DNA from: Clostridia bacterium
GTDB taxonomy: Bacteria > Bacillota > Clostridia > Christensenellales > CAG-314
NCBI GenBank assembly: GCA_017457385.1
Contig: JAFTHO010000098.1
Location: 1-42,680 of the forward strand
Reading direction: 5' to 3'
DNA length: 42,680 nt
In this document: in pieces, positions 1 through 42,680 of the stretch
Position numbering within the stretch: the stretch's first letter is position 1
Layout: each line of letters opens with the position of its first letter
Position numbers and translations under genes: made by a program
The notes under the pieces: model-generated
What the model saw: the letters and a program-made list of their open reading frames with translations, nothing else
Databases searched by the model: none
What the model was told of the DNA's origin: nothing

Positions 1-1719
1 ACTGTTTGCAGAAATACCGATTATATTATCATTTTCTGCCACGAGTTTTTTGAGCAAATCCACGTCATCTTTGAGTGCAAAGTTTGGCAAATCAAGATAA
101 AATTTGCAATCAAATTTGTCTAAAAATGCTTTTGTATACTCTTGTGGTTTGACGATAATATAGTCACAATCTGTCACAATAGCAACTTGCTCTGGGTGAG
201 AAATGCAAACTGCAACAAGGTTTTGATGAGTTTTGCTCTCTATTTGTGGCAAATTGTAGTTTGGTTTTTCTCTTTCAAAACAAGTGAGTTTTTGTGCCAA
301 TTGTTCAAAAATCTGACGTCTGAACTCGTTTATTTTTGATTTTGGGATGAAAATATCATCATTTTCAACTACTATGTCTAAAATAGTAAATTGAGTTTCA
401 CCCAATTTTGCCATTTGTTTTGCAATTTCTTGCGAAGACGTTGGGTTGTTTTGTGCTTTTTCACAAACAAAATCACTTTCAAAAAGGAAAGTTTGGTTTT
501 TGCAAGTGACACTGCACTTTATTGGCTGACCAACTTTTGCATCAACCTGCAAACTTGCCCCTATCTTTTTTGTAAGGTCTGCATATTGCTCAAGCAAAGC
601 ATTTTGAGTAGTTACGTTAAGTTTGTCGCCAGGTTTGATTTTTCCGCTGTATGACAACTTGATTTTTCCGTTTTGATCTTCTGCAAAAACTGCGTTGCCA
701 ACTTCGATATTGTTGCGGAAGATTTTGAAGGCATCTTCACTTTTGAATTTTTGATTTACAGATGCAATGCAAAATTTGTCTTTTACAACGTCAATTTTGC
801 CGACTTCAAGTCCTTTGTGTCCTTGTGAGTGTGGATATATGATTTTGCCAAAATCAGCCTCGTACATATATCCTTTTGTATAATCACCACGATTGAACAT
901 TTTTTTGAGATTAGAATAGTCATTTTGAGTGATTGTTTTGCCGTCAATTGCCTTTCTGTAAACTTCCGTCGCTTGTCCAACGTATTCTTTACGGCGGTTT
1001 CTGCCCTCAATTTTGACACGATTTATGCCAAGTTGTTTGAGTTCGCCTATTTTGTCGGCAAGACACAAATCTTTGGTAGAAAGCAAATATCCTTCGTTTA
1101 TTTTTTTGCCGTCACTAAAACAGCTGTAATTTTGTCTGCAAGGTTGTTTGCATTGACCACGATTTCCGCTGTAAGCATCAACTGCACTTGACATCTGGCA
1201 CTGACCGGAAACACTCACGCACAATGCACCTTGCACAAAATATTCGATATTTATGTCAGGATGGTTTTTGCGTACGTCCAAAACTGTTTTTTTGTCAATT
1301 TCACGGGATAAAACAAGACTGTTTATGCCAAGTTGTTTAGAAACAGTACAACCCTCACTGTTTTGCACGTTTGCCTGTGTGCTGAAAACCACGTCACAAC
1401 CAGGCAAATGCTTTGCAAGCAATTCGCAAAGACCAAAATCAGCACAGATGATGCCGTCTACGCCGCACATATATGCTTGTGATGCAACGTCCAATGCTTT
1501 TTCAAATTCGTTTGGCTTTACCAGAATATTGAGCGTCAAAAACACCTTTGTACCATAAAGATGACAAAGTTGAACGGCCTGAGCAAGAGTTTCTGCCGTG
1601 AAGTTGTCTGCCTTCATCCTTGCATTAAAACTGTCAAGACCAAGATATACACAATCTGCACCAGATTGAACTGCCTGTTTTAAACTTTCAAAATTGCCTG
1701 CCGGCGCAAAAATTTCCAT
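1..1719 (-). CDS. Peptidase U32 family protein (collagenase-like); C-terminus runs off the left edge of the window
   Basis: Absent from the ORF track because no stop lies in-window. My translation from the ATG (complement of 1717-1719) reads MEIFAPAGNFESLKQAVQSGADCVYLGLDSFNARMKADNFT... and stays open to position 1 (573 codons). It contains EYFVQGALCVSVSGQCQMS, which fits the U32 signature E-x-F-x2-G-[SA]-[LIVM]-C-x4-G-x-C-x-[LIVM]-S. Confidence 0.8.
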   Translation of the reverse strand, partial: MEIFAPAGNFESLKQAVQSGADCVYLGLDSFNARMKADNFTAETLAQAVQLCHLYGTKVFLTLNILVKPNEFEKALDVASQAYMCGVDGIICADFGLCELLAKHLPGCDVVFSTQANVQNSEGCTVSKQLGINSLVLSREIDKKTVLDVRKNHPDINIEYFVQGALCVSVSGQCQMSSAVDAYSGNRGQCKQPCRQNYSCFSDGKKINEGYLLSTKDLCLADKIGELKQLGINRVKIEGRNRRKEYVGQATEVYRKAIDGKTITQNDYSNLKKMFNRGDYTKGYMYEADFGKIIYPHSQGHKGLEVGKIDVVKDKFCIASVNQKFKSEDAFKIFRNNIEVGNAVFAEDQNGKIKLSYSGKIKPGDKLNVTTQNALLEQYADLTKKIGASLQVDAKVGQPIKCSVTCKNQTFLFESDFVCEKAQNNPTSSQEIAKQMAKLGETQFTILDIVVENDDIFIPKSKINEFRRQIFEQLAQKLTCFEREKPNYNLPQIESKTHQNLVAVCISHPEQVAIVTDCDYIIVKPQEYTKAFLDKFDCKFYLDLPNFALKDDVDLLKKLVAENDNIIGISANS

Positions 1720-1783
1720 ATTAGAATTTTAACACTTTTATCCCTTTTTAGCAATGCAAATGCAAAAAGATATATTTTAGCAA

Positions 1784-1813
1784 CAAAAAACCAGGCTTGC
1801 TTTCGCAAACCTG
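1784..1813 (-). terminator. Rho-independent terminator after the 1859..2317 gene
   Basis: Arms 1792-1800 and 1805-1813 pair over 9 bp (one G.U on the minus strand) with a 4-nt loop. A U-run follows on the minus strand (A-run 1785-1790 on plus). Confidence 0.6.
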
Positions 1814-1858
1814 CTTTATCTTTGTAGTATTTAACTAAACAGAGGATTTATTAAAAGT

Positions 1859-2317
1859 TTATTTTTCTTTATTTTGTTCTTTAATTTTAATAGAAAGTTC
1901 TTCAAACAAAGACCTGATTTGCTTACGCTTAAAAAATAATGCAGTAGTTATTTCAAAACATTTTTCAATATTTTTCACATGCAAACGAATGACGGAAAAA
2001 CTCATTTTTAATGCTTTTTTATCCTCTATCTCTATGCCTAAAATGTCTTTAAAATCTATTTTTTTCTGACTTAAACCCGCTCCGTTTTGAGGGTATCGAA
2101 TAATTAAAAAATTTTCAGCAAAAACGATTTTCCATGACAATAAAAATGGTAAAAACAAAGGAAATACCCAAACAAGAATATTTCCAACATGCACTCTTGC
2201 TTGACTAGATGGTAAATTTAAGGCTCCAGCATTATGCCACTGAACAACCAAAAAAAACATTACACATGCGATAAAAAACCACAAAAAAGCTCTTGTCATT
2301 CTAAATGTTTTTTTCAT
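1859..2317 (-). CDS. Hypothetical membrane protein (two N-terminal hydrophobic segments plus a soluble C-terminal domain)
   Basis: 152-aa ORF with RBS AAAGGAGCAAAA before the ATG. Hydrophobic stretches FLWFFIACVMFFLVV and ILVWVFPLFLPFLL. I recognise no family. Confidence 0.5.
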   Translation of the reverse strand: MKKTFRMTRAFLWFFIACVMFFLVVQWHNAGALNLPSSQARVHVGNILVWVFPLFLPFLLSWKIVFAENFLIIRYPQNGAGLSQKKIDFKDILGIEIEDKKALKMSFSVIRLHVKNIEKCFEITTALFFKRKQIRSLFEELSIKIKEQNKEK

Positions 2318-2406
2318 TTTTGCTCCTTTTTTTAATCAAGTGATAGTTTTGTAATTGATGTTTTTTATCAAATACAAATGTCTTACCCAACTTTCGACTT
2401 TTTATT

Positions 2407-2435
2407 ATTTTACTTTACAACACAGCCAATGTCAA
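2407..2435 (-). promoter_or_regulatory. SigmaA-like promoter for the 1859..2317 gene
   Basis: Minus strand reads TTGACA (2430-2435), a 17-nt spacer, then TAAAAT (2407-2412). Confidence 0.45.
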
Positions 2436-2443
2436 TATGCAAC

Positions 2444-2471
2444 AAAAAAAGACCACTCAAATGAGTGGTCT
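2444..2471 (-). terminator. Rho-independent terminator after pheT
   Basis: Hairpin agaccactc/gagtggtct (2450-2471) with a 4-nt loop, followed on the minus strand by a 7-nt U-run. Confidence 0.75.
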
Positions 2472-2505
2472 TAAATTTATTGTTGAGTTGTCAGAATAAT
2501 TTGTT

Positions 2506-4893
2506 TTATCTGAGTTTTGCATCAAAATTGTTTTGCAAAGTTGAAAGAATCTTTTTCATTTGTTTTTCAATTTCGTTGTCAGTGAGAGTTTTGTTTTCTG
2601 ATCTGAACTTGAATGACAAAGAAACGCTCTTTTTGCCCTGTTCTACCTGATTGCCTTTGTATACGTCAAACAATTTAACTTCTTCGAGAATGTGGATATT
2701 TTGTTTTGACGCCTTGATGAGGTCGCCTACTGCAACGTCATCGTTTACAACCAAAGACAAGTCTCTTTCTACCGCAGGGAATTTTGCAATTGCTTTGTAA
2801 CTAACTGCCTGATTTGCATGTTTTGACAATTTGTCAAAGTCGATAGATGCGATATAAGTTGTTTGAGCAAGCTCAAAGTTTTTGGCAACTTGTGGATGAA
2901 CTTCACCAAAACAACCGATTTTTTCGTCATTTACGATGATGTCGGCAGAAATGCCAGGGTGCAAATAAGTTTCTTTTGAACGAACAACGTCAAATTCGCA
3001 ACCAAGTTCTTTGAGCATAAATGCAATGATACCTTTGAGAAGGAAGAAATCACCTTTGCCATAAAGACCGATTGTGAGAGTTTCTACCTCGTCAGGAAGT
3101 TCTGTGAGTGGCAAACTGTGTGGTTTGAAGGCTTTGCCAAACTCAAACAAAGTTGCAGATTGATTTGCCCTGCTTTGGTTTGTTGCAAGTATGCTGAGCA
3201 TACCAGGAACAAGTGTTGTACGCATGCAACTAACTTCTTCGCCAAGTGGGTTTGTGATGCGAATAAGGTTGTAAAGTTCGCTGTCTTGTGGCGCAAGCAA
3301 TTTGTCGACAGAAGATTTGCCAAAGAATGCATAAGTGATGATTTCGTTTGCACCAATGCCTGTCAAAACTTCTTTTGCTTTGTCGATATAAACCTGACGT
3401 TTTGTTTTGCCACCTTTTGTGATGCTTGCTTTTTCCAGCAAAGTTGGTGTGATGTGGTCATAACCATATACGCGGATGATTTCTTCGATGATATCGCAAT
3501 CACGCTCGAGATCGTCACGATATTCTGGGATAAGACAGCTTACAACGTTGTTTTCGATAGTTGTTTGGATGCCCAAAGTTTGCAAAATGTTGATAACAAC
3601 GTCTTTTGGAACAGAAATGCCAAGCAATTTTTTGATGCGGGCATATTTGAAAGTCAAAAGTGTCTTTTTGCATTCTTTTACAGACAAGTCGATAAGGCCG
3701 TCAACGCAAGTGCCACAACCAAGTTGCTGACAAAGTTGCATTGCTCTTGCCAAAGCAAGTCTTGTCATATAACTGTTAACACCCTTTTCAAATCTTGCAG
3801 AAGAGTCTGAACGGATGCCAAGTTTTCTGCTGCTTTTGCGGATGTTTTCTTTGCGGAATTCTGCTGCTTCGAAAACAACTGTTTTTGTTGTTTCTTTGAT
3901 GCCAGAGTTTCTGCCACCCATAATACCAGCAAGACCAACTGCCCTTTCTTTGTCGGCAATTACCAACACGTCGTTGTCCAAAACGTATGTTTTTTCGTCA
4001 AAAGGAACAATTTGTTCGCCATCCTGTGCTCTGCGAACGATGATTTGATTGTCTTTGATGTCGTCGTGGTCAAAAGCGTGCATTGGTTGACCCATTTCCC
4101 ACAAAACGTAGTTTGTGATGTCAACCATGTTAGAAATGCCGTGCAAACCAACTGCTTTAAGACGACGAGTCATCCAGAGTGGTGATTTTGCAATTTTTAC
4201 GTCTTTTACACCAGCCATAAGATAGGTTGGACAAAGATCTGTTGCACTGACTTCTACGTTTACAAGGTCGTTTACGCTTGTGCTGTTGTCTGTTGTATAG
4301 CTGTAGTCTGGCATTTTAAACTGTTTGCCAAGTGCAACTGCAACTTCGCGGGCAATGCCGATGATGCTTTGGCAGTCTGGTCTGTTAGAAGTGATGCCAA
4401 TGTCAAGAACATAGTCGTCAAGACCCAAAACAGGTTTGATATCCATGCCTATAGGTGTGTCTTTGTCCAGAATAAGGATGCCATAAACGTCTGCGCCAGG
4501 ATAGTTGTCGTTTGTGATGCAAAGTTCTTCGCCAGAGCAAAGCATACCAAAAGATTCTACGCCACGCAATTTGCCCTTTTTGATAGACATGCCGTTTGGC
4601 AATTTTGAACCGTGCTTTGCAACAGGAACAATATCGCCCTCTTTTACGTTGTTTGCACCAGTGACAATTTGCAACATTTCGTCGCCAACGTTGATCTGAC
4701 AAACGATGAGTTTGTCTGCGTCTGGGTGACGGTCGATTTTTTCAATTCGTCCGGCAACAACGTTTTCTATATTTTCACCAAGATAGATAACTTCTTCTAC
4801 CTCAAAACCAATGCCAACGAGTTTGTCGCACAAAGTTTGCACGTCAACGTCTACGTCAACATAGTCTTTAATCCAACTCAATAATGCTTTCAT
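2506..4893 (-). CDS. pheT: Phenylalanine--tRNA ligase beta subunit
   Basis: 795-aa ORF. The N-terminal tRNA-binding domain (MKALLSWIKDYVDV...GRIEKIDRHPDADKLIVCQINVG), B3/4 and B5 regions and overall length are typical of PheT. It lies directly downstream of pheS. Confidence 0.95.
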   Translation of the reverse strand: MKALLSWIKDYVDVDVDVQTLCDKLVGIGFEVEEVIYLGENIENVVAGRIEKIDRHPDADKLIVCQINVGDEMLQIVTGANNVKEGDIVPVAKHGSKLPNGMSIKKGKLRGVESFGMLCSGEELCITNDNYPGADVYGILILDKDTPIGMDIKPVLGLDDYVLDIGITSNRPDCQSIIGIAREVAVALGKQFKMPDYSYTTDNSTSVNDLVNVEVSATDLCPTYLMAGVKDVKIAKSPLWMTRRLKAVGLHGISNMVDITNYVLWEMGQPMHAFDHDDIKDNQIIVRRAQDGEQIVPFDEKTYVLDNDVLVIADKERAVGLAGIMGGRNSGIKETTKTVVFEAAEFRKENIRKSSRKLGIRSDSSARFEKGVNSYMTRLALARAMQLCQQLGCGTCVDGLIDLSVKECKKTLLTFKYARIKKLLGISVPKDVVINILQTLGIQTTIENNVVSCLIPEYRDDLERDCDIIEEIIRVYGYDHITPTLLEKASITKGGKTKRQVYIDKAKEVLTGIGANEIITYAFFGKSSVDKLLAPQDSELYNLIRITNPLGEEVSCMRTTLVPGMLSILATNQSRANQSATLFEFGKAFKPHSLPLTELPDEVETLTIGLYGKGDFFLLKGIIAFMLKELGCEFDVVRSKETYLHPGISADIIVNDEKIGCFGEVHPQVAKNFELAQTTYIASIDFDKLSKHANQAVSYKAIAKFPAVERDLSLVVNDDVAVGDLIKASKQNIHILEEVKLFDVYKGNQVEQGKKSVSLSFKFRSENKTLTDNEIEKQMKKILSTLQNNFDAKLR

Positions 4894-4910
4894 ATATATC
4901 TAATCTCCCC

Positions 4911-5948
4911 TTATCTGAATTGTTTCAAAAAGCGAACGTCGTTTTCGAAGAACAATTTGATGTTTGGAATGCCATATTTGATCATTGCAATACGTTCAAG
5001 ACCCATACCAAAGGCATAACCAGTGTATTTTGTAGAGTCAATGCCACAGTTTTCCAAAACTTTTGGGTTGACCATACCAGCACCCAAAACCTCGATCCAG
5101 CCTGTGCCTTTGCAAAGTTTGCAACCTTTGCCACCACAGTTTGAACAAGTGAGGTCAACTTCTACGCTTGGTTCTGTAAATGGAAAGAAAGATGGTCTGA
5201 AGCGTGCTTTTGTCTGTTCGTTAAACAAAGACTGAGCAAACGTTTCAAGCGTACCCATAAGGTCGCAAAGAGTAACGTTTTTGTCCACTACCAGACCTTC
5301 GATCTGATGGAACATTGGAGAGTGGCTGGCATCGTCGTCAGAACGATAAACTTTGCCAGGACAAAGCATTTTGATTGGTGGTTGCTTTTTCTCCATTACA
5401 CGCACCTGGTTTGGTGAAGTGTGAGTACGCAAAACGATGTCTTCTGCGATATAAAAAGTATCCTGAGCATCTCTTGCAGGGTGATTTTTTGGTATATTGA
5501 GTGCTTCAAAGCAATAATAGTCAGTTTCGATTTCCGGTCCTTCCAAAACTTCAAAGCCAAGACCTTTGAATATGTCCATAATTTCGTTTGCAACAAGGTT
5601 TACTGGGTGCAAATGGCCTCTTTCTTCGCAAGAAACTGATTGATAAGGAAGTGTAATGTCCACTGTTTCTTTTTGAAGTTTTTCGTTGAGAACTTTTTCT
5701 TTCATTTTTGCTTCTGCTTCTGCAAAAGCGCTTTCCAATGTTTTGCGGGCTTCGTTAACCAGTTGACCAAATGCAGGTCTTTCTTCTGGTGACAAATCTC
5801 TCATAGATTTGAGCATATTTTGAAGTTCGCTGTTTTTGCCAAGACTTTCTGACTTGATTTTTTGCAAGTCGTTTGCAGACATTTCGTCAATGTTAGAAAT
5901 GCGTGCTATGCAAGTTTCAACAAGTTGTTTGATTTTGTCGTTAAGCAT
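4911..5948 (-). CDS. pheS: Phenylalanine--tRNA ligase alpha subunit
   Basis: 345-aa ORF with class II aaRS motifs (HPARDAQDTFY, FRPSFFPFTEPS, GFAFGMGLERIAM). Confidence 0.95.
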   Translation of the reverse strand: MLNDKIKQLVETCIARISNIDEMSANDLQKIKSESLGKNSELQNMLKSMRDLSPEERPAFGQLVNEARKTLESAFAEAEAKMKEKVLNEKLQKETVDITLPYQSVSCEERGHLHPVNLVANEIMDIFKGLGFEVLEGPEIETDYYCFEALNIPKNHPARDAQDTFYIAEDIVLRTHTSPNQVRVMEKKQPPIKMLCPGKVYRSDDDASHSPMFHQIEGLVVDKNVTLCDLMGTLETFAQSLFNEQTKARFRPSFFPFTEPSVEVDLTCSNCGGKGCKLCKGTGWIEVLGAGMVNPKVLENCGIDSTKYTGYAFGMGLERIAMIKYGIPNIKLFFENDVRFLKQFR

Positions 5949-5959
5949 ATTTTCTCCTT

Positions 5960-6195
5960 AAATATAAAAACGTCCTGACAAAACGTCAGGACGATAAAAA
6001 ATCGTGGTACCACCTAAACTTTTGCACAAAAATTGCGCCTCATTAACAGAGATAACGGTCTTGCCCGCAGTCGACTACGTTGTCACCGACCGAACTACAA
6101 AGTGAATATCTTTTTGTCAACAACTATGGTTTTGCACCACCAACCACTCTCTGAAAGTTGCGCCTGACAAACTCTTGTGCTTTGTCAACGTTTTG
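5960..6195 (-). promoter_or_regulatory. T-box leader (Phe specifier) with terminator/antiterminator, controlling pheST
   Basis: Minus strand contains AGAGAG (complement of 6147-6152) and a distal GGTGGTGCAAAACC. A TTC triplet sits in GTAGTTCGG on the 3' side of Stem I. The T-box core AGGTGGTACCACG is the complement of 6004-6016. A terminator hairpin, 5971-5979 pairing with 5985-5993, is followed by a U-run. An extended -10 TGCTATAAT ends at 6200. Confidence 0.85.
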
Positions 6196-6246
6196 ATGAA
6201 TTATAGCACAAATTTGCCCTTGCAATCAACTGTTTTTGCCCTTGTT

Positions 6247-6942
6247 TTATGGCAAAATGCCCATATTTGAGCCAAAATCACCCATTGACAGATAAACTTG
6301 TGGCACTTTGCCCACAAGCAGACTTTCGCACACCAAAACTTCGGCACAAGTTGTTATCGTCTGGTCTGATGTTGGCAAAATGACACGCATATCTGCAACA
6401 ACGTTTAAAAAAATTTTGTGTCTTGTCTGGTTTATCCCTGCTTGTTCAAACTCTGACAAAAAAGTGCAGTTTACACTTTCGTATGGAGTGATTTTTATTT
6501 TAATCTGCGGACCAAGGTTAGAAAAAAATGCAATTCCAGTCAATTGTCCTATTGGCAAGGATATTGTCATATCTTTGTTTTTTTGCAGATTTTGCTGTGT
6601 TTTTTGTGCCGTGTCACGTGCAAGCTGATTGACTAAAACGGAGTTTGTTTCAAACAATGCAACGTCTCCGTTGGAGTCTTTTTCTACCCTCATCAAATCG
6701 CTGTATGATACTGACGTTGACATAACTTCTATCACGGCATTGTTGACGGCAGACATTGTGACAGACTGCACTTTTGCGTGGCAGGTTGACACAATGACAG
6801 AAGAAAAATAGTTTGTTGCACTGTATGCAAGATATGCAAAAATGCCTAAAAACACCAAAAAACCAATATATTTTTGCTTTTTTCTCTTCTTTTTTGCTCT
6901 TTTTTGTTTTTTGGGTGTGAGATCAAAAATACCAACCTGCAT
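6247..6942 (-). CDS. yunB: Sporulation protein YunB
   Basis: 231-aa ORF with an N-terminal Lys-rich tail and one TM segment. Blocks LPIGQLTG..FSNLGPQIKIK, GINQTRHKIFLNV and GKVPQVY resemble B. subtilis YunB as I recall it. Confidence 0.8.
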   Translation of the reverse strand: MQVGIFDLTPKKQKRAKKKRKKQKYIGFLVFLGIFAYLAYSATNYFSSVIVSTCHAKVQSVTMSAVNNAVIEVMSTSVSYSDLMRVEKDSNGDVALFETNSVLVNQLARDTAQKTQQNLQKNKDMTISLPIGQLTGIAFFSNLGPQIKIKITPYESVNCTFLSEFEQAGINQTRHKIFLNVVADMRVILPTSDQTITTCAEVLVCESLLVGKVPQVYLSMGDFGSNMGILP

Positions 6943-6978
6943 AGTTTTATATAATATGCAGAGTTGTTACAAAAATTG

Positions 6979-7344
6979 TCATTTCTTTTTGGTGCGTGGC
7001 TTAAACAAAATTGCATTTATATATCCAAAAATTATGGCGGTTGCAATGCCAGGTGCAGTTGCCTGCAAACCACCTTTTATTGCACCAAAAAAGCCTTCTG
7101 CCCTGATGCCGTCCAATGCACCGTTGACAAGCGAACAACCAAAACCGGATATAGGCACACTTGCGCCTGCACCAAACGTGTCAACAAGTGGCTGATAAAG
7201 GTCAAAAGCCTGCAAAACCGCACCCAAAATAAGAAACATAACGAGAATTTTGCCATTTGTGAGATGAGTGAGATTGATTACAATTTGACCAAGCATACAA
7301 ATAAAACCACCCATCAAAAATGCTTTTGCAATATTGATCAACAT
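6979..7344 (-). CDS. spoVAE: Stage V sporulation protein AE (SpoVAEB type)
   Basis: Start moved to the internal ATG (7342-7344), preceded by GGAGG and 7 nt. MLINIAKAFLMGGFICMLGQIVI...GAGASVPISGFGCSL...FKP matches the SpoVAE pattern. It lies 1 nt after the spoVAD stop. Confidence 0.88.
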   Translation of the reverse strand: MLINIAKAFLMGGFICMLGQIVINLTHLTNGKILVMFLILGAVLQAFDLYQPLVDTFGAGASVPISGFGCSLVNGALDGIRAEGFFGAIKGGLQATAPGIATAIIFGYINAILFKPRTKKK

Positions 7345-8348
7345 GAGCAAACCTCCAGACAATGTGCAATGCAAGGCACACTTTCGCCCTGAAATGACGT
7401 AAGTGGGCTAAGCAATGCGCCTGTGCCAACCAAAAGTATTTTTTTATACTTTTTTTGTTTGAATTTGTTGAGGATATACGAATTGAAGACGATTGCACTG
7501 CATGCAGCACCACTGCCACCCTGAAAAGTCTGTTGTTTTTGTTTATAAAGCATTGCACCACAATCAAAAAGTTTGTCTTTAAAGTCGATGCCACGGTCTT
7601 TTGCAAAATCAAAAAGAATTTGTCTGCCAAGTTTGCCCAGATCACCTGTGAAAATGCCGTCATAATCGTCCACTTTTGCCTTTGTATCCTCAAAAAACTG
7701 CAAAATTGTGTCACATGCGGCAGGTGCCATGGCAGCACCCATATTGTTTACGTCTTTTATGCCAAGGTCAATCACCCGTCCTGCAACTCCTTTTGTTATT
7801 TTGCATATTGCATTGTCACTTTCGTTTGTCAAAATGCTTGCTCCTGCCCCTGTTGCAGTCCATTGTGTAACGGGAGAACGCAAAACACCAAGTTCCAGAG
7901 GATAACGATATTGTCGCTCTGCAGTAGAAAAATGACTGCCACTGATGCACACGACTTTGTTTTTGTATCCACCGTCAACAAGACAACTGCCCACAAGCAA
8001 ACTTTCGGCAAAAGTGCCACATGCGTTGTATAGTCCCAAAAAAGACGAGTCGTATGCCCTCATTGCAAAAGAAACGGATACTATCTGATTGAGCAAATCA
8101 CCACCAAGCATTGTGTCTATGTTTTGTGGTTGCAAATTTGCCTTGTTTAAAACACCGTCAATTGCAAACTTGAACATTTTGCACTCTGCCTTTTCAAAAG
8201 ATTTTTCGCCAAATTTGTCATCTTGCAGACAAAAATCAAAACAATCACCCAAAAGCCCGTGTTTTTCTTTTGGGCCTGCAATGGCAAAACCTTGCCTTAC
8301 AAAAGCGTTTTCAAACACAAAAGTTTGTTTACCAACTCTTTTTTGCAT
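7338..8348 (-). CDS. spoVAD: Stage V sporulation protein AD (thiolase-like fold)
   Basis: Start set at ATG 8346-8348 (MQKRVGKQTFVFEN...), 1 nt after the spoVAC stop, with a GGGGG RBS. The N-terminus aligns with the SpoVAD pattern GKQTWxFE. Confidence 0.9.
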   Translation of the reverse strand: MQKRVGKQTFVFENAFVRQGFAIAGPKEKHGLLGDCFDFCLQDDKFGEKSFEKAECKMFKFAIDGVLNKANLQPQNIDTMLGGDLLNQIVSVSFAMRAYDSSFLGLYNACGTFAESLLVGSCLVDGGYKNKVVCISGSHFSTAERQYRYPLELGVLRSPVTQWTATGAGASILTNESDNAICKITKGVAGRVIDLGIKDVNNMGAAMAPAACDTILQFFEDTKAKVDDYDGIFTGDLGKLGRQILFDFAKDRGIDFKDKLFDCGAMLYKQKQQTFQGGSGAACSAIVFNSYILNKFKQKKYKKILLVGTGALLSPLTSFQGESVPCIAHCLEVCSC

Positions 8349-8349
8349 T

Positions 8350-8859
8350 TTATACCCCCAAAACAAGATGAAAAACTGCAATGACAAAAGAAATCATCAC
8401 TCCGTTGACAACCACAGGGCCAGCCACGGTGAACATTTTTGCACCCAGACCATAAATCATACCCTCTGACCTGAACTCAATTGCAGGTGCAACCATTGCG
8501 TTAGAAAAACCCGTGATTGGCACTGTTGACCCTGCACCGGCAAAACGACCAAGTTTGTCATATACGCCAAGCCCTGTTGCGCATGCAGCCAATGCAACAA
8601 GAATGCACGATGCAAAAACACTTGCAACTTTGTCCTCAACGCCATTTTGCACAAGCAAATCTATAATCACTTGCCCAAAAGCACAAATCAACCCACCAAT
8701 GACGTATGCCCAAAACATATTTTTGACGTGTGATGATTTGGGTGACACTTCAAAAACATAGTCCATATACAAAGTTTTTTTCTTTTGGTTTTTAAAAGAC
8801 CTTATTTTGCTTTGCTCTTCTATCAGTTTTGTATCTTTTTGTTCAAAATTCTGGCTCAT
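8350..8859 (-). CDS. spoVAC: Stage V sporulation protein AC
   Basis: Start set at ATG 8857-8859 (MSQNFEQ...), preceded by AAAGGAGAAGACAAA. The C-terminal core GAGSTVPITGFSNAM...GPVVV is typical of SpoVAC. The longer track ORF (to 8997) begins with an implausible extension. Confidence 0.88.
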   Translation of the reverse strand: MSQNFEQKDTKLIEEQSKIRSFKNQKKKTLYMDYVFEVSPKSSHVKNMFWAYVIGGLICAFGQVIIDLLVQNGVEDKVASVFASCILVALAACATGLGVYDKLGRFAGAGSTVPITGFSNAMVAPAIEFRSEGMIYGLGAKMFTVAGPVVVNGVMISFVIAVFHLVLGV

Positions 8860-8942
8860 TTTGTCTTCTCCTTTGGCTCGACATAAAAAGTTTCTTTTTC
8901 GTCCATATTTTTGCCAAACTCTCTTACAGTTGTTGTTTTCAT
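8856..8942 (-). CDS. Candidate 28-codon small ORF translationally coupled to spoVAC
   Basis: My translation is MKTTTVREFGKNMDEKETFYVEPKEKTK. A strong RBS AAAGGGGG sits 5 nt before the ATG (8940-8942). Its TGA overlaps the spoVAC ATG as ATGA. It is too short for the ORF track. Confidence 0.25.
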   Translation of the reverse strand: MKTTTVREFGKNMDEKETFYVEPKEKTK

Positions 8943-9022
8943 AACAACCCCCTTTGTTTTTGTATATTTTTGCCCAAAAACAAAAAAATAGACGCAAAAC
9001 CTGCGCCTTTTTAATTTGTATG

Positions 9023-9051
9023 TTGAAATTGCAACGTCAAAATGATATACT
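9023..9051 (+). promoter_or_regulatory. SigmaA-like promoter for the 9126..9797 gene
   Basis: TTGAAA (9023-9028), a 17-nt spacer, then TATACT (9046-9051). Confidence 0.5.
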
Positions 9052-9125
9052 ATAAAAAAAGAAACAAATTTGTCAAAAAACTATCAATCAGAAAACCGTC
9101 CCCTGATTGATTACGAGGTCTGACA

Positions 9126-9173
9126 ATGAAGAAAACATTAAAAAAGATAATGAAGAAAACATTAAAAAATATA
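9126..9173 (+). repeat. Tandem 24-nt duplication spanning the start codon of the orphan gene
   Basis: 9126-9149 atgaagaaaacattaaaaaagata and 9150-9173 atgaagaaaacattaaaaaatata match at 23/24 positions. This gives MKKTLKKI-MKKTLKNI. Confidence 0.9.
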
Positions 9174-9797
9174 TTGATATATGTTGCATTGAGCATTATT
9201 GTGCTAATAGGATTTATTTTTATATTCTTTTTGCCTTTTTTGTTAGAAGATGTATCATATTCTGACAAAACAAACTTTTTCTGTCCGTCAGCTGAAGTTT
9301 TTACGGAAGAATATGCTTATGAGTACAATTTAATACTTGAAGAATTGTTACAAGATTGCAATATTGACTTTCAAAAAGAGCTGTCTACTGAAATAACTGA
9401 AACTGGAAATGGCGTTATCCGTATTAATCTTTTATCTCAACAGCATGAAATATCGATATTTTTTCTCAATACTTTCGATAGTGTGGCTCATATAAAAGTA
9501 GAATATGTTTTTTCTGGTAATTCAACAGACCTAACTGATTATAGCAAGCAAGCACAGATTGTAAATTTGACAAATGATTTTGTAAACAAAGTTGCTTATG
9601 ATGCCATTTTGGAAGCCAACGAGTTTGAAAAACTGTTTGGAATTGCACTTGACGATAAAGACAGATATGCCACAACTGACTTGCATTTTGATAGTGCTAT
9701 AGGCAATGTAGATTATTATGTAGCAATTAAGGATAACTTTGTCAGATACGAGTTCGAAGGTTTGTGCAAAAAAACTGATTTCATGGAACAATTTTAA
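9126..9797 (+). CDS. Hypothetical membrane-anchored protein (orphan; the only sizeable plus-strand CDS besides pnuC)
   Basis: 223-aa ORF with RBS GAGG and 7 nt before the ATG. It has an N-terminal TM anchor (ILIYVALSIIVLIGFIFIFFLPFLL) followed by an acidic soluble domain. I recognise no family. Confidence 0.6.
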   Translation: MKKTLKKIMKKTLKNILIYVALSIIVLIGFIFIFFLPFLLEDVSYSDKTNFFCPSAEVFTEEYAYEYNLILEELLQDCNIDFQKELSTEITETGNGVIRINLLSQQHEISIFFLNTFDSVAHIKVEYVFSGNSTDLTDYSKQAQIVNLTNDFVNKVAYDAILEANEFEKLFGIALDDKDRYATTDLHFDSAIGNVDYYVAIKDNFVRYEFEGLCKKTDFMEQF

Positions 9798-9824
9798 TTA
9801 TCTAATCAAAGAATTCATGACAAA

Positions 9825-9861
9825 CAAAAAAAAGAAGCACTCAAATGAGTGCTTCTTTTTT
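9825..9861. terminator. Bidirectional hairpin terminator after the orphan gene
   Basis: Stem aaagaagcactc/gagtgcttcttt (9831-9858) with loop aaat. An A-run lies upstream and a T-run downstream. Confidence 0.7.
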
Positions 9862-9962
9862 AATCAATTTCAAACAGGTCTTTGTTTTTCAAAAACTTTT
9901 CTGCAAGTTCGTCATATATACTAAAGTATCTTTTTTAATATGCAGACAATTGAGAAGGTCAA

Positions 9963-9991
9963 AACCCACCCCTTTTTGTTTTGGGTGGGTT
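9963..9991 (-). terminator. Probable terminator abutting the sigF stop codon
   Basis: aacccaccc (9963-9971) pairs with gggtgggtt (9983-9991). The U-run on the minus strand is short, so this call is weaker. Confidence 0.4.
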
Positions 9992-10715
9992 ATTCGTTAA
10001 AATATTTTCGCATTTTGTCGAGAATTTTGCTTTCAAGACGAGAAACCTGCACTTGAGATACTCCAAGATGCGTTGCAATTTCACTTTGGGTTTTGTCACG
10101 AAAATAGCGCAAAATTATTATCTTTTTTTCTCTTTCGGTCAGTTTGTCTATGATGGCATAAAGCATGATTTTGTCTATCATATCGTCAGTTTTGTCTTCT
10201 GCGCACATTTTGTCCAAAAGAGATTGAGATTTTTCGTCACTTTCGTCTGTTTTTTCATAAATAGAAATTGGGATTTGTGCAGACTCCATCGCAAAGACAA
10301 CTTCTTGTGGAGAAATTTCAAACTTTTTTGCAATCTGGTCAATTGTTGGCTCTGGCTGGTTTTGTTTTTTGCAGTTATCCACAAATGCCGATATTTTGGC
10401 AGAAAGTTGTTTTGTTGCGCGAGACACTTTTACAAATCCGTCGTCACGCAAAAACCTTTTCAGTTCGCCTGATATCATTGGCACTGCATAGGTAGAAAAC
10501 CTCACGTTAAAATTTGTGTCAAAGTTGTGTATTGCCTTTAAAAATCCAACGCATGCAATCTGGAACAAATCGTCATATTCTACGTTTTTGCCTGTATAAT
10601 GACGAATTATGCTTTTTAACAATGGTGCATTGTGCTCAAGCAACAGTTCTTTGGCGTGTTCGTCACCTGATTGTGCCTGTTTGATGAGATGCATTGTCTG
10701 GTTGTGGTCAAGCAT
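9990..10715 (-). CDS. sigF: RNA polymerase sporulation sigma factor F
   Basis: Sigma-70 regions 2-4 are present (DDLFQIACVGFLKAIHNFD, FSTYAVPMISGELKRFLRD, GVSQVQVSRLESKIL). The gene is third after spoIIAA-spoIIAB. Start set at ATG 10713-10715 (RBS AAGGGG plus 9 nt), overlapping the spoIIAB stop as ATGCTTGA. The track start at 10739 is a TTG. Confidence 0.9.
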   Translation of the reverse strand: MLDHNQTMHLIKQAQSGDEHAKELLLEHNAPLLKSIIRHYTGKNVEYDDLFQIACVGFLKAIHNFDTNFNVRFSTYAVPMISGELKRFLRDDGFVKVSRATKQLSAKISAFVDNCKKQNQPEPTIDQIAKKFEISPQEVVFAMESAQIPISIYEKTDESDEKSQSLLDKMCAEDKTDDMIDKIMLYAIIDKLTEREKKIIILRYFRDKTQSEIATHLGVSQVQVSRLESKILDKMRKYFNE

Positions 10716-11154
10716 CAACGTCTGCCCCTTTTTTGCCAAAATATTTTGTCATTTTTATTTTTGTGCCTTGTTGCGGTTTTGAAAACAGTTGTACCTCATC
10801 CATAAATGCCTGCATTACGGTAAAGCCCATGCCAGATCTTTCTTCGTCTGGTTTGGTTGTAAAAAACGGTTGCATTGCCTGTTCGGTATTTTCAATGCCA
10901 ACGCCAAAATCGCAAATTTCAATTTCAAGCCTGTCACAAAACAAGGTTGCATCAATTTGCACGTCTCCACTTTTGTTTTGATAGCCATGCACAACACAAT
11001 TTGTCACAGCCTCGCTCACTGCAGTTTTAAGGTCGTTTATTTCTTCCAGAGTGGGATTGATGCTCACGCAAAAAGCACCAACAACTCCTCTTGCAAAAGA
11101 TTCGTTGAGTGACAATGCAGGTATTTTAAGATGCATTTTGTTGATATAGTCCAT
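10708..11154 (-). CDS. spoIIAB: Anti-sigma F factor (serine protein kinase)
   Basis: 148-aa HATPase_c-type ORF (AVSEAVTNCVVHGY, DFGVGI, ERSGMGFTVM) lying between the spoIIAA and sigF homologues. Confidence 0.92.
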   Translation of the reverse strand: MDYINKMHLKIPALSLNESFARGVVGAFCVSINPTLEEINDLKTAVSEAVTNCVVHGYQNKSGDVQIDATLFCDRLEIEICDFGVGIENTEQAMQPFFTTKPDEERSGMGFTVMQAFMDEVQLFSKPQQGTKIKMTKYFGKKGADVDA

Positions 11155-11170
11155 TTGATATACTCCCTTG

Positions 11171-11479
11171 CTATTTTACTTTTGGCATGATTGTATACAA
11201 CCCCGCCATTTTAAAAATTTTGTCTGCCGGCTCTGAAACGTTTTTTACACACACCGGCACACCACGTGCCTTTAGCTTTTTGTATCGTCCTATCAAAACG
11301 CCAATGCCTGTGCTGTCCATAAAACTAAGGTTGCTCAAATCGAACACCACCGTCGTTATGCCAGGCTGACAAATTGCATCATCTATCTTTTGTCTTGCAT
11401 TGTCTGCAACGTATTCATCAAGCTCGCCACACAGATATATGGTCAAAGTGTGCCTGCCTGTAGAAAATTTGATATCCAT
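11171..11479 (-). CDS. spoIIAA: Anti-sigma F factor antagonist (STAS domain)
   Basis: STAS pattern GELD...LSNLSFMDSTGIGVLIGRYK, including the phosphorylatable Ser in DSTG. ATG 11477-11479 was chosen over the upstream TTG (11497); the start is uncertain by 6 codons. Confidence 0.88.
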   Translation of the reverse strand: MDIKFSTGRHTLTIYLCGELDEYVADNARQKIDDAICQPGITTVVFDLSNLSFMDSTGIGVLIGRYKKLKARGVPVCVKNVSEPADKIFKMAGLYTIMPKVK

Positions 11480-11535
11480 TTTCACCTCGCTTGGCAAATT
11501 TTAACTTTTTTTTAAAAAATTTTGCTGAAAACATT

Positions 11536-11542
11536 TGTCGAA
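11536..11542. promoter_or_regulatory. Perfect Spo0A-box heptamer (TGTCGAA) upstream of spoIIAA
   Basis: tgtcgaa at 11536-11542, about 55 nt upstream of the spoIIAA ATG. In Bacillus and Clostridium the spoIIA operon depends on Spo0A and sigmaH. I could not find a convincing sigmaH -10 (GAAT). Confidence 0.3.
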
Positions 11543-11648
11543 AATGAGTTTTTAATGTAGAATGTAATGGCGTTGGAAAATGGTATGACCAAATAGCAAC
11601 CGTCAAGAAAAAAAATTAAAAAATTTTTAAAAAAAGTTAGTTTTTTTA

Positions 11649-11677
11649 TTGACAAATGTTTAAAAATATCGTATTCT
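11649..11677 (+). promoter_or_regulatory. SigmaA-like promoter of the tRNA cluster
   Basis: TTGACA (11649-11654), a 17-nt spacer, then TATTCT (11672-11677), about 35 nt before the first tRNA. Confidence 0.5.
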
Positions 11678-11713
11678 AACTAGGCTATTGATTGAGATCA
11701 AGATGCGACACGT

Positions 11714-11790
11714 CGGGGTGTAGCGCAGTTTGGTAGCGCACGTGGTTTGGGACCATGGGGCCGGGAGTTCGAGTCTCTTCACCCCGACCA
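11714..11790 (+). tRNA. tRNA-Pro (anticodon UGG)
   Basis: Acceptor cggggtg/caccccg, anticodon loop tttggga, T-arm ggagttcgagtctc, encoded CCA. Confidence 0.9.
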
Positions 11791-11801
11791 CTTAAAATCT
11801 T

Positions 11802-11878
11802 GGGCCTTTAGCTCAGTTGGTCAGAGCGGTCGGCTCATAACCGATTGGTCCGGGGTTCAAGTCCCTGAAGGCCCACCA
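11802..11878 (+). tRNA. tRNA with CAU anticodon; probably tRNA-Ile2 (lysidine-modified) rather than elongator Met
   Basis: Acceptor gggcctt/aaggccc, anticodon loop ctcataa, encoded CCA. The 5' half GGGCCTTTAGCTCAGTTGGTCAGAGC resembles the Bacillus tRNA-Ile(CAU) as I recall it. The identity call is tentative. Confidence 0.85.
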
Positions 11879-11910
11879 TCTTTGATTTTTACAAAAGCAG
11901 CAAATATTAT

Positions 11911-11988
11911 GGCCCGGTAGTTCAGTCTGGTTAGAACGCTAGCCTGTCACGCTAGAGGTCGAGGGTTCGAGCCCCTTCCGGGTCGCCA
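11911..11988 (+). tRNA. tRNA-Asp (anticodon GUC)
   Basis: Acceptor ggcccgg/ccgggtc, anticodon loop cctgtcacg, T-arm gggttcgagcccc, encoded CCA. Confidence 0.9.
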
Positions 11989-11996
11989 ATATATTT

Positions 11997-12072
11997 GCCT
12001 CGGTAGCTCAGTCGGTAGAGCAGGAGACTGAAAATCTCCGTGTCGGTGGTTCAATTCCGCCCCGAGGCACCA
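11997..12072 (+). tRNA. tRNA-Phe (anticodon GAA)
   Basis: Acceptor gcctcgg/ccgaggc, anticodon loop actgaaaat, encoded CCA. Confidence 0.9.
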
Positions 12073-12108
12073 ATATATTTGGGTGTTAATTAAATAAAAA
12101 TTTTTTGT

Positions 12109-12185
12109 GCTGGTGTAGCTCAACTAGGCAGAGCAACTGACTTGTAATCAGTAGGTTGTTGGTTCGATTCCGATCACCAGCTCCA
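12109..12185 (+). tRNA. tRNA-Thr (anticodon UGU)
   Basis: Acceptor gctggtg/caccagc, anticodon stem actga/tcagt with loop cttgtaa, encoded CCA. Confidence 0.9.
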
Positions 12186-12194
12186 CTTTTTTTT

Positions 12195-12279
<85 letters not shown>

Positions 12280-12281
12280 AC

Positions 12282-12315
12282 AAAAAACCGTTGATTAACT
12301 TCAACGGTTTTTTTG
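12282..12315 (+). terminator. Rho-independent terminator of the tRNA cluster
   Basis: ccgttga (12288-12294) pairs with tcaacgg (12301-12307), followed by a 7-nt T-run. Confidence 0.8.
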
Positions 12316-12335
12316 TTTTATACACTTGCTTTTTG

Positions 12336-12364
12336 TTGACCAAAAGACTGTTTTAAAGTATCAT
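12336..12364 (+). promoter_or_regulatory. Candidate sigmaA promoter of pnuC
   Basis: TTGACC (12336-12341), a 17-nt spacer, then TATCAT (12359-12364). Confidence 0.35.
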
Positions 12365-12466
12365 TATAAAAAATATATCAACTGCCACCGGGTAGTACGA
12401 AAGCATTCGTAAGCATATCGTTAGGTCTTAGAAGATGTGCATATACGGATGCAATTTTTGTTTTTT

Positions 12467-13156
12467 ATGAAAGTTTTTAAAGAATTGACAAAGTTTGAAT
12501 GGTTTTTGTGGATATCTTCTCTCATCATTGTGAGTATATCTTGTCTTTTAGTGCCACAACAAAATATGGTTTCACTTTTTGCATGTCTGATTGGTGTGAC
12601 TGCAGTCATTTTTTGTGCAAAAGGTTTTGTTGTGGGTCAAGTGCTGATTGTGGTGTTTTCTGTCCTGTATGGCATTGTATCCTTTTGGTTTGCCTATTAT
12701 GGCGAGATGATAACCTATCTTGGCATCTCTACCCCTGTTGCAATTTGCGCCATCATTTCGTGGATAAAACACCCGTTTCAGGAGACAAAACAGGTAGAAA
12801 TAAGCAAAATGACGTCAAAACAATACGCTGTTGTGTCAGTTTTGACTGTTGTTTTAACAATTGCTTTTTATTTTATTTTAAAAGCTCTTGGCAATGCAAA
12901 CCTTGTTTTCAGTACAATATCCGTTGCAACAAGTTTTGTGGCTGGCTATCTCACTTTTATGCGAAGCCCTTTTTACGCCCTGGGTTATGCCTGCAACGAC
13001 GTGGTCTTGATTGTGCTTTGGGTGCTAGCAACCATAACAGACCCCGCAAATATGCCAATGATAGCCTGTTTTGTTGTGTTTTTGGCAAATGATCTGTATG
13101 GTTTTGTCAACTGGAAAAAAATGGAAAAAAGTCAAAAAGAAAAGGTCTCAAACTGA
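12467..13156 (+). CDS. pnuC: Nicotinamide riboside / NMN transporter, PnuC family
   Basis: Polytopic membrane ORF with an N-terminus MKVFKELTKFEWFLWISS typical of PnuC and the C-terminal motif FLANDLYGFVNW. The track start (12437) is a GTG. ATG 12467 fits family N-termini but has no obvious SD. Confidence 0.75.
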   Translation: MKVFKELTKFEWFLWISSLIIVSISCLLVPQQNMVSLFACLIGVTAVIFCAKGFVVGQVLIVVFSVLYGIVSFWFAYYGEMITYLGISTPVAICAIISWIKHPFQETKQVEISKMTSKQYAVVSVLTVVLTIAFYFILKALGNANLVFSTISVATSFVAGYLTFMRSPFYALGYACNDVVLIVLWVLATITDPANMPMIACFVVFLANDLYGFVNWKKMEKSQKEKVSN

Positions 13157-13162
13157 GACCTT
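13140..13162. repeat. Copy 1 of a 23-nt direct repeat (hairpin ggtctca-aac-tgagacc); includes the pnuC stop
   Basis: aaaaggtctcaaactgagacctt matches 13629-13651 at 22/23 positions. The perfect 7-bp palindromic stem is flanked by A/T runs and acts as a bidirectional terminator. Confidence 0.85.
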
Positions 13163-13163
13163 T

Positions 13164-13577
13164 TTATTCTTGATGGATATCCTGTCCTTCACCAAAATCA
13201 GCAAATTTTCCATTAACGAGCAACAAAACTCCTTTTTGACCAATTTTGAGAGTTTTAAACCACTCTTCTGAGAGAACAAACTCAAATATCTTTTTTTGAT
13301 CTGTTTCAAAAGTAACGATAAAATTTAGTATACTATTTGCCGTGTGGATGCCAGTTATATAATGATCAAACTTTTTGTCTTTTACGATAGCATCAAAAAA
13401 TTCAACAAGAGGTTCGGTTCGTGATTCTTCTTCAAGCTTCTTTTGGTATTCTTCTTGTGTGTATCCATCTTCGGTCAAATCTTTACCTTTTCGTGACCAA
13501 TAGATAACAAATACAGCAAAAGAAATGATTACAGCAAAGAAAAAAATGAATATAATAATTGATGTTATTGCATCCAT
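13164..13577 (-). CDS. DUF2500-like small membrane-anchored protein
   Basis: 137-aa ORF with RBS GGAGGTAGCAT before the ATG and an N-terminal TM segment (IIIFIFFFAVIISFAVFVIYW). The C-terminal beta-rich domain ending GVLLLVNGKFADFG resembles the YhhM/DUF2500 pattern as I recall it. Confidence 0.5.
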   Translation of the reverse strand: MDAITSIIIFIFFFAVIISFAVFVIYWSRKGKDLTEDGYTQEEYQKKLEEESRTEPLVEFFDAIVKDKKFDHYITGIHTANSILNFIVTFETDQKKIFEFVLSEEWFKTLKIGQKGVLLLVNGKFADFGEGQDIHQE

Positions 13578-13628
13578 ATGCTACCTCCATTTTTGTTATA
13601 TCATCATGCAAATAGTTGTAAATATTAT

Positions 13629-13651
13629 AAAAGGTATCAAACTGAGACCTT
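13629..13651. repeat. Copy 2 of the 23-nt direct repeat; abuts the ABC permease stop
   Basis: aaaaggtatcaaactgagacctt. One substitution weakens the stem. Confidence 0.85.
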
Positions 13652-14477
13652 AATTTTTTTTGTATTTTTTTCGGAAAGAAAATTTCAACACCACTACTGA
13701 CAAAAAAATCAAAACGACAATTATCAGCAACATTATCAAAATGCAGGCAAGCAAGGTGTGATCATAAAAATCACGCACCGTTGACGGAATTGATGGAAAA
13801 AGATGGTTTCGGTTGAAAACCTGTCCCAATGCACAAAGCCCCCATCTTGACACGCAAGCAACACTTATCACCTTGAGTGCCCCTTCCAGCGTGATGATGT
13901 TGCCAGACATTACTATTTGCATAATGAGTATGACCAGCACCGGCAAAATTGCACTGTCAGAGCTTTTGAGCACAGACGAGATAAAAATGCCTGTGACAGA
14001 AGATACCAAAAGCACAAGAAAAAGCACAAGCCAGTATAAAACCTCGGTAAAAACAGGAAATGGTGACGGAAAATCTATTATCAAGTAACTGCCAACGCAC
14101 ATTATAAGGCTTTGAACAAGGCAAATTGAGCCTAAAACAAAAACCTTTGACAAAACGTATGCAGTCATATCCAATCCTGCGTCATATTCACGCGAAAGCA
14201 CTGTGCGTTCTTTGCAAACCTCTCGATAAGAATTGAGCAAACCCATCATTGTGCACATAACCACTATGATAAACATTGCATTGTCTGCCATATACAATCT
14301 CGCTGGATTTGCAAAACACTCTTTTGGTATAATCAACGACAACACAATGAGCATCAAAGGTGCTTGCAACAAAAGCATTGTCGCACTGACCTTATCGCTG
14401 AAAATCAGCTGATAATATCTGCGGACACAAACCTTAAAATGTATTAAGTTTACGCTTGCTTTGTTTTTGTTTTTCAT
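13650..14477 (-). CDS. ABC transporter permease (ABC-2 / ABCG-like membrane domain)
   Basis: 275-aa ORF with about 6 hydrophobic segments, immediately downstream of the ATPase gene. The motif KERTVLSREYDAGL is typical of ABC-2 type permeases. Confidence 0.8.
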   Translation of the reverse strand: MKNKNKASVNLIHFKVCVRRYYQLIFSDKVSATMLLLQAPLMLIVLSLIIPKECFANPARLYMADNAMFIIVVMCTMMGLLNSYREVCKERTVLSREYDAGLDMTAYVLSKVFVLGSICLVQSLIMCVGSYLIIDFPSPFPVFTEVLYWLVLFLVLLVSSVTGIFISSVLKSSDSAILPVLVILIMQIVMSGNIITLEGALKVISVACVSRWGLCALGQVFNRNHLFPSIPSTVRDFYDHTLLACILIMLLIIVVLIFLSVVVLKFSFRKKYKKN

Positions 14478-14485
14478 ATTGCCCT

Positions 14486-15946
14486 TTATTTATAAATTTG
14501 CTTGAATTCTTCTGTCAAATCTCTGCAATAGTCTGTGTTGCGATATTTTTCGGCATATTGCAAAGTTGTCTGCTCATCTGTGAGTTTGTAAAATATGCGA
14601 AAATAGTCATGCGTTTTGAAATAGTTGAAAATTTTGTCAGGTGTGTCATAAAAACACAATCTTCCGCCTCTGCCCAAAAACGCAATTTTATCGCAAAGAC
14701 TTATGTTTTCCATCGAGTGAGTGATGATAACTATTGTTCGTCCTTTTTTGCTAAGTTCTTTCAACAAAGACATGATTTCATAGTCAAGGTCAGGACTCAA
14801 ACCGCTTGTCGGCTCGTCAAGAAAAATGATTTTTGGATTTGACAACAATTCCATTGCAATGCTCACGCGTTTTTTCTGTCCACCGCTCAGCATACAAATT
14901 TTGAGATGTTCTTTACCTTCCAGCTTTACTTCTTTTATAACTTTGCGTACAATTTCGTCAATTTCTTTTTTTGTTATGCCGTTTTTTATACGCATAGACG
15001 CCGTGTACCTGAGTGAATCGAACAATGGCAGATTTTCGTGAAGAATATCTCTTTGTGGAACGTAACCGATAACAGACTGATAGCAATACATATTTTGATA
15101 AAAATCGTTTGTATCATAATAAATTTTGCCACCTGTGCCAGGTCTGCGACCGTTTATACAGTCGACGAGAGTGCTTTTGCCAGCACCACTGCCCCCTACT
15201 ACACCAACGAAAGTTGCCGGATCGATACGCATCGATACCTTGTCAACCAACCTCACCATTTTGCCTCTATTTGCCCTGTCAGGCACGTCTTTTGATACGT
15301 CGAGCAAATCAACCTGAATGCCAGTTTGCGATTTGCTTGAGAGCAATTTTTTGTCCAGATAGACGTATGCCGCAGAAGGAACTTCTATTCTGTCACCATT
15401 GTGCAAAATTGTCTTTTTTATTTTTTTGTTGTTTACCAACGTTCCACTTTCTGTTTTTAAATCTTCTAAAAAGTGGTTTTCTCCGTCAAAAAATATGCGT
15501 GCATGTTTGCGTGCTGCCTGCGGATTGTCAAGCAGAATATCGCAATTTATATCACGACCGATAAAAAACTCGTTTTTGTTAACAAGACTGATTGTGCGAC
15601 GTTTGTCATTTGATTTTGCACCGGTTTTTATTTCTCTTACAACCTCTAAAATGACAAAATCATCTGTCTCTACGTTATCTTTAAAAGCAATAACGTCGCC
15701 AGGTGACAGTTTTTTTATCATTTTTGCCCTGAAAACACGGTTGTTAAAGAATACGTCACCTTCTGCACCGATGTTTTCTACAGTCCAGCCTTTGCCATCC
15801 AGTTTAAACCTGAGTTGTTCCTGGCTTATATTTTTGAGTTTTCCTACAATGTCACAAGTGCGTTTTCGTCCAAAAATACACTCCTTGCGATCTTCACTGC
15901 CAAAAAAACTATATCCACTTTTGTCAATAATTTTTAAATACAACAT
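14486..15946 (-). CDS. ABC transporter ATP-binding protein with two N-terminal FHA domains
   Basis: Two FHA-like modules are present: FGRKRTCDIV...GDVIAF and FFIGRDINCDILLDNPQAARKHARI...GTLVNNKKI...GDRIEV. They are followed by Walker A GGSGAGKST, the signature LSGGQKKR and Walker B IIFLDEPTSGL. Confidence 0.85.
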   Translation of the reverse strand: MLYLKIIDKSGYSFFGSEDRKECIFGRKRTCDIVGKLKNISQEQLRFKLDGKGWTVENIGAEGDVFFNNRVFRAKMIKKLSPGDVIAFKDNVETDDFVILEVVREIKTGAKSNDKRRTISLVNKNEFFIGRDINCDILLDNPQAARKHARIFFDGENHFLEDLKTESGTLVNNKKIKKTILHNGDRIEVPSAAYVYLDKKLLSSKSQTGIQVDLLDVSKDVPDRANRGKMVRLVDKVSMRIDPATFVGVVGGSGAGKSTLVDCINGRRPGTGGKIYYDTNDFYQNMYCYQSVIGYVPQRDILHENLPLFDSLRYTASMRIKNGITKKEIDEIVRKVIKEVKLEGKEHLKICMLSGGQKKRVSIAMELLSNPKIIFLDEPTSGLSPDLDYEIMSLLKELSKKGRTIVIITHSMENISLCDKIAFLGRGGRLCFYDTPDKIFNYFKTHDYFRIFYKLTDEQTTLQYAEKYRNTDYCRDLTEEFKQIYK

Positions 15947-15983
15947 TGATATAATTATAGCCTAAACAAGTTGATTTTTCAAT

Positions 15984-16011
15984 TAAAAAAACCTGCCATA
16001 CAGCAGGTTTT
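15984..16011 (-). terminator. Rho-independent terminator after mgtE
   Basis: aaacctgc (15989-15996) pairs with gcaggttt (16003-16010) with a 6-nt loop. A U-run follows on the minus strand. Confidence 0.7.
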
Positions 16012-16016
16012 TGTTT

Positions 16017-17540
16017 TTAAAGCAATGCCATTGCAATATTGCAATATATAACGAGTGACAATACGTCAACAATCGTTGTGATAAATGGGTTTGCAACAAC
16101 AGCCGGGTCAAGACGAAGTTTTTTTGCAAGCAAAGGCAACGAACAACCAACAATCTTTGACAAAATGACTGTGGCAAACATTGCGATAGATATTACCAGT
16201 GCAATCATCAGATTTTCTGCAACACCATCAATTACAATAAGTTTTACAAAGCAGAATACTGACAAAATTGCACCGAGCAAAATAGAAACTCTGAATTCTT
16301 TCCACAATACTCGCAAAATATCGCCAAATTCCACTTCTCTTATGGCAAGACAACGAATAATTGTTGCAGATGCCTGACCGCCGGCATTACCACCCGTACC
16401 CATAAGCATTGGGATAGACGCCGTGAGAGTGATTGAGAAGGCCAAAGTTGCCTCGTTTGCCTCAATGAGCATACCAGAAAAAGTTGCCGAAATCATCAAA
16501 AACAACAGCCAAGGCAATCTATTCCAGCACAAACGCCATACACTTGTTTTAAGATATGGTTTGTCTGTTGGTGTGATAGCGGCCATTTTTGAGATATCTT
16601 CCGTTGCTTCTTCCTGCAGGATATCCATGGCGTCGTCGATTGTGACGATACCAACAAGTCGGTTTTCTTTGTCAACGACAGGCAATGCCAAAAAGTCATA
16701 TTTGTCAAACTCGTTGGCAACAACTTCTCGGTCGGTGTCAACTTCGACAGACACAATGTTTGTTTCCATAATTTCGGAAATTTTTGTGTCCATGCTGTTG
16801 AGCATAAGTGATCTTGCACTTACTACACCCAAAAGTTCACGCTTATCGTCGGTTACGTAACAAGTATAAACAGTTTCGCTGTCAATACCCGTTTTGCGGA
16901 TTTTGTCAAAAGCCTGCGCAACGGTAAAGTCTTTGCTGAATCGAACGTATTCGACAGTCATTATACTGCCGGCACTGTCTTTTGGATATTTTAAAATCTG
17001 GTTGATAGTTTCGCGCGTTTCTTTGTCTGCGTGTTTGAGCATCCTGATAACAATGTTTACAGGCATGTCTTCGATGATGTCAACTGCGTCGTCGACAAAC
17101 AATTCGTCCATCATCAACTGCAACTCTTTATCGCTGAATGCCGTGATCAAAACTTCTTGCAGGTCACTGTCAAGTTCTACAAAAGTATCTGCTGCAACGT
17201 CTCTTGGCAAAAGCCTGAAAACAAACGGTAACTGTTTTTTGGGGATTTCCTGAAAAAAGTCTGCAAGGTCGATAGGCTCCATCTCTGCAAGCAAAGGTCT
17301 GAGGTCAAGAAAATATTTTTCTTCAAACAATTGTCCTGCAAGATTTTCACGGGCTTCGATTTCCATCTCGACAAAAGTATCAAGTGCAAGTTTTTTTGGC
17401 AACAGTCTGAATACGTCAACCAACGAATCTTCTGGAACCAGAGTTAAAAATTCTGCAATATCTTCTGGCTGTTCTTCGCTCAAAATTTGTTTAAGCACGT
17501 CTATTTGATTGTCTTCGAGCAAAGTAAGCAATTCTTTCAT
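16017..17540 (-). CDS. mgtE: Magnesium transporter MgtE
   Basis: MgtE N-domain, tandem CBS domains and the TM domain (GNAGGQASATIIR) are present. Start set at ATG 17538-17540 (MKELLTLLEDNQ), preceded by AAAGGAGGAATCAG. The 31 upstream codons of the track ORF run through the M-box terminator. Confidence 0.92.
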   Translation of the reverse strand: MKELLTLLEDNQIDVLKQILSEEQPEDIAEFLTLVPEDSLVDVFRLLPKKLALDTFVEMEIEARENLAGQLFEEKYFLDLRPLLAEMEPIDLADFFQEIPKKQLPFVFRLLPRDVAADTFVELDSDLQEVLITAFSDKELQLMMDELFVDDAVDIIEDMPVNIVIRMLKHADKETRETINQILKYPKDSAGSIMTVEYVRFSKDFTVAQAFDKIRKTGIDSETVYTCYVTDDKRELLGVVSARSLMLNSMDTKISEIMETNIVSVEVDTDREVVANEFDKYDFLALPVVDKENRLVGIVTIDDAMDILQEEATEDISKMAAITPTDKPYLKTSVWRLCWNRLPWLLFLMISATFSGMLIEANEATLAFSITLTASIPMLMGTGGNAGGQASATIIRCLAIREVEFGDILRVLWKEFRVSILLGAILSVFCFVKLIVIDGVAENLMIALVISIAMFATVILSKIVGCSLPLLAKKLRLDPAVVANPFITTIVDVLSLVIYCNIAMALL

Positions 17541-17561
17541 CTGATTCCTCCTTTTTGACGA

Positions 17562-17775
17562 TAAAAAAGGCTTTGTCAAACCCGAATGATGACAAAGCCA
17601 AAAATACAAGAAATTTGATATATCATCGTCCAAGCTTTAGCATCACAGGGCGATGAAACTGCATTAGGTTATGCCTTGCGTTCGACATATCCTGCTGACC
17701 AACTCAAAGTGTCTCCACACTTCTGCGGTAGCAATCCGTATCCCTGTGGTAGCCTTACCTACCGAATATTTTATC
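17562..17775 (-). promoter_or_regulatory. M-box (ykoK-type Mg2+) riboswitch with intrinsic terminator
   Basis: Minus strand reads TTCGGTAGGTAAGGCTACCACAGGGATACGGATTGCTACCGC ... GCTAAAGCTTGGACGA. This resembles the B. subtilis mgtE M-box blocks GTTAGGTGAGGCT, GATACG..TGCTGCC and CTAAAGCTC as I recall them. The terminator pairs ggctttgtc (17569-17577) with gacaaagcc (17591-17599) and is followed by a U-run. Confidence 0.85.
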
Positions 17776-17782
17776 TACTAAT

Positions 17783-17811
17783 GTTATATGAAAAAATTTG
17801 CAATTTGTCAA
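17783..17811 (-). promoter_or_regulatory. SigmaA-like promoter driving the M-box and mgtE
   Basis: Minus strand reads TTGACA (17806-17811), a 17-nt spacer, then TATAAC (17783-17788). Confidence 0.5.
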
Positions 17812-17841
17812 CAGTATTTGCATACAAAGTTGTTGACAAAT

Positions 17842-17875
17842 CAAAAAAATAAAACCTCTCACAAAGAGAGGTTTT
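17842..17875 (-). terminator. Rho-independent terminator after the ispH-S1 gene
   Basis: aaaacctctc (17851-17860) pairs with gagaggtttt (17866-17875) with a 5-nt loop. A U-run follows on the minus strand. Confidence 0.75.
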
Positions 17876-17883
17876 AAAATCAA

Positions 17884-19833
17884 TTATTCTTTGTCTGCTT
17901 TTGCTTCTTGTGGTTGTTCCATAGTAGCTTTTCTTGACAAAGTTACACGTTTGCTTTCTGGATTGAATTCTGTGATAGCAACGTCGATTTCATCGCCAAC
18001 TTTAAGCACTTTTTTGATGTCGTCAACCCATTCCCATGATACGTTAGAAACATGGAGCAAACCGTCTACACCTGGAGCGATTTCTACAAATGCACCAAAT
18101 GGAAGGATACGAGCAACTTTACCTTTTGTTACACTGCCAACAGGGAAAGATTCGTATGCGATTTGCCATGGATCTGGCAAAAGTTGTTTGTAACCGATAG
18201 ACACTCTGTTAGATTCTCTGTCGAGTTTGAGAACTACAAATTCATAAGTTTTGTTGAGTTCCAAAACTTCAGATGGATCTTTTACTGCTGTCCAAGACAA
18301 GTCACTTACGTGAGCAAGGCAGTCAAAACCTCTTACGTTAACGAAAGCACCGAAAGAAGCAAATCTTACAACTTGACCTTCTACGATTTCACCAACTTCG
18401 ATATTTGACCAGAAGTTGTCTTCTTTAGCTTTCTTTTCAGCTTCGATCAAAACTTTTTGACTTGCAACGATTTTTCTCTTGCTGTCGTCAATGCCGTCAG
18501 GAAGAGCAACCAATCTGAGTTTTTTGCCAACGTATTTTGACAAATCTTTTACAAAACCAGAACGGATTTGTGATGCTGGTACAAATACTGTATAGCTGCC
18601 GAGTTTAGAAAGCAAACCACCGTTTACCGCTCTGCTTGCTACCAATGAAAATTCTTTGCCTTGTTTGATTTCTTCTACCAAAGCATCGTCTTTGTACAAT
18701 TCTTCGATAGCTTTTCTTGAAAGGATAATATCTTTATCAGCAGACAAAACAACAACTTCGATTGTCTCGCCCAGTTTAAGATTTTCTTTCGCAGTTTGAT
18801 AATCCCCATCCAAAGCGATTTCGTCATTAGGGATAAAGCCTTCTTTTTTAGAGAAGTCAAAGTTAAGGTTGATACCTGCATCACTGATGAAAGTAATTCT
18901 GCCTTTGAGTTTTTGACCCTTTTTCAAAGACTTTTTGTTCAACTTTTCGATTGCGTTGATGAACAATTCGTTGTCTGATACGACAGTTTCAATGTTGTTG
19001 TCTTTAGTTTGTTCAGCCATTTTTGCTAAAACCTCCTCAATCAACTCACTTGGAGTTGACGCTCCTGCTATGATACCTATATTTTCTGTATATGAAAAGT
19101 CAAAATTTTCAAGTTCATCCACCCTTTCGATACTCACGACGTTTTTGCACAAACCTGAGCAAATTTCCGCAAGACGACGGGTATTTGAGCTGTTTTTGCC
19201 ACCGACCACAATGACAGAATCACATTGTGATGCTACTTGCGCAGCATATTTTTGCCTCTCCGTAGTAGTATAACAAATAGTGTTAAAAATTTCAAGTATT
19301 TTGTTGTTATCTTTGCCAAGATTTTCGATAGCTTTTTGCACTTTTTCTACGTTGTAAGTGGTCTGAAACAGTACAAAAACCTTGTCAAACGCAGATAAAT
19401 CGAGTTTTTGACTACCATCCGTTATAATTGCAGAATTGTCACACCAACCGTTCACACCAATAATTTCAGGATGATCTTTGTGGCCGATAATGACAATCTG
19501 ATAATTTTTTTTATAATATTCTGTTGCCTTGTCGTGCAAAATCTTTACAAACGGGCAGGTTGTATCCACAATATTTATACCTTTGCTCTCGCAAAAGTCA
19601 AAAATATATTTTGATGCACCGTGTGCAGTAATGATTAGAGTATCTCCTTTTTTAAGGTTTGATACGTCATCAATAATTGTTATCCCCTTGTCTTCCAGCT
19701 GTTTTACCACAAGCGGATTGTGCACGATTTCGCCAAGACAATATACGTTTTCTCCCGCATTGTCCAAAGCCATTTTAACAGCTCTTTTTACACCGGAGCA
19801 AAAACCATTGTTTTTAGGCTGAATTATTTTCAA
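17884..19833 (-). CDS. ispH: Bifunctional 4-hydroxy-3-methylbut-2-enyl diphosphate reductase (IspH/LytB) fused to ribosomal protein S1-like repeats
   Basis: The N-terminal ~280 aa match the IspH pattern (GFCSGVKRAV, TAHG, TCPFV, NTIC..T). The C-terminal ~360 aa carry four S1 motifs (e.g. GEIVEGQVVRFASFGAFVNV, GSVTKGKVARILPFGAFVEI). A TTG start overlaps the plsC stop. Confidence 0.9.
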   Translation of the reverse strand: MKIIQPKNNGFCSGVKRAVKMALDNAGENVYCLGEIVHNPLVVKQLEDKGITIIDDVSNLKKGDTLIITAHGASKYIFDFCESKGINIVDTTCPFVKILHDKATEYYKKNYQIVIIGHKDHPEIIGVNGWCDNSAIITDGSQKLDLSAFDKVFVLFQTTYNVEKVQKAIENLGKDNNKILEIFNTICYTTTERQKYAAQVASQCDSVIVVGGKNSSNTRRLAEICSGLCKNVVSIERVDELENFDFSYTENIGIIAGASTPSELIEEVLAKMAEQTKDNNIETVVSDNELFINAIEKLNKKSLKKGQKLKGRITFISDAGINLNFDFSKKEGFIPNDEIALDGDYQTAKENLKLGETIEVVVLSADKDIILSRKAIEELYKDDALVEEIKQGKEFSLVASRAVNGGLLSKLGSYTVFVPASQIRSGFVKDLSKYVGKKLRLVALPDGIDDSKRKIVASQKVLIEAEKKAKEDNFWSNIEVGEIVEGQVVRFASFGAFVNVRGFDCLAHVSDLSWTAVKDPSEVLELNKTYEFVVLKLDRESNRVSIGYKQLLPDPWQIAYESFPVGSVTKGKVARILPFGAFVEIAPGVDGLLHVSNVSWEWVDDIKKVLKVGDEIDVAITEFNPESKRVTLSRKATMEQPQEAKADKE

Positions 19834-20456
19834 CTTTTTATAACTCCCTTTTCAACAAGTGTTTTTATCATTTTTTCGTGAAGTTCTTCAAAACGTTGTT
19901 CTACGATTTTTGATGCGTTTGAAAGCACATCGTTGCTGAGTCTTTGTCCATAAAATTCGCTCAGATCAAATTCTTCACCAACAAACAGATAGTTTTTCTT
20001 TAAAAAGCGTGGTTTTCGCCAGAACATTGCAATTCTCACCGGTGCCTGTGACTTTACTGCCAGCATAACAAGACCGTTTTTCAACTGCAACATTTCGTTT
20101 TCGTTGCCTTTGTTTCTTGTACCTTCTGGAAAAAGCATAAAGATTTTGTCGTTTTTGAGCAAAGTCAACGCAGTTTTGATAGACGTGATGTCTGCCCCAC
20201 TTCTGTCTATTGGCACAACGCCCATTTTTTTAAAAAACCATGCAGGAATTTTGCGTTTGAACAACTCTTTTTTGCCCCAGAAATGAAAACGCGGCTTAAG
20301 TTTGCATCCAACGATAATAGGATCCATATTTGACAAATGGTTTACTGCAAAAACAGTCTTTTTGTTTTCAAGTTTTTTGGGACCAACAACTTTTGTAGGA
20401 AAAGCAAGTTTAAACACCCATCCTGCAAGGCCCTTCATAAAGCCATAAAAACTCAT
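19830..20456 (-). CDS. plsC: 1-acyl-sn-glycerol-3-phosphate acyltransferase
   Basis: Acyltransferase motifs NHLSNMDP (HX4D) and FPEGTR are present. Confidence 0.85.
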   Translation of the reverse strand: MSFYGFMKGLAGWVFKLAFPTKVVGPKKLENKKTVFAVNHLSNMDPIIVGCKLKPRFHFWGKKELFKRKIPAWFFKKMGVVPIDRSGADITSIKTALTLLKNDKIFMLFPEGTRNKGNENEMLQLKNGLVMLAVKSQAPVRIAMFWRKPRFLKKNYLFVGEEFDLSEFYGQRLSNDVLSNASKIVEQRFEELHEKMIKTLVEKGVIKS

Positions 20457-20459
20457 AAA

Positions 20460-21113
20460 TTATTTAATCCTGTTCAACAATTCTTCTACAACCTGGTCAA
20501 TTGACATAGTTGTTGTATCAAATTCAAATGCATCGTCTGCTTTTTTGAGTGGAGCAAAAGCACGTGTAGAGTCGTTTCTGTCACGTGTTACGATATCTGT
20601 CAAAACTTCGTCATAAGAAACGTTCTGACCCTTTTCCATCAATTCTTTAAAGCGTCTGTTTGCCCTTTCTTCTGCAGTTGCAGTGATGAAAAATTTATAA
20701 TTTGCATCTGGCAAAACATAAGTGCCAATATCTCTGCCGTCAAGAATGCAATCGTTTTTCTTTGCAATTTCTCTTTGAAGTTCTACAAGTTTGAGTCTTA
20801 CTGCAGGGATTGCAGAAACGTCGCTTGCAGCCATAGAAACGGCGTGTTCTCTGATCAAACCAGTTACGTTTTCGCCATCAAGAAAAATGTTTTGCACGTC
20901 GTCTACGTATTTGATTTCTACACTTGTAGTTGGCAACATAGCCTCTACTGCAGGGATATCACGAGTGTTGATGCCAAGTTTTAATGCTTTGAGACCGATT
21001 GCTCTGTACATTGCACCTGTATCGAGATACAAAATGCCAAGTTTTTTTGCCACAATTTTTGCCGCAGTGCTTTTGCCTGCACCAGCAGGACCATCTATTG
21101 CAATGTTTTTCAT
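20460..21113 (-). CDS. cmk: Cytidylate kinase
   Basis: IAIDGPAGAGKSTAAKIVAKKLGILYLDTGAMYRA is present. Start set at ATG 21111-21113 (RBS AGAGAGGA plus 7 nt). The track start at 21143 is a TTG. Confidence 0.92.
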   Translation of the reverse strand: MKNIAIDGPAGAGKSTAAKIVAKKLGILYLDTGAMYRAIGLKALKLGINTRDIPAVEAMLPTTSVEIKYVDDVQNIFLDGENVTGLIREHAVSMAASDVSAIPAVRLKLVELQREIAKKNDCILDGRDIGTYVLPDANYKFFITATAEERANRRFKELMEKGQNVSYDEVLTDIVTRDRNDSTRAFAPLKKADDAFEFDTTTMSIDQVVEELLNRIK

Positions 21114-21127
21114 AAAAAAATCCTCTC

Positions 21128-22348
21128 TTATTCTTCTGTACAACCCATTCCTGCAAGATAACCTGTAGAAAAGGCTATTTGTAAATTAAAACCACCAGTA
21201 ACTGCATCTACGTCAATGATTTCACCCGCAAAATACAAATTATCCACAAGTTTGCTCTTCATATTATTAGGGACAATTTGTTTTACGTCAATGCCACCGC
21301 TTGTAACTATTGCATAAGTGATATCTTCCAGTCCCAAAAGGTCAAACTCAAGATTTTTGAGCAATTTTACAAGATAATGACGTTGTTCTGACGTGATCTG
21401 ATGCACTTTTGTGTCAAGTGGAATTTTTGATTTTTTAAGTATAACCGAAATAAGACTGCGTGGCAACAAATTATCCAGCGAATTTGAAAACTGCTTGTTT
21501 GAAAACTCTGCAAAATCACGCTGTACCCGAAGGTCAAGTTCTTTTTCACTCAAAGCAGGTTTAAGGTCAATTGATACTTTGAGCTGAGAAAAATCCTGTC
21601 TGTTGATCTTGCTTGACAAAGTGAGCACAGTTGGGCCAGAAACACCATGGTGAGTAAACAGCATTTCGCCAAATTCTTCGTACAGTACCTTTTGATTTTT
21701 GACAATTTTTACTTTTACGTTTTTGAGAGCAAGTCCTGCAAGATCAGATGGAGAATTTGCCTTGAGGCCAACAAGACCTGCAACGGGTTTTATCACGTTG
21801 TGGCCTGCTTTTTTGGCCATTTCAAGACCACTTCCGTCACTGCCTGTCGTTGGATAACTAACGCCACCCGTACACAAAATATATTTGTCTGCAGACATTT
21901 TGCCAATATCCGTAACAACGTTTTCTATTTTGTTGTCATTTATTTCAAAAGCAAATGCATTTGTGTTATACACAATTTTTACACCAAGTCTGTGCATAAC
22001 TTTTTCCAATGTTTTAGTTACGTCGCTTGCTTTGTCTGACTCTGGAAAAACCCTGTTGCCTCTTTCCGTTTTGATTTTAAGACCGTTTTTCTTTAAAAAC
22101 TCCATCAAATCATATGGAGAAAAGGTATACAAAGCACTCATCAAAAACTTTTTGTTAGTAACTACGTTTTCTAAAAACTCCGTTACTTCGCAATCGTTTG
22201 TGACGTTGCAACGTCCTTTGCCGGTTATATATATTTTTTTGCCGAGTTTTTCGTTTTTTTCTATCAAAGTGACTTGTGCGCCATTTTGCGCTGCACAAAT
22301 TGCAGCCATCATACCTGCGGCACCACCACCAATTACTATAACTTTCAT
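21128..22348 (-). CDS. NAD(P)/FAD-dependent oxidoreductase, HI0933/YhiN family
   Basis: N-terminal dinucleotide fold VIVIGGGAAGMMAA and GKKIYITGKGRCNVTN, typical of HI0933-like flavoproteins. 406 aa. Confidence 0.8.
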   Translation of the reverse strand: MKVIVIGGGAAGMMAAICAAQNGAQVTLIEKNEKLGKKIYITGKGRCNVTNDCEVTEFLENVVTNKKFLMSALYTFSPYDLMEFLKKNGLKIKTERGNRVFPESDKASDVTKTLEKVMHRLGVKIVYNTNAFAFEINDNKIENVVTDIGKMSADKYILCTGGVSYPTTGSDGSGLEMAKKAGHNVIKPVAGLVGLKANSPSDLAGLALKNVKVKIVKNQKVLYEEFGEMLFTHHGVSGPTVLTLSSKINRQDFSQLKVSIDLKPALSEKELDLRVQRDFAEFSNKQFSNSLDNLLPRSLISVILKKSKIPLDTKVHQITSEQRHYLVKLLKNLEFDLLGLEDITYAIVTSGGIDVKQIVPNNMKSKLVDNLYFAGEIIDVDAVTGGFNLQIAFSTGYLAGMGCTEE

Positions 22349-23091
22349 TTAAAAATATCCTCAACTTTTTTGAGAGAAGTGTGATCCACCATAGAAAAAG
22401 TCAGCGGAGTGATTGTTATGTATCCAAGATCAAGATATTTTACGTCAGTTTCTTCGTCAATATCGCCATAATATTTTGGATAACCTTTGATATAAAAATT
22501 TTCGCCTTCCTGCACGTAATGATCGCCATAGTCACGATTTCCCTGCACGGCAATTTTTATACCCTTTATCTCTGTTTTTGTGCTGTCAGGCAGATTTACG
22601 TTGATGACTTTATCTGGTTGTGCGGCAAGCACAAGTTTGTCAAGATTTTTCACGATAAAATCCGCACAAAAATCATAGTCATTGTCGTCATATGAAGTTG
22701 AAGAAACTGCTATTGACGGTATACCAAGAATGTTTGCCTCTATGCATGCAGCAACTGTGCCTGAATATACAACGTCAGAACCGACGTTTCCACCTTTGTT
22801 TATGCCGGATACAACCAGATCAAAATCAAGTTTGAGTTGATATTTTGCAAATTTTATGCAATCAACAGGCGTACCCTCGAGCGCAAAGGCATTTTTTATG
22901 CCAAAACAAGCATAATCATCAATTTTTTGCACTCTTACGGGGTCTCTCAATGACATATGATGACCAACAGACGACATCTCATATTTTGGTGCAACAACCA
23001 AAATTTCGTGCTGAGTTTTTGTAATTGCACTTATCATAGCTTTTATACCAGGTGCAAAAATGCTGTCGTCGTTTACTAATAAAATTTTCAT
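22345..23091 (-). CDS. surE: 5'/3'-nucleotidase SurE
   Basis: MKILLVNDDSIFAPGI, SGINKGGNVG and YSGTVAA motifs are present. Confidence 0.9.
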   Translation of the reverse strand: MKILLVNDDSIFAPGIKAMISAITKTQHEILVVAPKYEMSSVGHHMSLRDPVRVQKIDDYACFGIKNAFALEGTPVDCIKFAKYQLKLDFDLVVSGINKGGNVGSDVVYSGTVAACIEANILGIPSIAVSSTSYDDNDYDFCADFIVKNLDKLVLAAQPDKVINVNLPDSTKTEIKGIKIAVQGNRDYGDHYVQEGENFYIKGYPKYYGDIDEETDVKYLDLGYITITPLTFSMVDHTSLKKVEDIFK

Positions 23092-23102
23092 TTGCCCTCT
23101 TT

Positions 23103-23135
23103 TAAAAATCAGTCAGGCAAATGCCTGACTGATTT
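23103..23135 (-). terminator. Rho-independent terminator after the decarboxylase operon
   Basis: Near-perfect palindrome aaatcagtcaggca/tgcctgactgattt (23106-23135), followed on the minus strand by UUUU. Confidence 0.75.
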
Positions 23136-23137
23136 AA

Positions 23138-24535
23138 TCAAACTGGTAAAACTTTGTTGTTTTTGTCGTAGATTTGTGAGTCTACACCATATTTTTTAGC
23201 TTGCCTGTATTTAAAGAAGTTGAGCGCAACCTGTTGGAATACTGCGTAGCTCAAAATGTCTTCTTCCTGTTCGTAATATTCTTTGATTTCATCTCTGAAT
23301 TTGTCAAGCTCTGGTGCAAGATCATCTGCAGGTCTGTGATCAATTGTTGGAGTGTCACCCAAAATTTGTTTTACAACTTCTGGATCTGGTTGAGCAGGCA
23401 ATCTGCCATATTCACCACGCAAAACACCCTTTGATTCGTTTGTAACGGCAGAATATCTCTTGCCTGTCAAAACGTTGAGTACGGCTTGCGTACCAACGAT
23501 CTGGCTTGAAGGAGTAACCAAAGGTGGATAACCAAAGTCTTTGCGAACGCGTGGAACTTCTGCCAATGCTTCCTCCAGCTTGTCGCTCTTGCCTTGTTGT
23601 TTGAGTTGGCTGATAAGGTTTGAAAGCATACCGCCCGGTACCTGATAGATAAGAGCGTTTACGTCAACTTTCAAAACTTTTTGAGTAAGGAAGCCATCGT
23701 CCATAAGACGTTTTGCAACACCTTTGAAGTGATCGTTGATTTCTGCAAGTAAAGCAAGATCAAGACCAGTGTCATATTCTGTATCACGAAGTGCAGCAAC
23801 CATAGATTCTGTTGCAGGCTGACTTGTGCCGTCACCAAGAGCAGAAAGTGCCGTATCAATGATGTCAACGCCTGCTTCCACTGCTTTCATGTATACCATA
23901 TTGCCAGTGCCGGCAGTGTTGTGAGTATGCAAATGGATAGGAACTTTTACTGCTGATTTGAGTGCTTTGATGAGTTCATAAGCTTCGTATGGCAACAAAA
24001 CGCCCGCCATATCTTTGATACAAATGATATCTGCACCCATTTGTTCCATTTCTTGTGCAAGTTTTACAAAATATTCTCTTGTATGAACAGGGCTTGTTGT
24101 ATATGACATTGCAATTTCGCAAGTGCCACCAAATTTTTTGCATGCTTTTACTGCAGTTTCGATATTGCGTGTATCGTTGAGTGCGTCAAAAATACGGATG
24201 ATGTCAATACCATTTTTGATAGAAAGCTCTACAAACTTTTCTACAACGTCATCTGCATAGTGTCTGTAACCCAAAAGGTTTTGACCACGCAAAAGCATTT
24301 GCAATTTTGTGTTAGGCAATGCTTTGCGCAAAGCACGGAGTCTGTCCCATGGGTCTTCGTTCAAAAAGCGAAGGCAACTGTCAAAAGTTGCGCCACCCCA
24401 TACTTCCAAAGAGTGATAGCCAACTTTGTCGAGTTTTTCGCACATAGGGAGCATTTCTTCAAGGCGCATTCTAGTTGCAGCCTGAGATTGGTGTGCATCC
24501 CTGAAAATTGTATCTGTAATTAAAACTTTTTTCAT
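23138..24535 (-). CDS. Oxaloacetate decarboxylase alpha-type / transcarboxylase 5S-type carboxyltransferase, lacking a biotinyl domain
   Basis: ITDTIFRDAHQS, EVWGGATFD, MLLRGQNLLGY and HLHTHNTAG are typical of the PYC/OADA carboxyltransferase family. At 465 aa there is no C-terminal AMKM biotin domain. Confidence 0.85.
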   Translation of the reverse strand: MKKVLITDTIFRDAHQSQAATRMRLEEMLPMCEKLDKVGYHSLEVWGGATFDSCLRFLNEDPWDRLRALRKALPNTKLQMLLRGQNLLGYRHYADDVVEKFVELSIKNGIDIIRIFDALNDTRNIETAVKACKKFGGTCEIAMSYTTSPVHTREYFVKLAQEMEQMGADIICIKDMAGVLLPYEAYELIKALKSAVKVPIHLHTHNTAGTGNMVYMKAVEAGVDIIDTALSALGDGTSQPATESMVAALRDTEYDTGLDLALLAEINDHFKGVAKRLMDDGFLTQKVLKVDVNALIYQVPGGMLSNLISQLKQQGKSDKLEEALAEVPRVRKDFGYPPLVTPSSQIVGTQAVLNVLTGKRYSAVTNESKGVLRGEYGRLPAQPDPEVVKQILGDTPTIDHRPADDLAPELDKFRDEIKEYYEQEEDILSYAVFQQVALNFFKYRQAKKYGVDSQIYDKNNKVLPV

Positions 24536-24547
24536 ATTAAATCTCCA

Positions 24548-25723
24548 TTAAACACCAAAGAACGCAAGCAAAACACCTGCTGCTACGGCAGAACCAATAA
24601 CGCCTGCTACGTTTGGACCCATTGCGTGCATGAGCAAGTAGTTTTGAGGATCAGTTTCCTGACCAACTTTTTGCGCAACACGTGCAGCCATAGGAACGGC
24701 TGATACACCTGCCGCACCGATGAGTGGGTTGATTTTTCCACCAGAAAGTTTGCACATAAGTTTGCCGAACAACACACCACATGCAGTTGCAATGCAAAAT
24801 GCAGTAAGACCAAGACCAATGATAAACAAAGTTTGAATATCAAGGAATATATCACCACGTGCTTTTGCACCAACAACAACACCCAACATAATAGTGATAA
24901 TATTCATCAATTCGTTTTGTGCAGTTTTAACAAGTCTGTCACAAACCCCACTTTCTTTCATAAGGTTACCCAACATAAGCATACCTAAAAGTGGCAAAGA
25001 TGATGGCAAAATGATACCTACAACCAAAGTAACAGCAATTGGGAAAATAATTTTTTCCTTTTTAGAAACAGGTCTGAGTTGTTCCATACGGATTGCACGT
25101 TCTTTTTTAGTTGTGAGTGCTTTCATAATTGGTGGTTGAATTGCTGGAATCAATGCCATATACGAATATGCCGCTATTGCAATGATAGAAAGCAAATCAG
25201 GTGCCATTTTTGACGTTACGTAAATAGCCGTTGGACCGTCTGCACCACCTATGATACCGATTGATGCTGCTTCGAGAGCGTTAAAGCCAAGCAAAATTGC
25301 ACCAATGAAAGTTACAAAAATACCAATTTGGGCTGCAGCACCCAACAAAATGCTTTTTGGGTTTGCAATCATTGGACCAAAGTCGGTCATTGCACCAATG
25401 CCCAAAAAGATGAGTGGCGGGAAGATAACCAGGTCTACACCCTGATACAGGAAGTAGAACAAGCCACCCTTTTCTGTTTCACTTGGATGAGCAAATAAAA
25501 CCTCATATGCACCAGGTACGTTGATAATAAACATACCAAATGCAATAGGCAAGAGCAACAAAGGCTCAAATTTTTTGACTATCGCCAAGTAGAACAATAC
25601 AAATGAAATTGCTATCATGACATAGTTTTGCCAAAGTCCCCCTGACAAACCTGTGCTGTTCCAAAAGTTTATAAGGGTTTCGACAATGTCAGTTTCTAGC
25701 AAAGCTGAACTATAAAAACTCAT
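24548..25723 (-). CDS. Sodium ion-translocating decarboxylase beta subunit (OadB/MmdB/GcdB family)
   Basis: 391-aa polytopic membrane ORF. Size, topology and operon position (next to the biotin carrier and carboxyltransferase genes) fit the beta-subunit family. I identified no diagnostic motif from memory. Confidence 0.85.
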
Positions 25724-25733
25724 TGTTTAACTC

Positions 25734-26087
25734 CTATCCGATATAAGCCAAGATATCTCCAGTATCTACGTTTGTGCCTTTTTGTGTAGCAAAAGTGATT
25801 TTACCATCTGCAGATGCAGCAATTTCGTTTTCCATTTTCATAGCTTCGAGAATAATTACTGCCTGGCCTTTTTTAACTGTATCACCTTCGTTAACGAGGA
25901 ATTTCATAACCATACCTGGCATTGGTGATTTAAGAGCTTCGCCACTGCCTTTTACTGCTGGTTTTGCAGCTGGAGCTGGAGCAGCTGCTTTTGGAGCAGA
26001 AACAACTTGAACACTTTCACCAGCGCCAACTTCTTCTACTTCTACCTGATAACTGTTTCCGTTTACGTTTACAACAAATTTTCTCAT
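25734..26087 (-). CDS. Biotin carboxyl carrier subunit of the decarboxylase
   Basis: An Ala/Pro linker (APKAAAPAPAAKPA) is followed by the biotinylation motif EAMKMENEI. Start set at ATG 26085-26087 (RBS TGGAG plus 9 nt). Confidence 0.88.
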   Translation of the reverse strand: MRKFVVNVNGNSYQVEVEEVGAGESVQVVSAPKAAAPAPAAKPAVKGSGEALKSPMPGMVMKFLVNEGDTVKKGQAVIILEAMKMENEIAASADGKITFATQKGTNVDTGDILAYIG

Positions 26088-26089
26088 AA

Positions 26090-26422
26090 TTATTTGCTCC
26101 ATTTAAGTTTTTCTATTTTTTTGATAACAAACTCTGCATCAGAGTCTGTTGTATCGTCATCCTGCAACATTGTATAAATGCATGCAGAAATAACTGCTAC
26201 AATTTCATCGTCATTTTGCTCAACTACTTCTTGAGTTGCGGTAACTGCAGGTTTTGGTTCGTCTTTAACTTTTGGTTTTGCTTTTTTGTTTTCAAGTGCC
26301 ATAAACACTTTGCTTTGCAAAAACAAATAAGCAATGATGATACACAAAACGCCAAAGACAATCAAAATACCCATACCGGCAACAACAAGAGCATCACCAA
26401 AGGTAAAATTGTCTATATTCAT
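26090..26422 (-). CDS. Small membrane subunit of the decarboxylase (OadG/MmdD-like)
   Basis: 110 aa with one N-terminal TM segment (VVAGMGILIVFGVLCIIIAYLFL) and a charged tail. Its position between the carboxyltransferase and biotin carrier genes supports the call. Confidence 0.5.
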   Translation of the reverse strand: MNIDNFTFGDALVVAGMGILIVFGVLCIIIAYLFLQSKVFMALENKKAKPKVKDEPKPAVTATQEVVEQNDDEIVAVISACIYTMLQDDDTTDSDAEFVIKKIEKLKWSK

Positions 26423-26432
26423 ATGTCACCTC

Positions 26433-27800
26433 TTATTTGTTGAACATTGCCTGCAATTCTGCAATCAAATGAATACGTGTATATTTTGCTTCGATAACTT
26501 TGTCAATAAGGCCTTTTTCTGCCGCATAATATGGATCAGAATCAACCTGTTCGTATTTTGCAATAGCGTCTTCACGTGCCTGAACAGGATTGTCTGCTTT
26601 TGCAATTTCGTCACCATATACAACAAGACCACCAACTTCTTTGGCAACAGGAGCAACAACTGCACTTTCCCATGCAATCACGCTGTCGCACCCAAGTGAT
26701 TTAGAAGCAAGCAAAGTATAACCGATACCAATAGCATTGCCAGTGATAACAGAAATGCGTTTTACACCCTCTATGCTCTGTACGTATTTTGCAACGTCTG
26801 ACAACATAGAAGATTGTTCCAATCTCATAGAAACAGGAGCACCTTGGCAATCTACCAGACTGATGAGTGGCAAACCACCGAGATAGCAGATATCTGCAAT
26901 TTTTGAGATTTTGCTGAGTGAACCAGGGCAAAGCACGCCACCGAGTTCGTCTTTATTTGTTGCAACGATACCGACAGAATATCCACCGATTTTAGCAAGA
27001 CCTGCAACAACGTTTTTTGCATAGTCTGCATAACATTCGATAAAACTGTCTTTATCTGCAATTTGTTTGATTTTGTCAACTGCACTTGCACTTTCAATTT
27101 TGCCGAGAGCTTTATTTAGATCTGCATCTGACAAATCTTCGCCAACACCATACAAAGTATCAAGCAATTTAGAAATATGTGCACTGAGTTCTTCTTTTTT
27201 AACAACAAAAGTGCAGGCACCAGTTTCGCCTTGCAATTTTGCACCAAACAAAACGTTTGCATTGCCAGAAAGATTTTCCTGTGCAGAAAGTACTGCAGGG
27301 CTGTTGATTGCCATTACACTTTCTTCTGTCATATAGACAAAATCACAAAGTGATGCAAACAAAGCCATACTACCCAAAGCATTGCCTTTTACTATGCAGA
27401 TGCTTGGTTGATTTGTTTCTTTTGCGCTTGCCAAAATGCTTGCATAACTGTCAAGCAAAGCAACGCCTTCTTCAATTTTGCCACCACAAGAGTCCAATAC
27501 AAATACAGTAGGCAAGTTGTTGTCATATGCAGTATTGCATGCTTTAACAAATTTTTCTGCCTGCTGTTTGCTCATTCCTCCTTGTGTAACTTCGCTGTTT
27601 TGAGCAACAACAAAAACAAGTTTGCCACCGATTGAAGCCTGACCCCATACAACTGATTTGCCACCGTTTTCGCTTGCAAAAAACTCATTGCTTTCTACAA
27701 AACTCTGGTCGTCAATAACGTTGCCAAGGAAGTCTTTAACGTTTTTTGTGCATTGTTTGTGCTGTTTTTGTCTTTCAGCCAACAATTGTTTTCTGTCCAT
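26433..27800 (-). CDS. Acyl-CoA carboxyltransferase (12S / MmdA / GcdA / PccB-like), short form
   Basis: The two-lobed carboxyl-transferase pattern is present (GGKLVFVVAQNSEVTQGGMS, VFVLDSCGGKIEEG, GLPLISLVDCQGA, ITGNAIGIGY). At 455 aa it is shorter than the ~510-590 aa I expect for characterised members. Confidence 0.75.
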   Translation of the reverse strand: MDRKQLLAERQKQHKQCTKNVKDFLGNVIDDQSFVESNEFFASENGGKSVVWGQASIGGKLVFVVAQNSEVTQGGMSKQQAEKFVKACNTAYDNNLPTVFVLDSCGGKIEEGVALLDSYASILASAKETNQPSICIVKGNALGSMALFASLCDFVYMTEESVMAINSPAVLSAQENLSGNANVLFGAKLQGETGACTFVVKKEELSAHISKLLDTLYGVGEDLSDADLNKALGKIESASAVDKIKQIADKDSFIECYADYAKNVVAGLAKIGGYSVGIVATNKDELGGVLCPGSLSKISKIADICYLGGLPLISLVDCQGAPVSMRLEQSSMLSDVAKYVQSIEGVKRISVITGNAIGIGYTLLASKSLGCDSVIAWESAVVAPVAKEVGGLVVYGDEIAKADNPVQAREDAIAKYEQVDSDPYYAAEKGLIDKVIEAKYTRIHLIAELQAMFNK

Positions 27801-27871
27801 AGTTCCTCCCTATGTTAAAGTTTGTCTATATATGCCAATTTCGACCTATAAAAACAACTATATATAGATAT

Positions 27872-27900
27872 AGTATAAATGCTAAAAAATACTTTGTAAA
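27872..27900 (-). promoter_or_regulatory. SigmaA-like promoter of the decarboxylase operon
   Basis: Minus strand reads TTTACA (27895-27900), a 17-nt spacer, then TATACT (27872-27877). Confidence 0.45.
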
Positions 27901-27933
27901 TACCCAAAATAAAGTTTTTGTTCAGTTTTTTTG

Positions 27934-27969
27934 CAAAAAAAATTGCGACAAACAATAGTTTATCGCAAT
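27934..27969 (-). terminator. Rho-independent terminator after rluB
   Basis: 12-bp stem 27942-27953 / 27958-27969 (one G.U on the minus strand) with loop aata, followed by a 7-nt U-run. Confidence 0.75.
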
Positions 27970-27974
27970 TTTTG

Positions 27975-28685
27975 TTATTTAAGTTCTCTTAGATATGCAA
28001 TTTCTTTGTCGTTGAGGTGTCTCCACTTGCCTCGACCAAGACCGCCAAGACGAATTTCGCCCATTTCTGTACGTTTGAGAAATGCCACGTTTTTGCCGAT
28101 AGCCTCAAACATTTTTTTGACCTGATGGTTTCTGCCTTCATGAATAGTGAGTTCTACTTTGCAACCATCATCATATTTTTCAACGAGTTTTGCTTTGGCA
28201 GGTGCAGTTTTTTTGCCGTCGACTTCTACACCTCTTCTGAGTTGCTCAAGATCTCTTTCTTCAATTTCACCTTCGATACGGGCTACGTATTTTTTTGTCA
28301 CTTCGTATTTTGGATGAGTGAGTTTATAAGTCAAATCACCATCGTTTGTCAAAATCAAAAGACCTTCTGTATCATAGTCAAGACGACCAACAGGATAAAC
28401 CCTTGCTTTTACGTCAACAAGTTCCATTACTGTTTTGCGTTCTTTTTCGTCTTTTACAGTTGTTACATATCCTTTTGGTTTGTGCAACATGATATAAACG
28501 TTTTTGCTTTTGAGCACGATTTTTCTGCCGTCAACAGTAACTGTATCGTTGTCTTCGTTCACCATAAAGCCAAGTTCGTTTACAAGTTTTCTGTTAACTC
28601 TTACTCTGCCTTCCAAAATGATTTTGTCACAGTTTCGGCGACTGTCAACACCACAATCTGCCATATATTTGTTAAGTCTGATCAT
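27975..28685 (-). CDS. rluB: Pseudouridine synthase, RsuA/RluB family, with N-terminal S4 domain
   Basis: S4 domain (RLNKYMADCGVDSRRNCDKIILEGRVRVN) and catalytic motif VGRLDYDTEGLLILTNDG. Start set at ATG 28683-28685 (RBS GGAGA plus 6 nt). Confidence 0.88.
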   Translation of the reverse strand: MIRLNKYMADCGVDSRRNCDKIILEGRVRVNRKLVNELGFMVNEDNDTVTVDGRKIVLKSKNVYIMLHKPKGYVTTVKDEKERKTVMELVDVKARVYPVGRLDYDTEGLLILTNDGDLTYKLTHPKYEVTKKYVARIEGEIEERDLEQLRRGVEVDGKKTAPAKAKLVEKYDDGCKVELTIHEGRNHQVKKMFEAIGKNVAFLKRTEMGEIRLGGLGRGKWRHLNDKEIAYLRELK

Positions 28686-28713
28686 ATTTTTCTCCAAACG
28701 GCAAAACTGCCTC

Positions 28714-29784
28714 TTATACTATATTAAGTGTAATAATTTTTGAAGAAAAAATCAACTGATTGTCAAAGTAAATTTGAGTTTTGCCAACAATTTGATTGTT
28801 TTTTGACAAAAAATCAATCTGTTGCGGCAAAGTTGACACAATTTTTATCTGATCGTTTTCACTGCCGTCTTTTTTTAGCGGATAACTAAAACAACCTGCT
28901 GTTTTTGCCTGTACAAATTTGTTTTTGCCTTTTTTTACTTTCATCGTATGATAAACGTCATCTACGCTTAACAGATTTTTCATTTCGTACTCATCAAAGC
29001 AATTTTGCATAAGAGTCATACTTTCTTCAAACATAGGCCCACAATTAAGCAAAACGACGACGAGTTGCATTCCATCTCTTTCGGCTGAGCCAACAAAACA
29101 TCTGCCTGCTTTTTTTGTATACCCGGTTTTTATGCCGTTTGCACCATCAAAAAGTTTGAGTATTTTGTTTTTGTTGACCAGATATCTCTCATAGTCGTAT
29201 CCGTCGTTGGCAATTTTTGCACTTTTTGACGACACAATTTGTTTAACAACCGGATTTTTTATGGCACAACAACTGATAAGACCAAGATCGTATGCGCTTG
29301 TATAATGATTGTCATCAGGCAAACCGTGTGGATTGACAAAATTTGTGTTTATGCAACCAATCTGTTTTGCTTTTAGATTCATCATATCTGCAAAATTTTC
29401 TATACTCTTGCCAACGTGCAAAGCCAAAGCAACCGCACAATCGTTTCCACTGCGCAACATAAGTCCATACAAAAGTTCTTTTACAGTCAGTTTTTCACCC
29501 TGCCTGAGATAAACAGAAGATCCTTCAACACCAACGGCTTGTTTTGGTATTGTGACAACCTCATTTATATCCGCATTTTCCGCCACCACAAGAGCCGTCA
29601 TAATTTTTGTAGTGCTTGCCTCTGGCAGACGCATATCTTTGTTTTTTTCAAAAAGCAACCTTCCACTGTTTGCCTCAAAAACAACGCATGCTTTTGCAGT
29701 TGTATTTTGCACTGCCAACGTTTTTGAAGGAACAAAAACAAAGCAAAACAAAAAAGCCAGATATATAAACAAAAACTTTTTCAT
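28714..29784 (-). CDS. D-alanyl-D-alanine carboxypeptidase (PBP5-type; DacB/DacF-like), copy 1
   Basis: Signal peptide, SxxK (ASTTKIM), SxN (SGNDCA) and KTG (IKTGYT) motifs. The ATG at 29782-29784 lies 2 nt after the ytfJ stop. Confidence 0.88.
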   Translation of the reverse strand: MKKFLFIYLAFLFCFVFVPSKTLAVQNTTAKACVVFEANSGRLLFEKNKDMRLPEASTTKIMTALVVAENADINEVVTIPKQAVGVEGSSVYLRQGEKLTVKELLYGLMLRSGNDCAVALALHVGKSIENFADMMNLKAKQIGCINTNFVNPHGLPDDNHYTSAYDLGLISCCAIKNPVVKQIVSSKSAKIANDGYDYERYLVNKNKILKLFDGANGIKTGYTKKAGRCFVGSAERDGMQLVVVLLNCGPMFEESMTLMQNCFDEYEMKNLLSVDDVYHTMKVKKGKNKFVQAKTAGCFSYPLKKDGSENDQIKIVSTLPQQIDFLSKNNQIVGKTQIYFDNQLIFSSKIITLNIV

Positions 29785-29786
29785 AC

Positions 29787-30164
29787 TCACCTGTTCAAAC
29801 TCAAAAAAATGTCTTTGGCAAGGTCGGCAAATTTGTCAACCTCTGTCTCGTGTCCGTTTGTGTTGATGAGTTGCACTCTGTCTTTTGTCACTACCAAAAA
29901 ACCAACCGGCGATATAGATGCACCCGCACCCGATGCCCCTACAAACTGATTGATAATTCCATTTGACATCAGTCCTGGTTTTTTTGTGCCATATTCGCCA
30001 CCACCGGCAATAAAGCCAAAAGAAATCTGAGAAATTGGCAAAATTGTGCAGCCATCACAAGTGACGTATGGCTGACCGATAATGCTGTTTGCATCCGTAA
30101 GATTTTTGAGATGACAGGTCAACCCATCGACGATTTCTTTAATTTTGTTTTGATTGTTTTGCAT
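29787..30164 (-). CDS. ytfJ: Sporulation protein YtfJ (GerW family)
   Basis: ILPISQISFGFIAGGGEYG...ASGAGASISPVGFLVV matches the YtfJ/GerW pattern. Start set at the second ATG (30162-30164), with GGAG 7 nt upstream. Confidence 0.8.
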   Translation of the reverse strand: MQNNQNKIKEIVDGLTCHLKNLTDANSIIGQPYVTCDGCTILPISQISFGFIAGGGEYGTKKPGLMSNGIINQFVGASGAGASISPVGFLVVTKDRVQLINTNGHETEVDKFADLAKDIFLSLNR

Positions 30165-30619
30165 AACCATACTCCAAAAGAAAAAATGACGTTAACTATA
30201 ATTTTTGCAATTGAGGTATAAATTATCCCTTCGGTGGCAATAATTTTATATTTGTTGTCACAACGAATATAAATGCGATATTTTTCATCATACAAATCAA
30301 AAAAATATTCGTTTACAAATGAAATTGCATGGAAGATATATCTGTCACACGTTGTATTGCAAACGCATATAAAATATAGTTTTTTTATTTTAAACAGTTT
30401 TTTTATATTGATTGTTTTGTTTTTTGATGAAAGTTTTTTTATAATTCCCTTTTTGTCAGCCAACAATTTTTTTAATGCAAAAGATTTGTTATAAACCGTA
30501 ACAAAATTGAAAAATCTGCTTTTTGCACATAATATTTTTTGTTTTAAATCAAAAGACACACAAAAAACAAACTTTAACGGAAAAAACAATATAAAAAGCA
30601 ACAAAAAAAACAATGCCAT
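30119..30619 (-). CDS. Hypothetical Lys/Ile-rich membrane protein, possibly YtfI-like (DUF2953)
   Basis: 166-aa ORF with an N-terminal TM segment, lying upstream of ytfJ as ytfI does in B. subtilis. Sequence similarity is weak, there is no SD, and the start codon sits in a terminator loop. Confidence 0.35.
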   Translation of the reverse strand: MALFFLLLFILFFPLKFVFCVSFDLKQKILCAKSRFFNFVTVYNKSFALKKLLADKKGIIKKLSSKNKTINIKKLFKIKKLYFICVCNTTCDRYIFHAISFVNEYFFDLYDEKYRIYIRCDNKYKIIATEGIIYTSIAKIIVNVIFSFGVWLCKTIKTKLKKSSMG

Positions 30620-30638
30620 AAAATTAGCATTGTTTTTT
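30605..30638 (-). terminator. Rho-independent terminator after scpB
   Basis: aaaaaacaatgc (30605-30616) pairs with gcattgtttttt (30627-30638) with a 10-nt loop. The U-run continues on the minus strand. Confidence 0.65.
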
Positions 30639-30660
30639 ATACAAAATTTATTCGTTTTTG

Positions 30661-31311
30661 TTATTCGATAATTTCAATCTGTTCGCCAATGAGATGTTCT
30701 GGCAAAGGTTCTTTATCCAAAGAGTCAAAGTCGATTTCTTCGTTTGACTTCATATCGAACAAGCCTTTGTCTTTGTTGTCCGGTATTGTGACTATGCGAT
30801 CTGTAAGAGTTTCATAATCTGGCAGATCGTTGATGTCGTTGAGAGAAAATCTTTTTAAAAACTCGTCCGTTGTGCCAAACAACAATGGTTTGCCAATTGC
30901 ATCTTTTTTGCCAACAACTTCTATCATATTCATTTTTGACAATGTTTGTACAGCATAAGTGCAGTCAACGCCCCTGATTTCTTCAATTTCAAGACGAGTG
31001 ATAGGTTGTTTGTATGCAATGATAGACAAAGTTTCAAGCATTGCTTTTGTGAGCTCTTTTTCTCTTATAGGGTTGAGCACGTCTGCAACTGCATCGATAT
31101 ATTGTGGATTTGTTGCAAATTGCAATTTGTTTTTAAACTTTAAAATATGTATACCGCAATCCTCGCTGTATTTTTTTTGCAATTGTGCAAAAGCTTTGTT
31201 GAAATCTGCTCTGGCAACCTGCAGTTTTTCCAACAAAAAGTCAATTTCTATTTCTTTTCCTGAAGCAAACAAAACAGCCTCGAGTTTGTTTGCCAAATTT
31301 TGTTTATCCAT
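30661..31311 (-). CDS. scpB: Segregation and condensation protein B
   Basis: LEAVLFASGKEI, LSIIAYKQPITRLEIEEIRGV and its position after scpA support the call. Confidence 0.9.
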   Translation of the reverse strand: MDKQNLANKLEAVLFASGKEIEIDFLLEKLQVARADFNKAFAQLQKKYSEDCGIHILKFKNKLQFATNPQYIDAVADVLNPIREKELTKAMLETLSIIAYKQPITRLEIEEIRGVDCTYAVQTLSKMNMIEVVGKKDAIGKPLLFGTTDEFLKRFSLNDINDLPDYETLTDRIVTIPDNKDKGLFDMKSNEEIDFDSLDKEPLPEHLIGEQIEIIE

Positions 31312-32095
31312 TTATTTCTTCCTCTTTGTCATAGTCTTCAAGTGGAATGTTGTATTCTTCGTTATAATCAGGATTTTTTTCTATAAAAATCTCTTCAAAC
31401 GCATCGTTTTGTTTTACGAATATATATTGAAATTTGAGCAATTCGAGCATGGCAGAAAAAGTAACAACCACTTCCATTTTAGAAATCGAATCGTCAAACA
31501 AGTCAGAAAACAAAACCGTTTGCTTTTTGTTGAGTGCATCCTGAATAAACAAAATTTTGTCTGCCACGCTGAACAAGTCTTTTTGTATATGTTTTGCCTG
31601 ATCGTCATCGTTTCGGACACTCACTTTGTGCAAAAGTTTTGCAAAAGCATCAAGCAAATTGTCAAGTGACATATCTTTTGCAATATATCTTGCATTTTGC
31701 TTGCCTTCTTCTGCAGTTTTGTACACTCTGTTGATGGTTTCTTTGGTCTTTAACTTTTCAGAAACCTCTTTAAATCGTTTGTATTCTTCCAGATCACGGA
31801 TAAATTCTTGTTCAGGAGACTCCTGCTCTGTTTCACTTGGCATAACAGGCAACAAAGAGTGTGATTTGATTTCCATCAAAGTTGCCGCAATTGCCATATA
31901 TTCGCTTGCTTTTTCTACGTCAATTGTAGAAAGCTGGTTCATATACACCAAAAACTGGTCTGTAACCTGCGAAACGAAAATATCTTTGATTTCTATTTTT
32001 GCTTCTTTTACAAGGTGCAAAAGCAAATCAAGCGGACCTTCAAAATTGTTAAGTTTTAATTCCAGATCATTGGCTTTGTAAATTTGTTCTTCCAC
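31304..32095 (-). CDS. scpA: Segregation and condensation protein A
   Basis: FEGPLDLLLHLVKEAKIEIKDI is the ScpA signature. A GTG start follows GAGGTAAAAA. Confidence 0.9.
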   Translation of the reverse strand: MEEQIYKANDLELKLNNFEGPLDLLLHLVKEAKIEIKDIFVSQVTDQFLVYMNQLSTIDVEKASEYMAIAATLMEIKSHSLLPVMPSETEQESPEQEFIRDLEEYKRFKEVSEKLKTKETINRVYKTAEEGKQNARYIAKDMSLDNLLDAFAKLLHKVSVRNDDDQAKHIQKDLFSVADKILFIQDALNKKQTVLFSDLFDDSISKMEVVVTFSAMLELLKFQYIFVKQNDAFEEIFIEKNPDYNEEYNIPLEDYDKEEEING

Positions 32096-32103
32096 TTTTT
32101 ACC

Positions 32104-32838
32104 TCACACCAAACCAAAAATGCCCCAAAATGCCATAAATGCATCGATTATGATATTTCTCAATGAAACGATATACCAGCTGAACGGTGAAAAAATCGGC
32201 AAATAATCGAGCAAAATAACTGCAATCAAAATATAAAAACTGTATTGTCTCAAAAACAACAATACTTTGTTGCTTGGTTTGCAATATGCCTCTAAAATGC
32301 GATATCCGTCCAGAGGAAAGATTGGCAAAATGTTAAACAATGCAAAACCAACGTTGAGCAAAACAGAATAAAACAAAAAGAAATATATGATATACACTAG
32401 CATATACAAAAATCTGTTTTGCAAAAGCAAGTCAACAGGCACAAAGTTTGCAATGCACAAAAACAAGCCTGTATAAATAAACGCAACGAAAACGTTCATC
32501 AAAACCCCTGCTGAAGACACAAATGCAGAGTCTCTGCGAGGATTGTTGAGATTGTAATAGTTGACAGGCACAGGTTTTGCCCATCCAAAACCTGCAATGA
32601 GCAACATTGCTGCACCAAAAAAGTCAAGGTGCTTTATTGGATTGACTGACATTCTGCCATAAAGTTTTGCCGTGTTGTCGCCACACTTGTATGCAACGAA
32701 AGCATGTGCATATTCGTGCACAGACAATGCCATGAGCAAAGCAAAAACAAATGCAATCATACACAAAAAGCCTTCTGCCTGTGTTGTTGCAACACTGCTA
32801 ATAAGTGCAGGTGGATTTTTAAAAATATCAAATATCAT
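32104..32838 (-). CDS. Site-2 protease family membrane metalloprotease (peptidase M50)
   Basis: HEYAHAFVA (HExxH) and the downstream NILPIFPLDGYRI (LDG motif) are present. Start set at ATG 32836-32838; it could be up to 30 codons longer. Confidence 0.8.
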   Translation of the reverse strand: MIFDIFKNPPALISSVATTQAEGFLCMIAFVFALLMALSVHEYAHAFVAYKCGDNTAKLYGRMSVNPIKHLDFFGAAMLLIAGFGWAKPVPVNYYNLNNPRRDSAFVSSAGVLMNVFVAFIYTGLFLCIANFVPVDLLLQNRFLYMLVYIIYFFLFYSVLLNVGFALFNILPIFPLDGYRILEAYCKPSNKVLLFLRQYSFYILIAVILLDYLPIFSPFSWYIVSLRNIIIDAFMAFWGIFGLV

Positions 32839-32909
32839 ACTTTTTACCTTTTTAAACAATATAACAACAAAAAATTGATTTGTCAATTTTACACAAGAAT
32901 ATATAAATA

Positions 32910-32945
32910 TATTAAATAAAGAGAGCAAAATGCTCTCTTTTTGTT
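32910..32945 (-). terminator. Hairpin terminator after the second dac gene
   Basis: aaagagagca (32918-32927) pairs with tgctctcttt (32931-32940). T-rich tracts lie on both sides. Confidence 0.6.
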
Positions 32946-34086
32946 ACCAGCTGGATATTATTTCATTAAAGTTGTCGACAAAACCTGCTTTTTGCACGTC
33001 AATTGCACAAAGGATGTCTGTCTGTGCAAGAATTTCGCCTTGATTTTTGATAAAAGCTTTGCCAATTATGTCACCTTTTTTGACGGGTGCTTTTATATTT
33101 TCAAAATATTCTGTTTGCAATTCGCCTTTGTTATCTCCCTTTTTGCCAAATAAAGTGAGGTTATCTTTCACAAAACCACTCAGTTCTTTATTTTTTCCAC
33201 CAAAAACGGTTGCTTTTTGCTCTAAAACTTCACCTTTTTTTAAAAAAACTTTGTTTTGATAATTTGCAAAACCAAAATCAAACAGTTTTTTGTTTTCTTC
33301 AAAGCGTGTTTTGCTGTCTGGACCACCAACAATTACCGAAATCAATCGCATATCGTTTCGTTTTGCAGTTGCCGCCAGACAATGCTTTGCCTCTGACGTA
33401 TATCCTGTTTTGCCTGCATCACAACCATTGTATTGTCGTATGAGTTTGTTTGTATTTGTAAGCCCTGTTACTCTGCCACCGGGATGAACAAAATCATCCA
33501 TCCATATTGACGTATATTTAAAATAATCGTCGTATTTTATCAACTCACCAAACATTTTTGCCACGTCATTTGCAGTAGAAAACTGTCCTGCAACAGGCAA
33601 ACCGGTGCAGTTGACAAAAACTGTATCGTTCATTTGCAGTTGATTTGCTTTTTTGTTCATCAGATTAACAAAATCTTCTACACTGCCACTGATATGTTCT
33701 GCCATGGCAACACAACTGTCGTTTGCAGATGAAATTGCAATGCTTTTTAAAAGATCGTCAACTTTGTATTGACTGCCCGCATCAAGAAAAGCCTGCGAGC
33801 CACCCATAGAAGATGCTCTTTCACTTATTGTGACCATATCGTCAAAAGAAATTTTTTTGTCTGCAATGCTGTCAAAACACAAAAGCAAAGTCATTATTTT
33901 GACCATGCTTGCAATCGGTCTTTTTTCATCTGCATTGTACTGATACAAAATTTCGCCTGAGTCTGCCGACATAAGCAAAGCAGATTTTGACAAAATTTCT
34001 ATCTGACTTGCACTGGCTTTTGCAAAAGGAAAAAAACAAAAAATTGCAAGCACGCAAACAACGAAAACTAAAAATTTGTTTTTCAT
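32944..34086 (-). CDS. D-alanyl-D-alanine carboxypeptidase (PBP5-type; DacB/DacF-like), copy 2
   Basis: Signal peptide, SxxK (ASMVKIM), SxN (SSANDS), KTG (GKTGYT) and the C-terminal PBP5_C beta domain. Confidence 0.88.
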   Translation of the reverse strand: MKNKFLVFVVCVLAIFCFFPFAKASASQIEILSKSALLMSADSGEILYQYNADEKRPIASMVKIMTLLLCFDSIADKKISFDDMVTISERASSMGGSQAFLDAGSQYKVDDLLKSIAISSANDSCVAMAEHISGSVEDFVNLMNKKANQLQMNDTVFVNCTGLPVAGQFSTANDVAKMFGELIKYDDYFKYTSIWMDDFVHPGGRVTGLTNTNKLIRQYNGCDAGKTGYTSEAKHCLAATAKRNDMRLISVIVGGPDSKTRFEENKKLFDFGFANYQNKVFLKKGEVLEQKATVFGGKNKELSGFVKDNLTLFGKKGDNKGELQTEYFENIKAPVKKGDIIGKAFIKNQGEILAQTDILCAIDVQKAGFVDNFNEIISSW

Positions 34087-34126
34087 AATCCACCTCTTTA
34101 GTTTAGTATTTTGCAGACGAAAAATT

Positions 34127-34678
34127 TTATACCAAAATTAAAAACAACCTCAAAACTACAAAAACAATCAACGCAAAAATAATGGCAAACAAAATGCAAC
34201 AAATCAACAGATATATCAAAAAATCGTCAAAATAACATCTTTTTGATATATTATGTTTGTAATAATATATCATGATTTGGCAAATTTGATATAAAACAGC
34301 CAATTCTAACAACAAAAATACCAAAAATATCAACAAAGACGCCAAAACAGAAAAACTGCAAAAAACGTGCTTTAATGCAAAACAAAAAAGCAATCCCCTT
34401 GCAAAAACAAGCGACAAACCCACAATAAAAAGCCTTTTTGCCGATATGCACAAAACACAAATTGCAGATGAAATTACAAAAATAAGCAATGAAAAAACAA
34501 GGCATTTAAAAAAGCTTTCGTTTAAAATCCAGTCATAAAAAACTATGGATTTTACATTTAAAAACACCCCTGCCACAACACCGCAAGCAAAGATAAAAAC
34601 AACAGAAAAAACAGTTTTTTTGTTTATTTTAAACTGGCACAGCAAATCAAAAAAAGTGTCGAAAAGATTAGTTATCAT
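34127..34678 (-). CDS. Hypothetical polytopic membrane protein (about 5 TM; SpoIIM-like topology, unproven)
   Basis: 183-aa very hydrophobic ORF downstream of the spoIVB terminator. I recognise no motif. Confidence 0.45.
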   Translation of the reverse strand: MITNLFDTFFDLLCQFKINKKTVFSVVFIFACGVVAGVFLNVKSIVFYDWILNESFFKCLVFSLLIFVISSAICVLCISAKRLFIVGLSLVFARGLLFCFALKHVFCSFSVLASLLIFLVFLLLELAVLYQICQIMIYYYKHNISKRCYFDDFLIYLLICCILFAIIFALIVFVVLRLFLILV

Positions 34679-34713
34679 AGCATATTTTATTTGTTATAAT
34701 GCAGATAAATTCA

Positions 34714-34743
34714 TTAAAAAAACAGGACTTTAAAGTCCTGTTT
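34714..34743 (-). terminator. Rho-independent terminator after spoIVB
   Basis: acaggactt (34722-34730) pairs with aagtcctgt (34733-34741). A 7-nt U-run follows on the minus strand. Confidence 0.75.
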
Positions 34744-35824
34744 AATTTATCTGTTCCATCGAATTAAGCATACTGTGTATTGTCACGCCAAACCCTCTTG
34801 TAGGGTCATTGATAAAAACGTGTGTTACTGCGCCCACAAGTTTGTCATTTTGCAAAACAGGACTGCCACTCATCCCCTGCACAATTCCGCCTGTAGCATC
34901 TAAAAGATTTTTGTCGGTCACTTTTATGACAAGACTTTTTTCTTCGTCCACAGCCTGATTTTTGACCTTTATAATCTCAATTTCATAAAATTGTGGAGTT
35001 GTTCCGTTGATTGTAGAATAAATTACTGCTTTGCCAGGTTTTATTTCGTCAGGATTTGCAATTTCAACCACATTGCTTTCGTCAAGTGCCTGTGGCATAA
35101 CGTCAAATTTGCCATATACACCAAATTTGTTGTTTGTATATATGTCACCAATATATTGTTTGTTGTTAAATGCACCTTTAAGTTCGCCAGCCTTGCCTAT
35201 TTTGCCCTTGTTTACACCAAAAACGTTGCAATCATGCACCTTTCCACCATTTATTGAAATTATTTCACCATCTTTTGACGTTATCGGATGACCGAGTGAT
35301 GCAAAATATTTTTCGTCTTTTACAAAGGTAAGCGTGCCAACACCATGACTTTCATCACGCAACCACATGCCAAGTTTGTTTTTGCCCGTCAGCACGTCTT
35401 TTTGTGACAGGATTTCTGTTTGTTTTTTGCTTCCACCACGAACAAAAACTACATCAAAATTCGTTGTTGTTTCTGTCAGTTTTGTTACATCCTGTGTTTT
35501 AGTCACTTTTTGACCGTTTATCTCTATAATTTTGTCCCCAATTTGCATACCTGCCTGTTCTGCAGGCGAAACAGCACCACTTTCTGTGATAATCTGACTG
35601 AATCCAACAATCTCTACACAATCATTATTAAGGCTTATGCCAATTGGAATTCCACCCAAAACAACCTTTTCCTGCTGTTGATATTGTTGTTTTGGCACAA
35701 ACATATGAGAAATATCGTCAAGCAAATCTATATTTTTTGATTCAGCCGCAAAAACTGCAGACGGAACAATTGAAAAAAATGCTAAAATAAAGCAAAAAAA
35801 TATCACTAACCTTGTTTTTTTCAT
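34742..35824 (-). CDS. spoIVB: SpoIVB peptidase (S55), sporulation signalling protease
   Basis: Signal anchor, PDZ domain (GMQIGDKIIEINGQKV) and catalytic block GIVQGMSGSPVLQNDKLVGAVTHVF. Start set at ATG 35822-35824; the track start is a GTG two codons upstream. Confidence 0.9.
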   Translation of the reverse strand: MKKTRLVIFFCFILAFFSIVPSAVFAAESKNIDLLDDISHMFVPKQQYQQQEKVVLGGIPIGISLNNDCVEIVGFSQIITESGAVSPAEQAGMQIGDKIIEINGQKVTKTQDVTKLTETTTNFDVVFVRGGSKKQTEILSQKDVLTGKNKLGMWLRDESHGVGTLTFVKDEKYFASLGHPITSKDGEIISINGGKVHDCNVFGVNKGKIGKAGELKGAFNNKQYIGDIYTNNKFGVYGKFDVMPQALDESNVVEIANPDEIKPGKAVIYSTINGTTPQFYEIEIIKVKNQAVDEEKSLVIKVTDKNLLDATGGIVQGMSGSPVLQNDKLVGAVTHVFINDPTRGFGVTIHSMLNSMEQIN

Positions 35825-35843
35825 CTTCACCTCACAATAAAGT

Positions 35844-35872
35844 TAGTTTGAATAGTTTTTTGCTCTTTATAC
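35844..35872 (-). promoter_or_regulatory. Candidate forespore (sigmaF/sigmaG-type) promoter of spoIVB
   Basis: Minus strand reads GTATA (35868-35872), a 17-nt spacer, then CAAACTA (35844-35850). This compares with the recalled consensus GHATR-N17/18-CATXHTA. Confidence 0.35.
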
Positions 35873-35903
35873 AAAAAAGCACCTTCTTTGCGAAAGTGCT
35901 TTT
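35872..35903 (-). terminator. Hairpin terminator after recN
   Basis: aaaagcac (35875-35882) pairs with gtgctttt (35896-35903), with an inner cttt/aaag stem. Confidence 0.55.
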
Positions 35904-35906
35904 ATT

Positions 35907-37589
35907 TTATAATTCTTTTTTAAACCTGTTTGCCCATTTGACAAGATCTTTTGCATGCAGTTGACCATATTCGCCAATATCGCCTGCAACAAGACGTGCA
36001 ATTTCATCAATTTTGCCATTTTCGTCTAGTTTTTTGACAGAAGTTTTAGTTTTGTCATCCTGAACGTATTTTTCAATAAGCAAATGTTCGTCTGACATTG
36101 CTGCAATCTGTGGTAAATGGGTAATAACCAGACATTGATAGTCGTGAGATACTTTTGCAAGTTTTTGTCCAACCACTTCTGCAATTTTTCCGCTTATGCC
36201 GGTATCAATTTCGTCAAACACCATAGTAGGTATTTTTTCTATTTTGGCAGTGATGTTTTTGAGAGCAAGCATAAATCTGCTCATTTCGCCACCACTGATG
36301 ATTTTTGACAATGGCTTTACAGGTTCGCCTTTGTTTGCAGAAAAATAAAACTCAACGTTGTCAAAACCAAGCGAACCACATCCATCAAAATCTTCTTTTG
36401 AAGGGATTTTGTCAAAAACAACCACAAAAGTAGCATTTTTCATACCCAGATCGCAAAGTTCTGACATAATTTTTTGCTCAAGAGTTTTTGCAGTCTTTTG
36501 TCTGAATGCAGAAAGTTGCTGACACAAATCATACAATTCGCCCAGCGCAATTTGTTTTTGCTTTTTGAGTTTTGCAACGTAATGATCTGCATTTTTGAGT
36601 TCGTCAAGTTTTTGTTTTGCCTCCTGACAAAAAGCCAAAACGTCCTCGATACTGCCACCATATTTGCGTTTGAGCAGTTTTATTTTATCAAGTCGTGCCT
36701 CAATTCGGTCAAGTTCATACTGATCAAAACTGAGATTGCCCAAAATATCGTCAAGTGTCTCTGCAATATCCTGGATTTCATACTTTACAGAATTGAGTCT
36801 TTGGAAAAGTTCGTCATATTGTGGATCAATATTGCTTATCTGCGACAAAAAGTTTGCAGACGCGCTCACATTTGACAAGCAACTGCCTTGTCCGTTGAGC
36901 ATATCCATTGCAGAAGAACAAGAATGTGAAATTTTTTCGAAAGCTTGTCCCTTTTTCTTTTGCAAAAGCAATTCGTCATCTTCGCCAACAACAAGTTCGG
37001 CAAGTTCGATTTCGTTCGTCTGATAAGACAACATATCAATGAGACGTTCTCTCTCACTGTCGTTGCCACCAAATTTTTTAAACTGACTGTTAATTTCATC
37101 AATTTTTTCACTTGCCTGTTTTACTTTTGACAAAAGGTCTGCGTCACTGTCATATCCGTCTAAAATGCTTAGATGATTTTCTGGCCTGAGCAAAAAAGTA
37201 TGTTCGTTCTGACCAAAAATATCAACCAAAGAGGCCGAAATTTGCTTTAAAACAGCCTGATTTGCAAGACGACCGTTTATCCTGATTTCGTTTTTTCCTC
37301 CGACAGACATTGTTCTGGCAACTGTAAACACACCATCGTCTGACTCAAAACCGTTTTGTTCAAATACGTTGTCTTTTGGGCACTCAAAAACACTCTCTAC
37401 AAATGCAGAAGTTTGTCCCGATTTGATGAGAGTTTTGTCAGCTCTTGCGCCAAGCACAAAAGCCAGCGAATCTATAATGATAGATTTACCGGCACCTGTT
37501 TCGCCACTGAGAATATTTAGACCATCAGAAAACTCGATATAAGTTTCTTCGATCAATGCAATGTTTTTGATAAAAAGACTTTTTAACAT
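35907..37589 (-). CDS. recN: DNA repair protein RecN
   Basis: 560 aa with Walker A GETGAGKS, a long coiled-coil middle region, the signature ISGGEMSR and Walker B VFDEIDTG. Confidence 0.93.
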   Translation of the reverse strand: MLKSLFIKNIALIEETYIEFSDGLNILSGETGAGKSIIIDSLAFVLGARADKTLIKSGQTSAFVESVFECPKDNVFEQNGFESDDGVFTVARTMSVGGKNEIRINGRLANQAVLKQISASLVDIFGQNEHTFLLRPENHLSILDGYDSDADLLSKVKQASEKIDEINSQFKKFGGNDSERERLIDMLSYQTNEIELAELVVGEDDELLLQKKKGQAFEKISHSCSSAMDMLNGQGSCLSNVSASANFLSQISNIDPQYDELFQRLNSVKYEIQDIAETLDDILGNLSFDQYELDRIEARLDKIKLLKRKYGGSIEDVLAFCQEAKQKLDELKNADHYVAKLKKQKQIALGELYDLCQQLSAFRQKTAKTLEQKIMSELCDLGMKNATFVVVFDKIPSKEDFDGCGSLGFDNVEFYFSANKGEPVKPLSKIISGGEMSRFMLALKNITAKIEKIPTMVFDEIDTGISGKIAEVVGQKLAKVSHDYQCLVITHLPQIAAMSDEHLLIEKYVQDDKTKTSVKKLDENGKIDEIARLVAGDIGEYGQLHAKDLVKWANRFKKEL

Positions 37590-37590
37590 T

Positions 37591-38043
37591 TTATTCGATT
37601 ATACCCAAAAGCTTTTGATTGAGAATATATGCATCTTCGTTTGATTTTGCAATGATGAGCAAAGTGTCGTCACCCGCAACACTGCCAAACATCTCTGGAA
37701 AATGCAACTGGTCAATGACCATACCAACTGCGTTTGCACTGCCACTGAGAGTTTTTACAATGACAAGATTGTTTGCAGACACAATTGTGATGACTGCCTC
37801 GCGAAAAACGTTGAGAAGTTTTTCTGAAACACGGATATCTTTTGATTTTACAGAAGTATATTTATATTTGTTGTTTGAAGAAAGTGTTTTTACAAGACCC
37901 AACTCCTTTATATCACGAGAAATTGTCGCTTGTGTAACACAAATACCACAATTTGCCAATTCGGCAACCAATTCTTCTTGAGTTTCTACGTCTTTGTTTG
38001 CGATTATATCCAAGATTTTAGATTGTCTTGTACTTCTGGACAT
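37591..38043 (-). CDS. argR: Arginine repressor
   Basis: 150 aa with a winged-helix N-terminus (RQSKILDIIANKDVETQEELV...TQATISRDIKELGLVK) and the C-terminal GDDT motif (AGDDTLLII). Confidence 0.92.
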   Translation of the reverse strand: MSRSTRQSKILDIIANKDVETQEELVAELANCGICVTQATISRDIKELGLVKTLSSNNKYKYTSVKSKDIRVSEKLLNVFREAVITIVSANNLVIVKTLSGSANAVGMVIDQLHFPEMFGSVAGDDTLLIIAKSNEDAYILNQKLLGIIE

Positions 38044-38060
38044 TTTGTGTTGTCTCCTTT

Positions 38061-38867
38061 TTATTTAAAATTGTTCCATTGAACAAGTTTTTTGTTCAGT
38101 TTGTCATAAAAGTTGCCCTTGTTTATTTTGACAAATTTGAGTGACAGGTCTGATTTTTTAACCAGTACTTTAGTGCCTTTTTGAACGTTTGTTGCAACTT
38201 CTTTTCCGTCAATAAAAATTGAGTTTTGATCATCACGACTTTCTACAACAATTTCTATAACTTCGTTTTCATTAAAAACTATCGATCTGTTATGAAGAGA
38301 ATGCACGCACAACGGAGTGAGCACCAACGCATTTATTTTTGGTCCAAGAATTGGTCCGCCGGATGACAAAGAATATCCTGTTGAACCGGTTGGAGTTGCC
38401 ACGATAACACCGTCTCCCTCATAAGTGTCAATATAAACTTCGTCACTGAATACGTCTATTTTTGCAATGCTATTTCTGTTTGAGCGCACAACCAAAATTT
38501 CGTTGAGAAAGTTAAATACCTTGTCTTCAAGTGAAACCTGCACCATCATACGTTTTTCGATATCGTATTCTTTGTTTTTGATTACAGAAAGTGCTTTTTC
38601 AAATTCAAAAATTTCAACTTCGGACAAAAAGCCCATTCTTCCATTGTTTACTGACAAAATTGGCACGTCTGCTTTTGCCGCACTTTCGCAAACGTTAAGT
38701 ATCGTGCCGTCGCCACCAACAACAACGAGAATGTCACAATTGCTCACGTTATTCATTTCTTCTATGATTTCATAAGTAAAACCAAGTTTTATACAAATTT
38801 TGCAAAGACTTTCGGTTATTGTCATTTTTTCGTCTTTGAATTTGTTTGAATATATTCCAAGGTGCAT
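38061..38867 (-). CDS. nadK: NAD kinase
   Basis: GGDGTIL and the downstream ATPTGSTGYSLSSGGPI motif are present. Confidence 0.9.
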   Translation of the reverse strand: MHLGIYSNKFKDEKMTITESLCKICIKLGFTYEIIEEMNNVSNCDILVVVGGDGTILNVCESAAKADVPILSVNNGRMGFLSEVEIFEFEKALSVIKNKEYDIEKRMMVQVSLEDKVFNFLNEILVVRSNRNSIAKIDVFSDEVYIDTYEGDGVIVATPTGSTGYSLSSGGPILGPKINALVLTPLCVHSLHNRSIVFNENEVIEIVVESRDDQNSIFIDGKEVATNVQKGTKVLVKKSDLSLKFVKINKGNFYDKLNKKLVQWNNFK

Positions 38868-38888
38868 AAAAACCCTCCAGACTTAATG

Positions 38889-38917
38889 ATTATACAATAT
38901 CCGTTATAAATATTCAA
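38889..38917 (-). promoter_or_regulatory. SigmaA-like promoter for nadK-argR-recN
   Basis: Minus strand reads TTGAAT (38912-38917), a 17-nt spacer, then TATAAT (38889-38894). Confidence 0.5.
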
Positions 38918-38924
38918 TACTTAT

Positions 38925-38956
38925 ACAAAAAAAATAAGGAGTAAAAACTCCTTATT
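38925..38956 (-). terminator. Rho-independent terminator after dxs (overlaps its stop codon)
   Basis: aataaggagt (38933-38942) pairs with actccttatt (38947-38956) with loop aaaa. An 8-nt U-run follows on the minus strand. Confidence 0.75.
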
Positions 38957-40757
38957 CAATCATATTTTTTAGTTGTTGCATATCAAAACCATTTTCTGAC
39001 AACTGTTCTTGTATAGATGAATGTCTGACAAATTTGTCATCAACGGCAACGATTTTTATTTGTGGTTTAGTCTTAAATTGTGACACAAAAGACAAAATAT
39101 TTTGACCAAGTCCGCCAGAAGATTGATTTTCTTCCATCACGATCCACTTTTTATCGTTTATACGTGACAAAAGCATTTTTTTGTCTGTTGGTTTTACAAA
39201 ACTTGCATTAATTACGTTTATTTTTTGTTGTGAGTTTTGTGCAACCTGCATTGCAATTTTGTTGCAATTTGGACCAACTGCAAAAATGCTGATTTCTCCA
39301 CCATTGTCAAGCAAATATTGCCATTTTGCATATTCAAACTGGCTTTGTTCAAAACAAACGTCACAATCTTTTGGGTATCTTATTGCCAAAGGGGCATCAA
39401 AATCAATTGCAAATTTTAGTGCCTGTTTGAGTTCGTTTACGTCTTTTGGGGCAATTATCGTCATATTTGGCATTGATCCAAGATAAGACAAATCAAACAG
39501 ACCCTGATGAGTTTCGCCATCCTGACCGACAAAACCCGCCCTGTCAATGCAAAAAGTTACAGGCAGTTTGTCAATGCATACGTCGTGCAAAATCTGGTCG
39601 TATGCCCTTTGCAAAAAGGTAGAATATACTGCAACAAAAGGCTTCATACCATTTTTTGCAAGACCTGCCGAAAAAGTAACGGCATGTTGCTCGGCAATGC
39701 CAACGTCAAAAAATTTGTCAGGATGATTTTTTGCAAAACTTTCTATACCTGTTCCTGACGGCATTGCTGCACATACGGCACATATTTTGTCATTTTGTTG
39801 TGCAAGCAAAGACAACTCTTCGCCAAGTGCAGAAGAAAAAGAATATTGCTTTTTATCCTGATTTTTTGGTGAAACACCATGAAAATCCTGTGGATTTTGT
39901 TCTGCAGGGGCATATCCTTTGCCCTTTTTAGTAACAACGTGCAACAAAATTGGTCTGTTGAGTTGTTTTTTGATAGACTTTAAAATTTTGACCATTTTTT
40001 TGACGTTGTTGCCGTCAAATGGTCCTATGTATTTGATGCCAAAATTGCTGAAAAACGTGTTGCTGCCAAACAATGATTTGAAAAAGTTTTTTACCGCGCC
40101 AAAAAACTTGACTATAAATTTGCCAACAAGCGGTATTGCAGACAAAAACTTTGTCATACCATATTTAAACTTGTTGTAACCACTTGCAAGACGAAGTTTT
40201 GAAAGCGTCATTGACACGTTGCCAACGTTTTTTGATATTGACATATTGTTGTCGTTTAGTACGACAAGCATATTTTTTTTATTGACGTTGTTGAGTGCCT
40301 CATAAACCATACCACCAGTCAAAGCACCGTCACCAATGACAGAAACCACGTCAAATTTTTGGTTTTGCATATCCCTTGCCTGACAAATGCCAAGCGCAGC
40401 AGAAACCGAATTGCTTGCATGTCCTGAAACAAAAGCATCCTTTTCGCTTTCTGACGGACAACAAAAACCACTCAAACCATCTTTTTGCCTTAGAGTTTTG
40501 AGCTGATCTTTTCTGCCTGTTAATATTTTGTGCACATATGACTGATGCCCAACGTCCCACAAAATTTTGTCCGCATCGTCAAAAACGTAATGCAAAGCAA
40601 CTGTGAGTTCAACAACCCCCAGATTTGAAGCAAGGTGCCCGCCATTATCCAGGACAACATCTAACAGATATTGCCTGATTTCATCGCACAGCACCTTTAA
40701 TTGCTTTATATCAAGTTTTTTTACGTCCTGAGGACAAGTGATATTTTCGAGATACAT
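38952..40757 (-). CDS. dxs: 1-deoxy-D-xylulose-5-phosphate synthase
   Basis: GGHLASNLGVVELTVALHYVF, GHQSY.HKILTGR and GDGALTGGM (TPP-binding) are present. Start set at ATG 40755-40757 (MYLENI...), 1 nt after the upstream stop. Confidence 0.93.
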   Translation of the reverse strand: MYLENITCPQDVKKLDIKQLKVLCDEIRQYLLDVVLDNGGHLASNLGVVELTVALHYVFDDADKILWDVGHQSYVHKILTGRKDQLKTLRQKDGLSGFCCPSESEKDAFVSGHASNSVSAALGICQARDMQNQKFDVVSVIGDGALTGGMVYEALNNVNKKNMLVVLNDNNMSISKNVGNVSMTLSKLRLASGYNKFKYGMTKFLSAIPLVGKFIVKFFGAVKNFFKSLFGSNTFFSNFGIKYIGPFDGNNVKKMVKILKSIKKQLNRPILLHVVTKKGKGYAPAEQNPQDFHGVSPKNQDKKQYSFSSALGEELSLLAQQNDKICAVCAAMPSGTGIESFAKNHPDKFFDVGIAEQHAVTFSAGLAKNGMKPFVAVYSTFLQRAYDQILHDVCIDKLPVTFCIDRAGFVGQDGETHQGLFDLSYLGSMPNMTIIAPKDVNELKQALKFAIDFDAPLAIRYPKDCDVCFEQSQFEYAKWQYLLDNGGEISIFAVGPNCNKIAMQVAQNSQQKINVINASFVKPTDKKMLLSRINDKKWIVMEENQSSGGLGQNILSFVSQFKTKPQIKIVAVDDKFVRHSSIQEQLSENGFDMQQLKNMIE

Positions 40758-40758
40758 A

Positions 40759-41331
40759 CTAATTTTTTTTGAATACAGACAAAACCCTTGCAACCATATA
40801 AATGATTTTGTTTGAGTTTGTCATTGCATAAGATTTGCCAAGTGATTTGCCAAAAACGGTAAATGCAGCAATAAACGAGCTGAACAACACACTCACCAGA
40901 ATTGACGTGCCGTCTGCAAACTGTTTGATAACGATTGCAGCACCGCATGCACCACTGATGATACCGCAAATGTCACCAATGATATCTGCACACACAGATG
41001 ACACTTTTGGTGCGTTTTTGACAAGTTTTACAGCCATTTTTGCCCCTTTGACCTTGCGGGCAGACATTGACAAAAACGGTTGGATATCACATGATGCCGC
41101 CGCCGTGCCAATCATATCAAATATAACTGATAAAATTATAATAAAGACAATGAGAATATATGCCACAATCAATGGTGCATTGCCCATAACAAGTTCGCTC
41201 ACCAGGCTGAACGCAAAAGAAAGCGTAAGCGTCAAAAGCAACACTATTGCAGGCCATATATTTTTTTTCTTTTCTTTTTTGTGTTTTTCTTCTTTTTTGT
41301 GTTTTTGGGTTTTCTCTCGTTCTTCTTTCAA
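40759..41331 (-). CDS. oapA: Small four-TM membrane protein, candidate OLE-associated protein OapA
   Basis: 190 aa with a TTG start preceded by TAGAGGT plus 6 nt. It has a Lys/Glu-rich N-tail and four hydrophobic segments, and a DxxxD motif (ADIIGDICG). It lies between the large RNA and dxs, the published oapA position. Confidence 0.65.
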   Translation of the reverse strand: MKEEREKTQKHKKEEKHKKEKKKNIWPAIVLLLTLTLSFAFSLVSELVMGNAPLIVAYILIVFIIILSVIFDMIGTAAASCDIQPFLSMSARKVKGAKMAVKLVKNAPKVSSVCADIIGDICGIISGACGAAIVIKQFADGTSILVSVLFSSFIAAFTVFGKSLGKSYAMTNSNKIIYMVARVLSVFKKN

Positions 41332-41344
41332 AATAAACCTCTAT

Positions 41345-41943
41345 AAAAAAATAAAACAGGTGGTGGTAAATTAGGTAAACCTTACGGCATAGGTTCAGTA
41401 GGATTTCCCTATGGGCTACTTCTCGTCGCCGCAGAAGCAGTTTCCTTTTAAAACCCACATTGCGTTGTCACCAATCGCAAAACTGAATCGCCACTTAGTC
41501 CGTACTATAATCCCTAAAATACCTGAAATACAGCCTAGAAGATTTCCTTAACAAACACCCAGACATCTATCCTCTTTTGCAACGCAAATTTCATCACGCG
41601 ATCACCCTCACTCGTTGGCCAACGGCCGAAGGTGTAATCGTGAATCCCGATTGCTATCACTCAAGGCAGGCTACACTGTACACAGCACAAAAAAGCACCG
41701 CATAGCAGGTTTATACCTTATTCAGTAGTATAGAAAACCCACACTACCGATATAAGTCTCCACGGAAAGTGGGAATCAGCCGTATGCCATTACGACTTAC
41801 CCAAAATCCTTAACTCCCAGCATCAGCCCCTGTTTGGGCAACAAAAGCCAACACAAGAAACTTCATCGTTATGCCCTTTGACGATTTTTTACTCCCGTCT
41901 TGGATGAAAAAGTGTCTGACTAGGATACTGCACCACCAGTTTA
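41345..41943 (-). ncRNA. ole: Large structured non-coding RNA, candidate OLE (ornate, large, extremophilic) RNA
   Basis: The ORF track shows no ORF of 60 aa or more in any frame across 41459-41999. G+C is locally high: 32/60 in 41581-41640 versus 8/60 in 41941-42000. Arms 41354-41365 and 41931-41942 are complementary at 11/12 positions and enclose about 590 nt. Many local hairpins are visible (e.g. 41416-41440, 41760-41772). Its own promoter lies at 41950-41978. The gene order ispA - RNA - membrane protein - dxs matches the OLE context. Confidence 0.75.
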
Positions 41944-41949
41944 TTATTT

Positions 41950-41978
41950 ATTTTATCACAAATTTTTAAATATATCAA
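41950..41978 (-). promoter_or_regulatory. SigmaA-like promoter (extended -10) directly upstream of the large RNA
   Basis: Minus strand reads TTGATA (41973-41978), a 17-nt spacer ending TGA, then TAAAAT (41950-41955). The predicted start is near 41943, at the 5' arm of the closing helix. Confidence 0.5.
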
Positions 41979-41999
41979 ATTGATTGATATATAGTTTGC

Positions 42000-42680
42000 T
42001 CAATGATTTCTCGTCTGATTGAATTTGCACAACTCAACGAAAAAATCTGCATTGTCAAAACGTTTTATACTGTCAATTGCAGTTTTTGTATATTCGTCCA
42101 GCTGTTTTTTTGCGCCGTCAATGCCAAGCAGATTTGTATAACTCAGGTTTTGATCAATATCTGCATCGAGCAAATCGTCTGCAACCTGAAAAGCTTTGCC
42201 AAAATTTTCGGCAAAAACAGCAAGATATTCTTGTTGCTCGTTTGTTGCCCCACAATAAATTGCAGTTGCCACAGTGGATGCAAAAATGAGTTTTGCCGTT
42301 TTGTTTTCCGTCAAAAAATCAAGTGTTTCAAAGTCATTTTGTTTGTCACAACAAATATCCACCGCCTGACCACCAATCATACCGCAAATTCCACTGCAGT
42401 CGAAAATATATTTTATTGCCTTGAAATAACTTTGCGAATAGTCGCCATCAAGCAAAGTTTCGCAAGCAAGATTTAGTAAAGCATCTCCTGCCAGCACTGC
42501 ATTTGCCTCGCCAAACTTTTTGTGACAAGATGGTTTTCCTCTGCGAAAATCGTCGTCATCCATACAAGGCAAATCGTCGTGAACAAGCGAATAGGTATGA
42601 ATCATTTCAATTGCAGTTGCAATTTTTTCTATATTTTTGTCATCAACTCCAAAAAGTTTTGCAGTCTCAAACACAAGGCA
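42000..42680 (-). CDS. ispA: Farnesyl/geranyl diphosphate synthase (polyprenyl synthetase); N-terminus runs off the right edge
   Basis: First and second Asp-rich motifs are present (LVHDDLPCMDDDDFRRGKPS and FQVADDLLD). The frame stays open upstream of the track's GTG to position 42680. Confidence 0.9.
   Translation of the reverse strand, partial: CLVFETAKLFGVDDKNIEKIATAIEMIHTYSLVHDDLPCMDDDDFRRGKPSCHKKFGEANAVLAGDALLNLACETLLDGDYSQSYFKAIKYIFDCSGICGMIGGQAVDICCDKQNDFETLDFLTENKTAKLIFASTVATAIYCGATNEQQEYLAVFAENFGKAFQVADDLLDADIDQNLSYTNLLGIDGAKKQLDEYTKTAIDSIKRFDNADFFVELCKFNQTRNH

Follow-up and report, generated by a model that had tools for sequence, protein, structure and literature searches.

Gene neighborhood of the ispA-dxs interval

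The window, by which we mean the whole 42,680-nt stretch of DNA analyzed here, carries at one edge a cluster of minus-strand genes that is interrupted by a long noncoding interval. The ispA gene ends at position 42000 and the next minus-strand coding sequence starts at 41331, leaving the 668-bp gap (41332-41999) that had drawn attention to this locus. The genes of the cluster, together with the RNA element that occupies the gap, are as follows:

42000..42674, minus strand: ispA (farnesyl diphosphate synthase), 5' end cut by the window edge; Pfam polyprenyl_synt, 130.9 bits; NCBIfam FPPsyn, 208 bits
41344..41952, minus strand: OLE RNA gene, assigned to the full-length type from the full-model match to RF01071, conserved nucleotides, and covariation across nine sequences
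40759..41331, minus strand: oapA, encoding a 190-aa membrane protein; starts 13 nt past the end of OLE
38952..40793, minus strand: dxs (DXP synthase); TIGR00204, 692 bits
35907..38867, minus strand: nadK, argR, and recN; profile matches

The resulting gene order, ispA-ole-oapA-dxs-nadK-argR-recN, is canonical. The published ole cluster has an order of the type nusB-folD-xseA-xseB-ispA-ole-oapA-dxs-nadK-argR-recN (PMC12265935). A metagenome contig that encodes an identical OapA (L013) has the spoIIIA operon, nusB, folD, xseA, and xseB upstream of ispA, and in the window spoIVB also lies downstream, after recN. The original prediction had placed the element between ispA and dxs and next to oapA, and all three genes were found there, with an OapA that is CNNM-like and carries a DxxxD motif. 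The true start of dxs is probably near 40757, directly past the oapA stop, as it is called in the related locus L012.

The sporulation-related genes in the window are spoIIAA/AB-sigF, spoVA, spoIVB, ytfJ, and yunB. Because the window carries spoIIAA/AB-sigF, spoVA, ytfJ, and yunB, we regard the host as a spore-former. We also infer, from habitat, that this member of the Bacillota is anaerobic.

Between 41459 and 41999 no reading frame reaches 60 aa, as originally stated, and the only ORFs in that region are 41 to 46 aa long. A 113-aa ORF (41117-41458) and a 179-aa plus-strand ORF (40835-41374) overlap oapA and look spurious. We rejected a protein-coding reading of the interval; ORFs are absent, and substitutions track base-pairing rather than codons. 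Regarding composition, the two local G+C counts reported earlier (32/60 in 41581-41640 and 8/60 in 41941-42000) were exact. The description of the element as GC-rich holds in relative terms (43.2% versus 37.7% for the window, ranking 31st among 842 windows of 609 nt) but not in absolute ones. When folded, the minus strand reached -194.4 kcal/mol (z = -3.5), a value equaled by none of 20 shuffled sequences, compared with -135.4 kcal/mol (z = -1.7) for the plus strand.

Identification of the element as OLE RNA

We scanned the whole window against Rfam 15. The OLE covariance model (RF01071) matched a 609-nt minus-strand segment, 41344-41952, with 466.8 bits (E = 4.9e-134) against a gathering score of 50 bits. 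The full scan placed no family other than OLE in this interval. OLE stands for ornate, large, extremophilic RNA, a class that has reportedly been known since 2006 from Puerta-Fernandez and colleagues, and the copy described here is a re-identification of that known class.

The alignment was untruncated and covered positions 1 to 616 of the 616-position model. A search with this model had been proposed as the check on whether the ispA-dxs interval holds an OLE representative. Its end-to-end match decisively supports that reading, and it agrees with the predicted strand of transcription (minus) and with the predicted size of the noncoding element (about 600 nt). In the parsed alignment, 222 of the 249 strongly conserved (upper-case) consensus positions were identical (~89%). 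The window sequence also forms canonical pairs at 141 of the 154 base pairs of the model structure; the few noncanonical ones (13/154) fall in the P6, P8, and P9 helices. Only one structural element is missing, a small hairpin of low conservation at model positions 424 to 437, and a six-nucleotide linker takes its place. This hairpin is likewise missing in all eight relatives that were aligned.

On this evidence, it is virtually certain that the element is an OLE RNA, and no observation speaks against that identity. For the fuller reading, in which 41344-41952 on the minus strand is a full-length OLE RNA gene, its host is an uncultured spore-former among the gut Clostridia, and 40759-41331 encodes OapA, we estimate a probability of roughly 93%.

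Conservation and covariation among related loci

To this locus we compared 13 others: 11 loci from a downstream-protein scan of one-genome-per-species contigs and two metagenome contigs from an exact-sequence look-up. The nearest genome, a Clostridia MAG from sheep colon, has a downstream protein that is 91% identical. The other loci come from gut Clostridia, MAGs labeled Christensenellaceae or Oscillospiraceae, Pseudoramibacter porci, and three rabbit-gut Bacilli MAGs, and the habitats of the nearest loci are sheep colon, mouse, and roe deer. In 11 of the 13 related loci, Rfam places OLE immediately ahead of oapA, and the full-length copies there score 390 to 466 bits.

Nine distinct OLE sequences were aligned with MAFFT, and the Rfam structure of the window copy, along with the closing helix proposed in the original prediction, was projected onto the alignment. 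Canonical pairs occupied 86.2% of pair cells, compared with 40.8 to 47.2% when the partners were slid by one to three columns. Double-sided changes were found at 83 of 165 pairs, compared with 18 to 31 in the slid controls. Values as high as those observed did not arise in any of 500 column shuffles. Because the alignment was built without reference to structure, these counts are conservative if anything. Using RNAalifold on the same alignment, we counted 84 compensated pairs. About 240 columns were invariant among the nine homologs.

RNAalifold also recovered, independently, the helices P1, P2, P3/P3.1, and P4, which lie outside the Rfam structure line but are described in the literature. The original prediction had named a conserved reading frame, or a lack of compensatory base changes in relatives, as results that would count against OLE; what we found were abundant compensatory changes and no conserved frame. 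As judged from the aligned sequences, purifying selection on OLE is already evident, and the helices, including P1 to P4, are kept by compensatory changes.

Long-range helices and predicted contact sites

The helices and candidate contact sites of the window copy, all on the minus strand, are listed from the closing helix inward:

41931..41937, minus strand: P1 5' strand (GGUGGUG); RNAalifold columns 16-21 with 665-670
41359..41365, minus strand: P1 3' strand (CACCACC); RNAalifold
41920..41931, minus strand: P2 5' strand (GCAGUAUCCUAG), including the CUAG palindrome; predicted by RNAalifold to pair with 41530-41538
41530..41538, minus strand: P2 3' strand (CUAGGCUGU); RNAalifold
41903..41918, minus strand: P3/P3.1 5' strand; RNAalifold columns 35-50 with 451-467, many double changes
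41552..41567, minus strand: P3/P3.1 3' strand; RNAalifold and single-sequence MFE
41880..41899, minus strand: P4 hairpin with A-rich loop (GACGGGAGUAAAAAAUCGUC); model helix at positions 54-73
41859..41870, minus strand: J4a/5 segment (AACGAUGAAGUU), candidate k-turn strand; agrees with the consensus CGAUGAAG
41593..41645, minus strand: distal P9 hairpin with GUUGGCCAAC loop; RF01071 alignment
41460..41480, minus strand: P13 hairpin with GUGA tetraloop and 1-nt bulge (A); model pattern matched
41418..41438, minus strand: P14.1 hairpin with GCGA tetraloop; RF01071 alignment

The element had been proposed to be closed by two 12-nt arms. The arms are indeed complementary at 11 of 12 positions, and their inner 6 to 7 bp correspond to the known P1 helix, with GGUGGUG/CACCACC as the conserved part. 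The outer five pairs are not conserved, being broken in two to seven of the nine sequences. In Pseudoramibacter porci (L007), P1 reads AAGGAA/UUCCUU, with both strands altered at each of its variable positions.

The pairing of P1, P2, and P3/P3.1 joins columns 16-50 with columns 451-491 and 665-670, and the single-sequence MFE structure gives the same helices. In P2, RNAalifold pairs GCAG...CCUAG with CUAGG...CUGU, and four sequences have switched from C-G to U-A at column 29/485. The CUAG palindrome in P2 is a reported partial binding site of OapA (PMC12265935). The P3/P3.1 stem of the window copy consists of 9 bp, a 3x3 internal loop, and 4 bp. P3 has been put forward, as a hypothesis, as a membrane-spanning stem, and P3/P3.1 in the window comes near the length, some 12 bp, deemed enough to span a membrane (PMC12265935).

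Several local hairpins correspond to reported contact sites. The L4 loop in the RF01071 alignment is AGUAAAAAAU, and the A-rich loop of P4 is a dimer contact in cryo-EM structures (PMC12265935, PMC12286853). The conserved strands CGAUGAAG and GGAGUUAAGG, which would form the candidate k-turn at the base of P5, are both present in the sequence; a k-turn that includes the J4a/5 strand is bound by OapC/YbxF in H. halodurans (PMC9723947). P9 is capped by the loop UUGGCCAA, whose core, GGCC, occurs at the aligned loop position in seven of nine relatives. This palindrome (L9.3) is the symmetric kissing loop of the OLE dimer (PMC12286853). At P13, the model pattern <<<<<-<<<____>>>>>>>> is matched by UUGCG-A-UUG GUGA CAACGCAA. 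OapB binds primarily at the GNRA tetraloop and 1-nt bulge of P13 and, more weakly, at another GNRA loop, that of P14.1 (PMC7936274). The GUGA loop of P13 and the GCGA loop of P14.1 are retained in the window copy as predicted determinants of OapB binding. Among the annotated ORFs of the 42.7-kb window we found no L7Ae-type (OapC) or KOW-type (OapB) protein.

Two of the three local helices originally pointed out have counterparts in the model. The helix at 41416-41440 is the GCGA-capped P14.1 hairpin, and the long irregular helix at about 41594-41645, with its palindromic cap, is the P9-type hairpin with the GGCC loop. The third, a ccac/gtgg hairpin at 41760-41772, is absent from the consensus structure, and we rejected it. 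It conflicts with the pairings of both the model and RNAalifold and has no covariation; the CCCA here has UGGG as its partner in a P6-type helix, and GUGGAG forms a joining segment that is invariant.

Predicted promoter

One further feature lies at the 5' end of the element:

41950..41978, minus strand: predicted sigma-A promoter of ole; TTGATA, 17-nt spacer, TG-n-TAAAAT (extended -10), 10/12 match with TG

The -10 element ends 13 nt ahead of the P1 5' strand. Promoter-like sites of this kind numbered 16 against 12.3 expected, so that a single site proves little. A stringent motif (TTGnnn, a spacer of 16 to 18 nt, the TG extension, and a -10 matched at 5/6 or more positions) immediately precedes OLE in six distinct loci; its background rate in all fetched sequence is 0.011 per 145 nt. 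In B. halodurans, high expression of OLE comes from a proximal promoter, and the 5' ends have been mapped close to where P1 begins (PMC3413148).

OapA and OapA-like genes

The oapA gene is preceded by an AGAGG ribosome-binding site. Its product has CNNM (PF01595, 38.9 bits) as its sole Pfam match and lacks CBS and CorC domains. None of the NCBIfam models matched it, and a PDB sequence search with OapA returned no meaningful match (best E = 0.99). The protein has a Lys-rich N terminus and, on a Kyte-Doolittle profile, four hydrophobic stretches (residues ~27-48, 53-80, 110-136, and 140-162). The DxxxD motif is DIIGD at residues 116 to 120, and both aspartates are invariant in 12 homologs. Among relatives, OapA is 41 to 91% identical. 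The published signature of OapA comprises a DxxxD motif that is not in true CNNM domains, four transmembrane helices, and distant similarity to CNNM (PMC11332333). The identity of OapA is settled because the DxxxD motif, the CNNM match, the topology, and the synteny all agree with it.

Like the Mg2+ transporters of the MpfA/CorB/CNNM group, OapA has a transmembrane region that resembles the CNNM domain. Unlike them, it has four predicted transmembrane segments and the DxxxD motif and is without CBS and CorC_HlyC domains.

Two gut Bacilli loci (L009 and L010) carry an OapA-like gene with the DxxxD motif and have no OLE nearby. Upstream of these genes, Rfam found no OLE at E <= 0.01, and conserved OLE words were absent. 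We considered whether a mini-OLE might be hidden there and rejected the idea; alignment to a 381-nt OLE variant in another relative (L011) gave only AT-rich noise. The upstream region in L009 and L010 seems to encode a small membrane protein.

Comparison with known OLE types

OLE has been cataloged in 2,822 Bacillota genomes, and three forms are distinguished: full-length OLE, variant 1, and variant 2 (PMC11332333). The window copy resembles full-length OLE (RF01071; consensus updated in PMC11332333) in its length, conserved nucleotides, P1 to P4, P9, GNRA loops, and kissing loop. The resemblance extends to its context, with oapA directly downstream, ispA, dxs, nadK, argR, and recN nearby, a proximal promoter, and an anaerobic Bacillota host. 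It differs only slightly, in its low G+C content (43%), in the few noncanonical pairs of P6, P8, and P9, and in lacking the 424-437 hairpin, a trait of the whole sampled clade.

The reduced forms are found in other lineages. In variant 1 (TANB77), the P7 to P9 stems are short and the OapB site on P13 is often lost, while in variant 2 (RF39) P7 and P8 are absent (PMC11332333). L011, with an OLE of 381 nt that scores 134 bits, exemplifies such a reduced form. The window RNA shares with variants 1 and 2 an uncultured gut Bacillota host and the same core of conserved nucleotides. It nevertheless keeps long P7, P8, and P9 helices as well as the GUGA and GCGA loops, and we saw neither shortening or absence of P7 to P9 nor loss of the P13 site. 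Going by these sequence features, the window RNA is an ordinary full-length type and not variant 1 or 2.

A more specific idea is that the window and the related loci L001 to L008 represent a sub-type of full-length OLE, slightly streamlined by loss of the 424-437 hairpin, in which a strong extended -10 drives ole-oapA(-dxs), and which makes up a natural series with L009 and L010. We find this doubtful. If it were true, the streamlined clade and the L009/L010 loci would be a series suited to asking which parts of OLE are needed by OapA.

Proposed mechanism and alternative explanations

By analogy with the OLE RNAs of H. halodurans and Clostridium, we give about even odds to the hypothesis that OLE serves as a sensing or regulatory module for a CNNM-like OapA cation transporter, filling the role that the CBS and CorC domains have in MpfA. 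Under this hypothesis, OLE would be transcribed from its own promoter, possibly with additional read-through from ispA, and would accumulate as a stable, ~600-nt RNA. The RNA would homodimerize through loops of P4, P5/P6, and P9. OapA would bind to palindromic sites of the CUAG type on either side of P3, tethering the RNA to the membrane, through which P3 may thread according to the current structural model. OapB, OapC/YbxF, and bS21 would join the ribonucleoprotein if the genome encodes them. In this complex, OLE would regulate OapA as a divalent-cation (Mg2+) transporter, in the place of the CBS/CorC domains of MpfA, and would help the cell withstand too much Mg2+, short-chain alcohols, cold, and poor carbon sources.

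The elements of this scheme come from published work. The OLE of B. halodurans has its own promoter, is a stable RNA, and is associated with alcohol and cold phenotypes (PMC3413148). The dimer, the membrane model of P3, and the OapA binding sites have been described from other studies (PMC12265935, PMC12286853). Overlapping functions have been proposed for the OLE ribonucleoprotein and MpfA, with the RNA proposed to replace the CBS/CorC_HlyC domains (PMC11332333, PMC12265935), and mpfA genes anticorrelate with ole (PMC11332333). The scheme is the leading hypothesis of the field, and both the transporter activity of OapA and the membrane-spanning P3 are presented as hypotheses in the cited papers.

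The main alternative is that OLE has a catalytic role, acting as a ribozyme on some substrate rather than as a regulator of or scaffold for OapA. Such a role would fit the size of OLE, its roughly 25% of near-invariant nucleotides, and its ornate fold, all of which resemble large ribozymes (PMC11332333, PMC12265935), and in the window copy many invariant nucleotides sit in joining regions, not helices. We nonetheless consider it unlikely. Catalytic activity has gone unreported in about 20 years, Northern blots give a single product with no splicing (PMC3413148), and the genetic and phylogenetic links favor ion homeostasis of the OapA/MpfA type (PMC11332333).

The close coupling of ole to oapA raises a different reading, namely that the 609-nt RNA is mainly cis-acting, a long structured leader that controls oapA-dxs and does not stand alone. 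Just 13 nt and the AGAGG site separate OLE from the start of oapA, no terminator-like site was found between the two, and the predicted promoter would drive them jointly. Yet the OLE of B. halodurans is a discrete and very stable RNA of ~600 nt that is protein-bound and membrane-localized (PMC3413148, PMC12265935), OLE forms an ordered homodimer in vitro (PMC12286853), and its conservation is far above that of known leaders. A mainly leader-like function is highly improbable. Least probable of all is a decaying, nonfunctional remnant in a reduced gut genome; the shortened variants in the gut lineages TANB77 and RF39 (PMC11332333), the 381-nt OLE of L011, and the missing 424-437 hairpin might suggest one, but the match is full length with 89% of conserved positions retained, compensatory changes maintain the helices among relatives whose OapA proteins are only 41 to 91% identical, oapA and the predicted promoter are intact, and the OapB-site loops are retained.

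Significance

OLE is among the largest bacterial noncoding RNAs whose biochemical role is unproven in any species, and recent cryo-EM work suggests that it possibly spans the membrane. The class is already known and has a curated Rfam model, and the window copy is typical in the respects tested and holds no surprise for a specialist. As a typical copy in an uncultured host, it opens no new question and leaves the function of OLE no more testable than before. For comparative alignments, its value is marginal and lies in the P1 compensation of Pseudoramibacter porci and in the conserved promoter. The gain is one further full-length OLE, from an uncultured lineage of gut Clostridia. For annotation, it means that the 668-bp gap is a gene and that the "hypothetical membrane protein" downstream of it is OapA.

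Sequence variation of OLE among relatives

We compared the OLE RNA of the window with the Rfam consensus and with the sequences at related loci. In the Rfam consensus, a small hairpin at OLE model positions 424-437 lies between the 3' strand of helix P2 and the large 3'-domain helix. In the window, a 6-nt linker (AUUUCA, ~41525-41530) stands in its place. Because the hairpin was also missing from all eight of the relatives that were aligned (8/8), its absence suggests a clade-wide loss.

Another difference concerns the loop of helix P9, whose GGCC palindrome putatively forms a symmetric kissing loop in the OLE dimer. In a MAG labelled as Christensenellaceae (locus L002), the loop aligned to window positions 41614-41623 reads GUUGGCGAAC, as opposed to GGCC in the others, and the palindrome is broken. 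This change could be a genuine variant or an assembly error.

In Pseudoramibacter porci, OLE (L007:3261-3913) is 653 nt long, with extra sequence inserted in the P7 and P8 regions. Both strands of its P1 helix are altered at every variable pair (AAGGAA/UUCCUU versus GGUGGU/ACCACC). These double changes are the clearest single support for P1 among the sequences compared here.

OapA-like genes and a reduced OLE in rabbit-gut Bacilli

Genes for OapA-like proteins were identified in two MAGs of "uncultured Bacilli" from the rabbit gut:

L009:3998-4522, OapA-like gene
L010:3998-4534, OapA-like gene

The encoded proteins share 40 to 45% identity with OapA of the window and keep the DxxxD motif as DVVGD; the one from L009 has a CNNM score of 26.7 bits. 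No OLE was found (E <= 0.01) within ~4 kb to each side of either gene. Their surroundings are foreign to the ole cluster and include a polysaccharide deacetylase, a small membrane ORF, an Ig-like surface protein, and a gyrB/parE-like gene. In these two genomes, OLE may be located elsewhere or may be missing. A third rabbit-gut Bacilli MAG carries a strongly reduced OLE (L011:3472-3852; 381 nt, 134 bits) 5' of a shorter OapA match, and this RNA is probably of the "variant 2" type known from RF39 organisms.

Gene content of the window

The start of dxs is ambiguous (window 40757-40793). The longest ORF begins at TTG, shares its first 35 nt with the end of oapA, and encodes 613 aa; on a metagenome contig with an identical OapA (L012), the gene call has dxs begin directly after the oapA stop, giving 601 aa. 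Additional features of the window are as follows.

Additional features of the window
2506-5948 (-), pheS (345 aa) and pheT (795 aa)
5984-6197 (-), T-box leader upstream of pheS and pheT (RF00230, 106 bits)
11714-12276 (+), cluster of six tRNA genes
16017-17633 (-), MgtE Mg2+ transporter gene (Pfam MgtE, MgtE_N, CBS)
17614-17773 (-), M-box (Mg2+) riboswitch (RF00380, 105 bits)
17884-19833 (-), 649-aa fusion of IspH/LytB with three S1 RNA-binding domains
23138-27800 (-), operon for a membrane-bound, Na+-translocating decarboxylase

The tRNA cluster fills the sole intergenic region of the window that exceeds the ole gap in length. IspH/LytB carries out the final step of the MEP isoprenoid pathway, and the fusion gene is a second isoprenoid-pathway gene in a window that holds ispA and dxs. 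Next after it come an acyltransferase gene and cmk. The decarboxylase operon encodes a carboxyltransferase, an OAD gamma subunit, a biotin carrier, an OAD beta subunit, and a PYC_OADA alpha subunit, which is consistent with a host that has an anaerobic fermentative lifestyle.

The M-box riboswitch lies immediately 5' of the MgtE gene, and the pair is ~24 kb away from ole-oapA. Since the OLE ribonucleoprotein has been tied to Mg2+ tolerance and OapA resembles CNNM Mg2+ transporters, this neighboring pair may be relevant to ole-oapA.
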